From contig JAFLUL010000001.1 in assembly GCA_022508845.1 (NCBI GenBank), forward strand, positions 5,699 through 69,698: 64,000 bases of DNA. The letters are read 5' to 3'. Position numbers and translations under genes: made by a program. Positions within the stretch are counted from its first letter, which is position 1; every line of letters starts with the position of its first letter. Source of the stretch: Oscillospiraceae bacterium. Lineage in GTDB: Bacteria > Bacillota > Clostridia > Oscillospirales > Acutalibacteraceae. This document shows positions 1-64,000 of this stretch, in pieces. Below the pieces are notes generated by a model. The model ran no database searches, was not told the DNA's origin, and was given only the letters and a program-made list of their open reading frames with translations.

Positions 1-2
1 CT

Positions 3-695
3 ATGCTTACAGAAATCGCCGGTGAATCAGTCTATAAATCTCCAACTGATATGGGCGTTAATATGGCGGGGCTTTGCATCGTTGATGATGAGGCCGTTTC
101 AGCCGCCGCAAAGGAAGAAATAATCCGCCGCTATTATGAGGCTGCCTGCCTTTCAAAGCTCGGTATGGGCGATGCCGCGGTTGTTTACAGAATAGAGCTG
201 CTCATGAATCAGCTCGGCATTTCGGTTGAGGACAGAAAAACCGTTAAGGCGGCTCTCAGCAAGGCTGAGGAGACGGGCGAGCCTGCCTGCGCAATAGAGC
301 TTTCGGACGGTAAGATAATAACCGGAAAAACCTCCGACCTGCTCGGTTCATCCTCCGCAATGCTCATAAACGTTCTTAAAAAGCTCGCGGGAATACCGGA
401 CGAAATCGAGCTTCTCTCCCGCGCTGTCATAGAGCCTATTCAGGAATTAAAGATAAAGAATATGGGCAACCGCAATCCGCGCCTCCATACCGATGAGGTT
501 TTAATTGCCCTTTCCATATGCGCGGCAACAAATCCTGTTGCGAAAAAAGCGCTTGAGCAGCTCCCTAAGCTTAAGGGGCTTGAGGCGCATTCTTCGGTTA
601 TTCTTTCGTCAACCGACTCTCAGACATTTAAAAAGCTTGGGGTACATATGACAAACGAGCCTTCAAGCGAAACCAAAAAGCTGTATCATAAATAA
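3..695 (+). CDS. DUF1846 / UPF0371 family protein, C-terminal part (5' end outside window)
   Basis: ORF is open from the window edge. The translated sequence resembles the conserved UPF0371 family as I remember it. Stop TAA at 693-695. Confidence 0.7.
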   Translation: MLTEIAGESVYKSPTDMGVNMAGLCIVDDEAVSAAAKEEIIRRYYEAACLSKLGMGDAAVVYRIELLMNQLGISVEDRKTVKAALSKAEETGEPACAIELSDGKIITGKTSDLLGSSSAMLINVLKKLAGIPDEIELLSRAVIEPIQELKIKNMGNRNPRLHTDEVLIALSICAATNPVAKKALEQLPKLKGLEAHSSVILSSTDSQTFKKLGVHMTNEPSSETKKLYHK

Positions 696-792
696 TTCGG
701 AATGCGGAATGCAAAATTCGGAATAAAGTGAACCTGCAAAATACGGTTAAAAATCGCTTGCGATTTCCCCGAAATTCCGAATTTCTGATTCC
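694..792. repeat. Long imperfect hairpin element (AATTCGGAAT-type arms, conserved 26-nt core at 749-774)
   Basis: Left arm aattcggaatgcggaatgcaaaattcggaat pairs with right arm gaaattccgaatttctgattcc. The core AAAAATCGCTTGCGATTTCCCCGAAA recurs at 22065, 46931 and, inverted, at 26587. Confidence 0.7.
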
Positions 793-834
793 TGCTTGCG
801 AATTGGTAAGTATATACATAGGCGGGTTAGTTTT

Positions 835-1323
835 ATGAAAAACGAAAAAACTAAAGGAAAAGCTTCCTCCGGTATCTCAAAGGCTTTGTTTATTTTCTGG
901 CAATGGACTTGGGGACTGAGCGTAAATTTAATCGGACTGATAATTTATCTGCTCCTGTATACAAAGTGCCGTCACGAGCGTTTTGAAAACGCGTATATAT
1001 CATATGTTCCGTGGAACAAGGGCGGTCTTTCGCTCGGGCTTTTCATATTTATGGCTGACAGCGGAAAAGAGCCGTGGACCTATAACACCCGTATCCACGA
1101 ATACGGCCACACTATCCAGTGCCTTCTTTTGGGGCCGCTTTATTGGCTCGTTATTGCAATACCGTCCTCAGTATGGTGCAACTTTTTTGAGGGCTACCGC
1201 AAGAAAAACGATGTCTCCTACTACGCTCTTTACTGCGAGAGTTGGGCAAACAAATGGGGAGAAAGGTGGAGCAGGCTTAAACGCAAAGCCGCCGACGGCG
1301 CGAAAGGAAAAACTAATGGATAA
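835..1323 (+). CDS. Small membrane protein with HExxH-like motif (HEYGH)
   Basis: ATG at 835 is in frame with track ORF 796..1323. Hydrophobic segments and the motif RIHEYGHTIQ are present. No family recognised. Confidence 0.55.
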   Translation: MKNEKTKGKASSGISKALFIFWQWTWGLSVNLIGLIIYLLLYTKCRHERFENAYISYVPWNKGGLSLGLFIFMADSGKEPWTYNTRIHEYGHTIQCLLLGPLYWLVIAIPSSVWCNFFEGYRKKNDVSYYALYCESWANKWGERWSRLKRKAADGAKGKTNG

Positions 1324-2707
1324 GAGAATAAACGAATATCTTCAATCAAAAAAAGATGAATTCATCTCCGATTTGAGAAGGCTTGTTGAAATAAACAGCG
1401 TAAGAACCAACGAAAAAGAGGGTATGCCCTTCGGAGAGGGCGGGGCTGAGGCTCTTAAAGAGGCCGCTGCCATCCTCTGCGAACACAGCTACACACCGAC
1501 AAATTTTGATAACTACGCGCTTGAGGCTGATTTCGGAAACGCTCCCGAAATGATGCTTCTCGCTCATTTGGACGTTGTTCCCGAGGGCGACGGCTGGACG
1601 AAGGATCCTTATAAGCTCACTCTTGAGGGCGATATAGCCTATGGCAGAGGAACAACCGATGATAAGGGAGCCGCAGTGGCCTGTCTTTATGCCCTTGACG
1701 CTCTGAGGGCAATTTACGGTAATCCGAAAACGGGCGTAAGGCTTGTTTTGGGCAGCGGCGAGGAAACGGGAAGCGAGGATATGGATCACTATTTCTCCAA
1801 ACGCCCCGCACTAAAATACACCCTTTCCCCCGATGCCGATTATCCTTTAATAAACATTGAAAAAGGCAGGTTTGCCCCGTTTTTTAAGAGAACCGTTAAA
1901 AATGAGGGTTCCGTAAAACTTATAAGCTTTGATGGCGGAGACACTCAGAATATAGTTCCCTCAAAAGCAAGCGCGCTTGTTGAGGGCATTTCCGCGGCTG
2001 AAGTTAAGAGCATTGCCGAAAAAATCTCCGTTGAAACGAAGGCAGAGTTTATTTTGGAAGAAACCGCCTCGGGCGTTCTTATAAAGGCAAACGGAGTATC
2101 CGCTCACGCCGCTTCCCCCGAAAAGGGAAACAATGCTCAAACGGCTCTCATAAGGCTGCTTGCCGCAATGCCGCTTGAGGGCGAAACAAAGCAGGCGCTT
2201 TGCTCTCTTGACGAGGTTTTCCCCCACGGCGAAACAAACGGCGAAAACGCAAATCTTAAGCTCTGTGACAGCGTATCGGGCAGCCTTACTCTCAATTTCG
2301 GAGTGATGAGCTTTAACGGCAGCGAGTTTTTGTGCGGAACGGATTTGAGATGTCCGATATTAGCGGACAGTATGGACATAAAGGGTATTTTCGCCGAAAA
2401 GCTCTCCGAATGCGGTTTTACCTATGTAGGCTCCCCCGAATTCAGAAAGGCGCATTATGTTTCCGAAGACAGCGAGCTTGTTAAAACCTGCCTCAGGGTG
2501 TATGAGGAATTCACGGGAAATAAGGGAGAATGTCTTGCTATCGGCGGCGGCACCTACGTTCACGATATCGATGGCGGAATAGCCTTCGGAATTGAATTCC
2601 CCGGAAGGGATTACCGCATCCACGGTGCGGATGAATATGCAGATATTAACGAGCTGCTTTTAACCGCCGAAATGTATGCCGCGGTTATAAAAGAGCTCTG
2701 TTATTAA
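1316..2707 (+). CDS. pepV: M20 family dipeptidase (PepV / Sapep-like)
   Basis: Internal ATG at 1316 (MDKRINEYL...) in track ORF 983..2707. M20 hallmarks seen: LLAHLDVVPEGDGW, GRGTTDDKG, GSGEETGSEDM. Confidence 0.85.
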   Translation: MDKRINEYLQSKKDEFISDLRRLVEINSVRTNEKEGMPFGEGGAEALKEAAAILCEHSYTPTNFDNYALEADFGNAPEMMLLAHLDVVPEGDGWTKDPYKLTLEGDIAYGRGTTDDKGAAVACLYALDALRAIYGNPKTGVRLVLGSGEETGSEDMDHYFSKRPALKYTLSPDADYPLINIEKGRFAPFFKRTVKNEGSVKLISFDGGDTQNIVPSKASALVEGISAAEVKSIAEKISVETKAEFILEETASGVLIKANGVSAHAASPEKGNNAQTALIRLLAAMPLEGETKQALCSLDEVFPHGETNGENANLKLCDSVSGSLTLNFGVMSFNGSEFLCGTDLRCPILADSMDIKGIFAEKLSECGFTYVGSPEFRKAHYVSEDSELVKTCLRVYEEFTGNKGECLAIGGGTYVHDIDGGIAFGIEFPGRDYRIHGADEYADINELLLTAEMYAAVIKELCY

Positions 2708-2716
2708 GGAAAAGAT

Positions 2717-3910
2717 ATGAAAGCGGAATTATTGGCTCCCGCCGGAACGCTCGAATGCGTTAAAACCGCCCTTTATTTCGGCGCGGATGCTGTTTATTGC
2801 GGCGGCCCTCTGCTGCAGCTCAGAGCTGAGAGCAGCGCTTTGAGCTTTGATGAGATTGAATTTGCTGCTTCTCTTTGCCATAAAATGGGCAAAAAGCTCT
2901 ATATTACGGTGAACTGCTTTGCCGAAAACGGCGAAATACCGCAGCTTAAGGACTATGCTTCGCGTCTTAAGGAAATAGGCGCGGATGCGCTCATAGTTTC
3001 CGATTTGGGGGCTATTGCCGAGCTGAGGGAAAAATGTCCCGAAATGGATATTCACGTCAGCACACAGGCAAACACTATGAACTATCGCACGGTAAATTTT
3101 TACCGCGATATGGGAGTTAAAAGAGTTGTTTTGGGGCGTGAGATGACCCTTAAACAAATAGAGGAGCTTAAAGGGCTTATCCACAGCGATATTGAGATAG
3201 AGGCGTTTGTTCACGGAGCTATGTGTATGGCGTATTCGGGCAGATGTCTTTTAAGCTCGTTTTTAACAAACCGCAGCGGCAACAGAGGCGAATGCTCTCA
3301 GCCATGCAGATGGAATTATTATCTGGTTGAAGAAAAGCGGGGGAATATGCATATCCCTGTTATTGAGGACGCCGGCGCAACGGCAATTCTCAGCTCAGCC
3401 GATCTCAAATGCATAGGCTTTCTCGACAGGCTCGAAAATGCCGGAGTTTGCTCCTTTAAGATAGAGGGCCGAATGAAATCTCCCTATTATGTTGCAACCG
3501 TTATAAACGCCTACCGCCAGTTTATGGACGGCAGAGCCGGGCTTAAAGTTTGCGAGGAGGAGCTGAACTGCGCAAGCCATCGCCCATATTCCTCGGGATT
3601 TTATTTCGGGGATGTAAAAAATGACCCGAATAACGACGGACTTTACAGGCGCACCTGCGATTTTATAGGAATAGTTTGCGGAAAAACCGAAAAAGACGAA
3701 TATATAATTGAAATGCGAAATAGATTTTCGGTGGGAGATGTTCTCGAAGTCCTATCGCCAAACAGCCTCGGAAGGTCGTTTAAGGTTGAATCGATAAGGG
3801 GAGAAAACGGCGAAAGCAAAAACGCGGCGGTGCTTGTTCAGGAAAAAATTGCTGTAAATTGCCCTTTTGAGCTTGAATCCGGAGATATACTCAGAAAAAG
3901 AATAGTATAA
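2717..3910 (+). CDS. U32 family peptidase (collagenase-like / RNA hydroxylation family)
   Basis: N-terminus MKAELLAPAG...AL.FGADAVY and the Cys-rich region GNRGECSQPCRW are typical of U32 proteins. Confidence 0.8.
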   Translation: MKAELLAPAGTLECVKTALYFGADAVYCGGPLLQLRAESSALSFDEIEFAASLCHKMGKKLYITVNCFAENGEIPQLKDYASRLKEIGADALIVSDLGAIAELREKCPEMDIHVSTQANTMNYRTVNFYRDMGVKRVVLGREMTLKQIEELKGLIHSDIEIEAFVHGAMCMAYSGRCLLSSFLTNRSGNRGECSQPCRWNYYLVEEKRGNMHIPVIEDAGATAILSSADLKCIGFLDRLENAGVCSFKIEGRMKSPYYVATVINAYRQFMDGRAGLKVCEEELNCASHRPYSSGFYFGDVKNDPNNDGLYRRTCDFIGIVCGKTEKDEYIIEMRNRFSVGDVLEVLSPNSLGRSFKVESIRGENGESKNAAVLVQEKIAVNCPFELESGDILRKRIV

Positions 3911-3924
3911 TTGTTTATTGCTTA

Positions 3925-3953
3925 TTGACAAAATTCGAGTTGTTTAGTATAAT
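3925..3953 (+). promoter_or_regulatory. Sigma-A type promoter (TTGACA-17-TATAAT)
   Basis: TTGACA at 3925-3930, 17-nt spacer, TATAAT at 3948-3953, about 55 nt upstream of ATG 4007. Confidence 0.55.
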
Positions 3954-4006
3954 ATTTTTAGCTTTTTGCATTATCAGCAAGAATCAATCCTTCAGGAGGA
4001 GTTTTT

Positions 4007-4594
4007 ATGTTCGTTATTTATTTTCTTTATCAGGGGATAATCATTCCCGTAATTATCGCCGCTCTCTGCGGTGCCGCCGCTGCAACAGTTTTCTTTGTTG
4101 TCAAAAATAAGAAAAACGGCAGCGATAAGCTTTCAAAGAAGCAGACCTTAGTTCAGGGAATCCGCAATAATGTCGATGATTTCTCAGGAATGTTTGAATC
4201 GGTTAACAGCGTTGCCGAGGGTAAAAACAAAAAGCAGACCGCTGTTTTCGCCGCGTGGAACGAAAAGGTTCAGGCAAGCGAAGAGGATAACGGCTATAAA
4301 GCTCTTTTCCAGAAGCAATTCGGTTCATATGAGAGCTGGGGCAAGGGCAAAAAGAAGCTCAAGGTTAAAAAGGCAAATAAAATATATAAGAAAAAGGCCA
4401 AAAAGCTGCTTAAGCTCTTCAAAAAGGCGGGTATCATCCGCGCTGAGGATATTTATGAGATCGGCAGCGAAACAACAGCCGAAAAATATAACTATATCGG
4501 CGCCGAGTCAATAGAGGCCGATGCAAACTATGACGTTCTCGCACCCTACTGGAGCTGCGGCGATAAAATCGTTGATAAAGGCGTTATAAGATAA
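4007..4594 (+). CDS. Hypothetical protein, N-terminal TM helix, Lys-rich middle
   Basis: RBS aggagg lies upstream of ATG 4007. Own promoter and own terminator. No recognisable family. Confidence 0.6.
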   Translation: MFVIYFLYQGIIIPVIIAALCGAAAATVFFVVKNKKNGSDKLSKKQTLVQGIRNNVDDFSGMFESVNSVAEGKNKKQTAVFAAWNEKVQASEEDNGYKALFQKQFGSYESWGKGKKKLKVKKANKIYKKKAKKLLKLFKKAGIIRAEDIYEIGSETTAEKYNYIGAESIEADANYDVLAPYWSCGDKIVDKGVIR

Positions 4595-4614
4595 ATCCAT
4601 ACTTATAAAATCAT

Positions 4615-4650
4615 ATCCGTATCGTTTTTTCGCGGTACGGATTTTTTGTT
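4615..4650 (+). terminator. Rho-independent terminator
   Basis: Hairpin atccgta...tacggat followed by a T-run. Confidence 0.6.
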
Positions 4651-4669
4651 TTTTTGCGACCAAAAAAAC

Positions 4670-4698
4670 TTGACCGTGCAGATTTAGAATGGTATAAT
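4670..4698 (+). promoter_or_regulatory. Sigma-A type promoter of the V-ATPase operon (TTGACC-17-TATAAT)
   Basis: TTGACC at 4670-4675, 17-nt spacer, TATAAT at 4693-4698, about 30 nt before ATG 4730. Confidence 0.6.
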
Positions 4699-4729
4699 TA
4701 GTTGATATATGTTATAAGAGGGTGAATAT

Positions 4730-5047
4730 ATGCCGTCTGATATAATGAAAAAAGTTGTTGAGGCAGAAAAGGGTTGCGATGAAAAAAAAGCCAAGGCCCG
4801 TGATGAGGCAAACGCCATCATAGCCGAAGCGGAAAAAAAGGCAGTTTCTATGATAAAAGAGGCTGAGGCATTCGCAAGAGCAAAATCAAAAATGATAATT
4901 GATAAAGCGCAAAGCGGCGCTCAGGAGAAAATCAGCGGAGGCAGCAGCGAAACTCTTTCCGAAATAGCTTCGCTTAAGGCTGCCGCAGGCGAAAAACAAG
5001 CTGATGCTTCCCGTCAGATAGCGCTCTATCTGCTGCAGCTGTCATAG
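4730..5047 (+). CDS. Small coiled-coil V-type ATPase peripheral-stalk subunit (G/H-like)
   Basis: First gene of the operon. Ala/Lys/Glu-rich helical 105-aa protein in the position taken by the small stalk subunit in ntp operons. Confidence 0.5.
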   Translation: MPSDIMKKVVEAEKGCDEKKAKARDEANAIIAEAEKKAVSMIKEAEAFARAKSKMIIDKAQSGAQEKISGGSSETLSEIASLKAAAGEKQADASRQIALYLLQLS

Positions 5048-5062
5048 GGGAGGTGAGCTGAT

Positions 5063-7596
<2,534 letters not shown>

Positions 7597-7600
7597 GTCT

Positions 7601-8173
7601 ATGTCCGGAGTTGAAAAAATCATCGCCCGGTTAAATGAAGAAACCGAGGCGCAGTGCAGAGATATAATAGCCCTCGCCGAGGAAAAGGCGGCTCAGATTA
7701 TCGGCCGCGCTCAGGCTCAGGGCAATGAGATGATAAGAAAGGCAGAGGATGAGGCTAAAAGAAAGGCGGCGCAGATAGATGCGACCGCCAATTCGACTGT
7801 TGTTTCAAACAACCGCAACAGTATTCTTGCTGCAAAGGTTGAGCTTATAAACAGCGTTCTTTCGGCTGCCGAAAAAAGTCTTCACGATTTAAGCATTGAA
7901 GCATATTTCAGCACCCTTGCCGGACTTGCCAAAAAAAATAAGCAGGAGGGGACCGGCGAAATGCTCTTATGCGAGCGCGACCTCAGAAGAATGCCCTCCG
8001 ATTTTATTGATAAGCTCGGCTTCGGCTTTACCGTAAGCCCTGTTCCCGCCGATATAGACGACGGATTTATACTTAAATACGGCGAGATAGAAATAAACTG
8101 CACGTTTGCCGCTCTTTTCAGAGCAAGCTCGCAGGAGCTTCAGGCAAGGGCAAATGAGCTTTTGTTCTCATAA
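7601..8173 (+). CDS. ntpE: V-type ATP synthase subunit E
   Basis: 190-aa protein with a long N-terminal helix (EKII..L.EEAE.....I...A) and a globular C-terminus. Operon position fits. Confidence 0.8.
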   Translation: MSGVEKIIARLNEETEAQCRDIIALAEEKAAQIIGRAQAQGNEMIRKAEDEAKRKAAQIDATANSTVVSNNRNSILAAKVELINSVLSAAEKSLHDLSIEAYFSTLAGLAKKNKQEGTGEMLLCERDLRRMPSDFIDKLGFGFTVSPVPADIDDGFILKYGEIEINCTFAALFRASSQELQARANELLFS

Positions 8174-8192
8174 CGGCGAAAGGACGGACTTT

Positions 8193-9158
8193 ATGAAAGA
8201 CACCGAATATGCCTATGCCGTTGCGAGAATAAGGGCAAATGAAACGAAACTTATTTCCGGGTCGGAGCTGAGCGCGGTTATTTCCGCCGCAGGGTATAAC
8301 GAATGCGTTCGCAGGCTCAAGGAAAAGGGCTATGAGATAGAAGGCTCTGATTATCTGAGCGCGCTCGAAAAAAAGCTCAGTAACACCTGGGAGCTTATAG
8401 AGAGCGTTCTGCCCGACAGGTCGCAGTTTAACAGCGTTCTTATTAAAAACGATTTTCATAATCTGAAGGTCGCACTGAAGGCTCTCGTTTCGGATAAGAG
8501 CGCCGACGGACTGTTTGCTTCTCCGTCCGTTTATTCTCCCGCTGAAATAAAAAAATACGTATTCTCCCGCGAAAACGAGTGTCTCCCCGAGGAGCTTCGT
8601 CATGCCGATCGCAGCGCCTACAGGATTTTAACAAAAACGGGATTTGCGGCTCTTTCGGACGCCGTTATAGACCGCGCAAGCCTTGAATGTTCGCTCGCTT
8701 TCGCAAAAAAAGCGGATAATGAGATAATGCTTAAATTTGCCGAGGCTAAAGCTGCGCTCACCGATATAAAGGTGCTCTATCGCTGCGTTTTAACGGGCAA
8801 GGCGAAGAGCTTTATGGAGAGAGCAGTGTGCGAATGCTCCTCTTTTTCAAAAAAAGATATAATTGAGGCCGCCGATGGCGGAAAGGAAGCTCTTTTTGAG
8901 TTTTTATCCCACACCCCCTTCAGCGGTGCTGCCGACGCCCTTAAGGAGAGCGCGTCCGAATTTGAAAAATATGTCGACGATATTTTAACGGATATTCTCT
9001 CGGTAGGAAAGAGCGAGGCGTTTGGCATAAGCGCGCTTCTCGGATATTATTTTGCGGTAAACACCGAGATTATGAATTTAAGAATAATTCTGTCGGGCAA
9101 GTTAAACGGTCTGCCTGACGGTGAAATAAGAGAGAGGATGAGAAAGCTGTATGTATAA
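8193..9158 (+). CDS. ntpC: V-type ATP synthase subunit C (d-type)
   Basis: ATG 8193 (MKDTEYAYAVARIRANE...) is in frame with track ORF 8106..9158. This is the typical N-terminus of bacterial V-type subunit C. Confidence 0.85.
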   Translation: MKDTEYAYAVARIRANETKLISGSELSAVISAAGYNECVRRLKEKGYEIEGSDYLSALEKKLSNTWELIESVLPDRSQFNSVLIKNDFHNLKVALKALVSDKSADGLFASPSVYSPAEIKKYVFSRENECLPEELRHADRSAYRILTKTGFAALSDAVIDRASLECSLAFAKKADNEIMLKFAEAKAALTDIKVLYRCVLTGKAKSFMERAVCECSSFSKKDIIEAADGGKEALFEFLSHTPFSGAADALKESASEFEKYVDDILTDILSVGKSEAFGISALLGYYFAVNTEIMNLRIILSGKLNGLPDGEIRERMRKLYV

Positions 9159-9462
9159 GCTCGGCGTTATAGGCGATAAAGACAGTATATACGGCTTTTC
9201 GTCTGTTGGACTTAGCGTGTTCTTCGCGGATACTCCCGCCGAGGGCACGAGGATATTAAGAGAGATAGCCGACGATTTCGCGGTTATATTTATAACCGAA
9301 AAGCTCGCTTCCTCAATGGAAACGGAGCTGCAGAGATATGCTTCCAGGCCGTGTCCTGCCGTGATACCCATTCCGGGCGTTGCGGGAAACACCGGCTTGG
9401 GACTGAAAAACGTGAGCTCGTTTGTTGAAAAGGCTGTCGGTTCCGATATATTGCCCGATTAA
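9151..9462 (+). CDS. V-type ATP synthase subunit F
   Basis: 103 aa, MYKLGVIGDKDSIYGF..VG. Overlaps the stop of the preceding gene. Confidence 0.85.
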   Translation: MYKLGVIGDKDSIYGFSSVGLSVFFADTPAEGTRILREIADDFAVIFITEKLASSMETELQRYASRPCPAVIPIPGVAGNTGLGLKNVSSFVEKAVGSDILPD

Positions 9463-9478
9463 GAGAGGTTGATGAATT

Positions 9479-11251
9479 TTGAGTATAGGAAAAATCGTTA
9501 AAGTGGCGGGCCCTCTTGTTATAGCCGAGGGTATGAGAGACGCCAATATGTTTGACGTTGTAAGGGTGTCCGAAAAACGCCTTATAGGAGAAATAATCGA
9601 AATGCACGGCGACAGAGCCTCGGTTCAGGTCTATGAGGAGACCTCGGGGCTTGGCACCGGCGAGAGAGTTGAATCCACCGGTATGCCCCTGAGCGTGGAG
9701 CTTGGTCCCGGACTGATAAAGGGAATTTTTGACGGTATTCAGCGTCCGCTTGAAAAAATAATGGAAAAGGCGGGCAACAATCTCACCAGAGGAATTGAAG
9801 TTCCCTCGCTTGACAGAGAAGCAAAATGGCATTTCTATCCAACTGCCAAACCCGGCGCAAAGCTTACGGGCGGCGATGAGGTTGGATATGTTAACGAGAC
9901 CGACGTTGTTAAGCATATAATTATGGTTCCCCCATCAGTTAATGGCGTTCTTGCCGAAATAAATGAGGGGGATTATACCGTTACGGATGAGATAGGCTTT
10001 ATTCAGAGCGAAAACGGCAAAAAAATTCCGCTCACCCTTATGCAGACCTGGCCTGTTCGCCGCGGCAGACCCTATAAAACAAAGCTCTCTCCCGATATGC
10101 CGCTTGTTACGGGACAAAGAGTTGTCGACGCTCTCTTCCCAATAGCAAAGGGCGGTGTTGCGGCAATTCCGGGGCCGTTCGGCAGCGGAAAAACGGTAAC
10201 GCAGCATCAGCTCGCAAAATGGGCTGAGGCGGATATAGTTGTTTATATCGGCTGCGGAGAACGCGGCAACGAAATGACGGATGTTTTAAACGAATTTCCC
10301 GAACTTATCGACCCCCACACCGGAAAATCGCTTATGGAGAGAACGGTTTTAATTGCCAACACCTCCGATATGCCTGTTGCTGCTCGGGAAGCTTCTATAT
10401 ATACAGGCATAACCATAGCTGAATATTTCAGAGATATGGGTTATAGCGTTGCGCTGATGGCAGATTCAACCTCCCGCTGGGCGGAGGCGCTCAGAGAAAT
10501 GTCGGGCCGACTTGAAGAGATGCCCGGAGAAGAGGGCTATCCAGCATACCTCGGCTCGCGTCTTGCTCAGTTTTATGAGCGCGCAGGTAGAGTTAAGGTT
10601 CTCGGAACCGGAGAAAAAGAGGCCTCCCTTTCGGTTATAGGCGCGGTATCGCCTCCCGGAGGAGATATTTCGGAGCCTGTTTCTCAGGCAACCCTTCGCA
10701 TTGTAAAGGTTTTCTGGGGGCTTGATTCCTCGCTTGCGTATAAACGTCATTTCCCGGCCATTAACTGGCTGACTTCATATTCCCTTTATGCCGACAGCCT
10801 TGGCAAGTGGTTTAACGAAAACGTTGCATCCGGTTGGACTGAAAGCAGAAGCCGCCTTATGGCGCTGCTCTCGGAGGAAGCAAGCCTTGAAGAGATAGTT
10901 AAGCTCGTTGGTATGGACGCTCTTTCTCCCTCTGACCGCCTTAAAATGGAGGCAGCAAGAAGCATAAGAGAGGATTTCCTCCATCAGCTCGCCTTCCACG
11001 AGGTTGATACCTATTCATCGCTTAAAAAGCAGTATCTTATGATGCAGCTTGTTTTAATGTATTACGACAGATGTTTTGACGCGCTGAACATCGGTGCGGA
11101 TATAGAAAAGCTCGCTTCTCTTCCCTCAAGGGAGGATATAGGCCGCTTTAAGTATGTACCCGAAACGGATATTGACGCCGAATATAAGAGAGTTTCCGCT
11201 CTGCTTTACGAGCAGATAGAGGAAGTTGCCTCTCAGAAGGAGGAATTCTGA
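9479..11251 (+). CDS. ntpA: V-type ATP synthase subunit A (catalytic)
   Basis: Walker A GPFGSGKT. Also [14 protein letters not shown] and [30 protein letters not shown] start. Confidence 0.95.
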
Positions 11252-12624
11252 TGCCTAAGGAATACAGAACTTTGCAGGAGGTCGCCGGTCCTCTTATGCT
11301 CGTTAGAGATGTTGAGGGCGTTAAATATGAGGAGCTGGGCGAAATTGAGCTTGCAAACGGCGAAACAAGGCGCTGCAGGGTGCTTGAGATAGACGGAACT
11401 AACGCTTTGGTTCAGCTCTTTGAAAACTCCCAGGGAATAAACCTCTCCAGCAGCAAGGTGAGATTTTTGGGACGGCAGATGGAGCTTGGCGTTTCGCCCG
11501 ATATGCTCGGAAGAGTTTTTGACGGTCTCGGCAGACCCATAGACGGCGGCCCAGAGCTCATTCCTGAAAAGCGAATGGACGTAAACGGAACTCCTATGAA
11601 CCCCGCCGCAAGAAGCTATCCGCAGGAATTCATTCAAACCGGCGTTTCGGCGATAGACGGACTGAACACCCTTGTAAGAGGGCAGAAGCTTCCCATTTTC
11701 TCCGCCTCCGGTTTGCCTCACGCTCAGCTTGCCGCTCAGATAGCGCGCCAGGCAAAGGTAAGAGGAACAACTGAACCCTTCGCCGTTGTTTTTGCCGCAA
11801 TGGGAATAACATTTGAGGAATCAAACTTCTTTGTTGAATCCTTTAAAGAGACGGGAGCTCTCGAGCGTACCGTAATGTTTACCAATCTTGCAAACGACCC
11901 CGCCGTTGAGCGTATCGCCACCCCCAAAATGGCTCTCACCGCAGCCGAGTATCTCGCGTTTGACCTCGGAATGCATGTGCTTGTTATTTTAACGGACATA
12001 ACGAACTATGCGGACGCTCTCCGCGAAATCTCTGCCGCACGAAAAGAGGTTCCCGGCAGACGCGGCTACCCCGGATATATGTATACCGACCTCGCTTCAA
12101 TCTATGAGCGCGCAGGCCGCCAAAAGGGGAAATCCGGCAGTATAACGATGATACCCATTCTCTCAATGCCCGAGGATGATAAAACTCACCCCATCCCCGA
12201 CCTTACCGGCTATATAACCGAAGGACAGATAATTCTTTCTCGTGAGCTGCACCGCCGCTCGGTAACTCCTCCCGTGGACGTTCTTCCGTCATTATCCCGT
12301 CTTAAGGATAAGGGTATCGGCGAGGGCAAAACCAGAGAGGACCATTCAAACACAATGAACCAGCTTTTCTCTGCCTACGCCAGAGGAAAGGACGCAAAGG
12401 AGCTGATGGTTATTCTCGGCGAAGCCGCTCTAACGGATACAGATAAGCTCTATGCCAAATTTGCCGACGCCTTTGAGCAGGAATATGTTTCTCAGGGCAG
12501 CTATACCGACCGCAGCATTGAAGAAACCCTCGATATTGGCTGGCGCCTTCTCAAGATCCTCCCCAGAAGCGAACTCAAACGTATCTCAAATAAACTTCTT
12601 GAAAAATACTACGACAAAGCTTAA
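11251..12624 (+). CDS. ntpB: V-type ATP synthase subunit B
   Basis: ATG overlaps the TGA of ntpA (TGATG). Conserved blocks seen: [31 protein letters not shown] and [26 protein letters not shown]. Confidence 0.95.
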
Positions 12625-12656
12625 TTCGTAATTCGTAATTCGTAATTCGGAATTAT
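12625..12656. repeat. Tandem heptamer repeat (AATTCGT)n, left arm of the element enclosing the four-helix-bundle ORF
   Basis: ttcgtaattcgtaattcgtaattcggaatt lies directly after the ntpB stop. It is an imperfect inverted partner of 13011-13045. Confidence 0.75.
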
Positions 12657-13010
12657 ATGATGGATATAAAAGAAAATATTATCGTTGAAAAAAGCAAAAC
12701 TTTTGCGCTGCGAATAATAAAAATGTATCAGTATTTGCGGAGAGAAAAACGCGAATATGTATTATCCGCACAGGTTCTCAGAAGCGCTACAATCATTGGA
12801 GCAAATGTCAGGGAAGCTATGCGAGGACAAAGCAAACCGGATTTTTACTCAAAGTTAAATATTGCTTTAATAGAGGCAAGCGAGACAGAATATTAAATAG
12901 AACTTTTATATGCCGGAGGTTATATTTGCCAAAAGCACTATGAAAGCATCTGCGCAGATTGTCAGGAAATAATTAAGATTTTTGTTGCAATCACGAAAAC
13001 TCAAAAATGA
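12657..13010 (+). pseudogene. Four-helix-bundle protein (23S rRNA intervening-sequence protein family), interrupted by an in-frame TAA
   Basis: Track ORF 12657..12896 ends ...IEASETEY at a TAA stop. The same frame then continues IELLYAGGYICQKHYES...ITKTQK to TGA 13008-13010. In this family the motif is E(T/A)xYW, so the TAA sits where Trp is expected. Confidence 0.65.
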
Positions 13011-13045
13011 TTCCGAATCCCGAATTTCGAATTCCGAATTTTCCC
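13011..13045. repeat. Right arm (TTCCGAAT-type repeats) of the element enclosing the four-helix-bundle ORF
   Basis: ttccgaatcccgaatttcgaattccgaatttt is an inverted complement of the left arm. It is nearly identical to the solo arm at 23938-23965. Confidence 0.7.
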
Positions 13046-13061
13046 GAAGGGTGACATTATT

Positions 13062-13709
13062 ATGCCAATTCTTAACGTAAATCCAACCCGAATGGAGCTT
13101 ACAAACTTAAAGCGCAAGCTCGCCACTGCTCGCCGCGGACACAAGCTCCTGAAGGATAAACGCGATGAGCTTATGCGCCGCTTTATGGAAATGGTGCGCG
13201 AAAATAAGGAGCTCCGCAAAAAGGTTGAAAATAATATCGCTCAGGCAAACGCCCATATGGCGGTTGCCCGCTCCGTTATGGGCGATGCCGCCTTAGAAGC
13301 GGCTCTTATGATACCTATGCAGGAGATGAATGTTGAGGTCAGCGAAAAAAACGTTATGAGCGTTATTATTCCTCAGTTCACCGGGGCACTGAGAACCGCC
13401 GACGAATCGGATATTTATCCCTATGGTTTTGCGTTTACCTCCTCTGAGCTTGACGGCGCGGTAAAGTATATCTCCGATATTCTCCCTGAGCTGATAAAAC
13501 TTGCCGAGATCGAAAAGTCATGTCAGCTTATGGCTGCCGAAATTGAAAAAACGCGCCGCAGAGTGAACGCCCTTGAGCATGTTATGATCCCTCAGTATGA
13601 GGAAACTATCCGTTATATAACAATGAAGCTTGATGAAAATGAGCGAGGAAACACCACCCGCATTATGAAGGTCAAGGATATGATGCTCAAACAAGCTCAC
13701 GGATATTAA
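13062..13709 (+). CDS. ntpD: V-type ATP synthase subunit D
   Basis: N-terminus MPILNVNPTRMELTNLKRKLATARRGHKLLKDKRDEL is the canonical subunit D start. Confidence 0.9.
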   Translation: MPILNVNPTRMELTNLKRKLATARRGHKLLKDKRDELMRRFMEMVRENKELRKKVENNIAQANAHMAVARSVMGDAALEAALMIPMQEMNVEVSEKNVMSVIIPQFTGALRTADESDIYPYGFAFTSSELDGAVKYISDILPELIKLAEIEKSCQLMAAEIEKTRRRVNALEHVMIPQYEETIRYITMKLDENERGNTTRIMKVKDMMLKQAHGY

Positions 13710-13731
13710 ATCAGATTTTTTCAAAAAGTCA

Positions 13732-13766
13732 AACCGCCGCTCTGCCGAGCGGCGGTTGTTGTTTTA
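13732..13766 (+). terminator. Rho-independent terminator of the V-ATPase operon
   Basis: Hairpin aaccgccgctc-tgcc-gagcggcggtt followed by gttgttttatt. Confidence 0.75.
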
Positions 13767-13802
13767 TTTAATAGGAAACTTCTCGTTTCCTATTAAATAA
13801 AA
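13762..13802. repeat. Perfect 18-bp inverted repeat (ttttatttaataggaaac / gtttcctattaaataaaa, 5-nt loop)
   Basis: Read directly from the sequence. Lies between convergent transcription units. Confidence 0.7.
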
Positions 13803-13804
13803 AG

Positions 13805-13895
13805 ATTTTAACGCCCGCCGAAATTTGCCCTGCGGGCAACGGCGATGGCGTAATCGAAAGCGGACACGCCACAGGCGTGCGGCGCAGCCGCTTTC
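13805..13895 (-). repeat. Structured repeat R2, copy A (hairpin plus conserved tail TTACGCCATCGCCG...AGGGCAAA..TCGGCGG.CGTTAAA)
   Basis: The reverse complement aligns with 45077-45167. The stems carry compensatory changes. Confidence 0.6.
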
Positions 13896-13929
13896 TTAAT
13901 TCAGATCGTAACTGTAATACTGCAAAACA

Positions 13930-14106
13930 ATTGTTTGTATTGCCCATTTTTGCATATCTTCTGCTTTCATCGGTTTGATTCAGCAGATAGTCTATGCTTG
14001 TGTTATAATAATCAGCCAATTTTATCAATACGGCAGTCGGAATATCATTTTCTCACGTCTCAATTTTGAATATCCGGTTTGAGGCATATTGCGCTTTTAG
14101 TATAGA
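13930..14106 (-). pseudogene. XRE-family HTH regulator remnant (5'-truncated, TGA at a Trp/Gly position)
   Basis: Minus-strand frame reads ...NRIFKIET, then a TGA stop, then ENDIPTAVLIKLADYYNTSIDYLLNQTDE. This is the C-terminal half of an XRE HTH. No in-frame start. The downstream part of track ORF 13768..14028 runs through repeat R2. Confidence 0.45.
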
Positions 14107-14150
14107 TTAACCTGTTTCAGGACATTGACTTTTAACCTGTTTCAGGTTAA
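14107..14150. promoter_or_regulatory. Two operator-like sites TTAACCTGTTTCAGG (second extends to the 19-nt palindrome TTAACCTGTTTCAGGTTAA)
   Basis: Copies at 14107-14121 and 14132-14150, 30 nt upstream of ATG 14180. Confidence 0.5.
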
Positions 14151-14179
14151 TAAAAAAAATTAAAAAAAGGGGTTATAAG

Positions 14180-14577
14180 ATGAAATCAAAAAAAGCCTGT
14201 CAGTAATTTTGTGCCTTTTATTGCTCATACCCAATTTATACGTTGGTGTTCAATCTGTTTGTCTTCCTGTCGGAAAAATTGATGCGGCTGTCGGTTCTGC
14301 AAATCCTGAGGTTATCTCAACTGATCCGCATATAACTTTAGTTCCTGAAATAACGGAAGATGGATATCTTGAAGTGAGGGTGTATGCTGTTAACTGCGTC
14401 GGATTAGAGGCTATTTACTTTACGGTTACATATGATCCCGATTGCTTAGAGTTTCTCAAATACTTATTAGGTAAAGATGCTGTACAGATAGATTATATAC
14501 GGAACAACTCTTTATGGTTGGAATGTAACCCCGAAACTGCCGGAGTTATTAAAACCGGTTTTTATTTTTTGCTCTGA
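14180..14577 (+). pseudogene. Cohesin-like domain protein, frameshifted in an A-run near the start and C-terminally short
   Basis: ATG 14180 has a good RBS and encodes MKSKK before hitting a stop. The neighbouring frame (track ORF 14209..14577) continues SLSVILCLLLLIPNLYVG..., completing a signal peptide. The body (EVRVYAVNCVGLEAIYFTVTYDPDCLEF) resembles type I cohesin-like modules. Confidence 0.5.
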
Positions 14578-14696
14578 GTAAATAAATTATGAAATACGCG
14601 GGTTTAAAAATACATAATCGTTGACCTTGCGCAGGTTTAGATAAAAAACACCCGCCGATTTTGCGTAAAACGGCGGGTGACTTTCAGCTATTGCTG

Positions 14697-15590
14697 TTAC
14701 TGAAACTTTGTTTTTATCTCTTCCCAAAGCTCCTCCATATCCTTTATGAGCTTATTAACTCTTGTTGACATTCCGGGATATGCGCGGAAGAGTCTTTTTG
14801 AAGTATGGCTTTGATCCTTGTTTTTTTCTCTGCTGCTAATTTCGTTAAACTGCGTTCGCGCGCTCTTTATCTGAGCGGATATCTCCGTTCGCCATTCCTC
14901 AAAGCGTTCGGGTGTTGAGGCGATGTTTTCAAAAAATTCGTCATATTTTGAGAGAGCCTCGCCCTTTAAGCTGTCGGCAGCAGCCTTAACATATCCGCCT
15001 GCCATAGAAACGCTGGTTTTCAGCTCGCTTAATTTGTTCATAAGCTTTTGAATGTCCATAACGTCTCTAACCGTAAATGCAAGGTCAACTATAAACACGG
15101 CGAATATCACCGCAAGCATTATGTATCTTATATTTTGCGGAACAAAACTCAGGAGATAATCGTAGACAGGTGCAACGAAGTAAACATAAATAAGCGAGAA
15201 AACCGCCCAGTAGATCGTGTGCTTGAGGCAAATTCTGCCGTTTAAGTTCAGAAATTCGTGTGAATAATCCCACCAGCGGGCGTGAAACAGCTTTTCCATC
15301 AACACGCTTGTTAAATATTCAACTATATCGGCAAAAAGCATTCCCAGCAGCAAAACAGCCCACCAGTAATTTTTAAATGGAGTCAGCAGCACGTCAAAAA
15401 CAAGCGCGCCGGTGCCGTAAATAGGACACATCGGTCCGAAAAGAAATCCCGAATTGATGATTTTTTTTTCTTTTGTTGTTTTTCTCGCGCGGTAGGTTTC
15501 TCCAAGCGAGCGGTAGGTTGATTCAACCGTCCATCCAAGCATACTGTATAAAAAGAACATCAGAACGTAGTTCAGAATTTTAACGAACAT
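14697..15590 (-). CDS. Membrane protein of the putative ABC-transporter type IV (CmpB-like, PF06541-like) family with a coiled-coil C-terminal extension
   Basis: Start MFVKILNYVLMFFLYSMLGWTVES with GGAGG 9 nt upstream. FGPMCPIYGTGA motif present. Confidence 0.65.
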   Translation of the reverse strand: MFVKILNYVLMFFLYSMLGWTVESTYRSLGETYRARKTTKEKKIINSGFLFGPMCPIYGTGALVFDVLLTPFKNYWWAVLLLGMLFADIVEYLTSVLMEKLFHARWWDYSHEFLNLNGRICLKHTIYWAVFSLIYVYFVAPVYDYLLSFVPQNIRYIMLAVIFAVFIVDLAFTVRDVMDIQKLMNKLSELKTSVSMAGGYVKAAADSLKGEALSKYDEFFENIASTPERFEEWRTEISAQIKSARTQFNEISSREKNKDQSHTSKRLFRAYPGMSTRVNKLIKDMEELWEEIKTKFQ

Positions 15591-16131
15591 TATTTTGTCC
15601 TCCGAGGCGCTTCTTTGCCTCTTCAAAGCGTTTTTTGAAAAATTCGCGGTCAGCTATGAGCATTTCGTTTGTTGCGCAGTATTTATCGCAGAGAGTAACC
15701 ACCCACCCTTCCTTATATTTCGGGGGAATGATAGTTAACGGCCACATATGCCTGAGAATAATATTCTCTTCCTTTGGGGTTATATCCATATTGAGAACCC
15801 TTGCGTTGTTCAGCGCAAAGCGCGGGTGCTTGAAGCCGTGGGGGCGGTGCCATAGTTCTTTGTCGTGCCAGTCGTAGTAAACAAGGTCGTGCAAAAGCGC
15901 TCCGCGGACTGCGGCTCTAACGTCCATTCTGCTTTTTTTTGCCCAGCAATAGGTGGTGTAAGTTACGCTCGTTATGTGGTCAAGCCTGTTTATATCGCTG
16001 TGCTGTCGGTAAATTTTTTGCCCCTGAACCTCGTCGGTATAATAGAGATCGCGTATAATATCAAAAAATTCCTTGTCGCGCTCTTCATTAAGACAGTAGG
16101 AGCGGACGTAATTATCATAGAGCTTTCCCAA
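15580..16131 (-). CDS. HD-domain phosphohydrolase
   Basis: H...HD pattern (DHITSV...ALLHDL). TTG start. Overlaps the downstream gene. Confidence 0.7.
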   Translation of the reverse strand: MGKLYDNYVRSYCLNEERDKEFFDIIRDLYYTDEVQGQKIYRQHSDINRLDHITSVTYTTYCWAKKSRMDVRAAVRGALLHDLVYYDWHDKELWHRPHGFKHPRFALNNARVLNMDITPKEENIILRHMWPLTIIPPKYKEGWVVTLCDKYCATNEMLIADREFFKKRFEEAKKRLGGQNNVR

Positions 16132-16309
16132 AACAAAAACCGCCTTTTAGCATATTTAGTATTATTCTATCATATGCGGGATATATTTTCAACAAATAAT
16201 TTCTTAAGATTTCGTTTACAAAAATAACAAAAAAATTCGATAGACATTTTGATTTGATTTATGTATAATATGGTTAAATTCGCAAAAATTTGAAAGAAAG
16301 GGCGTTTTT

Positions 16310-16768
16310 ATGAAAACAACAAAAAAATTTTTATCGCTGCTTCTTGCGGTTTTGCTCATATCGACATGTTTTGCTCCTGCGGCGGTTTTTGCCGATTCTG
16401 GCAACATGGACACCTGTGATCACAACTGGGTGTTTACCGTAACTCAGCTTGCCGACGGATGCATTTCCGGCAGAGGATATTATGAATGTTCAGTTTGTTC
16501 GTTAAGAGAATATGCGGAGATTCCCGGCTCAGAGCATAATTGGGAATGGGTAATAGATGATTATGCAACTCCGTTTCAGACGGGCAGAAAGCATCAGGTC
16601 TGCACCTACTGCGGTGCGGTTCAGAATATTAACACCAAAGTTCCCCTTGATAAAAGCTCCGGCGGCTTCGGCGACGCGATCGCGAGATTCTTTACAGGCA
16701 TTATCGCTATGTTTAAGAACGTATTTGAGCAGGTCGCGGACAACTTTTCCCGCCTATTTAAAAAATAA
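16310..16768 (+). CDS. Secreted Cys-rich protein P1 (signal peptide, two HxW...C...CxxCG modules, amphipathic Phe-rich tail)
   Basis: Signal peptide MKTTKKFLSLLLAVLLISTCFAPAAVFA. Modules CDHNW..C..CSVC and EHNWEW..CTYCG. Tail FFTGIIAMFKNVFEQVADNFSRLFKK. Confidence 0.7.
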   Translation: MKTTKKFLSLLLAVLLISTCFAPAAVFADSGNMDTCDHNWVFTVTQLADGCISGRGYYECSVCSLREYAEIPGSEHNWEWVIDDYATPFQTGRKHQVCTYCGAVQNINTKVPLDKSSGGFGDAIARFFTGIIAMFKNVFEQVADNFSRLFKK

Positions 16769-16789
16769 TTCTTTGATGGAGGAATAGAT

Positions 16790-17407
16790 ATGCGCAAAAT
16801 TAAAATTTTAATTTCACTTGTTTTGTCTGTTTTAATGCTGACGTTCTGTCTTGCTCCGGCAATGGCTTATGATGTTCTTCCTGAGGACTGCGTTCACGGC
16901 AGCTATGAATGGGTCACTGAAACTCCTGCCGACTGCACTCAAAACGGCTATATGTATCTAGAATGCACCCTTTGCGGTCAGATAGTTTCCGGAACAGAGG
17001 GAACAGTTATCCCCGCCACTGGACACAAATGGAATGCGGATGAAGGATCAAACGAAAATGCCTGCCTTGCCAGTTATACCTGCGAAGTCTGCGGCGAAAC
17101 CAAAACCGTAAGACTTCAAAACGGTGAACATTCGTGGGATGACGGCACTGTTATGCTTGAACCGAATTGCGCTTCTAAGGGCTATAAGGTTTTCTTGTGC
17201 ACGGTTGAGGGCTGCGGCGCTCAGAAATCCGAGGCTATTCCCGAAACACGCAATCATATCGACACCGATTCTAACGGCCTTTGCGATAGGTGCGGCGTTT
17301 CAATGCCCCGCGAAGAAAGCTCCGGCATATCCTTGGAGGAAATTTTCCGCAGCTTTGTTGACTTTTTCACCAATCTTTTTAACCGCATCAAGGCTCTGTT
17401 TTCATAA
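16790..17407 (+). CDS. Secreted Cys-rich protein P2 (paralogous architecture, four modules)
   Basis: Signal peptide ...CLAPAMA. Modules with CTLCG, CEVCG, EGCG and CDRCG. Tail IFRSFVDFFTNLFNRIKALFS. Confidence 0.7.
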   Translation: MRKIKILISLVLSVLMLTFCLAPAMAYDVLPEDCVHGSYEWVTETPADCTQNGYMYLECTLCGQIVSGTEGTVIPATGHKWNADEGSNENACLASYTCEVCGETKTVRLQNGEHSWDDGTVMLEPNCASKGYKVFLCTVEGCGAQKSEAIPETRNHIDTDSNGLCDRCGVSMPREESSGISLEEIFRSFVDFFTNLFNRIKALFS

Positions 17408-17423
17408 TCTGAGATTATATTTC

Positions 17424-17452
17424 ACCGGCTTCCGAGCGAGGCCGGTATTTTT
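17424..17452 (+). terminator. Hairpin plus T-run after P2 (possible attenuating terminator)
   Basis: accggc-ttccgagcgag-gccggt followed by attttt. Confidence 0.5.
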
Positions 17453-17474
17453 GTAAGAAAAGCGGTGGAATAAA

Positions 17475-18584
17475 TTGAAAAATATTTCAGTTATGATAAA
17501 GCCTGCTTCTTCGCTGTGTAATATGAAATGCGATTATTGCTTTTATAACGATATAAGCGATATCAGAAGCACTCGCTCTTTTGGGATTATGAGCAGAGAA
17601 ACGGCAGAAAAAATTATAAAAAACATATTTTGCTGCACCGAAAATGGAGATAGGATCACCTTTATTTTTCAGGGAGGCGAGCCAACACTCGCAGGACTTG
17701 ATTTTTTCAGATTTTTTGCTGAAAAGGCTGAGGAATACCGCGAAAGCGGAGTTCATATGAGCTTTTGTTTGCAAACAAACGGCTGTATGATAGATGAAAA
17801 ATGGTGTTACTTTTTAAAGGAACATAATTTTTTGGTTGGACTGTCTCTTGATTGCGATCCCGATATCCATAATTTATACCGGCGGGATTTTTCCGGGAAG
17901 GGAACCTTTTCGCGCGTAACGGAAGCAAAAAAGCTGTTTGAGCGCTTTAAGGTTGAATTTAATATTTTATCCGTTCTATCAAACCCCTTGGCGCGGCATC
18001 CGGGGGCGGTATGGAATTTTATCCTTTCGGGTAATATTAAATATGTCCAGTTTATTCCCTGCCTTGCACCGCTTTGCGGCGGAAAAAGCGGCTTTGCCCT
18101 CTCTTCGGAACGTTATGCCTCATTTTACAGCGCCCTTTTTAAGCTTTGGCTGGAGGAATATAAAAAAGATAATTATATCAGCGTAAAGCTTTTTGACGAT
18201 ATAATAAATCTGCTGGCTTTTTCGCGCTCCGGCGCGTGCGGACTAACGGGAAACTGCTCCTCTCAGATAGTTGTTGAGGCGGACGGCAGCGTTTATCCCT
18301 GCGATTTTTACGCTCTCGATCGATATCAAACAGGCAATCTTTCAGAAGAAACCCTAAGCAAGGTTTATTATTCAAAAACGGCACAGGACTTTTTAAACAG
18401 AGAAAATGTTTTGCCCTCTCTTTGCAAAGAGTGCCGCTATAAAGCTATATGCGGCGGAGGCTGCGAGCGTATGAGAAGTCAGATATTCTGCTCCGAGGGC
18501 GATAAGAATTGCGGGCAGAAACTTTTTTTGGACAAATGCATAGAACCTATGCTTGATATAGCGCAGCGTATGAGACGTATTTAA
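17475..18584 (+). CDS. Radical SAM / SPASM-domain maturase (anaerobic sulfatase-maturase-like)
   Basis: CxxxCxxC motif as CNMKCDYC, GGEPTL, and a C-terminal SPASM Cys cluster (CKECRYKAICGGGC). Start is TTG 17475 or ATG 17496. Confidence 0.85.
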   Translation: MKNISVMIKPASSLCNMKCDYCFYNDISDIRSTRSFGIMSRETAEKIIKNIFCCTENGDRITFIFQGGEPTLAGLDFFRFFAEKAEEYRESGVHMSFCLQTNGCMIDEKWCYFLKEHNFLVGLSLDCDPDIHNLYRRDFSGKGTFSRVTEAKKLFERFKVEFNILSVLSNPLARHPGAVWNFILSGNIKYVQFIPCLAPLCGGKSGFALSSERYASFYSALFKLWLEEYKKDNYISVKLFDDIINLLAFSRSGACGLTGNCSSQIVVEADGSVYPCDFYALDRYQTGNLSEETLSKVYYSKTAQDFLNRENVLPSLCKECRYKAICGGGCERMRSQIFCSEGDKNCGQKLFLDKCIEPMLDIAQRMRRI

Positions 18585-18611
18585 AAAATCGCAGAAAAAC
18601 AAAAAAATGTC

Positions 18612-18640
18612 TTGACAGCCTGCTTTTTCGGTGTTAAAAT
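18612..18640 (+). promoter_or_regulatory. Sigma-A type promoter (TTGACA-17-TAAAAT) of the T-box leader
   Basis: TTGACA at 18612-18617 and TAAAAT at 18635-18640. Confidence 0.6.
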
Positions 18641-18661
18641 GTGTTCTACAACCAAATATAA

Positions 18662-18927
18662 AGGCTGTGACGAAGACGAAAAGAGCAATATTCAGCTTGC
18701 AGAGAGCCGGGGAAGGTGTGATCCCGGCAGCCGATAGCTTATTTTCCATCCCTTCCGAGCCGAAAGAGTGAAAAATCATTTTGAGTAGTTCTTTCCGTTA
18801 TTGCTGCGTTAATGCATAAGGCTTGTCAGAGTCTGAGTGGCGCCCCGAAAGGCGCAATTTGAGTGGTACCGCGGGTTTAGTTTATAGGCTCGTCTCAAAG
18901 AAATCATCTTTGGGGCGGCTTTTTTTT
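18662..18927 (+). promoter_or_regulatory. T-box riboswitch leader with intrinsic terminator
   Basis: Stem I has a K-turn (GGC-UGU-GA / GA-GCC), an AGAGAG bulge and a distal GGUGUGA loop. Stems II and III are present. T-box sequence AAUUUGAGUGGUACCGCGG at 18856-18874. Terminator hairpin 18888-18919 plus a U-run. Confidence 0.85.
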
Positions 18928-18955
18928 GTACCGCTCCGCGAAAGGAGAAAAAACT

Positions 18956-21220
18956 ATGGAAACAAAATCAATGAATGAGCTCACCGAGGTTGCCGCGCGT
19001 ATAAAGGAAATGCGTGAGATAATGGGCTATTCAGAAGCAGAAATGGCAAAAAAGACGGAGGTGGACGCCGAGAGCTATATGCGCTTTGAACGCGGCAAAA
19101 CGGATATGCCGTTTACCTTTATCCACAAATGCGCCCTTGCCTTCGGCATAGGACTTACAGACCTCCTGGAGGGTCACACCGCGAAACTCAGATCATATAC
19201 AGTAACCCGCAAGAGCGAGGGAATGAACACCGCCCGAGAGGACGGCATCCTTATTCAGAATCTCGCCCCGAAATTCCGCGATAAAATAGCTCAGCCCTAC
19301 TGGGTAAAGTATGAATTCAGCGAAAAGCAGCAAAACGAACCCATACATCTCACCCGCCATGAGGGGCAGGAATTTGACCTTATTCTTTCCGGCTCACTTC
19401 TTGTTCAGGTCGGTGAAAACAAGGAACTGCTCCACGAGGGCGACATAATCTATTATAATTCTTCAACTCCCCACGGTATGATAGCCGTTGACGGAGCCGA
19501 CTGCGAATTCCTTGCGGTTGTTCTTCCCGGAGAATCCAAGCAGAACGACATAATTCTCAATAATGCAGCCTCGTCCCACGCCGAAAAGGGTCTGCTTATA
19601 GACGAATATGTAAAATGTGAAGAAACTCCCGAGGGCGCTCTTGAAAAGATAAGCTTTGTTAACACCGAAAAATATAATTTCGGGTTTGACACGGTTGACA
19701 GAATAGCCTCTGTTTATCCCGATAAGCTGGCAATGATCCATCTTGATGTAAACAAAACCGAGCGCCGCTTTACCTTTAACGATATTCGCCATGAGAGTAA
19801 CCGCACGGCAAACTATTTAAAGAGCCTCGGCATCAAAAAGGGCGATAAGGTAATGCTTGTTCTCAAGCGTCACTATCAGTTCTGGTTTGCTATGGTTGCC
19901 CTTCATAAGCTCGGAGCAATAGCCATCCCCGCAACCTATCAGCTCAAGGAACACGATTTTATTTACCGCTATGATTCCGCCGGCGTTTCGGCTATCCTCT
20001 GCACCGCCGACGGCGACGTTTCCGATATGGCTGAGAGCGCGGCGGAGAAATGCCCCAGCGTTAAAACAAAGATCCTTGTTGGAGGCAAAAAGGAAGGCTG
20101 GCACGATTTTGACAGCGAATACTCCATCTTTTCAAGTCATTTTGACCGTGAAGAGGACACTCCCGGCGGAGATGACAGCGCTCTTATGTTCTTCTCTTCG
20201 GGAACGACCGGCAACCCCAAAATGGTGGATCACAAGCACACCTATTCTCTCGGACATTTTGTTACCGCGCGCTACTGGCACTGCTGCGAGCCGGACGGCC
20301 TCCACTTCACCATCTCCGACACCGGCTGGGGCAAATCCCTCTGGGGCAAACTCTACGGTCAGTGGATGTGCGAGGGCGCGGTGTTTGTTTACGATTTTGA
20401 CCGCTTCTCTGCCGCCGATATTCTGCCGCTGTTTAAGAAATACGGCATAACAACCTTCTGTGCTCCTCCCACGATGCTCAGAATGATGATAAAAGAGGAT
20501 CTCAGCAAGTATGATTTTTCATCCGTTAAGCATATGACAACAGCGGGCGAGGCTCTCAATCCCGAGGTTGCAAAGCAGTTCCTTGCCGCCACCGGACTTG
20601 AGATAATGGAGGGCTTCGGCCAGACCGAAACAACCTTAACAATAGGCAATCTCACCGGCACAAAGGTAAAACTCGGCTCTATGGGCAAGGCAACGCCGCA
20701 GTATAAGGTGGATATAGTTGATCCCGACGGAAACTCCCTGCCAAACGGCGAAACGGGCGAGATAGTTGTCCATCTGGACGAGGGAATGCCTATGGGTCTG
20801 TTTAAGGAGTATTACCGCGACGCCGAAAAAACAAACGAGGCCATACACGACGGACTTTATCACACCGGCGATACAGCGTGGCGCGATGAGGACGGTTACT
20901 TCTGGTATGTCGGCAGGGTGGACGATATAATCAAGTCCTCCGGCTACCGCATAGGGCCGTTTGAAATAGAGAGCGTTATAATGGAGCTTCCCTATGTTCT
21001 CGAATGCGGCGTTTCAGCCGTTCCCGATGAAGTGAGAGGTCAGATAGTTAAGGCGAGCATCGTTTTAACGAAGGGAACCGAGGGCACCGAGGAGCTTAAA
21101 AAGGAAATTCAAAACTATGTAAAGAGCCACACCGCTCCGTATAAATACCCCAGAGTTGTTGTGTTCAGAGATTCTCTTCCCAAAACAATAAGCGGAAAAA
21201 TTCAAAGGAATAAGTTATAA
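18956..21220 (+). CDS. Fusion protein: XRE HTH + cupin + AMP-forming acyl-CoA synthetase (medium/short-chain type)
   Basis: ATG 18956 follows aaaggag. HTH region is EMREIMGYSEAEMAKKTEVDAESYMRFERGK. Cupin region is about aa 130-200. AMP-binding motifs seen: FFSSGTTGNPKM, YHTGD, GRVDDIIKSSGYRIGPFEIE, ISGKIQRNKL. Confidence 0.85.
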   Translation: METKSMNELTEVAARIKEMREIMGYSEAEMAKKTEVDAESYMRFERGKTDMPFTFIHKCALAFGIGLTDLLEGHTAKLRSYTVTRKSEGMNTAREDGILIQNLAPKFRDKIAQPYWVKYEFSEKQQNEPIHLTRHEGQEFDLILSGSLLVQVGENKELLHEGDIIYYNSSTPHGMIAVDGADCEFLAVVLPGESKQNDIILNNAASSHAEKGLLIDEYVKCEETPEGALEKISFVNTEKYNFGFDTVDRIASVYPDKLAMIHLDVNKTERRFTFNDIRHESNRTANYLKSLGIKKGDKVMLVLKRHYQFWFAMVALHKLGAIAIPATYQLKEHDFIYRYDSAGVSAILCTADGDVSDMAESAAEKCPSVKTKILVGGKKEGWHDFDSEYSIFSSHFDREEDTPGGDDSALMFFSSGTTGNPKMVDHKHTYSLGHFVTARYWHCCEPDGLHFTISDTGWGKSLWGKLYGQWMCEGAVFVYDFDRFSAADILPLFKKYGITTFCAPPTMLRMMIKEDLSKYDFSSVKHMTTAGEALNPEVAKQFLAATGLEIMEGFGQTETTLTIGNLTGTKVKLGSMGKATPQYKVDIVDPDGNSLPNGETGEIVVHLDEGMPMGLFKEYYRDAEKTNEAIHDGLYHTGDTAWRDEDGYFWYVGRVDDIIKSSGYRIGPFEIESVIMELPYVLECGVSAVPDEVRGQIVKASIVLTKGTEGTEELKKEIQNYVKSHTAPYKYPRVVVFRDSLPKTISGKIQRNKL

Positions 21221-21999
21221 TGAAGATAGCCTGTGTTCAAATGGATATGGCTTTTGATAAGCCGGATGAAAATTTTGCTTCCGCAAAAGAGCTTTTGAGA
21301 GAGGCAAACAGAGAAAAACCTGATGTTATTCTGCTGCCGGAAACCTGGAACGTGGGCTTTTTCCCAAAGGACACGTTAAGAGAACATTCTGATGATAACT
21401 GCCGGAGAGTTATTTCCGAGATAGGGGCTCTTGCGAAGGAGCTAAACGTCAATATAGTTGCCGGAAGCGTTGCAAATAATCGCGGCGGGGAGGTATATAA
21501 TACCTCCGTAACCTTTAACAGACAGGGAGAGGTAGTTAACGTTTACGATAAAACCCACCTGTTTTCCCCTATGGGAGAGCACGAATATTTCCAAAAGGGA
21601 AAAAATGTTTTAAGATTTACTCTTGACGGATTCTCCTGCGGTGTTATAATATGTTATGATATACGTTTTCCCGAACTGACGCGCAAAATGAGCGTTGAGG
21701 GACTGGATTTTCTGTTTGTTGTTTCGCAGTGGCCAAAGGTGAGAGTGCCTCAGCTGAAGGCTCTTTTAAGAGCGAGGGCTATTGAGAACCAGTGTTTTGC
21801 CGTTTGCTGCAATTCCTGCGGCAAAGCCGGCAGCACCGTCTACGGCGGTAATTCTATGATCTTTGACCCGTTGGGCGAACTGCTTTGCGAAGCCGGTGAC
21901 AGCCAGCAGATAATTTTTGCCGAATGCGAAACCGGAAATCTTTCGCAGATAAGAAACACCATAAACGTGTTCAGCGACAGAAGACCGGAGCTGTATTAA
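21220..21999 (+). CDS. Carbon-nitrogen hydrolase family protein (nitrilase / omega-amidase-like)
   Basis: ATG overlaps the preceding stop. LLPETWN (Glu), a Lys region, and ICYDIRFPE (catalytic Cys). Confidence 0.8.
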   Translation: MKIACVQMDMAFDKPDENFASAKELLREANREKPDVILLPETWNVGFFPKDTLREHSDDNCRRVISEIGALAKELNVNIVAGSVANNRGGEVYNTSVTFNRQGEVVNVYDKTHLFSPMGEHEYFQKGKNVLRFTLDGFSCGVIICYDIRFPELTRKMSVEGLDFLFVVSQWPKVRVPQLKALLRARAIENQCFAVCCNSCGKAGSTVYGGNSMIFDPLGELLCEAGDSQQIIFAECETGNLSQIRNTINVFSDRRPELY

Positions 22000-22125
22000 G
22001 AGTTAAGTTATTAAAGTTAAGAGTTTAGATAAGGAACCTGCGGTTGCATTATAAATATAAATCCAAAAATCGCTTGCGATTTTTCCGAAACTAAACTCTA
22101 AAATCTTAACATTAAAATTATAAGT
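22000..22125. repeat. Long hairpin element, second arm type (GAGTTAAG/TTTAGAG arms), core at 22065-22090
   Basis: The core AAAAATCGCTTGCGATTTTTCCGAAA differs from the 749 copy at two positions (TTTTT vs TTCCC before CGAAA). Arms gagttaagttattaaagttaagagtttagat and aaactaaactctaaaatcttaac are inverted. Confidence 0.7.
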
Positions 22126-22140
22126 TTAGGAGAAATTAAA

Positions 22141-23235
22141 ATGGATTATAATTTTCCCGTAACAAGAACTTCTCATCCCAAGCCCCGTCCTGAGGACGAG
22201 ACCAAGCTCGGTTTTGCCCGTTTTTTCACCGATCATATGTTTTGTATGGATTGGGACGAGGGGCTGGGCTGGCATGACGGCAGAGTTGTTCCCCACGAGC
22301 CTATTGCTATTGAACCCGCCTCCTGCGTTCTGCACTATGCGCAGATGATGTTTGAGGGTATGAAGGCTTACCGCACTCCCTCGGGTGATATTCAGCTTTT
22401 CCGCCCCGATATGAACGCGAAGCGTATGGCTCGCACCAACGAGCGTATGTGCATACCTGAGCTTCCCGAGGAAATACTTATAGAGGGTGTTAAGGCTGTT
22501 ATCAGAGAGGATATGGATTGGGTGCCGAAGGCTCCCGGAACTGCTCTCTATATTCGTCCGTTTATTTTCGGCGATGAGGTCTCTTTCTCCGTTCTTCCCG
22601 CAAAGCATTATCGCTTTATGATAATCTTAAGCCCCACCGGCTCCTATTACGCGGCAAATGACGGCGGAATCACCACAACACGAATTTACGTTCAGAAAAA
22701 ATATATCAGAGCCGCTAAGGGCGGAACCGGCTATGCCAAGGTGGGCGGAAACTACGGCGGCGGTATGCGTGCTTCTCAGGACGCTATGAAGTATAACTGC
22801 AAAGACGTTCTCTGGCTTGACGCTGCCGAGCATAAATATGTTGAAGAAATAGGCACCTCGAACGCCTTCTTCCGTATAAACGATGAGGTAATAACCGCTC
22901 CGCTTGACAGCGAGACCATTCTTCCGGGAATAACAAGAGACAGCGTTATTCAGCTTCTCAAATATTGGGGCGTTAAGGTCAGCGAGAGAAAGCTTTCAAT
23001 TGACGAGATATTCGAAGCCGAGAAAAACGGCACTCTTCAGGAAATATTCGCCAGCGGCACGGCGGCTGTTATATCTCCCATCGGCTGGCTCAACTGCGAG
23101 GGTGAGGAGCATCAGGTTGCCGACGGTAAGGTAGGCCCCATAGCTCAGAAGCTTTATGACACTCTCTACGGCATCCAGACCGGCACGGTTGAGGACTTTA
23201 TGGGGTGGACTTATCCGCTTGGACTTAAAATATAA
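22141..23235 (+). CDS. ilvE: Branched-chain amino acid aminotransferase
   Basis: FTDHMF, VLHYAQMMFEGMKAYR, YIRPFIFG and GGTGYAKVGGNYG are typical of class IV BCAT. Confidence 0.9.
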   Translation: MDYNFPVTRTSHPKPRPEDETKLGFARFFTDHMFCMDWDEGLGWHDGRVVPHEPIAIEPASCVLHYAQMMFEGMKAYRTPSGDIQLFRPDMNAKRMARTNERMCIPELPEEILIEGVKAVIREDMDWVPKAPGTALYIRPFIFGDEVSFSVLPAKHYRFMIILSPTGSYYAANDGGITTTRIYVQKKYIRAAKGGTGYAKVGGNYGGGMRASQDAMKYNCKDVLWLDAAEHKYVEEIGTSNAFFRINDEVITAPLDSETILPGITRDSVIQLLKYWGVKVSERKLSIDEIFEAEKNGTLQEIFASGTAAVISPIGWLNCEGEEHQVADGKVGPIAQKLYDTLYGIQTGTVEDFMGWTYPLGLKI

Positions 23236-23269
23236 ATCCGGATCAAGTTTTTATCTTTTTATCGAAAAA

Positions 23270-23938
23270 ATGTATTCTCCAACTTCTTTTCCCCGCATAA
23301 CTCTTTTTTGCGGGCACTACGGCAGCGGAAAAACAAATCTTGCGGTAAATTATGCCCTTTTCCTAAAAGAAAAGGGCTTAGATGTATCACTTGCCGATAT
23401 TGATATTGTAAACCCGTATTTTCGTTCTAAGGACAGCGAGAAGGAGCTTAAAGAAAATGGTATAAACGTTGTTTCTCTCCCGTTTGCCAATTCGAGCGTT
23501 GATCTGCCGAGCCTCCCGAGCGAGGTTTACGGACTTGTGCAGCGAAGAGATATTTATGCTGTTCTCGATATCGGGGGCGATGAGAGGGGAGCGCTTGCCT
23601 TAGGACGTTTTGCGCCGTATATAGCGGAAGAAAACAACTATGATATGTTTTTTGTTGTAAATTTTTTCCGCCCCCTTACTCCCGACGCCGAAAGCGCATA
23701 TGAAGTAATGCGCGAAATTGAAGGAGCCTGTCCGCTGAAGTTTACAGGAATAATAAATAATTCCAATTTGGGAGAACTTACATCTCCCAAGGATATTGAA
23801 AAATCGCATAAAAAAGCGATGGAGCTTGGGGATATCTCGGGTGTTCCTGTTAAATTTACCTCCGTAAACGAAACGCTGAAAAACACAGTGAGCGGGGAGA
23901 ATATATTTTATATGAAATTACAAAAAAAATTATTTTAA
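23270..23938 (+). CDS. P-loop NTPase (MinD/ParA/CooC-like)
   Basis: ATG 23270 is in frame with track ORF 23156..23938. Walker A is GHYGSGKTN. Confidence 0.65.
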   Translation: MYSPTSFPRITLFCGHYGSGKTNLAVNYALFLKEKGLDVSLADIDIVNPYFRSKDSEKELKENGINVVSLPFANSSVDLPSLPSEVYGLVQRRDIYAVLDIGGDERGALALGRFAPYIAEENNYDMFFVVNFFRPLTPDAESAYEVMREIEGACPLKFTGIINNSNLGELTSPKDIEKSHKKAMELGDISGVPVKFTSVNETLKNTVSGENIFYMKLQKKLF

Positions 23939-23965
23939 TTCCGAATTTCGAATTCCGAATTGATA
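23938..23965. repeat. Solo TTCCGAAT-type arm
   Basis: aattccgaatttcgaattccgaatt nearly duplicates 13020-13042. Confidence 0.6.
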
Positions 23966-23981
23966 TGAACGGAGTGATTCT

Positions 23982-24188
23982 ATGCCAAAGGTTACGTTTA
24001 ACACCGATATCTGCAAGGGCTGCGGGCTGTGCGTTGAGGCCTGCCCGAAAAAGATAATCGTTATAGCCTCGGATAAAATAAACAAAAAGGGGCATTATCC
24101 CGCCGAAATGACCGAGCAGGAAAAGTGCATTGCATGCGCTTTCTGCGCAACAATGTGTCCTGACTGTGTTATTACGGTTGAAAAGTGA
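23982..24188 (+). CDS. 2-oxoacid:ferredoxin oxidoreductase delta subunit (2x[4Fe-4S] ferredoxin)
   Basis: Two CxxCxxCxxxCP motifs: CKGCGLCVEACP and CIACAFCATMCP. Confidence 0.85.
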   Translation: MPKVTFNTDICKGCGLCVEACPKKIIVIASDKINKKGHYPAEMTEQEKCIACAFCATMCPDCVITVEK

Positions 24189-24198
24189 GGTGCCGAAA

Positions 24199-25257
24199 AT
24201 GAGTGAAAAAGTTTTGATGAAGGGCAACGAAGCCATTGCCGAAGCCGCCATAAGAGCGGGCTGCAGGCATTATTTCGGCTATCCCATAACTCCCCAAACG
24301 GAGCTTGCCGCTTATATGTCAAAAAGAATGCCCAAAATAGGCGGAGTTTTTCTTCAGGCGGAAAGCGAAATTTCAGCAATCAATATGGTTTACGGCGTTG
24401 CCGGAAGCGGCAAGCGCGTTATGACCTCCTCCTCCTCTCCCGGAATTTCTCTTAAGCAGGAGGGCATTTCCTACATAGCAGGCGCCGATCTTCCCGCGCT
24501 CATCGTAAATGTTCAGAGAGGCGGCCCGGGCCTCGGAGGAATTCAGCCCAGCCAGTCCGATTATTTTCAGGCAACCAAGGGCGGCGGCCACGGCGACTAT
24601 CATCTTATTGTCCTTACCCCCGCTTCGGTTCAGGAGATGGCGGATCTAACTCTTCTTGCATTTGATCTCGCCGATAAATACCGCGTTCCCGCAATGCTTC
24701 TTGCCGACGGAACAACGGGGCAGATGATGGAGCCTGTTTCTCTTCCCGAGGAAAAGGAAGTTTCGGTTGAAAAGCCGTGGGCTGTAACCGGAACCAAAAT
24801 GCAGAGAAAGCATAATATAATAAATTCGCTCTATCTTCAGCCGGACGAGCTTGAAAAGATAAATTTTGAGCGTTATGAGCGTTATAGGCTTATTGAAGAA
24901 AACGAAGTTCGCTATGAGAGCTATCTCACAGAGGACGCTGATATAGTTGTTGTTGCCTTCGGTATAGCGGCAAGAGTTTCAAAAAATGCCGTCAATGAGG
25001 CGAGAAAACAGGGTATAAAGGTTGGGCTTATCCGCCCGATCACCATATGGCCCTTCCCCAAGAAGGTTCTCTCTGAGCTTAGCAAGACCGCAAAGGGCTT
25101 TATAAGCGTTGAGCTTTCAATGGGTCAGATGATAGAGGATATAAAGCTCGCAATAAACTGCTCGCGCCCCGTTATGCTCTGCAACCGCGCCGGCGGTATG
25201 ATACCAAGCCCCGATGAGGTGCTTAATTCCATTAAAAAAATGCAGGAGGGTATATGA
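24199..25257 (+). CDS. 2-oxoacid:ferredoxin oxidoreductase alpha subunit
   Basis: ATG 24199 (MSEKVLMKGNEAIAEAAIRAGCRHYFGYPITPQTE), the canonical OFOR alpha N-terminus. Confidence 0.85.
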   Translation: MSEKVLMKGNEAIAEAAIRAGCRHYFGYPITPQTELAAYMSKRMPKIGGVFLQAESEISAINMVYGVAGSGKRVMTSSSSPGISLKQEGISYIAGADLPALIVNVQRGGPGLGGIQPSQSDYFQATKGGGHGDYHLIVLTPASVQEMADLTLLAFDLADKYRVPAMLLADGTTGQMMEPVSLPEEKEVSVEKPWAVTGTKMQRKHNIINSLYLQPDELEKINFERYERYRLIEENEVRYESYLTEDADIVVVAFGIAARVSKNAVNEARKQGIKVGLIRPITIWPFPKKVLSELSKTAKGFISVELSMGQMIEDIKLAINCSRPVMLCNRAGGMIPSPDEVLNSIKKMQEGI

Positions 25258-26012
25258 GTATGGTAGTTTTTGAAAAGCCGAAGAGCCTCACCAACGCCGA
25301 ATTTCACTATTGCCCGGGCTGCACCCACGGCATTATTCACCGCCTTGTGGCAGAGGCTATCGATGAACTTGGAATAGAGGGCAGAACCGTAGGTATTGCG
25401 CCGGTTGGCTGCGCTGTTATGGCGTATAACTATTTTTCCTGCGATATGGTGGAGGCGGCTCACGGAAGAGCGCCCGCCGTTGCAACCGGACTTAAGCGCT
25501 CTATGCCCGAAAACATAATCTTCACCTATCAGGGCGACGGCGACCTTGCTTCCATAGGTATGGCCGAAACGGTTCACGCCGCAACCAGAAACGAGAATAT
25601 AACAATAATATTTGTTAACAACGCAATTTACGGTATGACAGGCGGTCAGATGGCTCCCACCTCTCTCCCCGGACAGGTAACGCAGACCTCTCCCTACGGC
25701 AGAGACGTAAAAACGGCAGGTTACCCGATAAAGGTTTCAGAGCTGCTTGCTTCTCTTGACGGTCCCGAATTTATAGCCCGCGTTGCTGTAAACAATGTTA
25801 AAAATGTTAAAGCCGCCGGAAAGGCAATTAAAAAGGCCTTTCAGAACCAAATAGACGGCAAAGGATTCTCTCTTGTTGAGGTCGTTTCCTCCTGTCCGAC
25901 AAACTGGGGTATGACCCCCGGGAAGGCTCTGCAGTGGGTGGACGAAAAAATGATACCCTATTATCCCTTGGGAGTTTATAAAGACAAAAGCGCACAGGAG
26001 GTTTCTCAATGA
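25254..26012 (+). CDS. 2-oxoacid:ferredoxin oxidoreductase beta subunit (TPP-binding)
   Basis: CPGCTHG and the TPP motif GDGD...NN.IYGMTGGQ. Confidence 0.85.
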   Translation: MSMVVFEKPKSLTNAEFHYCPGCTHGIIHRLVAEAIDELGIEGRTVGIAPVGCAVMAYNYFSCDMVEAAHGRAPAVATGLKRSMPENIIFTYQGDGDLASIGMAETVHAATRNENITIIFVNNAIYGMTGGQMAPTSLPGQVTQTSPYGRDVKTAGYPIKVSELLASLDGPEFIARVAVNNVKNVKAAGKAIKKAFQNQIDGKGFSLVEVVSSCPTNWGMTPGKALQWVDEKMIPYYPLGVYKDKSAQEVSQ

Positions 26013-26545
26013 CAACGGAGATTTTAATTGCCGGCTTCGGAGGGCAGGGCGTTCTTTTTGCCGGAAAATTCCTTGCTTATAAGGGTCTTATTGAAAACCG
26101 TCAGGTAAGCTGGCTGCCGTCCTATGGTCCCGAAATGCGCGGAGGTACAGCAAACTGCTCGGTTATATTAAGCGATGAGAGCGTTGGCTCTCCCATAGTT
26201 TCAAAGCCGAATATCCTTATGGCGATGAACCTGCCCTCGCTCGATAAATATGAAAACGATGTTCTCCCCGGCGGGATGATATTTGTTGATTCAACCTTAA
26301 TAGAGCGAAAAGTCAACCGCACGGACGTCAGTGTGTTTTATATCCCCTCAACCGCCCTTGCCGCCGAGATAGGCGCACCAACGCTTGCCAATATGGTTAT
26401 GACAGGCAAGGTTATAAAGGAATGCGACGGTATTTCAGATGAAAACCTCGAAGCTGCGCTCGCAAAGGTGGTTTCCGCCCGCCACGCGGATCTAAAGGAC
26501 ATAAACCTCAAAGCCCTTCAAACGGGGATGGAATACGCGGGATAA
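26009..26545 (+). CDS. 2-oxoacid:ferredoxin oxidoreductase gamma subunit
   Basis: GFGGQGVLFAGK...SYGPEMRGGTANC. Confidence 0.85.
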   Translation: MTTEILIAGFGGQGVLFAGKFLAYKGLIENRQVSWLPSYGPEMRGGTANCSVILSDESVGSPIVSKPNILMAMNLPSLDKYENDVLPGGMIFVDSTLIERKVNRTDVSVFYIPSTALAAEIGAPTLANMVMTGKVIKECDGISDENLEAALAKVVSARHADLKDINLKALQTGMEYAG

Positions 26546-26640
26546 TTTTTAGGAGAGTTCTTCCGATAACTGTTTTAGAGATTAGTTTTCGGAAAGTTCG
26601 CAGGCGATTTTTGATTATATCGCTTGATTTCCTGTTATCC
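26546..26640. repeat. Hairpin-element copy with the core in inverted orientation (26587-26616) plus a partial forward core
   Basis: The reverse complement aatcaaaaatcgcctgcgaactttccgaaaactaatctctaaaac matches the core and arm of the 22065 copy. Confidence 0.6.
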
Positions 26641-27224
26641 TTACAAAATAAGAACTAAAGTTATGATACCAAAAGTATTTCAACTTTGGTTCTTTTTTAT
26701 GTCCGAAAACCCCTTTAACACGGGGATTTTCGGCTTCCCTGCATAAAAGATTAGTTTCGTTGTGCGGCTGCGATACATTTGAAAGGGGGTTGTGCCGCGG
26801 CGGAAACATTCCTTTCCTATACAACAATCCCACACTGAAATTTATCTTTGAAAATAATTTCAGCGTGGGGATATTCGTTTTATTGTTCCGAGAAATGATT
26901 CATTGCGAAAAAAGAATAGTTTCAACGTGAAAAACGGCTCGTGCTATTGGAAACGGTAACAGTATAAAAGGATACGGAAAAACTTTTCTGTTTAATGATG
27001 GAACAAACATTGAGGTTGTAGTTCAGTGAACCCCTGATTTTTTGTATAGGTTGATATTTATATATTTCTGTGTTATGATTTGTTTGATTGATGAATCTGT
27101 AAAAAATAAAAATTGAATAGAAAAACCGTAATGATCTTATATTTATGATTCTTGAAGCAAAAATAACCTCGGCAGTATCGCGGCTTAAAAGACTTAAAAT
27201 ATTTTTAAGTAAGGAGGTTTAAAT

Positions 27225-28139
27225 ATGAATGTACAGTTAGAAACGATCGTTTTTGAAAAACAAAATAATACAGCAGAAAGATTTGATCGTATTGGCGGCG
27301 GATTTTATGCTGACGTATATAAATTTGATTACAAAAACTCTGACCCGGTGGTTGTTAAAGTTTACAAGTCTAAAGGACTAATGGAAAAAGAGATTTCGCA
27401 GATACAAATTCTTTCAAAATACGCTTTATTTCCTATGCCGCAAGTAATCTGGACTCATAATGCTGATGACGTTTTTGCTTATGACATTCTGGCAATGAAC
27501 TGTCTTTCCGGAGAAAACGGCGGCAGCGTTTTTTATTTAAATCCGTCAAAAAGAGCAAAGTTGGCTGAACAGGTAGTTGATAATCTTATTGCTTTTCATA
27601 ATGAACATAATCCAAACGGATTCGGTGAGATCAATAGTGATAAGTACTACAAAACTTTTAACGAATATTACATAAAAAGAACAGTTGATATTTTTAATAT
27701 GGCAAAGAAACTTAACGAAAACGGACAAATTTCGGATTATGTTTTAGCTGTTGTTAGTACAGCTGTTAAAAATTTTGATAAAATATTCTATCTGCCAATC
27801 ACGGAATCTTCGCTTATACATGGCGACTATAATATGTGGAACATTATGATAGATAAAAAGAATTGCAAAGTTACGGCTGTTATTGACCCGTGCGGTTGCA
27901 TGTGGGCAGATAGAGAATTTGATTTGTATCAGCTTAACAATGCAAACGGAAAGCACTTGAAACTATTTGAAACATACGCAAAAAAGAAAAGCCTTTCTGA
28001 AAACTATCGTCAAAAAATGGCTTTTTATCATTTGTTTACTGAAATAGAGCATTATTATAATTCCGGATATCCGGTTAAGCAAGAGCAGGTTAAGAAACAA
28101 GCGGACAGATTAAAATCATTTTTGAAGGCTCAAGCATAA
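27225..28139 (+). CDS. Phosphotransferase of the APH / choline-kinase fold
   Basis: Strong RBS aaggagg. Catalytic loop HGDYNMWNIM and DP.G motif. AT-rich relative to neighbouring genes. Confidence 0.7.
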   Translation: MNVQLETIVFEKQNNTAERFDRIGGGFYADVYKFDYKNSDPVVVKVYKSKGLMEKEISQIQILSKYALFPMPQVIWTHNADDVFAYDILAMNCLSGENGGSVFYLNPSKRAKLAEQVVDNLIAFHNEHNPNGFGEINSDKYYKTFNEYYIKRTVDIFNMAKKLNENGQISDYVLAVVSTAVKNFDKIFYLPITESSLIHGDYNMWNIMIDKKNCKVTAVIDPCGCMWADREFDLYQLNNANGKHLKLFETYAKKKSLSENYRQKMAFYHLFTEIEHYYNSGYPVKQEQVKKQADRLKSFLKAQA

Positions 28140-28433
28140 TCAAAAAAGAAAAACCAGATATTTCAAGCGCTGTATTAACGAAAATATTTGAAAGACATAG
28201 TTAAAAAAACTGAATTATATGTCCTGCGGCGATAGCATTGAAATTTAGTTATTCCTCAAGGAATGAACAGAATAAAGTTTACATATTCCGGTTTGTTGGT
28301 ATTGTTGTTTTTTTCGGAGCAGCCCGTATCAAATTTTGCATTTGCAGCATATATGTTTATAGCGCTGCGAAGAAGCGCAGCGCCATAATTTTGCAATGAT
28401 AACCGCAGGTGCCTATATATAAACTCTATAGAA

Positions 28434-29312
28434 TTAAATTTCTTCCAGAGTGTATTTTGTGCTGCCGATGCCGAGCTTTTCAGCCGCTTCAATGGTGTGC
28501 GCGCCGTTTCGCGATTCAACGCGCTCTAAAAAGTGCTTCTGTCCCGGGTCGTCAGTTGCGGCATAGATAAGGTCAAGGCAGGCCCTGTCTATTGCCACGG
28601 GATCGGAGGAAGCTAAAATGCCTATATCCCTCATACACGGGTCTTCGGCAACCTCGCAGCAGTCACAGTCAACTGTGAGATTTTTCATAACGTTGATATA
28701 AACGATATTATCTCCGAAGTACTCTGTTACAGAGCTTGCTGCGTCCGCCATAGCCTCTAAGAATTTGTTTTGCTCGGCGTGCTTCCCCCAAACTTTGCTC
28801 TGATCTTTTGTTGCTCCGCCCGAATGGATATATGATTTTCCCGCTGAAGAAGCGCAGCCTATAGAGAGCTGCTTGAGAGCTCCGCCGTAGCCGCCCATAG
28901 GATGCCCCTTAAAGTGGGACAGAACAAGCATACTTTGGTAATTCATCATATTTTTGCCAACATAGTTTTCCTTTATAGCGGTGCCGTTCGGTATCGGCAG
29001 CGCCGTGTCGGGGCCTTCGGCATCCATCAAGTCAACATTAAAGCAGTTTGACCAGCCGTGATATTCAATTAGTTTTATGTGCTTTTCGGTGGTGTTTCTT
29101 GCTCCGCCGTAGGCGGTGTTGCATTCAACCACAGTGCCGTTTATTTTTTCCACAATAGGTCTCCAGAATTCGGGACGTAAAAAATTTTGGTTACCCTTTT
29201 CTCCCGAATGTACCTTTACCGCAATCTTGCCCGGAAGCTCTTTCCCGACCTTATCATAGAGTTCACACACCTTTTCCGGGGTTATCTCTTTTGAAAAATA
29301 TACCTTTGCCAT
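28434..29312 (-). CDS. DUF362 domain-containing protein
   Basis: MAKVYFSKEITPE...KVHSGEKGN...ECNTAYGG resembles DUF362 proteins as I remember them. Confidence 0.65.
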   Translation of the reverse strand: MAKVYFSKEITPEKVCELYDKVGKELPGKIAVKVHSGEKGNQNFLRPEFWRPIVEKINGTVVECNTAYGGARNTTEKHIKLIEYHGWSNCFNVDLMDAEGPDTALPIPNGTAIKENYVGKNMMNYQSMLVLSHFKGHPMGGYGGALKQLSIGCASSAGKSYIHSGGATKDQSKVWGKHAEQNKFLEAMADAASSVTEYFGDNIVYINVMKNLTVDCDCCEVAEDPCMRDIGILASSDPVAIDRACLDLIYAATDDPGQKHFLERVESRNGAHTIEAAEKLGIGSTKYTLEEI

Positions 29313-29330
29313 TTATTTTTCCTCCTTTAT

Positions 29331-29675
29331 TCAAACGGTAAAATTGCATAATTTTATTCTTTTCGGCTCTTCTCCCCGGTGATAGTATACCGGTATTTTC
29401 TCGGTTTTAGCCGTATGGGTTCTGCCGGAGTATTCTTTTTTGCAAAACAGCGATATCCATTCGCCCTGCGGCAGCCACACTCTGAGGGAAGCTTCATCCG
29501 ATTTTGAGCCGCACTGTTTCACTTCCGACATCAACAAAAGTTCCGAAGATCCGGCGTTTATAACCGCTTGCAGATAGCTGCTAAAATCGCAAAGATCGCT
29601 GTACAGCGCAAAAGGATAGGATGAGCAAAGCGCGCTAAAAGATCGGATTTGAGAATATTTTGCCCTGTTTCCCAT
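29331..29675 (-). pseudogene. Probable C-terminal remnant of a GH31-type glycosidase
   Basis: The tail ...LRVWLPQGEWISLF..KEYSG......KIPVYYHRGE resembles the GH31 C-terminal beta-sandwich (LP.G.W.D...G......D.IP.F.R.G). No credible N-terminal domain or RBS. Confidence 0.35.
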
Positions 29676-29864
29676 AGCTTTTAAGAGAGGACTGTACTCC
29701 TAACATATCGGCGAGACGATGATATTATTCGCCGCCCGTTCTCTGCAGGAACGCGGCGCAGGCGGGTGTATAAAAATAAATGCCCCGCTTTCGATTTGTC
29801 GGTTTTATTTTAACACATTTTTTGGGATAATACAATGATACTATCTATTATTCGCAAAAAAATC

Positions 29865-29893
29865 TTGACTTTTATCTTTTTTGATAGTATACT
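29865..29893 (+). promoter_or_regulatory. Promoter of tRNA-Leu (TTGACT-17-TATACT)
   Basis: TTGACT at 29865-29870 and TATACT at 29888-29893, 13 nt before the tRNA 5' end. Confidence 0.6.
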
Positions 29894-29906
29894 TTTCTTT
29901 AGTGTC

Positions 29907-29993
29907 GCCGGCGTGGCGGAATAGGCAGACGCAAGGGACTTAAAATCCCTCGGTAGCAATATCGTACCGGTTCAAGTCCGGTCGCCGGCACCA
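29907..29993 (+). tRNA. tRNA-Leu (anticodon UAA), CCA encoded
   Basis: Acceptor stem GCCGGCG/CGCCGGC. Anticodon stem AGGGA/UCCCU with loop CUUAAAA. Long variable arm. T-loop TTCAAGT. 3' ACCA. Confidence 0.9.
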
Positions 29994-29996
29994 AAA

Positions 29997-30035
29997 CGAA
30001 AATCCTGTCGACTTAGTCGGCGGGATTTCGTTTTG
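29997..30035 (+). terminator. Rho-independent terminator after tRNA-Leu
   Basis: Long hairpin cgaaaatcctgtcgac-tta-gtcggcgggatttcg followed by tttt. Confidence 0.75.
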
Positions 30036-30048
30036 TATTATTTATTTT

Positions 30049-30144
30049 TCATTATTCAATATTCATCATTCATTCAACCATTCGACAGGATTTTCAATGA
30101 ATAATGAATGATGAAGCCGCTTCGCTGATGAATAATGAATAATT
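30049..30144. repeat. Hairpin element with CATTCATT-type arms
   Basis: Left arm attcatcattcattcaacc pairs with right arm aatgaataatgaatgatgaag. The centre attcgacaggattttc is the inverted copy of the 5' half of the tRNA terminator (gaaaatcctgtcga). Confidence 0.55.
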
Positions 30145-30219
30145 GATTACTAGAAGAGTTGTTCTGTTTATAGGATTTAACAAAGAATGTTTTCGCTTGT
30201 CATTTTGGCCTGTAAACAC

Positions 30220-30320
30220 AAATGACTTTCAATTCTGAACCAAAAGTGTTCAATTGAAAGTCATTTCTTTTGTAAAAATCCTTTATTTAACAGCCTGCAG
30301 GGCTGTTTTTTCTTTTTTGA
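30220..30320 (+). other. Perfect 15-bp inverted repeat followed by a rho-independent terminator (possible small transcript or gene remnant)
   Basis: aaatgactttcaatt at 30220-30234 pairs with aattgaaagtcattt at 30252-30266. It is followed by aacagcc-tgca-ggctgtt plus a T-run at 30289-30320. Confidence 0.4.
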
Positions 30321-30832
30321 TTTTATTGAACAATAAAATTAAAAATACTGAAAAATAGGAACAAATTTTGAAATTACATATAATGCGAACCTCATATGTG
30401 CAATTAAGTTTTTTGCAACTGCGCTTGTTTACAGTAAAAATCGACCTCTTTTCTTTCAGGTGAACCTCGGTCCCTTTTATGGCTCTTTTTTACAGCCCAT
30501 TTTATTTTTGTCAGAGCGTTCTTTTTTATATTATCTGAAAACATCACATCATTGCGATTTAGGCGAGCAGCGGAAATGCACCGATAGGTTCAGCTTTATA
30601 TCGCCGCAAGGCGAAGCGTCATAAAAAACGCTGTGCAGCCTCAGAATATTTGACCGCCGATGGGGAAGCGCTGTCTGATTAAGGTGGATATTTCAATCTG
30701 AGAAACAAAAGAATGGGGGCAAAATGAAATTGTATGCAATACGATATGAAGCAAAGAACTATTTACTTCCGGATCAAATGACAGTATAATTATTATGAGG
30801 AATAATTTAATAATCGGGGTAGTGACATAATT

Positions 30833-31666
30833 ATGGGCAGGAAGCTTTTTTGCGAGATAAGTCCAACAACTTATAAAATCTCAAAGAAGAAAGAAATCTT
30901 ATTAAGATATATGAAAGATTTTTTCAGCAGCGAGAAAATTGCAAAAACTCATTCAAATGAAGAATTACCGAGCATTATTAAAAGCCACAGCTCAATTCTG
31001 ATCAGGAATTTGGCAGGGGTTGATTTAAGGTTGCAGGAAAATAAGGTAACAAACATAATGTTGGCTTGCAATAAAGTTAACGGAATAATTATACATCCCG
31101 GCGAAACCTTTTCGTATTGGAGGACAATTGGTGAAGCAACGCAAAAAAAGGGGTATAAAGAGGGTTTAGTTATAAGCAGAGGCGGAATTACTTCCGGATA
31201 TGGCGGAGGCTTGTGCCAAATGGCTAATATGATACACTGGCTCGTATTAAACAGTCCGTTAGATGTTACGGAATTACATCATCATTCCGATGCTTTGTTT
31301 CCGGATGACAGAAGGAGGGTCCCTTTTGGAACAGGTACATCGGTTAGCTATAATAACGTTGATTACAGATTTAAGAATAATACGGATCAAGACGTCCAAA
31401 TACTTGTATGGGTTGAAAACGGCGAATTATGCGGTGAATTAAGAAGCGAAAGAGAATTTCCTTATCGTTATAAATTGGTTGAGGAAAACCATCATTTCAG
31501 AAAAGAGGCAGACAAATATTTTAGAATTTCCCAAGTTTATAGAATTGTAATTGACAAATCAACAAACGAAGAAATAGCCAAAGAGCTTATATTAGATAAT
31601 CATTCAGCAGTATTATTTGATTATTCATTGATACCGAAAGACCAAATAAGGGATGATATAAATTGA
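30833..31666 (+). CDS. VanW domain protein, no signal peptide or TM segment
   Basis: ETFSYW.. and the GYGGGLCQ motif are characteristic of VanW/YoaR-type domains. The stop overlaps the next start (TTGA). Confidence 0.75.
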   Translation: MGRKLFCEISPTTYKISKKKEILLRYMKDFFSSEKIAKTHSNEELPSIIKSHSSILIRNLAGVDLRLQENKVTNIMLACNKVNGIIIHPGETFSYWRTIGEATQKKGYKEGLVISRGGITSGYGGGLCQMANMIHWLVLNSPLDVTELHHHSDALFPDDRRRVPFGTGTSVSYNNVDYRFKNNTDQDVQILVWVENGELCGELRSEREFPYRYKLVEENHHFRKEADKYFRISQVYRIVIDKSTNEEIAKELILDNHSAVLFDYSLIPKDQIRDDIN

Positions 31667-33069
31667 TAAACAAAATAAAACGGATAGTTGAAAAGCATCC
31701 AAATAGAATTGCTTATAAGGTTAATAATGAGTGTATTACATATAAAGACATTTGGAATCGTGCAGGTGATTATGCGCAGCTTTTAAAAAAGCAGGGTACA
31801 AAGCCTGTAATAATTTACGGTCATAAAAACATAAGCGTTGTTATTTCCATATTATCCTGTTTAATCGCAAACAGGACTTATGTCCCTGTTGATTCCTGTA
31901 TTCCGCTTTATAGAGTAAAACAAATTGTTGAAATGACAGGCTCTTCTTTAGTTTTAACTGAAAATAATATCGAAATAGATAATATTGAAAGCTCCGATTT
32001 AGAAGGATTAAAAAAGTATAAAAATTTTGATATAAGAGAACAAAATAATGAAATCGTTTATATAATATTTACCTCCGGAAGCACGGGAATCCCAAAAGGC
32101 GTGCCGATATCCAAAACAAACCTGAATAATTTTATTGAGTGGATCAGCAGTTTAAAACCGCTTTGCGATTATAAAAATGTAAACGTGTTTAATCAAGCAA
32201 GCTTTAGCTTTGATTTGAGTGTTGCGGACTTATATTACTCATTATGTAACGGTCATACATTGATCGCGCTTGACAGCGGTATGCAAGACGGTTATGACGA
32301 AATATTCAGCTTGATGTCGGAAATAGACGTAGCCGTTATGACGCCAACATTTATGAAGCTATGCTTAATAAATAAAGAGTTTAACGAAAAAAATTATCCG
32401 GGGTTCAAATGCGTTTACTTTTGCGGAGAACAACTGGAAGTTAAGACTGTTCAAAAATTATTTCAGGCTTTTCCTGATTTGAAAATAATCAATGCTTACG
32501 GACCTACAGAAGCCACATCAGCCGTATCGGCAATTTTAATTACCAAAGAAATGGCTTATGAGCAGCAATTGCTGCCGGTGGGAGAAGTAAAAACGTTTGC
32601 AACCGAAATAGAAATCATAGATGATGAAATTGTTTTAAAAGGAAAAAGCGTCTTTAGCGGATATTTGTTAAATATTATCGGCGGACACTATATTGAAAAC
32701 GATACTGATTGTTATAAAACAGGTGATATCGGTTTTATTCAAGACGGTAAATTATATTGCAGGGGAAGAAAAGACCGACAAGTAAAATTCAAGGGTTATC
32801 GTATAGAATTAAATGACATAGAACACAATATCGGCCTGATCAGAGGAGTTAAGGAGTGTGCAGTTGTTGCTAAATATAGTGATGCTTTGGCTGTTAAGTC
32901 AATTATTGCGTTTGTGACGGCCGAAGACGGGATTGATGCGAGCTATATTAAGACAGAATCAGAAAAATTCATACCTCGTTATATGGTGCCGAAAACGATA
33001 AAGATAATTGAAAAATTACCGATAAACCAAAACGGAAAGATTGACAGAAAGGCTTTGAGTGAATTATGA
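31663..33069 (+). CDS. DltA-like adenylation enzyme (D-alanine--carrier protein ligase family)
   Basis: Adenylation motifs seen: IIFTSGSTGIPKG, NAYGPTE, YKTGD, GRKDRQVKFKGYRIEL, NQNGKIDRKAL. Size and layout resemble DltA. Confidence 0.8.
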   Translation: MINKIKRIVEKHPNRIAYKVNNECITYKDIWNRAGDYAQLLKKQGTKPVIIYGHKNISVVISILSCLIANRTYVPVDSCIPLYRVKQIVEMTGSSLVLTENNIEIDNIESSDLEGLKKYKNFDIREQNNEIVYIIFTSGSTGIPKGVPISKTNLNNFIEWISSLKPLCDYKNVNVFNQASFSFDLSVADLYYSLCNGHTLIALDSGMQDGYDEIFSLMSEIDVAVMTPTFMKLCLINKEFNEKNYPGFKCVYFCGEQLEVKTVQKLFQAFPDLKIINAYGPTEATSAVSAILITKEMAYEQQLLPVGEVKTFATEIEIIDDEIVLKGKSVFSGYLLNIIGGHYIENDTDCYKTGDIGFIQDGKLYCRGRKDRQVKFKGYRIELNDIEHNIGLIRGVKECAVVAKYSDALAVKSIIAFVTAEDGIDASYIKTESEKFIPRYMVPKTIKIIEKLPINQNGKIDRKALSEL

Positions 33070-33314
33070 TACATACAAAAATAGATATACCGAAACTTTT
33101 ATATGAAATTTGTGAAGATGAACGGGTTTTTGAAAAGGATATTGACTTAATTGAAAGCGGTTTGCTGGATTCCTTTGCCTTTATTGAGCTTTTCACTAAA
33201 TTTGAAGATCACGGAATCAATATACAGCCCACAAGAATAGACAGATCACAGTTAAAAACTGTTGAGGGAATTGAAAAACTGATAGAAGATTATTTTGAAA
33301 AAAACGGTAAGTAG
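33066..33314 (+). CDS. DltC-like acyl/peptidyl carrier protein
   Basis: 82 aa. GLLDSFAFIEL contains the phosphopantetheine-attachment Ser. ATGA overlap with the upstream gene. Confidence 0.75.
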   Translation: MIHTKIDIPKLLYEICEDERVFEKDIDLIESGLLDSFAFIELFTKFEDHGINIQPTRIDRSQLKTVEGIEKLIEDYFEKNGK

Positions 33315-33410
33315 CGAGCAAATTCTTCGCCGAAGGCGGTAAAAAACAGTAAAAAAATGCGGTAGAATAAATCCAAACTTTAAATCGGAATCTGATGGAG
33401 CAGCGGGAAA

Positions 33411-33465
33411 GTGGACGAGTGGTTTGAAGTAGAAAAAATTGACAGCGATACCTACGCAATCAGTT
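33411..33465 (+). pseudogene. Short remnant resembling the N-terminus of an MBL-fold hydrolase
   Basis: Translates to VDEWFEVEKIDSDTYAIS, a pattern common at MBL-fold N-termini, then diverges and stops. Confidence 0.3.
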
Positions 33466-33484
33466 TCACGATCGGTACGATGAA

Positions 33485-33898
33485 GTGGGACGCCAAAGAA
33501 TCGAAATTAAATTTTCCACCGTTATGAAGGCAAATGAAGCAGTTATAAACCGTTTTAATTCTGTTGACCAGTGCAAAAAAGCGAATTTAGGTAATCGTGC
33601 ACTGAACAGCACGGATATGTACAACTATAATTTTGATTGCAATATTCAGCAGGTAAAGCGGTTAGAGTTTGATGTTCTCTACTACGGTCTGTTCTTTGCT
33701 GATCGCATTGCCATTTTTAAGATGCGCTCAAATGAAATATTGTCTTGTTTTGGATACTCGGATAAACAACACAAAGGTAACGAAGGCGAGGGGCAATTTC
33801 ATCTTAATCGCAGGAGTATTGATTATCATATGCAGAACCACTTTGTTCAGTGGCTTACATACGAAGAACTCTACAATTTATTAAATAGTGAGAAATGA
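33485..33898 (+). CDS. Hypothetical protein, orphan (candidate partner of the adjacent methyltransferase)
   Basis: Track ORF starts at GTG 33485; an alternative ATG is at 33524. No strong RBS. The 3' end overlaps the convergent MTase by 18 nt. No motif recognised. Confidence 0.4.
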   Translation: MGRQRIEIKFSTVMKANEAVINRFNSVDQCKKANLGNRALNSTDMYNYNFDCNIQQVKRLEFDVLYYGLFFADRIAIFKMRSNEILSCFGYSDKQHKGNEGEGQFHLNRRSIDYHMQNHFVQWLTYEELYNLLNSEK

Positions 33899-36049
33899 GT
33901 TTTTTCCTTGCAGAGCATTTTTGATAACGCTTCTATGTTTAGCGGAAAGATTAAACAAATCCATAATATCCTGATCTAAATCCATATACAGACCGCGGAT
34001 GTTTTCGGCAGAACACATTATGCGGTCTACTTTTTTTATGATAGCCGTTTGAGTATTCACTGTAACAACAGGTATCGGCATTTGCTCAATGTGCGAACGA
34101 AGTAATTTAATGGAATTGAATTTCTTTGAAATGAAGTATGCGGCAACGCTTGAGTTAAGTATTGCAAGAATGTATTTTATATCAAGACCATCAATTTCAG
34201 GGATAACAATATTGCAGCTGTTCAGAGAGAGGGTTTGCTCATTGTCATAAGTAAAAACTGGGGTTTCGCAAATAAAACGATACAGCAATTTTTCTTTTGC
34301 CCTGTACATTTCTGTGGGAGCCACTTGCTGAAAAGATTCGGGCACAAATCGAATATAGCTTCCGGAATTTGTTTTGCTGTATCTTAGGATATTGCTGCCT
34401 TTTAAGATAACTTCGTTATCATCACGCTTTTCATCGGAAATATATTCTTTGTTATTACCGGTCACTATTCCGAGTGCAAATTTTGCATTTCCTTTCAAAT
34501 AAGCCGCATTTTCAATGCTGCTAATTGCGTTCAAGCATTCATTTTCTTCATCAGATACATTGAAAGAAAGTGTACCGTCAAAAAAACTTCTTGGTTGTGA
34601 GATGAGGAATCTTTTGTTGCCGATTGCGACCCTGCAGCCGACCGCAGTTTTATTATCATCCGGTGTGATTCCGAGAATAATGGAAGGGCAGTGAACTCCG
34701 GAGAAAACGTTGCCTAAGTAAGTGATAAATTTGAATGAACAGGAATCGAGTATCAGCCTTCTTACAGCGCTATGTGCGGCAACACTCAAAATTGCTTCCG
34801 GAAGAACAAATGCCAGCACACCATTGCAGCAAAGCATAGATAATGCTTTTTCCACAAGCAGATCATATGCCTCAAGGCTTTTTCCTGTGGCCGTTTTGAA
34901 TAGTTTGCGACATTTGGCTGCGTTTTCTTCCGAAAAATCGCTTCCCCACGGAGGATTACCCAGAATAACATCGAACTTTTGCGGAAAGCATTCAAAATAT
35001 GTATTACCTATGGTGATTCTGGATCGCAGATCTGGTACGGATATTTCTGGGAATGTGAGTGCAATATTGATGCGAGCTAAGTGGACACTGATAGGATCAA
35101 TATCCTGACCATATAAGTTTGAGTAATTTATTCCCTTTGTGCCAAGGCTTAATAAGAAATTACCTGTGCCGCAGCAAGGATCGCAGATTGTTTTTTCTTT
35201 TAAATTAGCATCATTCTCGCATAATCTTTCGATCATTTCTTTTACAACCCTTGTCGGAGTATAATAGATGCCCGAAGTTTTGCGCCGGCCAATATCACGC
35301 AAGGATATGTAAACAAATCCCAATGTGTCTTCTCCCTTTACAAAAAGGATTTTCTTTGTTAGCGCAGAGTACAACTTTTTAATTACAGAAGAATCAATAG
35401 TCTCATTTCCTATCAAATCTCTGATTAGAATATGGAAAACGTCAGTTTGTTCTTGAGATAGAAAATACGACAAGATATAATTATCCGGATATGTAATGCC
35501 TCGGCTTTGGTAATAGAGCTGAACAGCAAAATTTGCAAGGAGCACCAATAAATCTTTTTCGTTCTCTATTACGCCAAGTTCTAACAGCTCGGCAACTAAT
35601 TTTTGATTGTACTCAGTTTGAACGTAATCCTTGTAGAGCACCTTACCTGCAGCACTTTTTTTGTTTCTGCGGCTTTTGAGTTTCGTATTATCATCTGAAT
35701 TTAGTTCATCAATAAATTTTTCAATATATTCAGAACTGAACAGCTTACCGTCAATATCCGGAACGAGCTTTCCTAAACGGATCCAATTCTTTGCAGTCGC
35801 TTTTGATATTGATAATAACTTGCATATATCGTCAATAGAAAGAGCGTTTTGTGATATATCAAAAAAGCTCATTTGCTTCTCATCAATGTGTTTTCTTCGA
35901 CCATCAGCAGGCTTGAGGGCATTTTCGGGTATAAGCCATACGCCGCTAACCATATTTGCACCGCTAATGCGACCTTGTTCACACAAAATTTGAACCCGTC
36001 GTTTTGATATATTGAACTTTTCAGCTGCTTCCTTAACCGAAATATACAT
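33881..36049 (-). CDS. N6-adenine DNA methyltransferase (gamma-class, Eco57I/TaqI-like) with two N-terminal HTH_17-type DNA-binding domains
   Basis: ATG 36049 with GGGAGG 5 nt upstream. HTH regions ISVKEAAEKFNISKRRVQ and ICKLLSISKATAKNW. Motif I DPCCGTGNFL precedes motif IV GNPPWG. C-terminal TRD-like region. Confidence 0.85.
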   Translation of the reverse strand: MYISVKEAAEKFNISKRRVQILCEQGRISGANMVSGVWLIPENALKPADGRRKHIDEKQMSFFDISQNALSIDDICKLLSISKATAKNWIRLGKLVPDIDGKLFSSEYIEKFIDELNSDDNTKLKSRRNKKSAAGKVLYKDYVQTEYNQKLVAELLELGVIENEKDLLVLLANFAVQLYYQSRGITYPDNYILSYFLSQEQTDVFHILIRDLIGNETIDSSVIKKLYSALTKKILFVKGEDTLGFVYISLRDIGRRKTSGIYYTPTRVVKEMIERLCENDANLKEKTICDPCCGTGNFLLSLGTKGINYSNLYGQDIDPISVHLARINIALTFPEISVPDLRSRITIGNTYFECFPQKFDVILGNPPWGSDFSEENAAKCRKLFKTATGKSLEAYDLLVEKALSMLCCNGVLAFVLPEAILSVAAHSAVRRLILDSCSFKFITYLGNVFSGVHCPSIILGITPDDNKTAVGCRVAIGNKRFLISQPRSFFDGTLSFNVSDEENECLNAISSIENAAYLKGNAKFALGIVTGNNKEYISDEKRDDNEVILKGSNILRYSKTNSGSYIRFVPESFQQVAPTEMYRAKEKLLYRFICETPVFTYDNEQTLSLNSCNIVIPEIDGLDIKYILAILNSSVAAYFISKKFNSIKLLRSHIEQMPIPVVTVNTQTAIIKKVDRIMCSAENIRGLYMDLDQDIMDLFNLSAKHRSVIKNALQGKNSFLTI

Positions 36050-36291
36050 AGCTGCCTCCCGGTGCATTTAATGAATTTATTATACTCTTTTATGCGAATA
36101 AAGTCAACATTAATGAATATAACAGGTTCGCAGCATTTCCCTGGCAATCACGTTAGAGTTCTCTGAAAAATTCATAAACTGCTTGCCGGAACTGAGCAAT
36201 GCCAACGAGATTACGGGATTTGCCTTCGGTTTCAACCTTGGTCTGCCGCAGGCGGTGCAAGCCGTCTTGTTGGCAGTTTTTGCGGCAAAAA

Positions 36292-36317
36292 AGACATCCT
36301 CCCGGATGTCTTTTTTT
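36292..36317. terminator. Bidirectional hairpin terminator
   Basis: agacatcc-tccc-ggatgtct is flanked by an A-run on the left and a T-run on the right, 40 nt downstream of the SDR gene. Confidence 0.6.
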
Positions 36318-36350
36318 GAAATAAAAGCTAAATTAAAGGATAAGAAGTTT

Positions 36351-37181
36351 TTATTTTTTGAAAATATCTTCAAAGAGCGCAACCTTGGCGGCTTTCATAA
36401 TCTTGCTGCTTATCATGCTTGTTTTAACTCCGGCGATTCGGTTTCCTATATTCATAAGCTTTGAGTCAATGCCGAAAACCATCAGCTCTCTCTTTGAGGC
36501 AATTCCGCAAACTATTTTGTTTACCATCCCTTCGCACGATGAGCTGACTGCTTCTATCGCTTTGTTTGAAAAACCGGCGTTTTTTCCCTGAGATGAAAAG
36601 ATGTCGGTTTTTGTGAATCCCGGGCAAACAATAGCCGTGTAACATTCGCCCCTGTATTCCTCTCTTACCGCCTCGGTCAGACTTTTTAGCGCTGCTTTGC
36701 TTGCGGAATAAACGGATGTGCCCGCAAGAGTGCAAAGAGCCGCCGATGATGAAATATTTATTATTGCCGCTTTTTTGCTTTTTAAGATAATCGGCATAAG
36801 ATGATGCATTGAATAAACGGCAGAATAAAAATTGATATCCATTGCGCTCTTTATATAATCAACAGCGTAGTTACCGAATCTGTTGAACTTCGGTAAAATC
36901 CCCGCGTTATTTATCAGAACATCGGGGCTTATGTTGTTTTCCTGAAGATACTCAGCAAATTTTTCCCAGTTTTCTTCTTTTGAAACGTCAAAAAGCTGAT
37001 AGGAGAACTTATCTGCCTTTTCCCCGAGTTCTTTAACAACGTTCAGCATTTTTTCTTCGTTTCTCGCAATTCCTATTACGGTGCAGTTAAATTTTTGGAT
37101 CAGCTTCATCGCGATCCCTTTTCCGAGTCCGCCTGAGGCTCCGGTAATTACAACCGTTGTGTTTTCGAGCCAGTTTGCCAT
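36351..37181 (-). CDS. SDR family oxidoreductase
   Basis: TGASGGLG nucleotide-binding motif, NNAG, and YSASK (YxxxK). Confidence 0.85.
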   Translation of the reverse strand: MANWLENTTVVITGASGGLGKGIAMKLIQKFNCTVIGIARNEEKMLNVVKELGEKADKFSYQLFDVSKEENWEKFAEYLQENNISPDVLINNAGILPKFNRFGNYAVDYIKSAMDINFYSAVYSMHHLMPIILKSKKAAIINISSSAALCTLAGTSVYSASKAALKSLTEAVREEYRGECYTAIVCPGFTKTDIFSSQGKNAGFSNKAIEAVSSSCEGMVNKIVCGIASKRELMVFGIDSKLMNIGNRIAGVKTSMISSKIMKAAKVALFEDIFKK

Positions 37182-37334
37182 AAGAATTCACCTCTAATTC
37201 ATAGATTTTTAAATATATTAACAGATTGTTCATATGAATGCAAGCATTTTTTTTCATCAAAAATGCAGGTTTCGGCAGCCAAAATACGGTTGAGTTTATT
37301 TGCGGATTATGATAGAATAAAATGGGTGAGAAAT

Positions 37335-38933
37335 ATGAAGCAGATCATATCTTTTTTTATTTCGGTGTTTTTTATTGTTGATATGTTTTTTGTTGGATTA
37401 TGCCCTTCAAAAACGCTTGTTATCACGCAAACGGGAGAGTCCGCGGAATTTTACGTTGATTCTCAGAGCGAAAACGGACTTCTGAGGCTCGGTGTTGCAG
37501 GTGAACATAATCTCTTTGAACCGGGAGAGGAAATAAGCGTTGTTATCGAATGCCTCGATGAAGAGCTTTACGGCAAAAGGGCGAGGGTCAGCGTAAAATC
37601 CGAGCAGGCCGATTTTAATAAACGGGGATATATTGTTTTTTCGTCTGAATTTCCCTATAGTACGTTTAGTTTCTCCTCTGAAACGAACGGCATATATACC
37701 GTCAGCCTTAATTTGACCGATAGAAAGAATTACAGCTTCAGTTTGGGCATACTTCCCCGAAATGAACAGGCCGGAGGCGATTTCTTTTACGGAATTCAGC
37801 CCTATATAACGAGGGCGTATACTTGGGGTGAGGGATTCGGGATTCCGAATTGCTCCCCTGAAGAAAGCGTTGACAAAATTCTTGACGTTGTCGAATATCT
37901 CGGGGTTAATCTCGTTCGAGAGGACTCTGTTGGCTGGGGAGCTATGCAGAGTGAAGCTTTCGGCGAGGTGGATTTTTCCGCGCAGGATTTTCTTATAAAC
38001 AAAGTGACCGGGCGCGGTATTAAATATAACTGGCTTTTCGGATATAACGCGGGAGAATGGTCGGTTTCGGATAAATATAAAGAGGGCTATGATGAATCGC
38101 TCGGCTGGACATATCCGCCGAATGAAGAGCTATGGCTGGATTTTGCGGCAAAAACAGCGCAGCATTATTCAAAACATCCGGATATATTATGGGAAATATG
38201 GAACGAGCCGAACTGGGATTTCTTTAATGGGAGCGATGAAGAGTATTTTTCGCTTCTCGAAAAAACCGCGGCGGTGCTTAAAGATAAAAACTCTGATTTT
38301 TATGTTTATTCGGGCGGTCTTGCGGTTGCCGAAAAAGAGTCAAACTTGCCGTTTTATAGAAAATCCGCGGAGTTGATAAATAAAGACCTTCTGAATAATT
38401 TCGGCTACCATAACCACGATGGACTGGATAACTACTATGATTATATGGCTAAAATGCTTGAACTTACCGGCGGTGCGGGGCTTACCGGCGGCGGAATTAA
38501 CAGCGAAAGCGGCTTACGGGGTGCGCACGCCCCAACCATTGCCTGCAAAGCGTTATACACACGTTCATCGGGTGCTTCAGGTTTTGTTTCGTTCTCTTTC
38601 AGAAAAACCGTGACCCCGGAAAATGATATAAATGATTATGCGTTTTTCAGCGAAACGCTCCAACCCTATGACGCCGTTATAGCCTATGGAACCGTTATAC
38701 GGTTTTTGGGCAATGCGCGGTTTATAGAAAATATTTCAAACGAAAAAGATTTGATAATTGATGAATATGCCGAGGACGGAAAAACCATTAGGGTTTATTT
38801 CAGCCTCGGAAATAAAACAAAAATTTCCGCACCTGACGGCAGTTTTGAGGCCTATGATATGTACGGAAATCAGATTAAAACCGGCAGAAAGATTAAAGTG
38901 ACAAACAAACCGATTTATCTTGTTTTTGATTGA
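37335..38933 (+). CDS. Secreted or membrane-anchored clan GH-A glycoside hydrolase-like protein
   Basis: ATG 37335 follows gggtgag. N-terminal hydrophobic segment. LWEIWNEPNW contains the NEP acid/base motif typical of GH5/GH39-type enzymes. Confidence 0.55.
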   Translation: MKQIISFFISVFFIVDMFFVGLCPSKTLVITQTGESAEFYVDSQSENGLLRLGVAGEHNLFEPGEEISVVIECLDEELYGKRARVSVKSEQADFNKRGYIVFSSEFPYSTFSFSSETNGIYTVSLNLTDRKNYSFSLGILPRNEQAGGDFFYGIQPYITRAYTWGEGFGIPNCSPEESVDKILDVVEYLGVNLVREDSVGWGAMQSEAFGEVDFSAQDFLINKVTGRGIKYNWLFGYNAGEWSVSDKYKEGYDESLGWTYPPNEELWLDFAAKTAQHYSKHPDILWEIWNEPNWDFFNGSDEEYFSLLEKTAAVLKDKNSDFYVYSGGLAVAEKESNLPFYRKSAELINKDLLNNFGYHNHDGLDNYYDYMAKMLELTGGAGLTGGGINSESGLRGAHAPTIACKALYTRSSGASGFVSFSFRKTVTPENDINDYAFFSETLQPYDAVIAYGTVIRFLGNARFIENISNEKDLIIDEYAEDGKTIRVYFSLGNKTKISAPDGSFEAYDMYGNQIKTGRKIKVTNKPIYLVFD

Positions 38934-38954
38934 TTTATAAAGGGGGAAAACATA

Positions 38955-39815
38955 ATGAAAATTATTTTAACAGGCGCAAAAGGCTTTGTTGGCATAAGAG
39001 CGCTTGAGCATTTGATGAAAAAAGGGCACGAGGTTGAATGTATTGCATCCGAGGAGCTTCGCGGCGAGCTTAAGGGAGAAAGGTATGATGCTTTAGTTTG
39101 CAGGTTTGAGCGTTTTCAGCCTGACGCCGTTATTCATACTGCCGCCATTTCGGATATGGGACAGGCGGAGAGCGACCCGGATGCCTCTTTTCTTGCAAAT
39201 GTCCGCCTGCCGGAAATTATGGCGATCCTTTCGGAAAAATTCGGCTGCAAGCTCATCTCGTGCAGCTCCGATCAGGTTTATAACGGAACAACTCATATTC
39301 TTGTTCACAGCGAAGATGAGCAGTGCGCGCCCGCAAATGTTTACGGCCGCCATAAGCTGGAGGGGGAGAGGCGAATTGCCGAGATTTCACCGAACGCCGT
39401 TTCGCTGCGCCTTACCTGGATGTATGATATACCAACCTTTCGCGGACACACAAATTTCGGCTTTCCGCTCCAGTTAATTCGCGCCGCGGCGGAGGATAAG
39501 CCTCTTAAATTTTCCGTTAACCATTTTCGCGGTATGACCTATGTGCGCTCTGTTGCCGAAAATATGGAAAAAGCGATCTCTCTGCCGGGCGGGGTTTATA
39601 ATTTCGGAAGCGAAAACACTCTCGATATGTACAGCACAGCTTTAGCTTTTATGCGCTCGCTCGGCCTTGAAGACCGCGCCGAAAAGCTTATCATTCCCTT
39701 TGAGGAAAAAGAAAACAGTCTCGCAATGGATTGCACCCGCCTTAAAAGCTGCGGAGTAAGCTTTGAATCAACCGTTGAGGGTGTGGAAAAACTGCTCAGG
39801 GATTATGAGGGATAA
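38955..39815 (+). CDS. NAD-dependent sugar-nucleotide reductase/epimerase (RmlD-like)
   Basis: ILTGAKGFVG Rossmann motif and YGRHK (YxxxK). Confidence 0.6.
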   Translation: MKIILTGAKGFVGIRALEHLMKKGHEVECIASEELRGELKGERYDALVCRFERFQPDAVIHTAAISDMGQAESDPDASFLANVRLPEIMAILSEKFGCKLISCSSDQVYNGTTHILVHSEDEQCAPANVYGRHKLEGERRIAEISPNAVSLRLTWMYDIPTFRGHTNFGFPLQLIRAAAEDKPLKFSVNHFRGMTYVRSVAENMEKAISLPGGVYNFGSENTLDMYSTALAFMRSLGLEDRAEKLIIPFEEKENSLAMDCTRLKSCGVSFESTVEGVEKLLRDYEG

Positions 39816-39827
39816 ACGGGAGAATAA

Positions 39828-40256
39828 ATGAAGATCATAGAATATCAGAATAAATACAGAGACGATATGATTTTTATGGTGCTTGAAGCTAAGAACGCTT
39901 TAGGACTGGTGCCGCGCTTAAATGAGGATCTGCTTGATATTGAAGAGCATTATTTTTCGCGCGGAGATATGTTCTGGCTGGCTGTTGATGATAACGACAG
40001 GGTAGTTGGATGCATCGGCTACAACAGATGCGCCGAAGACATCGCCAGACTTCACCGTTTGTATGTTAAATATAATATGAAACGCCGGGGCATCGGAAGT
40101 GCGCTGCTGAAAACTGCCGAAAAACATTTGAAAGATGCGGGTTACAGATATTCCACCGTACACCTCGGCGGACAGGCATATTTTGAATCGAAGCAGTTCT
40201 ATCCCAAACACGGATACACGGAATATGAGCCGGGATATATGGGCAGAGAGCTGTAA
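39828..40256 (+). CDS. GNAT family N-acetyltransferase
   Basis: L.V....RRGIGSALL acetyl-CoA binding motif. Confidence 0.8.
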   Translation: MKIIEYQNKYRDDMIFMVLEAKNALGLVPRLNEDLLDIEEHYFSRGDMFWLAVDDNDRVVGCIGYNRCAEDIARLHRLYVKYNMKRRGIGSALLKTAEKHLKDAGYRYSTVHLGGQAYFESKQFYPKHGYTEYEPGYMGREL

Positions 40257-40284
40257 TACTGTTTTCTTAAAAAAGGAGTTTTTT

Positions 40285-41070
40285 GTGAACCTGCATTTTG
40301 AAAATCCCGGTTTTTTATATTCTCTTGACAGCATTCTGTTATTTCAAACGGAAGATGACTCTCCGTTTTGGTCTGACCCGATTTTATACTTTTACCCTCA
40401 GATAGACGGCTCGGAGCTTCAAAAAAGGGACGCATACGGAAAAAAGGAATATCTTTCAAATATACTGTTAGAAGTTTACAGCGGGCTTGAACCGGAGCTT
40501 AACCGCAAAATAAATCTCTATAACGATCACTTTGCGAAATACCGCCGTCAGATAGAAGCCGCTCTTTCGGATGCGTTTGGGTTTAACACCGAAACCGTTT
40601 TTAACGATCTTACCGGGAATATCACCCTGAACCCCGTGGGTCCGAGATTTTTAGAAGAGCATATTTTTGACGTTTTTTATAAAAACAGCGAGCGCGGCGC
40701 GCTTGGGATCTCAATTCACGAGATGATACATTATGTATGGTTTTTTGTTTGGAACAAACACTTTGGCGACGGCTACAACGAATATGAAAGGCCGTCAATG
40801 AAATGGATACTCAGCGAAATGGTTGTTGAAAGCATAATGAAAGATGAGCGTCTTTCTTCAATAAATCCGTATTTTCCGCGTGAAAACGGCGGTTGCGTTT
40901 ATCCGTATTTTCAGGATATGGCCATAGATAACGTGCCGATACTTGATACGATAGATTGCCTTTATCGAAAAAACAATATAACTGATTTTATGGAAGCGGC
41001 ATATCGCTGCTGTCTCCAAAACGAAACCGCCATTCGCGCTCATATTGAGGCGGCGGAAAAAAGCTTTTAA
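40285..41070 (+). CDS. Hypothetical protein with HExxH motif (HEMIH)
   Basis: GTG 40285 lies 7 nt after aaggag and is in frame with track ORF 40135..41070. Confidence 0.55.
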   Translation: MNLHFENPGFLYSLDSILLFQTEDDSPFWSDPILYFYPQIDGSELQKRDAYGKKEYLSNILLEVYSGLEPELNRKINLYNDHFAKYRRQIEAALSDAFGFNTETVFNDLTGNITLNPVGPRFLEEHIFDVFYKNSERGALGISIHEMIHYVWFFVWNKHFGDGYNEYERPSMKWILSEMVVESIMKDERLSSINPYFPRENGGCVYPYFQDMAIDNVPILDTIDCLYRKNNITDFMEAAYRCCLQNETAIRAHIEAAEKSF

Positions 41071-41090
41071 GAAATACTTAATAATTCTTT

Positions 41091-41127
41091 AACCCCCTTG
41101 TGTAAGCTTGGGGGTTATGTTATTTTG
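41091..41127 (+). terminator. Rho-independent terminator
   Basis: aaccccc-ttgtgtaagctt-gggggtt followed by a T-rich tract. Confidence 0.65.
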
Positions 41128-41193
41128 TATTTGAAAAACACGGGAAAGCGTTGTTTTTAAGGGAAAAATCGAAAATCAAAAGGAGAAAAAGAT

Positions 41194-41601
41194 ATGAAAA
41201 ATGCATTTGTTTTTATTATTGTTATCGCGTTTTTGCTGTCGCTGTGTTCCTGCGGAGGGAATGTGAAAAATGTTGAAATAATAGCTGTTGAATCCGATCT
41301 TTTTTCAAAAAGGGATATTGCCTCAGCCACAAGAACCGCTGTAAAGTATTTTGAAGATGAGTTTGAGGGGTGTACGCTGAAAAAGATTCAGTATATCGGT
41401 GACGATGAGGCGGAGAGCTTCAAAGAATGGGCGAACCAGTATGGTGCCGATGAGGCTATCGTTCTCGTTTCAACCTTTTATGTTGAGCTGTCAGGCTCAG
41501 ACGGTTCTCTGGAGCCGGGACAGACCTATGAAAACTGGCAGTGGGTTTTAGTTAGAAATTCGGGCGGAAGCTGGCGGCACGTTACCCACGGCTATGCATA
41601 A
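41194..41601 (+). CDS. Lipoprotein, function unknown
   Basis: Lipobox LLSLCSCGG after a signal peptide. Confidence 0.65.
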   Translation: MKNAFVFIIVIAFLLSLCSCGGNVKNVEIIAVESDLFSKRDIASATRTAVKYFEDEFEGCTLKKIQYIGDDEAESFKEWANQYGADEAIVLVSTFYVELSGSDGSLEPGQTYENWQWVLVRNSGGSWRHVTHGYA

Positions 41602-41634
41602 TGCAAGTTTGAAAATGAAAGAATAACGTGAAAT

Positions 41635-42498
41635 ATGAAAAAGATAATCAAACTAACGCTGCTTTTCGTTGTTTTAGCTCTAATTATCACAGGAATCGAT
41701 TTTCTGGGAAAAAATCCTTATTATCTCTTTATTGCAGGTGAGCATATCGGTGTTAACTGTGATAAAATCGAAATGAGCGCGGTATATCCCGATAATATAA
41801 AAATGATTTCTCTAAACGAATTAAAATCTGATAACAGGGTCAGGTTTGATCAAAGCGCCATACTTATAAATTCAGATTATCCGCTTCAGGAGGACTTTGT
41901 TCCGTCCTTATCCAAATATAAAGATACCGATGTTCAGATAAATGAATGTCTGAATAAAGCGTATGAGAAATTGTCCGCGACAGTGGGCGAAGAGTTCGGC
42001 AGCAAACTGTTTGTTTCCAGCACTTACAGAACGCAGGAAGAACAGCAGAAGCTATATGAAGAAGATCCGTCTAATGCAAATGCTCCCGGAACGAGCGAAC
42101 ATCAATCCGGTTTGGCGCTTGACGTTTATGTGAAGAATTATGCCGGCCTTGGTTTTATTAAATCGGATGCAGGACGGTTTGTTAATTCAAAGTGCTGGGA
42201 ATATGGATTTATTGTAAGATATCCGTCTTACGGCAAGGAAAAAACCGGAATGAAATATGAGCCATGGCATATTCGGTATGTGGGTAAGCCGCACGCTGAA
42301 ATCATCTATAATAACCGACTGACTTTGGAAGAATATATAGAATCCCTTCAGGACGGCGCCTGGTATGAGGCGGACGGCTATTTGATCTCACGGCAAAAGC
42401 CTCAAGAAAACGATATGTTATCCTTACCTGCCAACTTTACGAATGCGGTGATCTCTCCGGACAATACCGGCAGCTATATAATCACCGTAACTTGTTAA
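41635..42498 (+). CDS. VanY / M15B family D-alanyl-D-alanine carboxypeptidase
   Basis: SEHQSGLALD and EPWHIRYVG motifs. N-terminal TM anchor. Confidence 0.8.
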   Translation: MKKIIKLTLLFVVLALIITGIDFLGKNPYYLFIAGEHIGVNCDKIEMSAVYPDNIKMISLNELKSDNRVRFDQSAILINSDYPLQEDFVPSLSKYKDTDVQINECLNKAYEKLSATVGEEFGSKLFVSSTYRTQEEQQKLYEEDPSNANAPGTSEHQSGLALDVYVKNYAGLGFIKSDAGRFVNSKCWEYGFIVRYPSYGKEKTGMKYEPWHIRYVGKPHAEIIYNNRLTLEEYIESLQDGAWYEADGYLISRQKPQENDMLSLPANFTNAVISPDNTGSYIITVTC

Positions 42499-42509
42499 AT
42501 ATGTTTTTT

Positions 42510-42537
42510 GGGATATCCTTCGGCGATATCCCTTTTA
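42510..42537 (+). terminator. Rho-independent terminator
   Basis: gggatatc-cttcggc-gatatccc followed by tttt. Confidence 0.7.
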
Positions 42538-42597
42538 ATTTTAATAATTATGTGGTAATATTATCTGTGCATACAGCATATTCGCGGAGGAAATATT

Positions 42598-43269
42598 ATG
42601 GTTGAATCCAAAGGATGGAAATGGGAGATAGTTGATGATGACGAAAGCGGCATTTGGAAGAGCCCTTGTGTGGAATCATATTATCTGCTTGATCGCTGGA
42701 AACAGCAAAATAAAATGCAATTCCTCGATTTGGGCAGCGGATTGGGCAGACATTCAATTCAGTTTGGAAAAAACGGATTCAGTGTTCACTGCTTTGACAT
42801 AAGCGAAGAGGCAATTTTAAGAACAAAAGAATGGGCGAAAAACGAAGGCCTGTCTTTTAAATACGCAATAGGAGATATGCTAAAGCTCCCGTATGCAGAC
42901 GGGAGTTTGGATTGTATTCTCTGCCGTAACGTAATTTCACACACAGATACTAATGGGGTTAAGCAGGCTGTTTCAGAAATTTACCGTGTTTTATGCAAAG
43001 GAGGGGAGTGTTATCTTACTCTCTGCTCAAAAGCGACTTCGGAATTCAGCAAAAAAGAGCGTCCTTCGGTTGATGAAAATACGCGCCTCAGAATGGACGA
43101 TGGGCCTGAATATAAAGTTCCGCATTTTTACGCGGATTACGGGCTAATAAAAGAGTTGTTCGCAGAATTCAAAATTATTTCGATTGCACATATTGAGGAT
43201 TTTTGGGAAAAAGGAGGCGAAACAAATTCCTCATTCCATTATCATATACTCGTAAAAAAAGACGGATAA
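42598..43269 (+). CDS. Class I SAM-dependent methyltransferase
   Basis: FLDLGSGLGRHS motif I. Confidence 0.8.
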   Translation: MVESKGWKWEIVDDDESGIWKSPCVESYYLLDRWKQQNKMQFLDLGSGLGRHSIQFGKNGFSVHCFDISEEAILRTKEWAKNEGLSFKYAIGDMLKLPYADGSLDCILCRNVISHTDTNGVKQAVSEIYRVLCKGGECYLTLCSKATSEFSKKERPSVDENTRLRMDDGPEYKVPHFYADYGLIKELFAEFKIISIAHIEDFWEKGGETNSSFHYHILVKKDG

Positions 43270-43331
43270 ATTATAAAAAAATTTGAAACGTTTTGCTGTT
43301 ATCGAAGTCTTATAGCTGAGGAGGTGAGAGA

Positions 43332-43823
43332 ATGGCGGATTTTGAGGCAATATACACCCTGCATTTCAATAACGTTTATAAATATGTTTTTTCACTTTGC
43401 CGGGATGAAGCGTTGGCGGAGGAAATCACTCAGGAAGCATTTTTTAAGGCGATGGAGCATTTGAGCCGCTTTGACGGAAAATGCACTCTCTATGTCTGGC
43501 TATGTCAAATTGCTAAAAACACATATTATACATACCTTAAAAAGCAAAAGCGTTTTGTGCCTGAAACTGATATTGGCCTATCCTGGCAAACAGAACCGGA
43601 CTTTGAAGTTATGCTTTTTGATAAGGAAAGCGCTTGGATGCTTCATAAACTATTGCACCGGCTGGATGAACCGTATAAAGAAGTTTTTTCATTGAGGGTT
43701 TTCGGAGAGCTGCCATTCTATCAAATCGGAGAGCTGTTCGGAAAATCGGACAGCTGGGCAAGGCTTATCTTTTATCGGGCAAAAAATGAACTCAGGAGGG
43801 GTTTCGATGAGCGTAAAGTGTGA
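43332..43823 (+). CDS. ECF-type RNA polymerase sigma-70 factor
   Basis: Region 2 (AEEITQEAFFKA) and region 4 HTH (YQIGELFGKSDSWARLIFYRAKNEL). Confidence 0.85.
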   Translation: MADFEAIYTLHFNNVYKYVFSLCRDEALAEEITQEAFFKAMEHLSRFDGKCTLYVWLCQIAKNTYYTYLKKQKRFVPETDIGLSWQTEPDFEVMLFDKESAWMLHKLLHRLDEPYKEVFSLRVFGELPFYQIGELFGKSDSWARLIFYRAKNELRRGFDERKV

Positions 43824-44574
43824 GCTTATTAGGGATTTATTGCCGCTATACTGTGACGGCGTTGCAAGCGAGGAAAGCAGAAAAACAGTTGAGGAGCATT
43901 TGCAAGGCTGCAATACTTGCAAAGAAGAATTGGGGCTGATGGCTGCTGATTTTAAAACTGTTTCTGCACAAACGGAGGATAAGAAAACAGCAATGGCAGC
44001 CGCCGCAGCTTTTAAGAAAATGAAGCGTAAGACGTTTCTTATCGATTTAGCTATCGCGCTGTCGGCTGTTCTGATTTTGGCGGGGGCGTTTGCGGGCTTT
44101 CATTGGTTTTCTTCTGCGCCGAGAGATGACCTTGACGCGCTTGCCCGAAAGGCAGCAGACTATTTTCACGCGGATGAATTAACCGTTACGAAAACCGCGC
44201 AAAGAGGGAACTATTTTGCGGCGCTCTGCACAGACAGTGACGGCAAATGGTATATGTGTGAATATGACAGAGATAAAATATTTGAAGATCGCTGGCTTGC
44301 CTGCGGCGGTTCGCCCGGCTTTAGCGCCGGCGAAATAGGAAGCTGGAATTTTGGCAGTTCTCAAATGGAGGCCGTCATTATCTTTTTCGGTGTTGATCTT
44401 TCGGATAAAGCGCGCTTTTATATGTTCAAAAATAACGGTATAACCTATACCTGCCCTATAGAAAACAATACCGTGCTTGATATATTTATTATTGCCGATG
44501 GCTATAGTGACATTAACGCCGGCGGTTTTACCGTTCTTGACGAAAACCTCCAGCCGCTGAGAGATAATCGGTAA
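43807..44574 (+). CDS. Anti-sigma factor (zf-HC2) with one TM segment and an extracytoplasmic domain
   Basis: ATG 43807 overlaps the end of the sigma gene. H-x3-C-x2-C motif as EEHLQGCNTC. Confidence 0.75.
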   Translation: MSVKCELIRDLLPLYCDGVASEESRKTVEEHLQGCNTCKEELGLMAADFKTVSAQTEDKKTAMAAAAAFKKMKRKTFLIDLAIALSAVLILAGAFAGFHWFSSAPRDDLDALARKAADYFHADELTVTKTAQRGNYFAALCTDSDGKWYMCEYDRDKIFEDRWLACGGSPGFSAGEIGSWNFGSSQMEAVIIFFGVDLSDKARFYMFKNNGITYTCPIENNTVLDIFIIADGYSDINAGGFTVLDENLQPLRDNR

Positions 44575-44598
44575 ATTGAATTTTTGTGAGGTAAAAAT

Positions 44599-45078
44599 AT
44601 GAGAAGAAAAGACAGAGAAGTGACAGATCCGAAAAAGATCGCAGAAGTAATAAGCCGCTGCTCCTGCTGCAGAATCGGTTTTTATGATGATGGGGAAGTA
44701 TATATTGTTCCTCTGAACTTTGGATATACGGCAGAAGATAATAAATATACTCTATATTTTCACGGGGCAAAAGAGGGAAGAAAAATTGAATTGATCCATA
44801 AAAATCCAAAGATCGGCTTTGAAATGGATACGGATCACGAGGTTTACGCTCTCAAAGAGGAAGCTCTTGCCTGTGAACATACCGCACGCTTTCAAAGCGT
44901 TATCGGTAACGGCATAATAAGTATGGTAACTCAGGCTGAGGAAAAGAAAAACGGGCTTTCGCTTATTATGGAGCATAACACAGGGAAACGCGGATGGGCT
45001 TTTAACGAAAAGATGCTCAATGCGGTCGCTGTTTTTAAATTAGAGATCACAAATTTGAGCTGTAAAGAGCATAAATAA
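44599..45078 (+). CDS. Pyridoxamine 5'-phosphate oxidase family flavoprotein (NimA-like)
   Basis: MRRKDREVTD...V.LNFGY...LYFHGAKEGRK is typical of this family. Confidence 0.75.
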   Translation: MRRKDREVTDPKKIAEVISRCSCCRIGFYDDGEVYIVPLNFGYTAEDNKYTLYFHGAKEGRKIELIHKNPKIGFEMDTDHEVYALKEEALACEHTARFQSVIGNGIISMVTQAEEKKNGLSLIMEHNTGKRGWAFNEKMLNAVAVFKLEITNLSCKEHK

Positions 45079-45167
45079 GAAAGAGGCTTCGCCGCATCCT
45101 GCGGCGAGGCCTCTTTCGGTTACGCCATCGCCGCCCTATAGGGCAAAAGTCGGCGGACGTTAAATTT
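45077..45167 (+). repeat. Structured repeat R2, copy B
   Basis: gaaagaggc...gcctctttc hairpin, then ggttacgccatcgccgccctatagggcaaaagtcggcggacgttaaa plus a T-run. Aligns with the reverse complement of 13805-13895. Confidence 0.6.
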
Positions 45168-45169
45168 TT

Positions 45170-45880
45170 TTATTTTAGCAGTATCTCAGCGTTTGTGCCA
45201 TAGAAAATGTCGCTGTGTCCTGCGATCTTTTCACAGAAGCGTTCTGCGGTATCCCAGGTATTATGAATGTCAAATTCATAGCTGTGTCCCCAGATATAAA
45301 AGAGCATAGGCTCCTGTGGGTCGGCTGCAAGAAACTCATCTGCAAGTGCAAAGAGCTTTTCCGTTTCGATCATATGAACGGTGGGATGAAGAGTAAAGAG
45401 ATTTTTCGGAAGCGAAAAATTGTAAGTTGCAACGGTGGTGCGCGCATAGGAAACGGTGTTATTCCTTTTAAGCAGCTCGGCAACTTCGGGGGTGTAGTTT
45501 ACTCCGCCGCCGGGATAAGCCATGCCAACAACATTTTGTCCCGAGAGCGCGCTGAGATTTTTTTTGTCCTCTGTTACCTGCCTTAAGATTTCGCTTTCGT
45601 CCGTTAACTCGGCAAGGTTTGGGTGGGTCAGAGTGTGCGCGGCCACTTCGTGGGAGGAGTAAACTTTACGCACCTCTTCAGGGCGGATTTTATTGTGGCT
45701 CACCCTTTCTCCCTCGCGGACAATCTCTCCGTTCAGGCCCAGCAATTCGGAATTGATGTTAAAGGTACATTTAAGAGAGAATTTATTGAAAATTCTGATA
45801 AGGCGAATGTCCTGAGTTACGCCGTCGTCAAAGCTGAAGGTCACAGCCTTCATTTTTCCGTTCCACATATTTGCCTCCAA
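45170..45880 (-). CDS. Polysaccharide deacetylase (CE4 / NodB homology)
   Basis: FSFDDG and HTLTHP motifs. Confidence 0.8.
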   Translation of the reverse strand: MEANMWNGKMKAVTFSFDDGVTQDIRLIRIFNKFSLKCTFNINSELLGLNGEIVREGERVSHNKIRPEEVRKVYSSHEVAAHTLTHPNLAELTDESEILRQVTEDKKNLSALSGQNVVGMAYPGGGVNYTPEVAELLKRNNTVSYARTTVATYNFSLPKNLFTLHPTVHMIETEKLFALADEFLAADPQEPMLFYIWGHSYEFDIHNTWDTAERFCEKIAGHSDIFYGTNAEILLK

Positions 45881-45960
45881 AATAATGATTGTATTTTTTT
45901 AAATTTATGATATTATAAATCTGATGTTTTTTGAATTCAAGTTTTTTTAGGAGGACAAAT

Positions 45961-46875
45961 ATGAATAATATAAAAATAGGCGGTGTTTTGAATGCAAGCG
46001 CGGTGGCTATGGGCTGTATGCGGCTAACAAACGTTCAAGGGGATATTGACCGTGTTATAGGTACGGCTCTGGATGAGGGAATAAATTTTTTTGACCACGC
46101 GGATATTTACGGCGGCGGCAGATGCGAGGCGCTTTTTGGCGAATATCTTTCTTCTCATAGGGATATAAGAGACAAAATTATTATTCAAACCAAGTGCTCT
46201 ATCCGTCCCGGACGCTATGATTTTTCAAAATCGCATATTCTTTCGTCCGTTGAAGGGTCGCTGAAAAGGCTTAAAACAGACAGCGTGGATATACTGCTGC
46301 TTCACCGCCCGGATGCTCTTATGGAGCCGGAAGAGGTTGCCGAGGCGTTTAATGAACTCCAAAGTTCGGGCAAGGTTCGGTATTTCGGCGTATCAAATCA
46401 CAATCCCCTGCAAATTGAGCTGCTTAAAACCGCAGTAACGCAGCCGCTTATTGTTAATCAGATGCAATTGTCTCTTACGGAGGCAGGAATGATAACGTCG
46501 GGACTTAACGTTAATCTAAAAAACAGCGAATCGGTTATGCACGACGGAAGTGTTCTCGACTATATGCGCCTTAAGGGTATGACGCTGCAGGCCTGGTCTC
46601 CTTTCCAGCAGGGCTTTATAAAGAGCCCGTTTGTTGGGGATTATGAAAACTTCCCCAAGCTGAATGAAAAGCTCGATGAGCTTGCAAAAAAATACGGGGT
46701 TGAGAGCGTTTCCGTAGCTGGCGCGTGGATACTTCGCCATCCTGCAAAAATACAGCTTATTTCAGGCTCAATGAACCCCGAGCGCATTCGCGCCATTTGC
46801 GCCGGTGCGGATATCACTCTCTCAAGAGAGGACTGGTATGAGCTGTATCTTGCGGCAGGCTACCGTTTGCCCTAA
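45961..46875 (+). CDS. Aldo/keto reductase
   Basis: ATG 45961 follows aggagg. FFDHADIYG, LLLHRPD and GVSNH motifs. Confidence 0.85.
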   Translation: MNNIKIGGVLNASAVAMGCMRLTNVQGDIDRVIGTALDEGINFFDHADIYGGGRCEALFGEYLSSHRDIRDKIIIQTKCSIRPGRYDFSKSHILSSVEGSLKRLKTDSVDILLLHRPDALMEPEEVAEAFNELQSSGKVRYFGVSNHNPLQIELLKTAVTQPLIVNQMQLSLTEAGMITSGLNVNLKNSESVMHDGSVLDYMRLKGMTLQAWSPFQQGFIKSPFVGDYENFPKLNEKLDELAKKYGVESVSVAGAWILRHPAKIQLISGSMNPERIRAICAGADITLSREDWYELYLAAGYRLP

Positions 46876-47020
46876 TTTGATTCGGAATCAAATTAGAGTT
46901 TAGATTCCGGAATCTGCGCTTGGCATTATAAAAATCCAAAATCGCTTGCGATGTTTCTGAAATTCCGAATTCCGGATTTAACATATCAGTCGCCTGCGAT
47001 TTTGGATTTTTTCAAAAGTT
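46876..47020. repeat. Composite hairpin element: arms plus forward core (46931-46952) and inverted core copy (46991-47010)
   Basis: aaaatccaaaatcgcttgcgat and cgcctgcgattttggatttt are inverted copies. Arms attcggaat/attccgaat. Lies between convergent genes. Confidence 0.65.
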
Positions 47021-47022
47021 TT

Positions 47023-48366
47023 CTATTTTGGCTCTATCCATCCTTCCGGGCTGGTTGGAAGGAGGAGCTTTTCGGGACTGCCGCCGTTTTCCAAAAATTT
47101 AGAGTAGATATATGTCTTATATTCTTCGCTGTATTTATATTTCCAAAGGCGTTCTATTTTTGCGAAGTCCTCCATAGTTTCGTCCGGCAGCTTTGTTACG
47201 CTTTCTTTTTTATAGGGCAGCGGAACGCAAACGGTTCCGTCGCCTGTTATAAAATGCTGTGAAGCTATATCAATGGCGGTGCGGTTTGCCGCCTTTTTCG
47301 GAAGCTCGTTTTCAAATATTATGCGAGTTACGGGGAAAATCGCCGTATCAGCGCCGATAAGGCGGTAGCAATCGGAAGAAAGACCGGTGTGTCCGTGATG
47401 AGAAATCTGAACAACATCGCATTTAAGCGTATTTCCCCAGCGGCTTTCAAGCTTTTTGCTCGCCTTAAGTGACGCATCGCCGGGAATGAATACGCGTGAC
47501 CCGTCAACACTCATCATAACCGCACAGGAGGAGTCGTTATAGTCATCTATATGCTCAGGGAAAATATCCTCAAATGTTGACATTACGTCAAAGGTGAGAT
47601 TCCGAACATAAAAGCGCATGCCTGTGTGCAGTTTATATACGGGCGCGGGATAGGCTTCAAGCGTCTTAAACAGCTTTTCCGCAGTCTCGGGTTCCTCGTG
47701 ATTGCCGTTCCAAACGGCATAGTCGGATGGCAGCAGATTCTGATAAAAGCCTTCTATTATAACGTCGCGGGTGTTATATCGCAAAAAGTCCATAAGCTTG
47801 CTTACATGATCGGTGTGCGCGTGTGTTATAAACCAGCCGCACACCGTGACCTTTTTATCCTCCGGTGTTCTTTCCCGCATAAATTTATAGATGCGGTCGT
47901 TGTCGTTCGGCTGAAAATAATGTCCGCTGTCAACAATAAAAAAGCTGTGGTCGGGGCATTGCACCAATAAACACATACCGCAGTCTATCAGCGTTTGATC
48001 GTTCTCAAAGGCGTAAAACACAGTTCCGTCTGTTCCTTCACACTCATCGGGAGTAAGGCGCGGAGTTAACTCATTTTCGGCGGCTGTAACGCGCATAGAG
48101 CTGTCGCAGGGGGTAAAAAACGCGTTTACCCGCAAACAGCCTTTTTTATATGCTGCAAACATATTGCCGTTTTGATCCCGTTTTTGCAGAGCTTCAAAGC
48201 CTTCGTTCGCCAAAGCGGAAAGAAAAGAGTTAAAATCGTTTTCAGTCACATTTTTGAGATACCGCATTATGCAGCCTTCGCGGCAGTCAAAGCTCCCCTC
48301 AAAAGAAACGGGCAGAGGGGGAAGCAGGGAAAAAAGCTTTTCAGATTTATCGGTAATGTTATTCAT
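47023..48366 (-). CDS. MBL-fold metallo-hydrolase
   Basis: HAHTDH motif. RBS aaggggga upstream of ATG 48366. Confidence 0.75.
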   Translation of the reverse strand: MNNITDKSEKLFSLLPPLPVSFEGSFDCREGCIMRYLKNVTENDFNSFLSALANEGFEALQKRDQNGNMFAAYKKGCLRVNAFFTPCDSSMRVTAAENELTPRLTPDECEGTDGTVFYAFENDQTLIDCGMCLLVQCPDHSFFIVDSGHYFQPNDNDRIYKFMRERTPEDKKVTVCGWFITHAHTDHVSKLMDFLRYNTRDVIIEGFYQNLLPSDYAVWNGNHEEPETAEKLFKTLEAYPAPVYKLHTGMRFYVRNLTFDVMSTFEDIFPEHIDDYNDSSCAVMMSVDGSRVFIPGDASLKASKKLESRWGNTLKCDVVQISHHGHTGLSSDCYRLIGADTAIFPVTRIIFENELPKKAANRTAIDIASQHFITGDGTVCVPLPYKKESVTKLPDETMEDFAKIERLWKYKYSEEYKTYIYSKFLENGGSPEKLLLPTSPEGWIEPK

Positions 48367-48383
48367 TATAAAATCCCCCTTTT

Positions 48384-49184
48384 TTATAATTCTACGGGTT
48401 GCAGATTCCCCGAGCGGTATTCGAGAATATTCTTTATTCCCGCGTTTTTAACTCTTTCCAGAGCGCCTTCAAAGGCGAAGCTGAGTTTTGTCATATCGTG
48501 GCAGTCGCTTCCGAAGATAACGCTTCCTTTTCGCTGAGCAATGCGTTTTAAGAGAAAATCCGCTGGATAGGGAACCTGTTTTATGCCCTTTGCCAATGCG
48601 CCGGTGTTAACTTCAATAGGAATATCCTTGTCCAGCAGGGCGTCTAAGGCTTCAAGCGCGGTTTTTTTATAAAAATCGCTGCTGTCGTTAATTTTGCCGT
48701 ATTTTGTGAGCAAATCAAAATGCGCCATATAAAGAGGAGAAAGAGAGGCGCAGTTGGCCGCGTTTTCATAATATAAACGCACAAAATCGTTTTCATTTCC
48801 GCCAAGCCCCTCGTTTATGGCTCTTTGCATATCTTTGGGATCCCCGTCAACCGGATAATATTCGCGGTTTATTTTAACATAGTGTACCCCTGTTATAAAG
48901 TAGTCAAAGCCCTCCCTCATCTCGGAGGGTGAATAATAATCAAATTCGGTGCCGCACAGGATCTCTATTTTATCCTTATATTTTCTTTTCAGCAGCGAAA
49001 CGGTTTTTTTGTATAAAGGGTAGTTTTCTTGCGGCATACAGTAGCTGATGTCAAAAGGTGTAAAGCTGTGATCCGAAAATCCGATGGTAACAAAGCCCTC
49101 TTGCAGGGCGGCGTTTACAATGTCATCCGGTTCGTTTTTTCCGTCGGAAAATATTGTGTGGGTATGTATATTGCTTTTTATCAT
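48384..49184 (-). CDS. PHP-domain histidinol-phosphatase family protein (HisJ-like)
   Basis: N-terminus IHTHTIFSDGKN and GFSDHS. Confidence 0.75.
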   Translation of the reverse strand: MIKSNIHTHTIFSDGKNEPDDIVNAALQEGFVTIGFSDHSFTPFDISYCMPQENYPLYKKTVSLLKRKYKDKIEILCGTEFDYYSPSEMREGFDYFITGVHYVKINREYYPVDGDPKDMQRAINEGLGGNENDFVRLYYENAANCASLSPLYMAHFDLLTKYGKINDSSDFYKKTALEALDALLDKDIPIEVNTGALAKGIKQVPYPADFLLKRIAQRKGSVIFGSDCHDMTKLSFAFEGALERVKNAGIKNILEYRSGNLQPVEL

Positions 49185-49317
49185 AAATCTTTTCTCCGTC
49201 AGGTTTTCTTTATCGTATCATAATTCCGGCAATAAATCAATAATACTGCGGGCACTTGACAATTTTGTCGAAAAAGATTAAAATAAAGTCGAGTTTAATC
49301 TGAGAGGAAAATACTAA

Positions 49318-50154
49318 ATGAATAAAATCCTGCTTGCCGTTATTGCGGCGGTCTGCTTTATTCTTGCTTTTATTATATCTTTTAACGTTTCAAAAAGCTC
49401 AACTCTGAAAAAGCTTGAAAAGCAAAGGCTTGAGGAGCAGCAGAGCCTTGCCGCTGAGCAAAGCTCTCGCGATGAACAGCAAAGCATTGAAAACGAAAAT
49501 AATAATCCGAGCGCGGAACCGGGCAGCGAAGCCGAGGCCGGAACACCCGAAAACCTTTCGGCTCTTCCAACTCCGGCAATAGTAAATATGCCGACCGACT
49601 CAACCTGGAGCACTGTTCTTATAAACATATATTATAAGATGAACGATGATTACGAGCCGTTCCTTGCCGAGGTTGAGGAAGGCAGCAATATTCATCTTGA
49701 TGAGAGAGTTGCCGCAGAGTATCTCAAAATGGCAGAGGCAGCCGAAGCCGACGGGATAAAACTCACTCTCGCCGCAGGTTATGTCAGCGCCGACAGGCAG
49801 GAGAGACTTTGGGATAAGCAGGTTGAAACGCTTAAAGCTCAGGGAATGTCTCAGGAGGAAGCGGAGCTTAAGGCGTCGTTTACCGTCCTTCCCCCCAAAT
49901 GCAATGAAGCTAATTTCGGACTGAGCGTTGATATCGGCTGGCTCGGAGCGGATTTCTCAAGTTCCCCCGCCTATGTATGGCTCAGAGCGCACGCTGCCGA
50001 ATACGGCTTTATTGAGCGCTATACTTCCGACAAAGAGGGCGTTACCCACTTTAACGCTTGCCCGTGGCACTGGAGATATGTTGGCGCTGATGCCGCTAAA
50101 TACATAAGAGAAAACGGAATATCCCTTGAAGAATATCTCGGTAAAGTGAAGTAA
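49318..50154 (+). CDS. VanY / M15 family D-alanyl-D-alanine carboxypeptidase, membrane-anchored
   Basis: N-terminal TM segment, a low-complexity linker, then a C-terminal ...PWHWRYVG motif. Confidence 0.75.
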   Translation: MNKILLAVIAAVCFILAFIISFNVSKSSTLKKLEKQRLEEQQSLAAEQSSRDEQQSIENENNNPSAEPGSEAEAGTPENLSALPTPAIVNMPTDSTWSTVLINIYYKMNDDYEPFLAEVEEGSNIHLDERVAAEYLKMAEAAEADGIKLTLAAGYVSADRQERLWDKQVETLKAQGMSQEEAELKASFTVLPPKCNEANFGLSVDIGWLGADFSSSPAYVWLRAHAAEYGFIERYTSDKEGVTHFNACPWHWRYVGADAAKYIRENGISLEEYLGKVK

Positions 50155-50168
50155 AATATTATGTAAAT

Positions 50169-50199
50169 CAAATCCGCACCCCGAAAGGAGTGCGGATTT
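50169..50199. terminator. Bidirectional terminator hairpin
   Basis: aaatccgcac-cccgaaaggag-tgcggattt between convergent genes. Confidence 0.7.
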
Positions 50200-50217
50200 T
50201 CGTATGGTACGGTTTAT

Positions 50218-50592
50218 TTATTTTGTGTTTTTGCAGAGCTCAAACCACTCGCAGCTTGAGCAAATATTATTAAATTCGTCCGTTTCAAAAATTCTCTTTC
50301 GAGCTTTATTTGCAAGATATTCCCACGAAACATTTTCCCCGTAAGCTATTTCGCAAATGCCGAGAACAGAGCTGTCCATAAAGTCAACCTTTTGAAGCGA
50401 GGTGCAGGAGTTGTTTATATTATTGGGACAAACTTTGCAAAGCTCGTCACATCCCTTTGTAACTGTTATTTTAGTAATGGGCTCGTCTTTAAGCTTTGAT
50501 ACAATATCTGTCATATGCTCAGTAAAAGCTTCGTCATATCCGTGGCCTGTAAATTTTTGAATACAAAGCAGGTGGTGCGGTCTTAAATTCAT
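50218..50592 (-). CDS. DUF1284 domain protein (Cys-rich)
   Basis: MNLRPHHLLCIQKFTGHGYD is the characteristic DUF1284 start. Confidence 0.7.
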   Translation of the reverse strand: MNLRPHHLLCIQKFTGHGYDEAFTEHMTDIVSKLKDEPITKITVTKGCDELCKVCPNNINNSCTSLQKVDFMDSSVLGICEIAYGENVSWEYLANKARKRIFETDEFNNICSSCEWFELCKNTK

Positions 50593-50634
50593 ATATAAAT
50601 CTCCTTACCATTAAAAGCCGCAATCTGAAATATG

Positions 50635-50939
50635 TTATTTCTGATCGTTTTTCAGCATAGTTTTATATTTTATGCTGTAAACAGCCGAATATATGATCGA
50701 CGGAATTGACATTGCAATTAAGATAACAATTCCGTTAAGTGTGGGCATCTCCATATTATGGGCTATCAAACAGAATATCAGCCACGGGATTCCCAAGAGC
50801 AGCCACGATGTTCCGCAGCGGCGGATATATCTTTTTGTCCAGGTTTTTTCCTTAAATTTTGAGGTATTACTTGAATTCCGAATAACCCTAAAATTCCGTA
50901 TATTGACCAGAATATTGCCATAAATAAAATAACTTTCAT
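50635..50939 (-). pseudogene. Small two/three-TM membrane protein, frameshifted near an A-run
   Basis: ATG 50939 overlaps the upstream stop (ATGA) and encodes MKVILFMAIFWSIYGILGLFG... for 55 codons. A second frame with no start continues ...TWTKRYIRRCGTSWLLLGIPWLIFCLIAH...KNDQK to a stop at 50635. The 305-nt span is not a multiple of 3. Confidence 0.45.
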
Positions 50940-51190
50940 ATCAACTTCTCCAGATCTCTATCGATCTGATCTCGGCTTAATACGCATAAATTCTCATATG
51001 GATAGCTGCAAAGGACGCTGTCCAAAAACTGCACCCCGCAAAAATACGGGCATATTGATGTGTTTTTAACCGCGCACTTGTGTTTATCCGTGTTTTCGGA
51101 AACATTCCAGGGACAGGCGGAATTTCCGAAGTCGGAATTGCTGAAATCTATATCCATATTTGAGCCCATCAGTTTATTTATCTTATCCAT
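50936..51190 (-). CDS. Small Cys-rich hypothetical protein
   Basis: Track ORF with a good RBS region and seven Cys residues. No family recognised. Confidence 0.5.
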   Translation of the reverse strand: MDKINKLMGSNMDIDFSNSDFGNSACPWNVSENTDKHKCAVKNTSICPYFCGVQFLDSVLCSYPYENLCVLSRDQIDRDLEKLI

Positions 51191-51202
51191 AAAAAACCTC
51201 CC

Positions 51203-51514
51203 TTATTTTTCTTCTTTTCTCAACAAAAAAATTCTTTTTGAAAAACCTCCGCGCTCGTTATGCTTTTTTTCATAAACCTTTATCAGTTCGTTTGTTGAAT
51301 GCCCCTTTGCTTTACAAAGAGCGTAAACAACCTCCAAAATATCTGCGAGTTCTTCAATTTCCTTGCTTTCGTGATATTCCGCAACCTCTTCATCAAGCTT
51401 TTTTTCTAAACCCATAATATATTCTTCATCATCCATAATCCGGATAACCGCCTTTTCACCGTTAGAAGCAATAATATCGGGTATATAGTCTCTCACCAAT
51501 TTATTGTAATCCAT
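51203..51514 (-). CDS. MazG-like nucleoside triphosphate pyrophosphohydrolase (house-cleaning type)
   Basis: KLVRD.IP.II.......I......EY...L..KL.EE..EY......EELADILEV matches the family pattern. Confidence 0.75.
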   Translation of the reverse strand: MDYNKLVRDYIPDIIASNGEKAVIRIMDDEEYIMGLEKKLDEEVAEYHESKEIEELADILEVVYALCKAKGHSTNELIKVYEKKHNERGGFSKRIFLLRKEEK

Positions 51515-52898
51515 TCTTGCTCTCCCTGATTAGTTTTATACTCTTTATTATACCGTTTACAAAGAGCAGCGAGGACGAAACAACAACCGTTATAAAAACA
51601 TCGGGAACAAAAGCTTTCGCAACCCATAACGGCGTTGCAAAGAATATCGGAACAAGCAGCAATATAATAATCGGAAAAATCAAATAAAACAATATGAAAA
51701 GCAACGCAGTTTGAAGCTTTTTGCGGCGCTTTATTTTAATTGAAGCGATCGCCGCGGTCAATATAACCAACATAATCAGATCGATCTGAATATGGCTCAA
51801 TACATATTCAGTGCTCTTAATTTCGTTGGGAGATTCCCCCAAAAGCATTAAGATAATATCCCATCCTATATCATCCATCATATTGTTTGCAACAAAATAA
51901 TCGTTCACATTTGCTGTAACAGCAACTGCTATGTCGCTTTCAGGCAGGATAAAGATGCAGGAGGTTCCCGTTTCGATCAATCCGGAATGACGCAGAACAG
52001 TTTCGCTGAGCGGCTCCTTTACTATTGTCCAGCCATATCCGTAGCGGTAAGGAACGTCATCTTCCACATATACCGTATCTCCGTAAAACATTGTATTTAT
52101 GCTCTGTTCAGATATAATGCCGTTCCCGCCGTTTAAATACATTTGCAGATATTTTCCCAAATCGTTTGCGGAAGAAGAAATATATCCTGCCGGAACGGTT
52201 ATCCAGGCATTTTCGGATAAAGGATATTTATGTTTGCTTTTGATGCGGAAGCCCCAATAATTTGTGTATCCGTCAATCAATCCGTTTTGCAAACTTTCTT
52301 CAGGCGATGCGGCTGTGTGTGAAAGTCCAAGCGGCTTGAATATGTTTTTGTTTATGTAGTCATTATATGATTCGCCGCTCACAGATTCAATTATTTTTCC
52401 GAGCAGAGAATAATTAACATTGGCATAGTTATGCGTTCCCTGCTTGTTTATTATCCTGTAATTTTCAAGCGTCTGATGTTCGCCCAATCCGCTTGTATGA
52501 TTTAATAATTGCCTTACTGTAATTTTATTGCCGTCGGTTGAGTCAGGCAGATAGGTTGATATATTTGCATTTAAGTCTATTTTTCCTTGCTCAGATAACC
52601 GCATAATGCAAACAGCCGTAAACGATTTGCTTACAGAGCCGAGCAGAAACGGCGTATCGCAGCTTTCGCAGTTGCCGTAGCTTTCGGAAAACAGCACCTT
52701 GTCCTTATCCGCAACGGTTACCGACATTGAAGGGATATGGGCGTTTTTTACGCAAGTTTGCAAAAAAATATCCATATCACTGAAAATATCCGTTTTTGAA
52801 GCAGGTTCTGTTTCGGCTAAAACCGATTGAGCGCTGAGTAAATATGTTATGCATAAAACAGCAATGCATATAAATGAAAATTTTTTGTTTTTAATCAT
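51501..52898 (-). CDS. Serine hydrolase of the beta-lactamase / PBP4*-like family with C-terminal TM segments
   Basis: SxxK motif as SVSKSF, YSLLG region, signal peptide and a hydrophobic C-terminus. Confidence 0.8.
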   Translation of the reverse strand: MIKNKKFSFICIAVLCITYLLSAQSVLAETEPASKTDIFSDMDIFLQTCVKNAHIPSMSVTVADKDKVLFSESYGNCESCDTPFLLGSVSKSFTAVCIMRLSEQGKIDLNANISTYLPDSTDGNKITVRQLLNHTSGLGEHQTLENYRIINKQGTHNYANVNYSLLGKIIESVSGESYNDYINKNIFKPLGLSHTAASPEESLQNGLIDGYTNYWGFRIKSKHKYPLSENAWITVPAGYISSSANDLGKYLQMYLNGGNGIISEQSINTMFYGDTVYVEDDVPYRYGYGWTIVKEPLSETVLRHSGLIETGTSCIFILPESDIAVAVTANVNDYFVANNMMDDIGWDIILMLLGESPNEIKSTEYVLSHIQIDLIMLVILTAAIASIKIKRRKKLQTALLFILFYLIFPIIILLLVPIFFATPLWVAKAFVPDVFITVVVSSSLLFVNGIIKSIKLIRESKNGLQ

Positions 52899-52904
52899 TT
52901 TTTC

Positions 52905-54437
52905 TCATTTGTTTTGACCTGTATAAGCGTCAAATTCCTTCCTGCACTTTTTTGCCGCGGGAGTTTCGCACATTCCTCCGCAGGAGGTGCATTTAAGGGA
53001 TGCGGGCATTTCCGATGCAAGCTTATGAGCTTCGTCCACAACCTCGTGAAACGGGATAACGGCGTTTTTGCCCGAAAGGGCGAGGTCGGCAAAGGTTATC
53101 GACATTGTAACGGCGGTTAAAACTCTGCTTATGCAGGGCTGGTTTTGTCCGCCCGGAATGGGATCGCACGGCCATCCGACTGAGGCCTGAAGCATAAGCG
53201 AAGCCGCCGCCTCAACCTGAGCGGGAGAGCCGCCGCACATATGCGTTATTGCCGCCGCGGCCATTGCCCCGCAAACTCCGCATTCGCCGGTGCATCCGAG
53301 GATTTCCCCGGTGGGATTTGTTCTCGAATAGCATATCGCGCCAACTCCCGCCGCAACAAGCAGAGCCTCAATTTCCCCTTCCTCGCTGCAGCCGCAGGTT
53401 TCGCTCACCGCCCTTAAAGCGGAATATAGATATCCTCCGCCCGTGCCCATCGGCCCCGGAACAAGCTTAACTCCTCTTTTAAGCGCCTGAACTCCGAAGG
53501 CATAGTGAACTGCAAGGGCGGTCACTTCCCCCGAAAGGGGCTTTTTTTGCTGTTCGTAATCACGCCAATTTCTGAAATGATATCCCGAAAACGGATCCTC
53601 AAGGATGTTTTCCTCCGATTTATAAACGGACTCGGTCTGCTCGCGCATAAACAGGCGCAGAAGCTTCATTCGTCCGATAATTTCCTCTTTCCCGAGTCCC
53701 GAGGCGCGCTTTTCATATTCTATTGCGGCTTCGGCGAGAGAGATATTATTTTTTTCGGCGTAGTTTTTCCATCCTGTGAAATCTCTGAAGAGCTGCTCTT
53801 TTCTTGAAAAGACAGCGCACACCGGAAGAATGGGAGGCAAACTGAACAGAACCTCGGCATCGGAAAGATTTGGCAGAGCGTCTTTTTCAGCGATGATAAA
53901 GGATTTGCCGTTATTATATGTAATACTCGCCCTTGCGTCCGACGGCAGTTCTGCTTTTCCGCTGCAAACCGTTAAAAAACCGTCGCCGATGAATTTGCAG
54001 GGAACACCGTTTATTTCAACGGTTTCAATCATACCTCCGCCGGTGGAATTGCCGAGAAGCGATACCGCTTTTCCGTCTTTGCCGGTGAGGATAAATTTAA
54101 CTGCGTTGGGGTGAGAGCCGGGAGGAAAATCAATAAATCTGAACTCATAGCTTATTTGTTCGGCGAGCAATATTTCCTTTATATCAAACATACGCTCGTC
54201 GTCGGGAGAAAGCCCGTAGGCCCCCGAGAGCATACCGAGGTCTTCGCGCATAAGCCCGAACGTTCCCGCGAACGAGCCGTTTTTGTCGAGTTCAATAACT
54301 ATTTCTTTTAGTTCATACTGTAAAAGAGAGTGGGCAAGTAAGCCCAGTCTGCACGGTCCCGCAGTGTGTGAGCTGGAGCCGGGCTGCATAACGGGGCCGA
54401 AAACATCGTTAAAAAAATCAGGGTAGTAGTTTATCAT
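52905..54437 (-). CDS. Iron-sulfur L-serine dehydratase family protein (fused beta/alpha-like)
   Basis: FGPVMQPGSSSHTAGP near the N-terminus. Cys residues in the C-terminal half. Confidence 0.65.
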   Translation of the reverse strand: MINYYPDFFNDVFGPVMQPGSSSHTAGPCRLGLLAHSLLQYELKEIVIELDKNGSFAGTFGLMREDLGMLSGAYGLSPDDERMFDIKEILLAEQISYEFRFIDFPPGSHPNAVKFILTGKDGKAVSLLGNSTGGGMIETVEINGVPCKFIGDGFLTVCSGKAELPSDARASITYNNGKSFIIAEKDALPNLSDAEVLFSLPPILPVCAVFSRKEQLFRDFTGWKNYAEKNNISLAEAAIEYEKRASGLGKEEIIGRMKLLRLFMREQTESVYKSEENILEDPFSGYHFRNWRDYEQQKKPLSGEVTALAVHYAFGVQALKRGVKLVPGPMGTGGGYLYSALRAVSETCGCSEEGEIEALLVAAGVGAICYSRTNPTGEILGCTGECGVCGAMAAAAITHMCGGSPAQVEAAASLMLQASVGWPCDPIPGGQNQPCISRVLTAVTMSITFADLALSGKNAVIPFHEVVDEAHKLASEMPASLKCTSCGGMCETPAAKKCRKEFDAYTGQNK

Positions 54438-56131
54438 TTTATCTTCTGCTTTAATATTTCAGAGTGCTTCTCCGCAAACTCCGCCATCGCCTTAACCGTT
54501 TCTTCCTTAAGCGGAAGCGGGATCTCCGCGCGCCGGAGGGTTTCAAAATAGCCGTATTTTCCTCCGAGCGAGCAAAGGGTTAAATAGCTTTCCCAAGCGT
54601 TACCGCCCTCTGTTTTCTTTTTATATATCGAAAACGCGCCGAGCTGCGCTAAGGCGTAGTCAATATAATAAAACGGATAGAGGAAGATATGCTGCTTTTG
54701 CATCCAGAAGCCGCCGCTCTCTAAAAACGCGTTGCCGTCATAATTTCGCCACGGCATATATTTTTGCTCTGTTTCCTTCCAGAATCTTCTCCAGTCGGCG
54801 GGACCGGATTTCGGGTTTTCAAAAACTCTGTGCTGGAATTCGTCTACCGAAACAAGATAGGGTATGGTTTTAAGCGCGTCGCAAAAATGAGCGTATCTGT
54901 ATTTATCAGCGTTTTCTCCGAAAAAGCTGTCCATATATGGATAAGCGAAATGCTCCATAGTCATAGAATGGATTTCGTTTATTTCGCTTGTTGAGCTGGA
55001 TAAAAGCATTATGGGAAGCCTTCGGGAAGCATAATAAGCCTGGAAAGCGTGTCCTGCCTCGTGAGTTAAAACGTCAACGTCGGCGGAGGTGCCGTTGAAA
55101 TTTGAAAAGATAAAAGGAGCCTTATAGGAGGGAAGCATTGTGCAGTAGCCTCCGAGATGCTTATTCTCCCTTGTTACAAGGTCATAAAGCTCAAACTGCG
55201 TCATAAATCCGAAAAATTCCTCTGTTTCGGGGGAAATATCGGCATACATATCGTTTGCCTTTTTTATAAGCTCCTCAGGTGTTCCTATGGGGGAGGCGTT
55301 GCCGTCCGGGAAAACGAGGCTCTCATCATACCATTGAAGTTTTTCAATTCCGAGCCTTTGAGCCTGCTCTTTAAACATTTTATCGCATACGGGAGTTATG
55401 TATTTCCTGACTGCCTCTCTGAAAACGGCGGCGTCCTTTGAATTATAGTCGTATCTGCCTCGGGAGAGATAAATATAATCGATATAACTGTTATATCCCA
55501 GTTTTTTCGCTATTGAACAGCGCAGTTTAACGAGCTTGCCGTATTGCTCTTCAAGAGCAGGGGAAACTCCCTCATATAGCTTTGCCCATTCGTTAAACGC
55601 GCTTTTTCGCTCTTCGCGGTCAACCGACTGCATATGCCGCAGAAGTCCGTAGAAATTGCATTTTTCTCCCTTGAACTCAACCGAGCATCCCGCGGCGGTT
55701 TTAGAATATGCCGTTGTTAGATTGTTTTCCTTAACGCTCGGAAGAATTATGGCAGGGCTTAACAGCTTTTTTTGCATTTCGGCGCTCTTAAAAAGCTGAG
55801 AGCCGTATTTTTCTTCCATTTGCGTACGATAGGGGCTGTCAAGCAATGCGGATATAGCCTTTTTGAGCATCGGCATAAGCATAGGGATGGCTTTATTATA
55901 AAACTTCATCTCGCCGTCATAAAACTCGTCCTTCATATTTGCCGTGTTTCTAATTTCAGCAACTACATACATGGTTCCCGCTTCCTCAATTATACGGTTG
56001 CATTTTATAAATGCCGCGTCCGCCTGCTCAAAGCCGGAGGCGTTTTTAAATTCCTTTATACCCGCAGAAAAATCCCTTTTCAGTTTTTTAACATTCGGGC
56101 GTTCATATTTGATTTCACTGAATTTCTGCAT
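54434..56131 (-). CDS. pepF: M3 family oligoendopeptidase (PepF-like)
   Basis: HEAGHAFQ zinc motif. About 565 aa. Confidence 0.85.
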   Translation of the reverse strand: MQKFSEIKYERPNVKKLKRDFSAGIKEFKNASGFEQADAAFIKCNRIIEEAGTMYVVAEIRNTANMKDEFYDGEMKFYNKAIPMLMPMLKKAISALLDSPYRTQMEEKYGSQLFKSAEMQKKLLSPAIILPSVKENNLTTAYSKTAAGCSVEFKGEKCNFYGLLRHMQSVDREERKSAFNEWAKLYEGVSPALEEQYGKLVKLRCSIAKKLGYNSYIDYIYLSRGRYDYNSKDAAVFREAVRKYITPVCDKMFKEQAQRLGIEKLQWYDESLVFPDGNASPIGTPEELIKKANDMYADISPETEEFFGFMTQFELYDLVTRENKHLGGYCTMLPSYKAPFIFSNFNGTSADVDVLTHEAGHAFQAYYASRRLPIMLLSSSTSEINEIHSMTMEHFAYPYMDSFFGENADKYRYAHFCDALKTIPYLVSVDEFQHRVFENPKSGPADWRRFWKETEQKYMPWRNYDGNAFLESGGFWMQKQHIFLYPFYYIDYALAQLGAFSIYKKKTEGGNAWESYLTLCSLGGKYGYFETLRRAEIPLPLKEETVKAMAEFAEKHSEILKQKIK

Positions 56132-56306
56132 ATATCTTCCTCCTGTTCATTTATATGGTACTAAATATTTAAAAAAAATCAAGAATTTTTTTGTTTGTAT
56201 GGTGAATTGCATAAAAGTTGATAAATATGTATTACTTTCGTAATATTTATGATTTATATTTTTCACGTTTATAATTGCGGAAAAATAATTTTTGAGGTTT
56301 GATTTT

Positions 56307-59300
56307 ATGAAAATGAAAAGATTACTTTGCTTATTTTTAGTTTTGCTGCTTGCGCTTCCCGCCTGCGGCAAAACTAAAGCTCCTTCGGATCCTTCGTCGG
56401 ACGGTGACTCACCCGATTCTGAGCCATCTTATTCCGAGATACCGGAGGTGAAGAGCGATATTTCGGTATATCAGCAGAGCTTTATTGCCGATATCGTTCG
56501 CCCTGTTTCATCTGCCGATGTTGCAAGAAATAAGGAATATGTTGTTAGCGATGATAAGGTTGAAACCATAATATCTCTTATTGACGGCGCGATAAATTCT
56601 CCCGATTTGGAGAATTTGATCGGGGTTAACATAGGTGAAACGGTAAAGTCGCTGATAAGCGGTGTTTATTCTGATTCCCTCATAAACACCATAGTGAGCT
56701 TTCTTTATCCATTAGTTGCAAACGAATTTACAAAGGTTTGGGCGGGGCTTCCCAAGGATATGTCGATAAAAGGCGTTGACACGGGCGTTGCTGTTGTGCC
56801 CAAGGCAAATGTTAACGCCACGCTGGATATTCAGCCGATTGAATATTCATTAAAACAGATAGATTTTTATATTTTCCCATCAACTCTTGCCGAAATACTC
56901 CCCGAGCAATATTCCGAGGCGGCCGAAAAGCTGCGCCTTGCGGTAACACCCTCGCTTTACGATAAAGAAAACGATGTTATTACCTCCCCTTGGGACGATG
57001 CCGTTTTGTTCAACGAAAACGGAGATCTTGACCTCAATTGGGGCGTTACCGACCGCGAAAGCTTTATAGACGCCGCTTCTGCCGCGCTTAAGGGCCTTGA
57101 GCCGCTGCTTTTAGCCATTCTTTGCAATAAGGCAGTCGATAACCACGGCATCATAGGCAGCGGCGATGGCTATGCCGCCGTAATATTTGACATATTAAAG
57201 CTCGATATGAAAATAACCGCAATTGAGCTTGTTCTCACCTGCACGGCAAATTCGGGCTACAACAATACAGTTGCCCCCATCTTTGAGGCTTTGGGGCTTA
57301 CCGCGCCGGACGGCGACAGCTTTTCGTCCGTTCGCGATATAGTTGAAAGAGGCCTTATTATCCCCATTGAAAACCTTCTTGACACTATGCTTAAAGCTCC
57401 CGTGAGCTTTATTCTCTCAGCCCTTCCGAACATTGCCTATGCTATAGAGGGCGGACTTGTTTCGCCGCTTCTTTCAATGCTCAAAACGGATATTGCCTAC
57501 ACCGCAAACGCCGAATATACCGTTCAGATAGCCGGAGACGGCAGAATGGACGGCGCTTATAAGGCAGATAAGCCCATAAAAATTGACGTTGGCGAAATGC
57601 TAGACCTTGAATCAATGGGAATAGACCTTTCCTCTTTGAACGGCCTTCTCTCATTCGTTGCCGAAAAACTCAACTTTACTCTTCCCCCAATAGAAGGAGC
57701 TAAGCTTGCCACCCTGGGAGAGGTCACTTGGCACGATACCGTAAGAAATGACTGGACCTATACAGGCGTTCAGAATTCTCAGGCCGCATATATAAAGGCG
57801 AATAAGGCCGATGTATTGCTGTTTTTGCTCGATTATGTTTTCAATCTGCTGGGCAGCGACGGCATAAAGGATGCCCTCCTCGGTGCGATAGGCGATTCGG
57901 AAGCTGTTTCATCAATAATCAATAACGTTCTTTCAAATCCCAATACGGTAATTGCCGCCGTAACAGAGCTTCTTGTTCCTCAGTCCTACACTTCCTCTGC
58001 GGGGATAAACTGGAAGTCTGTTTCTCCGTCCGGAAGCGCCGCGTCTATGCTTTACACCCCCTTCTGGACCGAAGCAAAGGCCGATTATATGCTTAATAAT
58101 CTCTCCTCGCTTATCGACAACATCCTTTCGCTTGTCGGCTTGGAAATAGCTGGAGTTAAAGCGGGAAGCCTTTCGGAGCTTATTGACGGTCTTTTGGCTT
58201 CAGTTGTTACCGCCGACACCTTAAATAATCTTGCAAAGACTATTTCAGACGCCATTTCGGGACTTGGGCTTTCTTCAACAATAACCGATCTTCTCAAAAA
58301 TATGCTGGGAATTGATCTCGGCTACTGGAACTCCTTCAGCGCTTCCTTTGCCGACGGCGACAGAGACGCTTTTGCAAAGAGCGTTGCCAATATGATTTCC
58401 CCGATTCAAAGCCTTCTTGATTTCCTGCTTCTCGGACAGGATATCGCCGTTTCCCTTTCAACCGCCGAGGGCGGCAGCAATGAGCTTATAAGGCTCCACG
58501 GCTCAAACGCATATTCAACCGCCATAATTCCGCTCTTGGAAGCATTCGGCATAACAAATATACCTTCCATTTCCGAAATGAAGGCGGACAGCAAAAGGCT
58601 TATTCCGTTTGTTGTTGACTCGGTGTTCGGAGTTCTTGATGAAGTTAAGGCTGACCCGATAAACAAGCTCTTCGGAGTTTTACCGAATCTTCTGTATTTT
58701 ATTTACAGCGGCGGACTTACAAGCACGGTAAACAACCTGCTTTTCAGCGTTGATGTTCTTTTGGACGTTATCCGTCCGATATATGATATAAATATCAGTT
58801 CTCTTATTGACTTTGACATACGCTTTGAAAAAACCGATGTTATGACTCTTCTCTCGGGTCTTATATCGGATCTTCTCAGAGATAAACTCGGAATTGATAT
58901 TGCCATCAACTTAACAACCGCGCAGGTGTTTAACGCTCTTGTTTCTGGAGAGACCGAGAGCTTCACCTCCGCAAACGGCAGAACGGCTTACAGAATAAAC
59001 GAGCAGACCGTTAATAAGAGGGATATGCTCACTGTTATTTATGACGTATTGCTCAATGAACTGCTTTTCTCGGATAACACTCCGAAATATCTTAACTTCG
59101 CAAAGGAAAAGCTGGGCTTAAGCGATTCAATTTTCGGCTACATTGAAAAAATAGTTCCCGCTCTTAAAGAGGCGGATGAAAACTATCCCGGCTCCGGAAA
59201 GGCTCTCATCTTCTGGATATTCTTTGCTGCTGAATCCATAACCGGCGCAATAGGTTCGAGCGATTCGTCAGTAACCGGAATAATCACCGCGCTTGTTGGA

Positions 59301-59414
59301 AGCGGGTCTCCCGAGAAATGCGCGTTTGCGAGAAGCGAGCTTTTTAATGACATAACAAACGAGGGATTTGCGAATATCCTTTTCGGAATTCTGAAGCCCC
59401 TGTTCAGCAAATAA
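56307..59414 (+). CDS. Large lipoprotein, 1035 aa, no recognisable domain
   Basis: ATG 56307. Lipobox LLLALPACGK. A Ser/Pro/Asp linker is followed by about 980 aa without repeats or motifs I recognise. Confidence 0.7.
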   Translation: MKMKRLLCLFLVLLLALPACGKTKAPSDPSSDGDSPDSEPSYSEIPEVKSDISVYQQSFIADIVRPVSSADVARNKEYVVSDDKVETIISLIDGAINSPDLENLIGVNIGETVKSLISGVYSDSLINTIVSFLYPLVANEFTKVWAGLPKDMSIKGVDTGVAVVPKANVNATLDIQPIEYSLKQIDFYIFPSTLAEILPEQYSEAAEKLRLAVTPSLYDKENDVITSPWDDAVLFNENGDLDLNWGVTDRESFIDAASAALKGLEPLLLAILCNKAVDNHGIIGSGDGYAAVIFDILKLDMKITAIELVLTCTANSGYNNTVAPIFEALGLTAPDGDSFSSVRDIVERGLIIPIENLLDTMLKAPVSFILSALPNIAYAIEGGLVSPLLSMLKTDIAYTANAEYTVQIAGDGRMDGAYKADKPIKIDVGEMLDLESMGIDLSSLNGLLSFVAEKLNFTLPPIEGAKLATLGEVTWHDTVRNDWTYTGVQNSQAAYIKANKADVLLFLLDYVFNLLGSDGIKDALLGAIGDSEAVSSIINNVLSNPNTVIAAVTELLVPQSYTSSAGINWKSVSPSGSAASMLYTPFWTEAKADYMLNNLSSLIDNILSLVGLEIAGVKAGSLSELIDGLLASVVTADTLNNLAKTISDAISGLGLSSTITDLLKNMLGIDLGYWNSFSASFADGDRDAFAKSVANMISPIQSLLDFLLLGQDIAVSLSTAEGGSNELIRLHGSNAYSTAIIPLLEAFGITNIPSISEMKADSKRLIPFVVDSVFGVLDEVKADPINKLFGVLPNLLYFIYSGGLTSTVNNLLFSVDVLLDVIRPIYDINISSLIDFDIRFEKTDVMTLLSGLISDLLRDKLGIDIAINLTTAQVFNALVSGETESFTSANGRTAYRINEQTVNKRDMLTVIYDVLLNELLFSDNTPKYLNFAKEKLGLSDSIFGYIEKIVPALKEADENYPGSGKALIFWIFFAAESITGAIGSSDSSVTGIITALVGSGSPEKCAFARSELFNDITNEGFANILFGILKPLFSK

Positions 59415-59436
59415 AAAAATATTTTTCCGCTCGAAA

Positions 59437-60465
59437 TGAAATGCACCCCAAAAGTTAGACAAAGTGAAATAATGTCTAACAGGGGGTGCATTTTTATGCC
59501 AAAAGGAGAGCAGAAGAAGATGTATACAGGAGAATACAAGCAAATGGTTGTAGATAAAAATAGACAAGAGGGATTAAGCTATCGAGAAGCCGAGCGGCAG
59601 TTTGGAATTTCACGAGGGATAACCACAAAATGGGAAAGAATCTATTATGAAAAGCACAGAACGGACGAAGATAAATACAAGGAAGTAAAAGAAAAAAATC
59701 TCCGATATATTTGCTGAGAACAAAGGCAGATACGGCTGCAGACGTATAATAAAAGAACTTCGCAATCGTAATTATGTGATTAACCATAAAACAGTACTGC
59801 TTTAATGAAAGAGCTTGGCCTTGTATGCAAAGTCAGAATGAAGAAACATCATTCATACAAGGGTGAAATTGGCAAGATTGCGCCGAATCTGCTTGAACGG
59901 GATTTTAGTACAACAAGCCTAATGAAAAATGGGTAACAGATGTAACAGAGTGCAGTTTATTCGGACAAAAGCTGTATATTTCACCCATACTGGATTTATA
60001 CAGCGGAGATATCGTTTCTTATACGATTCATAACAGACCGGTTCTCGGTATGGTGACAGAAATGCTGAAACAGGCATTTAATACGATATCCGATGGTTCT
60101 AATCTGATCGTGCATTCCGATCAAGGCTGGCAATATCAACATAAGCACTATCAGAAGATGCTGAAAGACAAAGGAATCATACAGAGCATTAGCCGTAAGG
60201 GAAACTGTTTGGACAATGCCGTTATGGAAAACCTCTTTGGTTTGCTGAAAACTGAGCTTCTGTATCTGCAAGATTTTGACTCGCTCGCTCAATTCCGTAC
60301 GGAATGGGAGGAGTATTTTGATTATTACAATAACCGATAGGATCAAGCTAAAATTAAATGGCTTAACACCTGCTCAACACAGATATCAAGCCATTTTGGT
60401 TGCTTAATATTCAATTTGCACAAGGTTTTCTTAAAAACTTTGTCTAACTTTTTGAGGGCATTTCA
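59437..60465 (+). mobile_element. Decayed IS3-family (IS150-like) insertion sequence
   Basis: Terminal inverted repeats TGAAATGCACCCCAAAAGTTAGACAAAGT and ACTTTGTCTAACTTTTTGAGGGCATTTCA (TG...CA ends). OrfA-like HTH begins at ATG 59496. A-run frameshift site lies near 59690. The DDE core (WVTDVTE, HSDQGWQY, CLDNAVME) is broken by several stops and frameshifts. At about 1.03 kb it is shorter than intact IS3 members. Confidence 0.8.
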
Positions 60466-60493
60466 AAAGAGCGGAGTTTTTTATGAACTTTAT

Positions 60494-61609
60494 TTATTCT
60501 TCCAAAACCTCTGCGGATCTTTTCAGATACTGAATGATGTTTAAGCTCTGCGGGCAAACGCTTTCGCACTGACCGCACTCTATGCAGGCGGACGCGTTAA
60601 GCTCGTCGCGCTTATATTGGTTCTTTGCGCGTTCTAAATCGTTATACATAAGATAGCGGTTCATAAGCTTGAAAACATCGGGTATTTTTATCTCCATAGG
60701 GCAGCCGTCAACGCAGTAGCGGCAGTTGGTGCATTTTATCGTTTCGATTGCGCTCATAGCCTTTTGCGCCTTTTTTATAACCTCCTGCTCGGCTTCGCTC
60801 AGGGGCTTGAAATCCTTCATAAAGGATACGTTATCTTCAACCTGTTCAAGGGTTGACATTCCGCTGAGAACGGTTATAACGCCGTCTATAGACGCGGCGA
60901 ATCTTATTGCCCATGATGCGCAGGAGGCATTGGGGTCGTATTCCTCAAAAATTTTTCTTACGGATTCGTGTGGATTTGCGAGCATACCGCCCTTAACAGG
61001 CTCCATTATAACAAAGGGAACGTTATGCTTTTTTGCAACCTCAATATTTGCGCCGGACATAACGTCGGGATCGTCCATATCCGTGTAGTTAACCTGAAGC
61101 TGAATAAAGTCAACGTCGGGGTGTTCGGTTAAGAGCTTGTCGAGCAGCTCCGGACCCGAATGGAAGGAAAAACCCCAGTTTTTAACAAGGCCTTCGGCTT
61201 TGAGCTCCTTAACATAATCCCAAAGTCCGAATTCACCGTATTTTTCATAGTTGCCTTCCTGCAGAGAGTGCAAAAGATAATAGTCAAAATATCCGGCTCC
61301 GGTGTTTTCGAGAGATTTCTTGAACTGCGCTTTGGCATCCTCGGGAAGAGGGCCCTTCCAAACGTTCATTTTTGAAGCGAGAGTATAGCTCTCTCTCGGA
61401 TAACGCTCAACCAGGGCTTCGCGGGTAATTACCTCCGAATCGCCGTAGGCAAAGGCGGTGTCAAAATATGTAAATCCCGCGCCAATAAATTTGTCCACCA
61501 TAGCCTTTATCTGTTCTATATCCGCCTTTGAGGAATCGTCCTTATCCCTCGGCAGACGCATAAGCCCAAAACCGAGCTTCGGAGTTTTTTCTCCGAGATA
61601 TCTTTCCAT
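60494..61609 (-). CDS. Aldo/keto reductase fused to a 2x[4Fe-4S] ferredoxin-like C-terminus
   Basis: AKR N-terminal region (FGLMRLP, FDTAFAYG) and the motifs CTNCRYCVDGCP and CIECGQCESVCP. Confidence 0.8.
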   Translation of the reverse strand: MERYLGEKTPKLGFGLMRLPRDKDDSSKADIEQIKAMVDKFIGAGFTYFDTAFAYGDSEVITREALVERYPRESYTLASKMNVWKGPLPEDAKAQFKKSLENTGAGYFDYYLLHSLQEGNYEKYGEFGLWDYVKELKAEGLVKNWGFSFHSGPELLDKLLTEHPDVDFIQLQVNYTDMDDPDVMSGANIEVAKKHNVPFVIMEPVKGGMLANPHESVRKIFEEYDPNASCASWAIRFAASIDGVITVLSGMSTLEQVEDNVSFMKDFKPLSEAEQEVIKKAQKAMSAIETIKCTNCRYCVDGCPMEIKIPDVFKLMNRYLMYNDLERAKNQYKRDELNASACIECGQCESVCPQSLNIIQYLKRSAEVLEE

Positions 61610-61682
61610 TTTTTCTTCTCCTTTTCAGTAATGAGGATATGATAGCATAAAAAAATTATATTATCAAGCGTTTGACTTTTAT

Positions 61683-61711
61683 TTGACAATTTGTTAAAAA
61701 CTTGTTATACT
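61683..61711 (+). promoter_or_regulatory. Sigma-A type promoter (TTGACA-17-TATACT)
   Basis: TTGACA at 61683-61688 and TATACT at 61706-61711, 30 nt before ATG 61742. Confidence 0.55.
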
Positions 61712-61741
61712 AAAATTAAAATATAAAAGGAGAGTTGATTT

Positions 61742-64000
61742 ATGAAATACGTTATTCTTTCATTTTTCAGACGCTGTATAGCGGCGATAACCTCGTTCTT
61801 TATGGTAATTGGAGGGGGAGGCTCTGCTCTTCCCGAGATTCCCGAAGCAGATCCGAACACGGTTTCGGCGTATAATGCTGAAGAGGCGGATTATTCTCTC
61901 GGCATTGACGCGGGCGAGGAAGTGCACGATATAAGCGATTTGCTTTTCGGCATCTTCTTTGAGGATATAAACTTTGCTGCCGACGGCGGACTTTACGCCG
62001 AGATGGTTGCAAACCGCTCATTTGAATTCACCCCTCTTGCCGCGGGAGATCAGCTTTACCACTACAGCTCGGTAAACAACGCAGTTCTTGACGTTAAGAT
62101 AGACGATGCCCAAAACGGCCTCAATATGAACAACAGAAATTATCTTGTTGTTTCAAATCCGCTGGGCGGCCTTGCCGGAGTTCAGAATATGGGCTTTATG
62201 GAGGGTATGGCAATTGAAGAAAAAGCATACACCTTTTCCGTTTACGCAAAGGCGCTAAACGGCTATGACGGCGGCGTTACCGTTCGTCTTGTTGCCGGAG
62301 ATGAAACGGCAGCCGAGGGAGTTATAGAAAAAATAACCAACGAATGGACAAAATATACGTTAACGCTTGAAAGCAAAATAAAGGCTGATAAAGACGTTTA
62401 TATTCAGGTTCTCATAAACGAAGGGGTTGCGGCGTTTGATATGATATCGCTCTTCCCGGAGGACACTTATCACGGACGTGAAAACGGCCTCAGAAACGAC
62501 CTTGCAAAAAAACTTGAAGAGCTTCAGCCCAAATTCCTGCGTTTCCCGGGCGGATGCGTAATAGAAGGCTATAATATTCCAACTGCCTATCGCTGGAAGG
62601 ATTCCATAGGCGTTGATAAAGACGGTCAGCCCCTGCTCTTTAACGATACTTACGGCGATGTTGCCGCGAGAAGTCAGGGCGAAAACATATGGACAGACCA
62701 TTCCGCAACCGACGATCCCTGGCCCTGCTTTATGACCTACGGTCTTGGTTTCTATGAGTTTTTTGTTCTCTGTGAGGATTTGGGAGCATCTCCCGTTCCC
62801 GTGCTCAGCTGCGGACTTTACTGCCAGATGCGCGGTATGCACGGCGAGGATATGAACAGCGCGGATTTTGCCGCGTTTATGCAGGATATGCTCGACCTTG
62901 TTGAATTTTGCCGCGGAGATGAAACAACAGTATGGGGCAAGGTGCGCATTGCTATGGGGCACGAGGATCCCTTTGAAATTCAGTATATCGGCATAGGAAA
63001 CGAAAATGAGGGCGAGGAATATTTTGAGCGTTATCAGGCGTTCCTCGATAAATTCAATGAGGCAAGGCTTGCTGACCCCGAGCTTTATGATGGTATTGAG
63101 CTTATTTATTCCGCAGGTGCCTCCGATGCTCTTAACGGCGGCAACCATAAAAAGGCATATGAATATGCCGAAGAGCATATAGAAAACGGCAACGTTACCG
63201 CTTTTGCAGGAGCCATTGACGAGCATTATTATCAGACCCCCGAATGGTTTCTTAAAAACGCCGACTACTATGATGAAAATAACTACAGACGCTCTGCCGA
63301 CGAGCTGACCGCCACCGTCTACGGCGGCGCGATCCCCGTGTTCCTCGGAGAGTATGCCGCAAGATCAAACCGCCTTGAAGCGGCTCTTGCTGAGGCGGCA
63401 TATATGACCGGTCTTGAAAGAAACGGAGATATCGTAAGAATGGCGGCGTATGCCCCCTTGTTTGCCAGTGCAACTGCAAGCCACTGGTCTCCCAATCTGA
63501 TTTGGTTTAATAATTCCGGCGTTACAACATCGGTGAACTACTATGTTCAGAAGCTCTTTGCCAATAATCAGGGAACGAAGCTCTTAAAGAGCTCTCTTAA
63601 CGGAGCCGCTGTTGAGCAGCAGGATCTTCAGGGCAGAGTAGGCGTTGGAACCTGGTATACCGAGGCCGAGTTTGACAATCTTCTTGTGGTTGACAACGAA
63701 ACCGGCAAAACTCTCATTAAAGATGATTTCTCAATTCCGAATTTCTTCTGGAACTGGCAGAACGTCAATAAGGGCAATTTTAAGATTAAAGGCGGAAAGC
63801 TCATCCACGAAGGTACCGATATGAGATACAGCGATATAGGCGACGTTGCCTATATCGGTGTTAACAACGATATGAAAAACTACACCTTTACCGTTGAGGC
63901 AACAAAAACCGACGGCGAAGAGGGCTTCCTCATTCCGTTTGCCGTTCAGGACGCGGATAATAACTATTTCTGGAATATCGGCGGCTGGGGCAACACCGTT
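61742..64000 (+). CDS. GH51 alpha-L-arabinofuranosidase with additional C-terminal module (3' end outside window)
   Basis: Not in the ORF track because it has no stop in the window. My reading gives MKYVILSFF... then GIFFEDINFAADGGLYAEMVANRSFEF and FLRFPGGC, which are GH51 hallmarks. The frame is still open at 64000 (...NYFWNIGGWGNTV). Confidence 0.8.
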   Translation, partial: MKYVILSFFRRCIAAITSFFMVIGGGGSALPEIPEADPNTVSAYNAEEADYSLGIDAGEEVHDISDLLFGIFFEDINFAADGGLYAEMVANRSFEFTPLAAGDQLYHYSSVNNAVLDVKIDDAQNGLNMNNRNYLVVSNPLGGLAGVQNMGFMEGMAIEEKAYTFSVYAKALNGYDGGVTVRLVAGDETAAEGVIEKITNEWTKYTLTLESKIKADKDVYIQVLINEGVAAFDMISLFPEDTYHGRENGLRNDLAKKLEELQPKFLRFPGGCVIEGYNIPTAYRWKDSIGVDKDGQPLLFNDTYGDVAARSQGENIWTDHSATDDPWPCFMTYGLGFYEFFVLCEDLGASPVPVLSCGLYCQMRGMHGEDMNSADFAAFMQDMLDLVEFCRGDETTVWGKVRIAMGHEDPFEIQYIGIGNENEGEEYFERYQAFLDKFNEARLADPELYDGIELIYSAGASDALNGGNHKKAYEYAEEHIENGNVTAFAGAIDEHYYQTPEWFLKNADYYDENNYRRSADELTATVYGGAIPVFLGEYAARSNRLEAALAEAAYMTGLERNGDIVRMAAYAPLFASATASHWSPNLIWFNNSGVTTSVNYYVQKLFANNQGTKLLKSSLNGAAVEQQDLQGRVGVGTWYTEAEFDNLLVVDNETGKTLIKDDFSIPNFFWNWQNVNKGNFKIKGGKLIHEGTDMRYSDIGDVAYIGVNNDMKNYTFTVEATKTDGEEGFLIPFAVQDADNNYFWNIGGWGNTV

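Follow-up and report, generated by a model that had tools for sequence, protein, structure and literature searches.

The window, by which we mean the whole 64,000-nt stretch of Oscillospiraceae DNA analysed here, contains copies of a conserved core, AAAATCGCYTGCGANNTYYCYGAAA, together with tandem arrays of 7-nt units (heptads) that form the arms of hairpins, and a cassette in which such arms enclose an S23p gene. Along the window these features are arranged as follows.

694-724, forward strand: left arm of copy 1, 4.4 units of AATTCGG/AATGCGG heptads (TRF), inverted repeat; copy 1 starts at the TAA stop (693-695) of a DUF1846 gene (Pfam).
749-774, forward strand: core of copy 1, with a small AACC...GGTT hairpin 5' of it at 725-748.
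774-804, forward strand: right arm of copy 1, built of heptads of the ATTCCGA type, whose complementarity to 694-724 is 77%.
12622-13040, forward strand: S23p cassette between the V-ATPase B and D genes, with arms at 12622-12654 (TAATTCG x4.7) and 13008-13040 (ATTCCGA x4.4).
21996-22029, forward strand: left arm of copy 2, degenerate heptads of the TTAAGAG type, overlapping the TAA stop (21997-21999) of a CN-hydrolase gene.
22065-22090, forward strand: core of copy 2.
22091-22125, forward strand: right arm of copy 2, CTAAACT-type heptads, the left arm being one heptad shorter.
23937-23961, forward strand: lone heptad tract, AATTCCG x3.6, running from the TAA stop of a CbiA-like gene and lying before a ferredoxin gene.
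26546-26665, reverse strand: copy 3, after the stop of an oxidoreductase gamma subunit gene, its core (26587-26611) inverted relative to transcription.
30037-30143, forward strand: core-less heptad hairpin with ATTATTC / AATGAAT arms (TRF and inverted repeat, z = -3.5).
46873-46895, forward strand: small near-perfect palindrome TAATTTGATTCGGAATCAAATTA, beginning with the TAA stop of an aldo/keto reductase gene.
46930-47011, no strand assigned: copy 4, a core at 46938-46962 plus an inverted half-core at 46990-47011.

A pattern search for the core returned 750-774, 22066-22090 and 46938-46962 on the forward strand and 26587-26611 on the reverse strand, and no match in 100 dinucleotide shuffles of the window. 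A preliminary description of this DNA had claimed a 26-nt core in several copies, and four full copies and one half-copy are indeed present where chance predicts none; its coordinates were borne out at 749, 22065 and 26587, whereas the third (46931-46955) lay about 6 nt from the actual position, 46938-46962. Over 22 nt the inverted half-core (46990-47011) can pair with 46930-46951, to which it is 91% complementary. The core module reads AAAATCG-CUUG-CGAUUUU followed by TTYCCGAAA, with 26-34 nt conserved; in copy 2 the conserved block spans about 34 nt (22057-22090) and is 94% identical to locus L001, where the heptad type of the core-less hairpin at 30037-30143 (ATTATTC / AATGAAT) also adjoins the core.

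Outside the window, pattern searching of species-representative genomes placed the core in a single Ca. Ruminococcus equi MAG (94% identity over 34 nt, with different arms), the three remaining matches in that set being chance occurrences in coding regions. All 25 matches in the JGI metagenomes were unrelated coding sequence, IMG/VR yielded no match, the core was found in none of 36 arm-bearing viral contigs, and BLAST of the copy 2 interior against plasmids and phages gave no match or AT-rich chance matches. A covariance model of the core retrieved no additional copies from the window (filters off) or from 558 kb of loci; one borderline match, at 56272, was rejected as AT-rich promoter DNA without the TCGC..GCGA motif. 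Rfam at the gathering threshold reported only a T-box and tRNA in the window, leaving the core unexplained, and an Rfam E-value search with two copies gave chance hairpins only (best 21 bits, against thresholds of 35-211 bits). Nothing in Rfam or in the plasmid and phage records thus accounts for the core.

By itself the core forms only a weak hairpin (-0.6 to -5.1 kcal/mol, 2-3 G-C pairs), its orientation relative to transcription is mixed (three forward, two reverse), and its stem is either invariant or broken across copies (alignment A3), with a variable A-U extension and no compensatory changes. Since it occurs in either orientation, folds weakly and does not conserve its A-U extension, an RNA function of the core itself has no support. 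Promoter and terminator scans called nothing at the cores, and single cores do not qualify as intrinsic terminators, which are defined by a G+C-rich stem with a U-run after it; only the doublet at 46930-47011 is terminator-like. This copy 4 hairpin (-33.7 kcal/mol, z = -5.3) encloses an AATTCCG tract at 46961-46978, and with U-runs on both strands and convergent flanking genes it looks like a bidirectional terminator. The core is far better conserved than the rest of the element interior and is kept in another genome with unrelated arms. We infer that it is a cargo module whose conservation lies in its sequence and not in a stable fold.

The core had been described as sitting, in every copy, on top of a long imperfect palindrome. 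This is clearly so at 694, where 31-nt arms with 77% complementarity fold at -33.3 kcal/mol (z = -3.6 against shuffles), and weakly so at 22000 (z = -1.4, with one 7-nt bulge), but not at 26546, whose flanks hold only short, scattered complementary segments (z = -1.6 on the forward and -2.4 on the reverse strand), nor at 46876, where a different hairpin (46930-47011) has the core in its stem. An arm-built palindrome with the core on top is thus seen in copies 694 and 22000 alone, and only the fold at 694 clearly beats shuffled sequence; at z = -1.4 and -1.6, copies 22000 and 26546 fold no better than shuffles. If an armed cassette is defined as a cargo between two inverted arrays of one 7-nt unit, each array measuring about 31 nt, that arrangement is present in copy 694 and at 12622-13040, and in degenerate form in copy 22000; copy 46876 has one internal tract plus the palindrome, and copy 26546 keeps only a core-adjacent arm remnant, CTAATCTCTAAAA, homologous to the core-adjacent arm of copy 2. 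The arm-only tract reported near 23938 and the ATTATTC/AATGAAT hairpin near 30049 are both real, at 23937-23961 and 30037-30143.

Arms in every element are period-7 tandem arrays (TRF) of about 31 nt, and no period-7 tract appeared in twenty shuffles of the window. The arms had been called low-complexity sequences that differ between copies; they do differ, but they are arrays of 7-nt units rather than arbitrary simple repeats. We collected 82 unique heptad tracts, 50 of them 31-33 nt long, with a mode of five in-phase AAT units per tract (37/74 tracts); the viral loci were picked by an arm pattern, which biases these unit statistics. The unit is mostly AAT-K-NNN, repeated about 4.5 times per array. 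Most tracts come as inverted pairs with about 80% Watson-Crick pairing. Positions 1-3 (AAT) are 84-86% conserved and nearly always paired, whereas position 4 is free to vary from arm to arm: mismatches reach 54% at position 4 and 34% at position 7, and the non-Watson-Crick pairs (13 G·U, 19 A·C and 82 other) concentrate at position 4. Pairing had been said to persist while sequence varies; this is true only of heptamer types, and compensatory evolution on an RNA, base by base, is unsupported, G·U pairs being no more frequent than A·C and a strand-specific G·U excess being absent from the arms. Because mismatches recur at position 4 and G·U pairs are not in excess, selection on RNA structure is unsupported, and the mismatch pattern speaks against simple selection for a stable RNA stem. 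Tracts without a partner also exist, at 23937 in the window and at many places in phage loci, where they abut terminator-like hairpins. Phage loci that are identical in all else differ in their number of heptads (158 and 165 nt alleles), as do tandem units in L093.

The position of the elements coincides exactly with the upstream gene's stop codon, and the ribosome-binding site of the next gene is left intact; downstream of copy 2, both this site and the BCAT start codon at 22141 are retained. All copies had been placed right after stop codons, and five of six elements do start at or overlap an upstream TAA, the exception being the hairpin near 30049 (30037-30143), which comes after a tRNA gene with its terminator instead of a stop codon. 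Two copies are located inside operons. The downstream genes have no common function.

In relatives with 87-90% identical BCAT, the sites at 22000, 23937 and 26546 have spacers of 15-34 nt and no heptad tracts, from which it follows that the elements are insertions at the upstream stop codon. Comparison of these orthologous loci shows them, at the level of sequence, to be DNA insertions relative to the relatives, in agreement with the original view of a dispersed family of inserted elements. A second comparison, of L045 with L046 as a filled and an empty site, was discarded: the difference is a variable protein linker and gives no clean insertion comparison. TAAG flanks copy 22000 on both sides and AATT ends several elements, and both motifs merge with the palindromic arms. 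The window gives the label MITE/REP-like no clear support, as terminal repeats differ between copies, no transposase or RAYT gene is associated with them, and the target-site duplication is ambiguous; neither the window nor the surroundings of related elements contain a transposase.

The same arms occur around genes for S23p, a four-helix-bundle protein. In the cassette at 12622-13040, which forms a 34-nt, 85% complementary inverted repeat, the ORF at 12657-13010 matches TIGR02436 with E = 1.2e-28 (S23p, Pfam 23S_rRNA_IVP); an in-frame TAA at 12894-12896 replaces a conserved W of the family, so that the ORF appears to be a pseudogene or recoded. Inverted heptad arms of differing sequence are present in 10/10 S23p cassettes examined, at 8 genomic sites (the window, L040, two in L045, three in L091, L093, L095 and the Xanthomonas locus L096). 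Such arms surround all the close S23p homologues that we examined in other Clostridia, as well as one in Xanthomonas, and are absent from two distant phage S23p genes. Arms of the AATTCGG/AATGCGG and TTAGGAG-like types border S23p genes in the window, L045, L091 and L093, and arm-encoded peptides such as NSECGMRN lie at the termini of many called S23p homologues. In X. campestris, accB and accC are separated by an S23p gene wrapped in such a heptad pair, and a further pair is located between groES and groEL. Sequence comparison shows that the elements share arm types with S23p cassettes in other Clostridia and their phages, and that the same architecture surrounds the Xanthomonas S23p gene. 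Armed hairpins lacking an ORF recur as well: L040 3323-3483, whose interior ATCGCC-TTGC-GGCGAT hairpin is core-like, L093 16733-16838, the Xanthomonas groES-groEL spacer, and, in phages, a family whose alleles measure 158 nt and 165 nt. Other ORF-less cassettes likewise contain small hairpins with A/T runs on their flanks. The solved S23p-family structures 2RLD (E = 2e-35) and 2GSC have five chains each as deposited. Our search of the literature on TIGR02436, S23p, the arm sequences and heptamers with four-helix bundles returned no description of heptad arms around S23p genes.

We propose, with somewhat better than even confidence, that the core hairpins belong, as miniature representatives without an ORF, to a class of inserted hairpin cassettes with heptad arms. 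In such a cassette a left array of about 4.5 7-nt units (about 31 nt) would be followed by a cargo and by the same unit array inverted. The commonest cargo elsewhere would be the four-helix-bundle S23p gene, as at 12622-13040, and that of the four core copies would be the 26-34 nt core module. Descent of the core elements from an S23p cassette by deletion is unsupported, since the core and S23p genes have no detectable similarity; the core was rejected as an S23p gene remnant when tblastn (120 homologues) and blastn (all loci) matched arm-encoded parts only. The elements would be co-transcribed with the host operon, and their arms may pair as RNA into an imperfect duplex of about 30 bp. RNase III could cut this stem, or the stem could shield transcript ends, following the precedent demonstrated in 23S rRNA intervening sequences that bear S23p; either outcome would make the insertion tolerable inside operons. 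RNase III processing of the elements is plausible only by this analogy. Inverted duplication of the core, as at 46930-47011, may then have produced the bidirectional terminator-like hairpin.

Several other explanations were weighed against this cassette model. The heptad arrays may be protein-binding platforms, with some five AAT-phased units per arm on offer to a multimeric or ring-shaped protein, which could be pentameric S23p itself or a cold-shock-type protein whose monomers each cover 7 nt. Copies without an ORF, the core family among them, would then be non-autonomous sites served in trans, and arm complementarity would be a by-product of laying out one unit as two inverted arrays. This would explain why AAT is kept and paired at positions 1-3 while position 4 varies, why tracts keep to a quantised length of 31-33 nt and have five AAT units in phase, and why partnerless tracts exist; the five chains of 2RLD and 2GSC fit as well, as does CspB, which binds heptamer repeats with one protein per heptamer (as reviewed in PMC4679880). 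We nevertheless consider it unlikely, given that most tracts stand in inverted, largely Watson-Crick-paired couples, that the window's own S23p gene is interrupted by a stop codon, and that binding by S23p is putative and its oligomeric state is read from PDB chain number alone. The arms could also be neutral products of polymerase slippage on 7-nt units, with the core conserved merely as recent duplicates and the whole functionless. Polymorphic heptad numbers in the phage loci, their variation between tandem units of L093 and the extra heptad in one arm of copy 2 are what slippage would leave, and the bacterial excess of heptameric repeats has been attributed to it (PMC4692102). Yet it accounts neither for the sharp peak of tract length at 31-33 nt nor for inverted arms paired around a cargo, for exact placement at stop codons in 5/6 elements, for the same arm types around S23p genes in different phyla, or for a core that is much better conserved than the remaining interior and is kept in another genome between unrelated arms; we judge it improbable.

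Slightly less probable still is that the core is a regulatory signal exapted by the host, namely a weak terminator or attenuator that works in both directions, or a palindrome (TCGC-N2-GCGA) serving a DNA-binding protein as operator; the arms would merely have delivered it. The symmetry of A-run, small hairpin and T-run, the strong copy 4 doublet with its U-runs between convergent genes, the A/T-run-flanked hairpins of other ORF-less cassettes and the terminator-like hairpins beside lone phage tracts all point this way, and insensitivity to orientation would suit a palindromic DNA site. Single cores, however, fail the terminator scan with their 2-3 G-C pairs, termination by the two copies inside operons would be polar, and the genes that follow share no function for a common signal to control. 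We give very little credence to the idea that the elements are non-autonomous partners of a hairpin-recognising single-strand DNA transposase elsewhere in the genome (IS200/IS605 PATE-like or REP/RAYT-like). They are indeed intergenic, multi-copy hairpins with insertion polymorphism, and the inverted core doublet at 46930-47011 resembles a REPIN; but no such transposase lies in the window or adjoins any element, the arms are unconserved between copies, a conserved tetranucleotide head is absent, and the core was not found in plasmid or phage records or in the 36 arm-bearing viral contigs.

In the window and the loci reached from it, heptad arrays of a fixed length (about 31 nt) accompany S23p genes in Clostridia and Xanthomonas, and the same arrays wrap small non-coding cargos like the 26-nt core. 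Few uncharacterised small genes are as abundant in bacteria as those for the S23p four-helix bundle, and intergenic 7-nt repeats have been noted for decades in cyanobacteria, Xanthomonas and Beggiatoaceae without explanation; the elements tie the source gut bacterium to this long-noticed bacterial excess of 7-base repeats. A link between heptad arrays and S23p is not stated in any paper that we found, and it makes both puzzles testable through S23p binding, RNase III cutting and stop-codon-exact insertion. For annotation, insertions of about 100 nt in operons of gut Oscillospiraceae and their phages could pass for regulatory RNAs. A bolder, cross-phylum reading, which we hold to be doubtful, would unite heptad-armed hairpins with or without cargo (including the core family), S23p rRNA intervening sequences, cyanobacterial STRRs and Xanthomonas GGGAATC pairs as one mobile "gene-in-a-hairpin" class, whose arms would be five-unit arrays read one heptad per subunit by pentameric S23p, an Avd relative, with ORF-less copies depending on S23p in trans. 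If true, it would account for the bacterial heptameric repeat excess and give S23p a function.

Among known systems, MITEs and REP/REPIN elements resemble the window elements in being short, non-coding, palindromic and multi-copy, in lying after stop codons and in operons, and in differing in presence or absence between relatives. Here, however, the terminal repeats differ and the centre is conserved, the reverse of a MITE, and the 64 kb hold no transposase or RAYT, no GTAG-type head and no clear target-site duplication. Integron attC sites were set aside because they have conserved boxes at their outer ends and cassette arrays next to an integrase, neither of which is seen here.

Heptameric repeats of other bacteria come closer to the arms. 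The TAACTGA heptamers of Beggiatoaceae are intergenic direct repeats of two to six copies, often over the stop of the upstream ORF, and are patchily shared with Cyanobacteria and Bacteroidetes (PMC4679880); unlike the window elements, they are nearly all direct (one inverted case), lie mostly just upstream of start codons and have no cargo. Xanthomonas GGGAATC and Nostoc GGGGAYT heptamers are 89-93% intergenic at a mean of 28 nt from the upstream ORF, with 70-75 convergent (inverted), stem-loop-capable pairs per genome and lengths that vary between species (Rehm et al. 2015, PMC4692102). Like the window arms their units contain GAAT, but they have been read as G-quadruplex formers, which the A+T-rich window arms cannot be, and that account does not mention an S23p association (PMC4692102). 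Cyanobacterial STRRs are, like the window arms, intergenic, hairpin-capable tandem arrays of 7-bp units, although in a different phylum and with different units. These units are CCCCAGT and similar. STRRs are found within operons, for example between hupS and hupL, and a role in transcript stability or in translational coupling has been suggested for them (PMC2670836). The RNase P RNA gene, too, can contain them (Vioque 1997, as cited in PMC2858038); a conserved core cargo is undescribed for them, and a link to S23p goes unmentioned in the literature searched.

S23p-bearing 23S rRNA intervening sequences, as in Coxiella burnetii and Leptospira, have an S23p ORF enclosed by inverted repeats at their ends, which pair into a bordering stem of about 28 bp that RNase III cuts (PMC4990558). 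They differ from the window elements in location, interrupting helix 9, 25 or 45 of the rRNA rather than an mRNA spacer (here of the V-ATPase and BCAA operons); every window element lies between protein-coding genes or after a tRNA, and the four core elements carry no ORF. Like the window elements they have a sporadic, insertion-like distribution, and the cassette at 12622-13040 has their architecture.

The core elements form a real family and are best described as ORF-less miniature hairpin cassettes, armed with arrays of a 7-nt unit and carrying a lineage-restricted conserved cargo, the 26-nt core. This partly confirms what was first described and partly supports its reading as a MITE/REP-like family with structure under selection: insertion is supported by short, tract-free spacers in relatives, but there is no support for conserved terminal repeats, a transposase or RNA covariation.

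Core copies (pattern match), arm units (Tandem Repeats Finder) and S23p cassette in the window
750-774, 22066-22090 and 46938-46962, + strand: core AAAATCGCYTGCGANNTYYCYGAAA
26587-26611, - strand: core AAAATCGCYTGCGANNTYYCYGAAA
694: arm units AATGCGG/AATTCGG
12622: arm unit TAATTCG
13010: arm unit ATTCCGA
21996: arm unit TTAAGAG
23937 and 46961: arm unit AATTCCG
30037-30143: arm units ATTATTC/AATGAAT
12622-12654 and 13008-13040: arms of the S23p cassette, 34 nt, 85% complementary
12657-13010: S23p ORF, TIGR02436 "four helix bundle protein", E = 1.2e-28

All core copies were present, the third lying about 6 nt from its originally reported position (46931-46955), and the pattern had no match in 100 dinucleotide-preserving shuffles. 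A half-core at 46990-47011 is inverted relative to 46930-51, with which it shares 91% complementarity over 22 nt; this doublet (46930-47011), between convergent genes, is predicted to behave like a bidirectional terminator, and single cores were not terminator-like in the terminator scan. The core had been placed atop a long palindrome in each copy. This holds clearly for the copy starting at 694, whose long hairpin is convincing (-33.3 kcal/mol, z = -3.6), and weakly for copy 22000, which folds no better than shuffles (z = -1.4). In copy 46876 the strong fold (z = -5.3) takes the core into the stem, and copy 26546 gives borderline z-scores of -1.6 (+ strand) and -2.4 (- strand). By itself the core forms a weak mini-hairpin, AAAAUCG-CUUG-CGAUUUU, of -0.6 to -5.1 kcal/mol, and two of the five known copies disrupt its A-U extension; the core is therefore conserved as sequence, not as a stable fold. 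Relative to transcription, three copies are forward and two reverse (26546 and one in a Ca. Ruminococcus equi MAG, Oscillospiraceae). The latter, 94% identical to copy 22000 over 34 nt and flanked by TTCATTA and AGTATTT heptads, was the one related copy among 185,579 species-representative genomes, a set excluding the source genome. Matches to the pattern in JGI metagenomes were all unrelated coding sequence, IMG/VR held none, and a covariance model of the core found no additional copy, either in the window or across 558 kb of loci.

Five of six elements start at the TAA stop of the preceding gene or overlap it, as had been claimed for all; the exception, the 30037 hairpin, lies 3' of a tRNA gene and its terminator. 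Through BCAT homologues (87-90% identity) we reached orthologous loci (L031-L039, L050, L052), where the CN-hydrolase and BCAT genes are 15-34 nt apart (141 nt in the window), the 23937 and 26546 sites have equally short or unrelated spacers, and no period-7 tracts occur at these sites. As the RBS (AGGAGAAAT) is also retained 3' of the insert at the BCAT site, the elements are insertions between stop codon and RBS. A T-box leader (18658-18900, 95 bits) precedes the gene for a 764-aa AMP-binding/cupin protein, followed by CN-hydrolase, BCAT and 2-oxoacid:ferredoxin oxidoreductase, an arrangement that points to a tRNA-sensed operon for branched-chain amino acids; this putative operon hosts three heptad elements. 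Elsewhere, a type IIG-like restriction-modification enzyme (33881-36067, - strand; a 728-aa fused HTH / N6-adenine methylase / TaqI-like specificity protein) adjoins a long non-coding stretch at 30150-30830.

The arms, previously read as simple repeats differing between copies, do vary in unit, but all are 7-nt arrays; such period-7 tracts were absent from 20 shuffles of the window. Tract length is 31-33 nt in 50 of 82 unique tracts, the modal tract holding five in-phase AAT units, and the unit consensus is A-A-T-(T/G)-C-G-(G/T), with AAT at 84-86%; viral loci were picked with the arm pattern, which biases unit frequencies and leaves the length distribution unaffected. The left and right arms of one element are each other's best or near-best match among all arms, and about 80% of positions in cognate pairs are Watson-Crick. 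The remainder (13 G·U, 19 A·C, 82 other) are periodic, with mismatches at 54% for heptad position 4, 34% for position 7 and 1-13% for positions 1-3. The arms therefore covary by unit type, not base by base, and lack a strand-specific signature of RNA selection, so that the proposed selection on RNA structure is not supported. Less probably, the arms may be a protein-binding array, a reading compatible with these periodic mismatches, the fixed 31-nt arm length with five AAT-phased units, and the S23p-family crystal structures 2RLD and 2GSC, both deposited with five chains.

The heptad-armed cassette class also has coding members. Between V-ATPase subunits B and D, the cassette at 12622-13040 carries an ORF of the S23p family (TIGR02436, Pfam 23S_rRNA_IVP), with an in-frame TAA (12894-12896) precisely where the family conserves a tryptophan (ETEY*IELL); the gene is a pseudogene or contains a recoded stop. 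Ruminococcus/Oscillospiraceae MAGs contain a great many close homologues (about 70% identity), for the most part on short contigs, and all readable cassettes among them have inverted arms of heptads, each about 31 nt, with differing units. Two phage S23p genes that are more distant (38-44% identity) lack arms.

S23p cassettes at comparison loci
L040: asd-S23p-dapA; unit TAATGCG
L045 / L091: two or three S23p genes within a type III restriction-modification operon; units TTAGGAG, AATTCGG, AATGCAT
L093: 3' of a beta-lactamase-family gene, 5' of a Tex-like gene; units AATTCGG / AATGCGT
L095: 3' of a sensor histidine kinase gene, 5' of a DUF1385 gene; units AATTCGG / AATGCGG (left arm only about 2.5 units)
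L096, Xanthomonas campestris, 9929-10372: between accB and accC; CGGGAAT / CCCATTC arrays, 31 and 30 nt

In L045/L091 (8900-13000), each cassette has different arms and is set between consecutive type III genes, on a mobile element also bearing a relaxase and a serine recombinase. In L093 (10415-10977), a 46-nt spacer plus right-arm tract is repeated seven times in tandem 3' of the cassette, the tracts being 33, 40 or 47 nt, in steps of whole heptads.

ORF-less armed hairpins recur at L040 3323-3483, whose interior begins with a core-like ATCGCC-TTGC-GGCGAT-GTTTT, one stem pair longer than the core, and L093 16733-16838, and as a heptad pair in the groES-groEL spacer of X. campestris (L096 2366-2464). 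The arm pattern AATTCGGAATGCGGAATKC matched 36 IMG/VR viral contigs (L053-L088), in which no S23p gene was detected; one phage family of ORF-less hairpins has 15 orthologous copies, of 158 or 165 nt, exactly one heptad apart. Lone tracts are frequent and often adjoin terminator-like hairpins; in the viral contigs, such tracts of 32 nt typically have a gene end on one side and a G+C-rich hairpin of this kind on the other. A 72-nt arm-only hairpin (AATTAGG... / ...CTCCTAA) lies in frame in a variable linker encoded by a type III methyltransferase gene (L046 11880-11951), so heptad hairpins can be translated; it also occurs in L047 and L048 and is absent from L045 and L049.

Intergenic heptameric repeats have been described before, unexplained: hairpin-forming 7-bp STRRs of cyanobacteria, between hupS and hupL (PMC2670836) and within RNase P RNA (as cited in PMC2858038); TAACTGA repeats of Beggiatoaceae (PMC4679880); and Xanthomonas GGGAATC repeats, with 70-75 inverted pairs per genome a mean 28 nt 3' of the upstream ORF, read as G-quadruplex formers (PMC4692102). 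No paper among those searched connects any of these to S23p genes. Given the GGGAATC-type arms at accB-S23p-accC and the groES-groEL pair, the published Xanthomonas repeats may belong to the heptad-armed cassette class. As for the core elements, RNase III cleavage of the arm stem would be the most economical way for insertions to be tolerated inside operons, by analogy with S23p-bearing intervening sequences, in which RNase III cleaves a terminal stem of 28 bp (PMC4990558).

Follow-up and report, generated by a model that had tools for sequence, protein, structure and literature searches.

T-box leaders read uncharged tRNA, and their targets are almost always genes for aminoacyl-tRNA synthetases, amino-acid biosynthesis or amino-acid uptake. 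What purpose, then, is served by a T-box placed directly upstream of a gene for an acyl-CoA synthetase that carries an N-terminal helix-turn-helix (HTH) and cupin module? This arrangement is found in a 64,000-nucleotide stretch of DNA from an Oscillospiraceae bacterium (contig JAFLUL010000001.1, positions 5,699 to 69,698), referred to below as the window; coordinates are those of the window, and the leader and the genes of the operon lie on its + strand. The physiological setting is a familiar one, as it has been known since the 1960s that isobutyrate, 2-methylbutyrate and isovalerate are required or used by rumen and gut Clostridia as sources of valine, isoleucine and leucine, respectively, and these isoacids serve as feed additives. 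To our knowledge, the genes and the regulation behind isoacid use are still poorly defined.

The leader is a genuine and complete T-box. It is preceded by a strong sigma-70-type promoter (18612–18640) with TTGACA at 18612–18617, a 17-nt spacer and a TG-extended TAAAAT at 18635–18640 (11/12 matches), and the promoter alignment of orthologous leaders shows the same near-consensus pattern, TTGACAA...TGnTAtAAT. The full-length leader (18658–18900) is matched by Rfam family RF00230 over the entire model (1–219 of 219) with an E-value of 1.5e-19 and 95 bits where the gathering score is 93, so that the covariance model, proposed as a check in an initial annotation of this DNA, does score it as a T-box, albeit with a margin of 2 bits. 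Leaders of this kind reach the Rfam threshold at best, so that they will often escape annotation pipelines. Stem I (18664–18760) consists of a K-turn base helix, a lower helix in which GAAG (18672–18675) pairs with CUUC (18752–18755), the AG bulge AGAGAG (18701–18706) and a distal loop with GGUG at 18715–18718. The conserved T-box sequence AAUUUGAGUGGUACCGCGG occupies 18856–18874, and by the established rule for pairing between the T-box UGGU and the tRNA 3′ end, UGGU at 18864–18867 would pair with the ACCA of a tRNA having A as its discriminator base. The intrinsic terminator (18890–18927) has a 12-bp stem (18890–18918) closed by a 5-nt loop and followed by a run of eight U (18920–18927); the region has a folding energy of −16.3 kcal/mol, and the 3′ strand of the antiterminator shares nucleotides with the 5′ arm of the terminator. 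Terminator and antiterminator are mutually exclusive in this leader, which also has the conserved T-box sequence with its UGGN bulge. The initial annotation had listed promoter, Stem I with K-turn, AGAGAG bulge, GGUG loop, T-box sequence and terminator, and all of them are present.

The same anatomy is retained among relatives. Of 80 related loci, 73 have the T-box motif AGTGGTACCGCG upstream of the ortholog, and a hairpin with a T-run is found in 61 of 70 orthologous leaders. When the Stem I model is applied to these 70 leaders, 95.6% of the cells are paired, compared with 27–51% in slid controls, and compensatory changes occur at 11 of the 18 pairs; the observed values were reached by none of 500 shuffles. 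An S-turn (AGUA...GAA) was sought in the specifier loop of the window and not found, the 5′ side consisting of just AC and the GAA being absent; the Leu-type T-boxes of the same loci retain the motif.

The specifier is AUC (Ile) at 18748–18750, followed by C18751 and framed by two covarying helices. The initial annotation had reached the same call by hand alignment and considered it weak on account of the C, since a purine usually comes directly after a T-box specifier codon. Comparison resolves that weakness for the codon itself: every one of the 70 orthologous leaders has AUC at this place, and the base that follows varies, with about 44 A, about 24 C and 2 G. The C of the window still counts against our reading, as do the missing S-turn and the 2-bit margin of the Rfam score. 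The alternatives UCC-A, CCA and CAU were rejected, as the invariance and the two covarying helices fit AUC only. The leader is thus predicted to sense the isoleucine supply through tRNA-Ile, with antitermination as the predicted outcome.

The gene under its control (18956–21220; ATG at 18956, stop codon ending at 21220, ribosome-binding site GGAG at 18944–18947) encodes a protein of 754 residues. Pfam identifies Cupin_2 at residues 132–189, AMP-binding at 249–608 and AMP-binding_C at 670–748, with HTH_19/HTH_3 at residues 14–73 falling just under the Pfam cut-offs; these domains and the coordinates of the ORF bear out the HTH–cupin–AMP-ligase architecture read earlier from the open reading frame. 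The possibility, raised at the same time, that an assembly artefact had joined two genes is rejected, because more than 120 protein clusters contain the full-length fusion, which is carried by at least 599 species genomes. Genes for standalone HTH-cupin homologs lie 12–75 bp upstream of those for Macs-type ligases that are 51–53% identical to the window ligase, and the fusion is the joined form of this conserved pair, a standalone HTH-cupin gene followed by a Macs-type ligase gene. A second ligase paralog was sought in the window and none was found. The sole other AMP-binding ORF reported in the window is distant and 468 residues long (31663–33069).

Residues 221–754 (19616–21217) form an AMP-forming acyl-CoA synthetase domain of the Macs/MbcS type. 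Its best match by far in the PDB is 3ETC, Macs from Methanosarcina acetivorans (636 bits, E-value 2.5e-190, against 349 bits for the runner-up), and the alignment runs from end to end (query 9–532, chain 44–571). Among NCBIfam families MbcS scores highest, yet its 450 bits are below the equivalog cut-off of 850. Trp463 aligns with Trp259 of Macs, a residue of the acyl pocket. Given that Macs prefers 2-methylbutyrate as its substrate (PMC10455477), the window ligase is predicted to be a 2-methylbutyrate–CoA ligase with an N-terminal sensor module.

Seven further genes follow. The start of a carbon-nitrogen hydrolase gene (Nit/omega-amidase-like; 21220–21999) overlaps the ligase stop codon, and this hydrolase co-occurs with the window-type aminotransferase in 5/5 loci. 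A branched-chain amino acid aminotransferase of class IV (BCAT; 22141–23235) matches NF009897 with 446 bits against a cut-off of 307, and is followed by a P-loop NTPase with weak CbiA/ParA/NUBPL similarity (23270–23938, start codon uncertain), the gene for which always adjoins those of the oxidoreductase. The latter is a 2-oxoacid:ferredoxin oxidoreductase (Vor) with a delta subunit of the 2x[4Fe-4S] ferredoxin type (23982–24188), a VorB-type alpha subunit (24199–25257; NF005507 with 566 bits, cut-off 399), a TPP-binding beta subunit (25254–26012) and a gamma subunit (26009–26545). Acyl-CoA synthetase, 2-oxoacid:ferredoxin oxidoreductase and BCAT, the gene set of a reductive-carboxylation route, are thereby encoded together, and dozens of genomes show the recurring order T-box(Ile)-ligase-[T-box(Val)-ligase2]-[carbon-nitrogen hydrolase]-[BCAT]-P-loop-Vor delta/alpha/beta/gamma-[BCAT]. 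The initial annotation had placed the target of the T-box outside biosynthesis, a view that is not upheld: with a Macs-type ligase at the head of an operon containing BCAT and Vor, the target is most likely an alternative, salvage route of isoleucine biosynthesis. A strong promoter-like site lies within the carbon-nitrogen hydrolase gene (21623–21650), from which BCAT and Vor could be expressed without control by the T-box.

We infer the function of the operon from homology, gene content and synteny, and the working of the switch from the anatomy of the leader combined with the established T-box mechanism. When charged tRNA-Ile is scarce, the antiterminator would form and RNA polymerase would pass the terminator at 18890–18927 into the eight-gene operon. 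The Macs/MbcS-type ligase would then convert exogenous 2-methylbutyrate into 2-methylbutyryl-CoA, the VorB-type oxidoreductase (delta-alpha-beta-gamma) would reductively carboxylate this to 2-oxo-3-methylvalerate, and BCAT would yield isoleucine. More speculatively, the carbon-nitrogen hydrolase may be an omega-amidase and so draw glutamine-dependent transamination in the forward direction. It is documented physiology that 2-methylbutyrate is turned into isoleucine, and isovalerate into leucine, by reductive carboxylation. Taken as a whole, an isoleucine T-box switching on a salvage operon that leads from 2-methylbutyrate to isoleucine is in our judgment a probable account of the locus, with its substrate, direction of flux and response to tRNA all being predictions.

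The placement of the T-box is mirrored by the paralogs of the ligase. Most related genomes have a tandem paralog with a Val-specifier T-box of its own, the specifier being GUA or GUC in 48 of the 51 tandem-paralog leaders that were readable on first parse, and nine further T-boxes with CUC or CUG (Leu) precede a different ligase operon. Since the oxidoreductase and the aminotransferase are common to the branched-chain amino acids, the ligase is the committed, amino-acid-specific step, which explains both why the T-box stands before the ligase and why, in related genomes, every ligase paralog comes with a T-box whose specifier corresponds to it (AUC, GUA/GUC or CUC/CUG). The specifiers accordingly label the paralogs as isoleucine, valine (the tandem twin) and leucine (the third) enzymes in at least hundreds of uncultured species. 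Within the ligase domain, the only position that separates Ile-type from Val-type paralogs is residue 459, Gly in the former and Ala in the latter; it belongs to the motif DTGWGKSLW, of which Gly459 to Trp463 correspond to 20330–20344, and is located one helical turn from Trp463, the Macs Trp259 equivalent, which is 100% conserved in both classes. Residue 459 may thus set the size of the substrate.

The other positions that separate the classes are found in the N-terminal module, which accounts for 10 of the 11 class-discriminating positions, most of them in the cupin, the eleventh being G459A. The module comprises an XRE/434-type HTH domain (residues 10–75, 18983–19180) with five helices at pLDDT 77–91, and a cupin domain (residues 111–195, 19286–19540) with invariant His135, Glu139 and His173, whose H135-x3-E139...H173 pattern resembles a 2-His-1-carboxylate site. 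Against PDB sequences the module matches the 434 repressor only (E-value 2e-4), and NCBIfam gives marginal matches only (PuuR, E-value 0.0027). The AF2 model is moderately confident (mean pLDDT 66.5); its best fold matches are HppE, HEPD and MPnS, and the HTH_3 regulator 1Y9Q is also among the matches, the same two-domain fold being shared by enzymes (HppE, for example) and transcription factors. Most likely the module, attached as it is to the committed enzyme, senses a ligand that differs with the paralog class. We hypothesize, and favor, a second layer of control whose signal is the precursor acid or, as feedback, the end product; its target could be the enzyme itself or, with lower likelihood, DNA. 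A more specific reading, in which the module is a metal-dependent allosteric gate of the ligase (for example for feedback by isoleucine or valine) and not a repressor, and in which the specifiers give the substrates of the three ligase families, is put forward tentatively. If it is true, the committed salvage enzyme of each branched-chain amino acid is controlled twice over and independently, by the RNA switch reading tRNA charging and by the protein sensor reading a free metabolite, and the specifiers of the three ligase families would explain at the gene level the long-known isoacid requirement of rumen and gut Clostridia, across hundreds of species. In the leucine system, a catalytically dead LeuA-like protein with a leucine-binding allosteric domain may serve the same purpose.

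The initial annotation had instead raised the possibility of a bifunctional enzyme and regulator after the manner of BirA. Spelled out, the HTH would bind an operator, the acyl-adenylate or a cupin ligand might act as corepressor, and the gene would be autoregulated on top of the T-box. The alignment of the HTH with the 434 repressor and the presence of 1Y9Q among the fold matches are in line with this, as is the position of the standalone HTH-cupin relatives directly upstream of Macs-type ligases, and characterized XRE-cupin proteins are local repressors of neighboring metabolic genes that sense a pathway precursor (PMC7901475). The promoters themselves speak against it: in 116 promoter regions, a search for an operator by alignment and 7-mer sharing found just the −35 box and A-tracts to be shared, without a conserved palindrome, and inverted repeats were not enriched (best score 7.06, against 6.62 for shuffled sequences). 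Where 434 repressor has its base-contacting Gln28, Gln29 and Gln33, the equivalent residues vary or are Glu, the top fold matches are enzymes whose fold binds no DNA, and it would be unusual for a repressor to be produced at the level of an enzyme from a promoter so close to consensus. The mean net charge of the HTH, about −6 across the family, points the same way, but is not decisive because the standalone relatives (about 185 residues, mean charge −5.8) share this acidity; for that reason we dropped the idea that an acidic HTH lost DNA binding in the fusion. On balance we regard a BirA-like repressor as a doubtful, though serious, candidate.

The metabolic part of the proposal has competitors of its own. 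Under isoleucine scarcity the ligase could chiefly supply 2-methylbutyryl-CoA as primer for anteiso branched-chain fatty acids, as MbcS does in Staphylococcus, and besides MbcS being the best NCBIfam family, isoleucine is the normal source of anteiso primers, which its limitation would presumably deplete as well, so that an isoleucine T-box would be sensible. Such a role is improbable, since making a primer from an external acid needs neither the BCAT nor the oxidoreductase that share the operon in dozens of genomes, the ligase falls short of the MbcS equivalog cut-off, and Val and Leu T-boxes on the sister ligases fit amino-acid supply more directly; primer supply and isoleucine synthesis are in any case not mutually exclusive. 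Far less credible still is a catabolic operon that ferments isoleucine, with BCAT and the oxidoreductase leading to 2-methylbutyryl-CoA and from there to 2-methylbutyrate. BCAT and 2-oxoacid:ferredoxin oxidoreductases can work in either direction, and in proteolytic Clostridia they run oxidatively, but a T-box induces when tRNA-Ile is uncharged, precisely when breakdown of isoleucine would be harmful, and AMP-forming synthetases run towards acyl-CoA and conserve no energy, whereas catabolic routes use phosphotransacylase/kinase or ADP-forming enzymes. We therefore reject the catabolic direction on regulatory logic and retain salvage of 2-methylbutyrate to isoleucine as the preferred account.

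In our literature search, no paper was found that links a T-box to an acyl-CoA synthetase or to Vor, although papers that are not openly accessible may hold an earlier description, and the genes and regulation of the route from 2-methylbutyrate to isoleucine appear to have been undescribed so far. The locus extends the target repertoire of T-boxes to an acyl-CoA ligase. The data also yield testable predictions, which concern residue 459 and the class-specific sensor module.

Several known systems resemble parts of this locus. The likeness to BirA is one of concept, an adenylate-forming enzyme with an N-terminal domain of DNA-binding type, and is an analogy only: BirA combines a winged HTH with a ligase related to class II aminoacyl-tRNA synthetases, whereas the window protein combines an XRE HTH, a cupin and an ANL ligase, and the folds are unrelated. 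The XRE-cupin repressors ErfA, PsdR, PauR and PuuR, as well as 1Y9Q, match the N-terminal module in domain order and size, but they are free-standing proteins of about 185 residues, while the module is covalently fused to an enzyme of 534 residues. HppE, HEPD and MPnS, enzymes in which an XRE-like helical domain is joined to an Fe(II) cupin, are its closest counterparts in fold; with TM-scores of about 0.3 and identities of 17–21% they match at the level of architecture, and nothing suggests phosphonate or oxidase chemistry in the window protein. Macs (3ETC) and Staphylococcus MbcS are branched short-chain acyl-CoA synthetases, and the window ligase shares with Macs the full-length alignment and the pocket Trp, but carries the HTH-cupin module as an additional 220 N-terminal residues. 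The T-boxes of known biosynthetic operons are, like the window leader, tRNA-sensing attenuators with Stem I, specifier, T-box sequence and competing terminator and antiterminator. They differ in that the leader described here controls a ligase, Vor and BCAT that would start from a pre-formed branched acid rather than the de novo ilv-leu route, that each ligase paralog has a specifier of its own, and that the specifier loop is compact and devoid of an S-turn.

The RNA element upstream of the HTH-cupin-acyl-CoA synthetase gene is a T-box, belonging to the family by score as well as by structure. Window positions 18658-18900 on the forward strand match the Rfam model RF00230 over its full length (95 bits, gathering score 93, E = 1.5e-19) in the scan proposed by the initial annotation, and the K-turn, the AGAGAG bulge (18701-18706) and the distal GGUG (18715-18718) of Stem I, as well as the T-box sequence (18856-18874), all lie where they had been placed. 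On the same strand, a near-consensus promoter (TTGACA at 18612-18617, a 17-nt spacer, and a TG-extended TAAAAT ending at 18640) is found just 5' of the T-box, and a terminator-type hairpin with a 12-bp stem and a U8 tail spans 18890-18927. We gathered 80 orthologous loci, 73 of which carry the T-box core motif 70-150 nt 5' of the ortholog, and analyzed the 70 leaders of sufficient length; a hairpin and T-run follow the T-box sequence in 61 of these 70, with a mean free energy of -19.7 kcal/mol. The window T-box has a reduced specifier loop and scores near the Rfam threshold, and Ile- and Val-type leaders (named after their specifier codons) reach 93-107 bits. Several orthologous leaders fall below the gathering score and go unreported (for example, those of the related loci L007 at 7866, L060 at 7899, L044 at 7919, L038 at 477, and L052 at 7912), so annotation pipelines will miss them.

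Comparison of the orthologous leaders yields a solid, alignment-based call of isoleucine as the specified amino acid. All 70 leaders have the triplet ATC as their specifier, which bears out the AUC codon proposed earlier. The C that follows this codon in the window had been flagged as a weakness, but about 24 of the 70 leaders, the window's among them, share it with AUC unchanged (A follows in about 44 and G in 2), and judging from the alignment it appears to be a tolerated variant. The lower helix undergoes a compensatory change from GAAG/CUUC to GAGG/CCUC. RNAalifold was also run on the alignment, and an explicit Stem I model has 95.6% of cells paired, compared with 27-51% when the partners are slid, and both-side changes in 11 of 18 pairs, values matched by none of 500 shuffles. 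The upper closing helix of the specifier loop, GG/CC in most leaders, reads GA/UC in the window and is therefore compensated, leaving just Y-AUC-(A/C) on the 3' side of the loop and AC on the 5' side. The canonical S-turn (AGUA...GAA) is absent from the specifier loop of the Ile- and Val-type leaders (window 18676-18751, alignment A1 of orthologous leaders) and is kept by the Leu-type T-boxes of the same loci. The UGGU bulge predicts discriminator A, which fits tRNA-Ile.

The controlled ORF starts at ATG 18956 on the forward strand, preceded by GGAG at 18944-18947, and encodes 754 residues with Pfam HTH_19/HTH_3, Cupin_2, AMP-binding, and AMP-binding_C domains. The same full-length architecture recurs in over 120 protein clusters (identity of 74% or higher), and relatives are encoded in at least 599 species-representative genomes, so the fusion described initially is real and an assembly artefact is ruled out. 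All carriers are gut or rumen Clostridia, apart from one Sphaerochaetaceae bin. The window protein is identical to the entry "AMP-binding protein [Oscillospiraceae bacterium]".

The initial annotation had regarded the T-box as controlling something other than a biosynthesis gene, a view refuted by the content of the operon. By far the nearest structure to the ligase domain is PDB 3ETC (636 bits; next match 349), the medium-chain acyl-CoA synthetase of M. acetivorans (Macs), whose preferred substrate is 2-methylbutyrate and whose acyl pocket is defined by Trp259 (PMC10455477), and the best NCBIfam family is MbcS (branched short-chain acyl-CoA synthetase), with a score below the equivalog cut-off. 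The genes 3' of the ligase are tightly packed on the same strand: a CN-hydrolase (21220-21999; Pfam CN_hydrolase), a branched-chain aminotransferase (BCAT, 22141-23235; NF009897, 446 bits versus 307), a P-loop protein (about 23270-23938; weak CbiA/ParA/NUBPL similarity and no NCBIfam match), and the delta (23982-24188; ferredoxin-type), alpha (24199-25257; VorB, 566 bits versus 399), beta (25254-26012; TPP-binding), and gamma (26009-26545; POR family) subunits of a 2-oxoacid:ferredoxin oxidoreductase (Vor). Acyl-CoA synthetase, Vor, and BCAT would constitute the exact enzyme set for making isoleucine from 2-methylbutyrate via reductive carboxylation, and the conversion of branched acid to isoleucine by this reaction is a physiology long known in rumen organisms. 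The AMP-forming type of the ligase and the expected induction by uncharged tRNA each point to the anabolic direction, and the T-box would thus control amino-acid synthesis after all, through a non-canonical pathway. Our main explanation, which we consider probable, is that it controls an operon converting 2-methylbutyrate to isoleucine.

Within the CN-hydrolase gene, a strong promoter-like site (21623-21650; TTGACG, 16-nt spacer, TG-extended TATAAT, 11 of 12 matches) could express the BCAT and oxidoreductase genes independently of the T-box. The P-loop NTPase gene lies directly 5' of the delta gene in nearly every related locus, and its product may help Vor to mature or supply it with Fe-S clusters. 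The CN-hydrolase is confined to loci with a BCAT 68-85% identical to the window's (the window, L038, L052, L071, and L078), always directly 5' of BCAT, whereas the BCAT of loci without it is only 45-52% identical; this co-occurrence suggests a glutamine-transaminase/omega-amidase pair. L038, a Sphaerochaetaceae MAG, has a window-like operon (Ile T-box, ligase, CN-hydrolase, BCAT 85% identical, P-loop, Vor), to be explained by horizontal transfer or else by misbinning.

Elsewhere in the window, a radical SAM/SPASM protein (17475-18584), ending just 5' of the T-box promoter, is preceded by two ORFs without Pfam match (16310-16768 and 16790-17407), and 16310-18584 may be a peptide-modification cassette. 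A VanW-like gene and, overlapping it by 4 nt, that of a 468-aa AMP-binding enzyme occupy 30833-33069; the enzyme and the T-box-controlled ligase are no more than distant relatives (26% identity, C-terminal part). The window also holds a V/A-type ATPase gene cluster (5063-12624; subunits I, A, and B identified), a tRNA-Leu with anticodon UAA and a long variable arm (29907-29990, forward strand), and, at 33881-36067 on the reverse strand, a 728-aa HTH_17, N6-adenine methyltransferase, and TaqI_C protein reminiscent of a restriction-modification fusion.

Most related genomes also encode, 3' of the ortholog, a full-length paralog of about 60% identity that has a promoter and T-box of its own. The specifier in these leaders is GUA (45) or GUC (3), a valine codon, and the base after it is a purine. 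Another nine T-boxes of these loci specify leucine (CUC or CUG) and score 107-117 bits in Rfam, with Leu-specifier regions at L007 3418-7610, L022 2045-2282, L044 17509-17749, L055 17301-17536, L060 17498-17726, and L062 11737-11979. They are followed by a LeuA-like protein (HMGL-like domain plus LeuA allosteric domain) and then a TIM barrel-AMP-ligase fusion of 824 aa, the barrel being xylose-isomerase-like. The LeuA-like protein, of 462 aa, has the N-terminus DITLKELSQ where isopropylmalate synthases presumably have the catalytic DTTLRDGEQ, and could be a catalytically inactive partner that senses leucine for an isovalerate ligase. Across these loci the arrangement that recurs is T-box(Ile)-ligase1, T-box(Val)-ligase2, [CN-hydrolase], [BCAT], P-loop, Vor delta-alpha-beta-gamma, [BCAT], [T-box(Leu)...]. 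Vor and BCAT would serve all three amino acids, the committed and amino-acid-specific steps being those of the ligases, which is presumably why the specific switches sit there. The organism of the window shows the single-ligase (Ile) form, its entire operon lying behind one T-box.

Between 79 Ile-type and 45 Val-type proteins, 11 positions are diagnostic, that is, conserved to 90% or more in each class and different between the two. The N-terminal module contains ten of them (L9I, H57Y, K58R, L71I, E95A, I98M, I100Y, K110R, Y115L, and V188I), with near-diagnostic changes also at 96, 119, 129, 131, 140, and 186. The sole one in the ligase domain is G459 (Ile-type) versus A459 (Val-type) in the motif DTGW(G/A)K..W, in which W463 aligns with Macs Trp259, placing residue 459 one helical turn before the pocket Trp; Gly to Ala would be expected for a substrate one carbon smaller, isobutyrate versus 2-methylbutyrate.

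The pathway itself is old biochemistry, and the regulon is new as far as could be established: full-text searches of open-access papers found no T-boxes linked to acyl-CoA synthetases or Vor, a prior description being possible, and the open-access T-box survey by Wels et al. mentions neither CoA nor ferredoxin. The value of the finding lies in the specifiers, which supply functional labels for three ligase families, in G459A as a testable prediction, and in the putative HTH-cupin sensor module.

The nearest non-fused relatives of this module are HTH-cupin proteins of about 185 aa (31-45% identity). In all five scorable sampled loci (L081, L083, L084, L085, and L087, with enough downstream gene to score), a standalone HTH-cupin gene lies 12-75 bp 5' of a Macs-type ligase that shares 51-53% identity with that of the window; from such pairs, the fusion is best read as an older two-gene unit whose members have become joined. 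Throughout L081-L089, standalone proteins of 184-192 aa are directly followed by Macs-type ligases of 551-561 aa, and no T-box motif was found; the contigs look like other phyla, as in the OmpA/fn3 neighborhood of L087. The acidity of the HTH domain (about -6) is common to the standalone relatives and hence nothing specific to the fusion.

We somewhat disfavor the BirA-like alternative, in which the fused HTH binds DNA and the enzyme doubles as a repressor. Although the HTH aligns with 434 repressor, the base-contact positions of the latter are variable or Glu in the HTH-cupin family, and across 116 promoter regions there is neither a conserved operator-type palindrome nor an excess of inverted repeats. 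Characterized XRE-cupin proteins are local repressors sensing a pathway precursor (PMC7901475), and the regulator 1Y9Q is among the fold matches of the AF2 model of the module (mean pLDDT 66.5); the best matches, however, are HppE, HEPD, and MPnS, all enzymes, the TM of about 0.3 speaking to architecture only. Class-specific residues are concentrated in the cupin, which argues that the module recognizes something that differs between the Ile and Val systems. H135, E139, and H173 of the module are invariant, and the cupin of HppE, HEPD, and MPnS is of the 2-His-1-carboxylate type, supported by an XRE-like helical domain; both points count against DNA binding.

Follow-up and report, generated by a model that had tools for sequence, protein, structure and literature searches.

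The Dlt pathway, composed of DltA, DltC, DltB and DltD together with DltX, performs the D-alanylation of teichoic acids. A DltA-like ligase and a carrier also operate in the AlmEFG system of Vibrio cholerae, in which AlmE and AlmF feed a non-MBOAT transferase, AlmG (PMC4278540). In andrimid and closthioamide biosynthesis, the free-standing Cys-His-Asp enzymes AdmF and CtaJ, respectively, use carrier-bound thioester or thioamide donors to form amides (PMC7898593). VanW has been identified as the catalytic domain of cell-wall cross-linking L,D-transpeptidases; it has a Cys-His-Asp triad, of which the conserved Cys is needed, and a thioacyl intermediate was inferred (PMC11348318, 2024). In the published assay, four of the seven heterologous VanW proteins showed no transpeptidase activity (PMC11348318). 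The initial annotation of the DNA investigated here, which described the role of VanW as biochemically unknown, is superseded by this assignment.

Here, we describe a cassette in which a VanW gene is coupled to genes for a DltA-family ligase and a DltC-like carrier (ORF1, ORF2 and ORF3, respectively), located within a window of 64 kb, the whole stretch of DNA analysed. The cassette and the features surrounding it are as follows.

29907..29993, + strand: tRNA-Leu(UAA), context outside the module (ARAGORN and Rfam)
30762..30790, + strand: promoter-like site TTTACT-17-TATAAT, ~40 nt 5' of the VanW start codon (consensus scan)
30833..31666, + strand: ORF1, VanW-domain protein, leaderless short form, 277 aa (Pfam PF04294)
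31663..33069, + strand: ORF2, DltA-family amino-acid–carrier-protein ligase, 468 aa, TTG start overlapping the VanW stop (AMP-binding and AMP-binding_C)
33066..33314, + strand: ORF3, DltC-like aminoacyl carrier protein, 82 aa (end-to-end DltC alignment, Ser36 site)
33485-33898, + strand: type II restriction endonuclease, truncated remnant outside the module (PADLOC REase_II, only model positions 136-223 of 244)
33881-36067, - strand: HTH-N6-adenine methyltransferase, intact, outside the module (PADLOC MTase_II, 432.8 bits; Pfam N6_Mtase, TaqI_C, Eco57I)

Neighbouring cassette genes share 4 nt each, start and stop codons overlapping in TTGA (31663-31666) and ATGA (33066-33069) as originally noted, and independent gene prediction for a metagenome contig of identical sequence returned the same three gene boundaries. 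A Shine-Dalgarno-like AGGGA is located 9 nt 5' of the ligase TTG start. Upstream of the cassette, no Rfam riboswitch or leader is detected, and comparison of eight cassette loci with otherwise unrelated flanks revealed a single recurring feature, an A+T-rich, TATAAT-like -10 at the same distance from the VanW gene. Each cassette thus appears to possess its own promoter-like -10. GC content is 0.33-0.36 at 30-34 kb compared with mostly 0.40-0.53 (median ~0.44) in the rest of the window, and the upstream edge of this low-GC segment is formed by tRNA-Leu(UAA) and the terminator-like hairpin which follows it at 30000-30028. No att-like direct repeat was found. The proposal that the cassette resides on AT-rich, apparently acquired DNA is supported by the low GC content beside a tRNA gene and by other cassettes, which adjoin integrases, recombinases and restriction-modification systems. 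Downstream, the endonuclease remnant and the methyltransferase are convergent genes (33485..36067); the gene remnants described previously are therefore present in the form of the truncated endonuclease, while the terminator-like sequence also described there was not picked up by our scan after the carrier gene. A VanY-domain gene lies ~8 kb downstream of the cassette in the window.

The ORF1 polypeptide consists of an N-terminal helix, the VanW catalytic domain and a beta-rich C-terminal region. Residues 70-203 score 145.5 bits with Pfam VanW (PF04294; cut-off 27), the match spanning positions 1-129 of the 130-position model, and the motif SGYGGGLCQ occupies residues 121-129. Within this motif (GGGLCQ), Cys128 is the candidate nucleophile. 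A comparison of 12 sequences, comprising cassette, HAD-linked, solitary, VanW-B and long TM-anchored forms, shows no variation at C128, H151 and D177 and, in an alignment of 24 VanW sequences, H151 and D177 are invariant and C128 is conserved in at least 90%, being replaced by Phe in one homologue. The Asp of the published triad would correspond to D177 or D158. Maximal Kyte-Doolittle hydropathy over 19 residues is 0.83 for ORF1 and does not exceed 1.50 in 83 short VanW homologues, whereas the same test gives 2.4-2.7 for DltB, DltD and long-form VanW, a long-form Bacillus VanW reaching 2.69 at residue 19. This low hydropathy indicates that ORF1 has neither a TM helix nor a signal peptide, and by the same measure neither is detected in any of the 83 short VanWs. 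Thus, the VanW motif, domain assignment and leaderless character proposed in the initial annotation all hold. Its generalization that VanW proteins are normally extracytoplasmic or membrane-anchored applies only to the long PG4-VanW forms and not to VanW-B, the eponymous protein of the vanB operon, which is likewise ~275 aa in length and without a TM segment.

The cassette VanW resembles C. difficile Ldt4 and Ldt5 (PMC11348318) in the PF04294 domain, the Cys of GGG[LVIM]C, the conserved His and Asp and the lack of fold relatives in the PDB. An AF2 model of ORF1 (pLDDT 86.3, pTM 0.84) returned no PDB match with E < 0.15 by Foldseek, and a PDB sequence search was also empty. In contrast, Ldt4 and Ldt5 are anchored in the membrane, possess PG4 (and G5) domains and work outside the cell on the peptidoglycan of the wall, whereas the cassette VanW lacks a TM segment and signal peptide, has no PG4 or complete G5 domain in a Pfam search and is hard-wired to a cytoplasmic ligase/carrier pair. 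It shares its leaderless, ~275-aa architecture with VanW-B and VanW-G, the accessory proteins of vanB and vanG glycopeptide-resistance clusters; VanW-B aligns over query residues 1-262 and has C128, H151, D177 and N182 in common with it. ORF1 matches NCBIfam vanW-gen over its full length at 200.9 bits, under the 365 cut-off, and scores 126.9 bits against vanW-B (cut-off 610) and 155.4 bits against vanW-G (cut-off 600). The two proteins differ, however, in that cassette VanW is just 28% identical to VanW-B, falls short on vanW-gen (201 vs 365 bits) and neighbours the ligase/carrier pair, whereas VanW-B neighbours vanY and vanH. No van ligase, vanH, vanX or vanRS gene is located near the cassette. 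The label 'vanW in vanG cluster' given to such genes in resistome (RGI-style) annotation rests on ~32-37% identity, and the comparison indicates that cassette VanW genes are not glycopeptide-resistance genes.

ORF2 contains AMP-binding and AMP-binding_C domains with every core motif present, and its best named matches are to DltA, both in NCBIfam and among PDB single-domain matches (7vhv, 3e7w, 3dhv). Scores of 415.1 bits against NF003417 (cut-off 476) and 405.4 bits against TIGR01734 (cut-off 559.85) are below the DltA equivalog thresholds, and ORF2 is 35% identical to DltA of both B. thuringiensis and S. aureus, which are 45% identical to each other. Judged from sequence, ORF2 is a DltA relative at the family level only. 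A crude NJ tree places canonical DltA among the deep branches of the cassette ligases, which are therefore not sharply separate from DltA. The substrate pocket, with positions mapped by motif anchoring and alignment to the DltA residues of PMC8972799, has the code D-L-A-V-Y-C-A-S-A-K. D235, L236 and C301 are kept in 36/36 cassette ligases and K517 of the DltA pocket is retained, while Met239 is replaced by Ala in 30 of the 36 and, in most, Thr at position 322 is replaced by Ala and Val at 330 by Ser or Cys. The initial description of a complete DltA-type enzyme is thus correct for domains, motifs and family but not for the equivalog level or the pocket, in which the comparison called for at that time shows three positions kept (D235, L236, C301) and three altered (239, 322, 330). 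In DltA, Leu, Met and Cys line the cavity for the D-Ala methyl group and the Cys selects the D-enantiomer (PMC8972799). Since the Cys that selects the enantiomer is retained, the cassette ligase probably acts on a small D-amino acid; with Ala in place of the methyl-cavity Met, this is probably one other than D-Ala, or one used in addition to it, and not necessarily D-Ala itself.

ORF3, with a pI of 4.6, aligns with DltC from end to end and has a predicted phosphopantetheine attachment site at Ser36 in LLDSFAF, in agreement with the 82-aa carrier and DS attachment site originally reported. The LDS motif is found in 29/30 cassette carriers and IDS in the remaining one; LDS occurs in one of two DltC references, the other, from S. 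aureus, having IDS. As for the ligase, scores are below threshold: 36.2 bits against NF003464 (DltC; cut-off 68), 29 against TIGR01688 (cut-off 52.35) and 17.8 against Pfam PP-binding (cut-off 20.8). In four loci (L001, L014, L017, L026), the cassette is directly flanked by a divergently oriented gene for an Sfp-type PPTase.

The VanW-ligase-carrier trio is a conserved unit, recurring beyond chance. It was observed in 37 loci, in which the genes overlap or nearly abut and are equally tightly arranged, in 33/80 species-representative genomes and with unrelated flanks in at least four metagenomic contexts. The hosts include Lachnospiraceae, Oscillospiraceae/Ruminococcaceae, Acutalibacteraceae, Erysipelotrichaceae, Peptococcaceae, Pseudoflavonifractor and others. 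In a tree of short VanWs, those of the cassettes group in a single deep clade, within which 11 solitary VanW genes are nested, indicating that VanW can persist without an adjacent ligase and carrier. VanW and ligase distance matrices are correlated (r=0.88), a value reached in 0/2000 Mantel permutations. The linkage of VanW with the ligase/carrier pair is conserved in the neighbourhood survey, and the partners co-evolve. All three genes are under purifying selection, with dN/dS of 0.03-0.34 for pairs with unsaturated dS and adequate divergence, VanW values being 0.03-0.08 except for one near-identical pair at 0.32 (dS 0.04). No description of VanW linkage to a ligase/carrier pair was found in the published literature.

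In a sister clade of short VanWs, the partner is instead a HAD phosphatase, joined to VanW by translational coupling or by fusion, and the short-VanW family is therefore not intrinsically carrier-dependent. The HAD protein matches Pfam PGP_phosphatase (PF09419, E=2.3e-7), but generic HAD models score higher and the NCBI name is YqeG-family. Residues beside the nucleophile differ between the two clades (Q129/N129, L112/R112), whose substrates may differ as well.

The cassette is related to the Dlt system through its DltA-family ligase and its acidic, Ser-containing carrier, but differs from it in gene order, which begins with VanW, in the sub-threshold scores of both proteins, in pocket positions 239, 322 and 330 (Ala, Ala and Ser/Cys rather than Met, Thr and Val) and in the remainder of the pathway. 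tblastn with DltB and DltD of B. thuringiensis and S. aureus detected neither DltB (MBOAT) nor DltD in the 64-kb window, nor within ~7-8 kb of any of the 37 cassette loci. Sensitivity of the search was adequate, as it detected MBOAT genes of 25-29% identity in two non-cassette loci. The absence of DltB and DltD noted at the outset therefore extends to every locus surveyed, and the cassette is not simply a truncated dlt operon. Its third component is a soluble Cys enzyme rather than a membrane O-acyltransferase. With AlmEFG it has in common a three-gene organization of DltA-like ligase, small carrier and a transferase other than DltB/DltD (PMC4278540), although AlmG, a lipid A acyltransferase of the membrane, has no relationship to VanW, and the AlmEFG system belongs to a Gram-negative host and has lipid A as the target of glycine addition. 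No AlmG-type or other acyltransferase ORF is found next to the cassette. Other neighbours vary greatly among cassette loci and include no consistently linked peptidoglycan-precursor gene; some cassettes adjoin envelope-stress genes (PspC, LiaF-like).

Combined, these observations suggest a pathway in which the leaderless VanW fills the place taken by DltB/DltD or AlmG in the known systems. The ligase would adenylate a small amino acid and thioesterify it to the Ser36 phosphopantetheine arm of the carrier. Cys128 of VanW would then attack the carrier thioester, yielding an aminoacyl-S-enzyme, an intermediate of the same kind as the thioacyl of VanW-type L,D-transpeptidases, and an amine nucleophile would resolve it to an amide. 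The thioacyl chemistry of these transpeptidases strengthens the original proposal of an acyl-transfer role for VanW and makes it chemically natural. AdmF and CtaJ provide an analogue for acyl transfer from carrier to catalytic Cys to amine, but they have a transglutaminase/papain-like fold and belong to multi-gene secondary-metabolite clusters. Such a fold was considered for VanW and rejected, as neither the Foldseek nor the sequence search returned a PDB match; the analogy is confined to the proposed chemistry. We consider the generic order of transfer, from ligase to carrier to VanW, to be likely. The acceptor would most plausibly be a cytoplasmic peptidoglycan precursor, UDP-MurNAc-peptide or inner-leaflet lipid II, because VanW transpeptidases bind the side-chain amine of residue 3 of the stem peptide and because an export signal is absent. 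The outcome would be a tRNA-independent branch or edit of the stem peptide, altering envelope properties. That the cassette is a self-contained cytoplasmic module for carrier-dependent aminoacyl transfer, with the peptidoglycan-precursor acceptor included, has in our view about an even chance of being correct. More tentatively, short leaderless VanWs as a family might be cytoplasmic editors of peptidoglycan precursors which reuse L,D-transpeptidase thioacyl chemistry, here placing a carrier-delivered D-amino acid onto the stem peptide with no need of tRNA, a Fem-type transferase or an ATP-grasp ligase, with the same logic applying to VanW-B in vanB resistance and to the HAD-fused sister clade.

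Alternatively, the cassette could constitute a minimal NRPS-like pathway, in which VanW would be a stand-alone condensation/release catalyst that joins the amino acid on the carrier to a soluble amine or second amino acid, and the diffusible product (a signal, antibiotic or osmolyte) would be exported. AdmF and CtaJ carry out such coupling with donors bound to a carrier, and one of the two operates in a relative of Clostridium (PMC7898593), the cassette is found in variable or mobile regions, and the cassette ligase evolves ~1.75x faster than VanW, as expected under substrate diversification. Two pocket codes account for 23/36 ligases, distant taxa included, however, and this near-uniformity argues against diversification of a product. 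A heterodimeric ABC exporter pair is located directly upstream of the cassette in L061, L064, L066 and L086, but these are only 4/37 loci; tailoring, second-carrier and regulator genes are absent, and peptidoglycan stem peptides are the only demonstrated VanW substrates. We regard this small-molecule route as unlikely.

Distinctly unlikely is a split Dlt-like pathway, in which an extra or replacement DltA/DltC pair would feed a membrane acyltransferase (DltB/DltD or a member of another family) whose gene lies elsewhere, while VanW would be a cell-wall enzyme that is co-transcribed but functions independently. In favour of it, DltA and DltC are indeed the closest relatives of the ligase and carrier, D235, L236 and C301 of the D-Ala pocket are kept, and our DltB/DltD search was confined to the 64-kb window and the ~7-8 kb cassette neighbourhoods. 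Polytopic membrane proteins also flank some cassettes, Wzy_C in L001, L014, L017, L070 and L087 and, in the last two of these, also TraX, which lies directly upstream. This reading is opposed by the lack of DltB/DltD near all 37 loci, whereas the order DltD-MBOAT-ligase-ACP is intact even around a DltA-like gene carried on a Gram-negative plasmid, and by the equivalog scores and three altered pocket positions. In addition, VanW without an export signal cannot act on the wall, and translational coupling, clade-level linkage and co-evolution would be unexpected for genes with independent functions.

VanW might instead pass the carrier-bound amino acid to a lipid head group, such as phosphatidylglycerol, as a tRNA-independent counterpart of MprF-type aminoacyl-PG synthases. 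AlmG is a precedent for carrier-fed lipid aminoacylation, the neighbouring envelope-stress genes are compatible with such a role, and the PGP_phosphatase match of the sister-clade HAD hints at short VanWs acting beside a phospholipid or phosphorylated intermediate. That assignment is weak given the better-scoring generic HAD models, the substitutions at 129 and 112 possibly reflect different substrates in the two clades, VanW has no membrane-binding segment and ester formation is not among its known activities, making lipid aminoacylation very improbable. Least probable of all is transpeptidation in the canonical direction, in which VanW would form an acyl-enzyme from UDP-MurNAc-tetra- or pentapeptide and the amino acid, activated or bound to the carrier, would offer its amino group as acceptor, swapping the residue after position 3: L,D-transpeptidases do exchange terminal D-Ala for other D-amino acids (review PMC12729407), leaderless VanW-B adjoins the VanY-B carboxypeptidase, maker of tetrapeptide precursors, and a TraDIS screen showed it to be necessary for vanB-type resistance (PMC12211089), and a VanY-domain gene is present downstream in the window, but a free amino acid suffices for this exchange, there is no chemical reason for ATP and a carrier on the acceptor, and the product would remain a carrier-tethered thioester.

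Under the favoured reading, transfer from ligase to carrier to VanW, the cassette looks like a variant of the carrier-dependent aminoacylation systems (Dlt, AlmEFG) and an apparently undescribed route of amino-acid attachment. A soluble Cys thioacyl enzyme would then be a third output for DltA/DltC-type activation, beside DltB/DltD and AlmG. It would also provide a testable function for leaderless VanW proteins, which have been puzzling since the vanB operon and remain so after the 2024 L,D-transpeptidase finding, a recent review listing 'non-LDT homologs' as unexplained. If the peptidoglycan-editor reading is true, it would in turn explain the need for VanW-B in vanB-type vancomycin resistance and the role of the HAD-fused clade. 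Clostridia of the human, pig and ruminant gut commonly carry the cassette, the carrier gene of one variant being present on >550 contigs and, given this prevalence, it could influence the charge of the envelope in abundant commensals, or their susceptibility to antibiotics and bacteriocins.

Three adjoining genes, which encode a leaderless VanW-domain protein, a DltA-family ligase and a DltC-like carrier, form the cassette:

30833–31666, + strand, ORF1, VanW-domain protein of 277 aa
31663–33069, + strand, ORF2, ligase of 468 aa with a TTG start
33066–33314, + strand, ORF3, carrier protein of 82 aa

Start and stop codons overlap by 4 bases at both junctions (TTGA and ATGA), confirming the overlaps described in the initial annotation; the arrangement is far beyond chance and identical boundaries are observed in independent gene calls on an identical 316-kb metagenome contig. 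A Shine-Dalgarno-like AGGGA lies 9 nt 5′ of the ligase TTG and scanning detected a promoter-like TTTACT-17-TATAAT ∼40 nt 5′ of the VanW ATG. Since a leader might disclose amino-acid specificity, Rfam was searched for a riboswitch or T-box at permissive E-values, returning tRNA only.

The locus is AT-rich, as first described, with a G+C content of 33–36% at 30–34 kb compared with mostly 40–53% (median ∼44%) in the rest of the window. The low-GC segment begins directly after tRNA-Leu(UAA) and its terminator; an att-like direct repeat of the tRNA end, searched for as an island boundary, was not found. In the AT-rich spacer following the tRNA (30030–30330) there are short repeats, with one copy of ATGAATAATGAATGAT at 30097 and another at 30128, as well as a further terminator-like hairpin, the second, at 30289–30307; no ORF or Rfam family was found within it. 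The gene remnants noted downstream of the cassette correspond to the C-terminal portion of a type II restriction enzyme; an N6-adenine methyltransferase gene, which is intact, converges on it. In this decayed restriction-modification system (33485–36067) all that is left of the restriction gene matches the model's C-terminal third, making the 728-aa HTH-methyltransferase effectively an orphan methylase beside the cassette. A VanY-domain protein (D-Ala-D-Ala carboxypeptidase, PF02557) is encoded at 41635–42498 on the + strand, ∼8 kb downstream and outside the low-GC segment; vanY and vanW adjoin in the vanB operon, and the proximity here may or may not be coincidence.

ORF1 scores 145.5 bits against the Pfam VanW model (cut-off 27) and matches the NCBI vanW-gen model over its full length at 201 bits, well under the cut-off of 365. 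Peak 19-residue hydropathy is 0.83, and at most 1.50 over 83 homologues, far under the 2.4–2.7 observed for DltB, DltD and a long-form Bacillus VanW, indicating that ORF1 has neither a transmembrane helix nor a signal peptide, as originally proposed. Alignment places the extra length of 290-aa homologues in a basic C-terminal tail and not at the N-terminus. VanW-B is likewise leaderless (maximum hydropathy 1.12) and aligns with ORF1 over its full length at 28% identity. The SGYGGGLCQ motif occupies residues 121–129, and a confident AF2 model (pLDDT 86, pTM 0.84) positions Cys128 at the start of a helix. No significant PDB relative was found by sequence or fold search, in agreement with the published statement that VanW has a novel fold (PMC11348318). 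C128, H151, D177 and N182 are identical in alignments of cassette, HAD-linked, solitary, VanW-B and long transmembrane-anchored forms, C128 being at least 90% conserved in a 24-sequence alignment, while D158 is kept in short forms only. At the N-terminus, RKLFCE...P..Y.IS..KE (window 30833–30860, VanW residues 1–21) includes a second cysteine, Cys7; this segment, which may provide a second thiol or a docking arm, is at least 85% conserved in the cassette and HAD clades, but VanW-B and the short VanW of B. mycoides lack it.

The DltA- and DltC-like designations of the other two proteins hold with respect to closest relatives and motifs but not at the level of equivalog assignment, as both score under the corresponding cut-offs. 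ORF2 contains AMP-binding and AMP-binding_C domains with every core motif present. Its nearest named relatives in NCBIfam and among PDB single-domain matches are DltA, although it falls under both DltA equivalog cut-offs, and it shares 35% identity with the DltA proteins of B. thuringiensis and S. aureus, a pair sharing 45% with one another. The acidic ORF3 carrier aligns end to end with DltC, with an LDS phosphopantetheine motif at Ser36. Comparison of the adenylation pocket with DltA, proposed initially, relied on motif anchors and alignment to locate the ten specificity positions:

Window ligase: D-L-A-V-Y-C-A-S-A-K
B. thuringiensis DltA: DLMTLCTVAK
S. aureus DltA: DLMVFCTVAK

DLAVYCASAK and DLAVFCACAK together account for 23 of 36 cassette ligases. 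The Asp, Leu and Cys of the DltA pocket are kept in all 36, the methyl-cavity Met is replaced by Ala in 30, and positions 322 and 330 are altered to Ala and Ser/Cys in most. In DltA, the Leu, Met and Cys form the D-Ala methyl cavity and the Cys selects the enantiomer (PMC8972799). The retained and altered residues combined suggest that the ligase substrate would be a small amino acid, probably of the D configuration, whose side chain could exceed methyl in size or polarity; D-Ala itself is a possible substrate.

Close VanW homologues (82–88% identity) are abundant in metagenomes, and the three looked up on their contigs all carry the VanW-ligase-carrier trio, in three unrelated genomic contexts beyond that of the window. 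In a scan of one genome per species, yielding 80 loci with VanW identities of 54–80%, the ligase is located directly 3′ of VanW in 33, a HAD phosphatase takes its place in a further 33 and neither is present in 14. With the window and the three metagenome loci added to these 33 genome loci, cassette loci number 37. Gene spacing in them is an overlap or a few bases throughout; contig ends truncate two, and 34 of the other 35 have a detectable carrier. tblastn detected no DltB or DltD homologue across the whole 64-kb window, nor within ∼7–8 kb in any cassette locus. In two non-cassette loci this search did pick up MBOAT genes, at 25–29% identity, indicating that its sensitivity was adequate. Recurrence of the trio and local absence of DltB and DltD therefore argue that it is a conserved unit and not a truncated dlt operon.

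A simple neighbour-joining tree resolves 84 short VanWs into two deep clades, one containing all 37 cassette VanWs with 11 solitary ones nested within, the other all 33 HAD-linked VanWs and two others. Given the nesting of the solitary proteins, VanW does not strictly require a ligase and carrier next to it; no alternative activating enzyme lies beside them, and the genes that do are unrelated ones of housekeeping or IS type. VanW and ligase distance matrices are correlated (r=0.88; none of 2000 permutations as high), with ligase divergence ∼1.75 times that of VanW. Where synonymous sites are unsaturated and divergence is adequate, dN/dS is 0.03–0.34 for all three genes and constraint is strongest on VanW; one near-identical pair (dS ∼0.04–0.07) gave noisier, higher values. 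The cassette consists of three intact, co-evolving, tightly coupled genes, encoding an adenylating ligase, its carrier and a soluble Cys enzyme with the VanW fold, and the canonical Dlt membrane partners are locally absent. Hosts, many assigned from MAGs, are gut and rumen Firmicutes (Lachnospiraceae, Butyrivibrio, Oscillospiraceae/Ruminococcaceae, Acutalibacteraceae, Erysipelotrichaceae, Peptococcaceae and Angelakisella) and include the isolate Pseudoflavonifractor phocaeensis An569; the carrier protein of one variant occurs on 553 contigs. Phage carriage was rejected, with no full-length VanW match in 50,697 phage records, as was plasmid carriage, plasmid ligase matches being canonical DltA or NRPS only (at most 36% identity) and plasmid short VanWs lacking the pair. 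Anti-phage defence was also rejected, as PADLOC matched none of the three proteins, only neighbouring restriction-modification genes.

Cassette flanks vary widely. An Sfp-type phosphopantetheinyl transferase is divergently upstream in four loci, which fits a functional carrier, a heterodimeric ABC exporter pair is directly upstream in four, and a Wzy_C-family membrane protein with a large surface protein is nearby in five. Upstream positions of the latter pair, with a ∼550-aa surface protein, are observed in loci L001, L014 and L017, while two loci from related genomes (L070 and L087, ∼7235–12041) have the overlapping or abutting order TraX-family membrane protein-VanW-ligase-carrier-Wzy_C; the TraX and Wzy_C proteins may serve some hosts as membrane partners. 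Other loci carry integrases, recombinases, restriction-modification systems, Fic and extra aminoacyl-tRNA synthetase genes. Islands on pig and human gut contigs (L007–L009, upstream 1–7000) contain fragmented phage-type integrases, Fic and extra class II synthetase genes (tRNA-synt_2b, tRNA-synt_2), with a GntR-ABC pair and a PspC/LiaF-like/DUF4097 envelope-stress module downstream. Neighbour clustering was too patchy for a conserved fourth gene, TraX occurring in two loci, and a -10-like box is the sole recurring upstream feature across eight cassette loci with differing flanks. With variable flanks and no riboswitch, the minimal conserved unit appears to be the trio and its own promoter.

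In the sister clade, the leaderless VanW is translationally coupled or fused to a ∼180-aa HAD phosphatase (Pfam Hydrolase and PGP_phosphatase; NCBI name 'YqeG family HAD IIIA'). The HAD gene ends at or overlaps the VanW start in L033, L045, L048, L051, L053, L055, L092 and others, and is often preceded by a gene for a ∼228-aa protein without a Pfam match. Fusions are found in L046, L078, L081, L084, L011 (S. warneri plasmid, 454 aa), P0124 and P0127; among the long VanW representatives inspected, HAD-VanW fusions were the only Rosetta-stone fusions, none involving carrier or ligase. The clades differ at invariant L112/R112 and Q129/N129, residue 129 adjoining the catalytic Cys. On B. mycoides plasmid p419 (L013, 3395–6825), a solitary short VanW gene directly follows those for a BlaI/MecI-type repressor and an M56 (BlaR1-like) sensor, a placement suggesting that beta-lactams or wall stress induce a leaderless VanW in Bacillus. 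Resistance-gene predictors label the short VanWs of L011–L013, L098 and plasmid matches 'vanW gene in vanG cluster' at only 32–37% identity, yet all of them lie outside van clusters; cassette- and HAD-type genes thus likely dominate the 'vanW' counts of gut metagenomes.

VanW was initially considered to have no known biochemical role, a view superseded by Bollinger et al. (PNAS 2024, PMC11348318), who identified VanW domains as L,D-transpeptidases. C. difficile Ldt4 and Ldt5, which are membrane-anchored with PG4 domains, require the conserved Cys and are inhibited by meropenem, the inferred mechanism involving a thioacyl enzyme and a Cys-His-Asp triad (PMC11348318). Some VanW proteins lack transpeptidase activity and have unknown roles (2025 review, PMC12729407), and vanW-B is conditionally essential for vanB-type resistance by TraDIS (PMC12211089). 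Our literature search found no published link of VanW to DltA, a carrier protein, adenylation or phosphopantetheine.

The transpeptidase discovery makes the proposed transfer chemistry more plausible. The ligase would load the carrier, the aminoacyl group would move to VanW Cys128 by transthioesterification, and the thioacyl-VanW would be resolved by an amine, yielding an amide. This would constitute the second L,D-transpeptidase half-reaction with a thioester in place of the peptide donor. We favour a cytoplasmic peptidoglycan precursor as acceptor, because the VanW acceptor site is suited to the amine on the side chain of residue 3 in a stem peptide and VanW itself has no access to the wall; none of the genes linked to the cassette confirms this acceptor. 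We consider the generic ligase-carrier-VanW logic probable, and the full statement, including the precursor acceptor, about an even bet. An unlikely alternative is that the trio forms a minimal NRPS-like pathway whose product is soluble. A split Dlt pathway with VanW as bystander is somewhat less likely again, being at odds with the gene coupling, VanW-ligase co-evolution, lack of VanW export and altered ligase pocket. tRNA-independent lipid aminoacylation, to which the HAD/PGP-phosphatase-like partner of the sister clade lends some weight, is improbable, and a canonical-direction exchange reaction on stem peptides, which leaves the carrier without a reason, is the least probable.

The aminoacyl-transfer interpretation of the initial annotation is therefore partly supported, all of its genomic predictions holding, including conserved linkage of VanW to the pair. 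The cassette falls outside the Dlt system, the resistance-type VanW family and AlmEFG as these are defined. A Dlt-like enterobacterial plasmid operon keeps DltD, MBOAT and ACP near its DltA-like gene, whereas the cassette has no DltB or DltD locally; the IS-flanked example on a Klebsiella electrica plasmid (L097, 1549–5601: DltD, MBOAT, AMP-binding ligase, ACP), with a ligase 35% identical to that of the window, also occurs on Enterobacter and K. pneumoniae plasmids (H8, H10). AlmEFG, in which ligase and carrier feed a non-MBOAT transferase, is a functional precedent (PMC4278540); an AlmE comparator from a Vibrio replicon was dropped as the match sat inside a large NRPS gene. AdmF and CtaJ, Cys-His-Asp condensation enzymes taking carrier-bound donors, are precedents for the proposed VanW step (PMC7898593). 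In its mode of action the cassette would most resemble these carrier-dependent aminoacylation systems, VanW supplying a new type of output enzyme.
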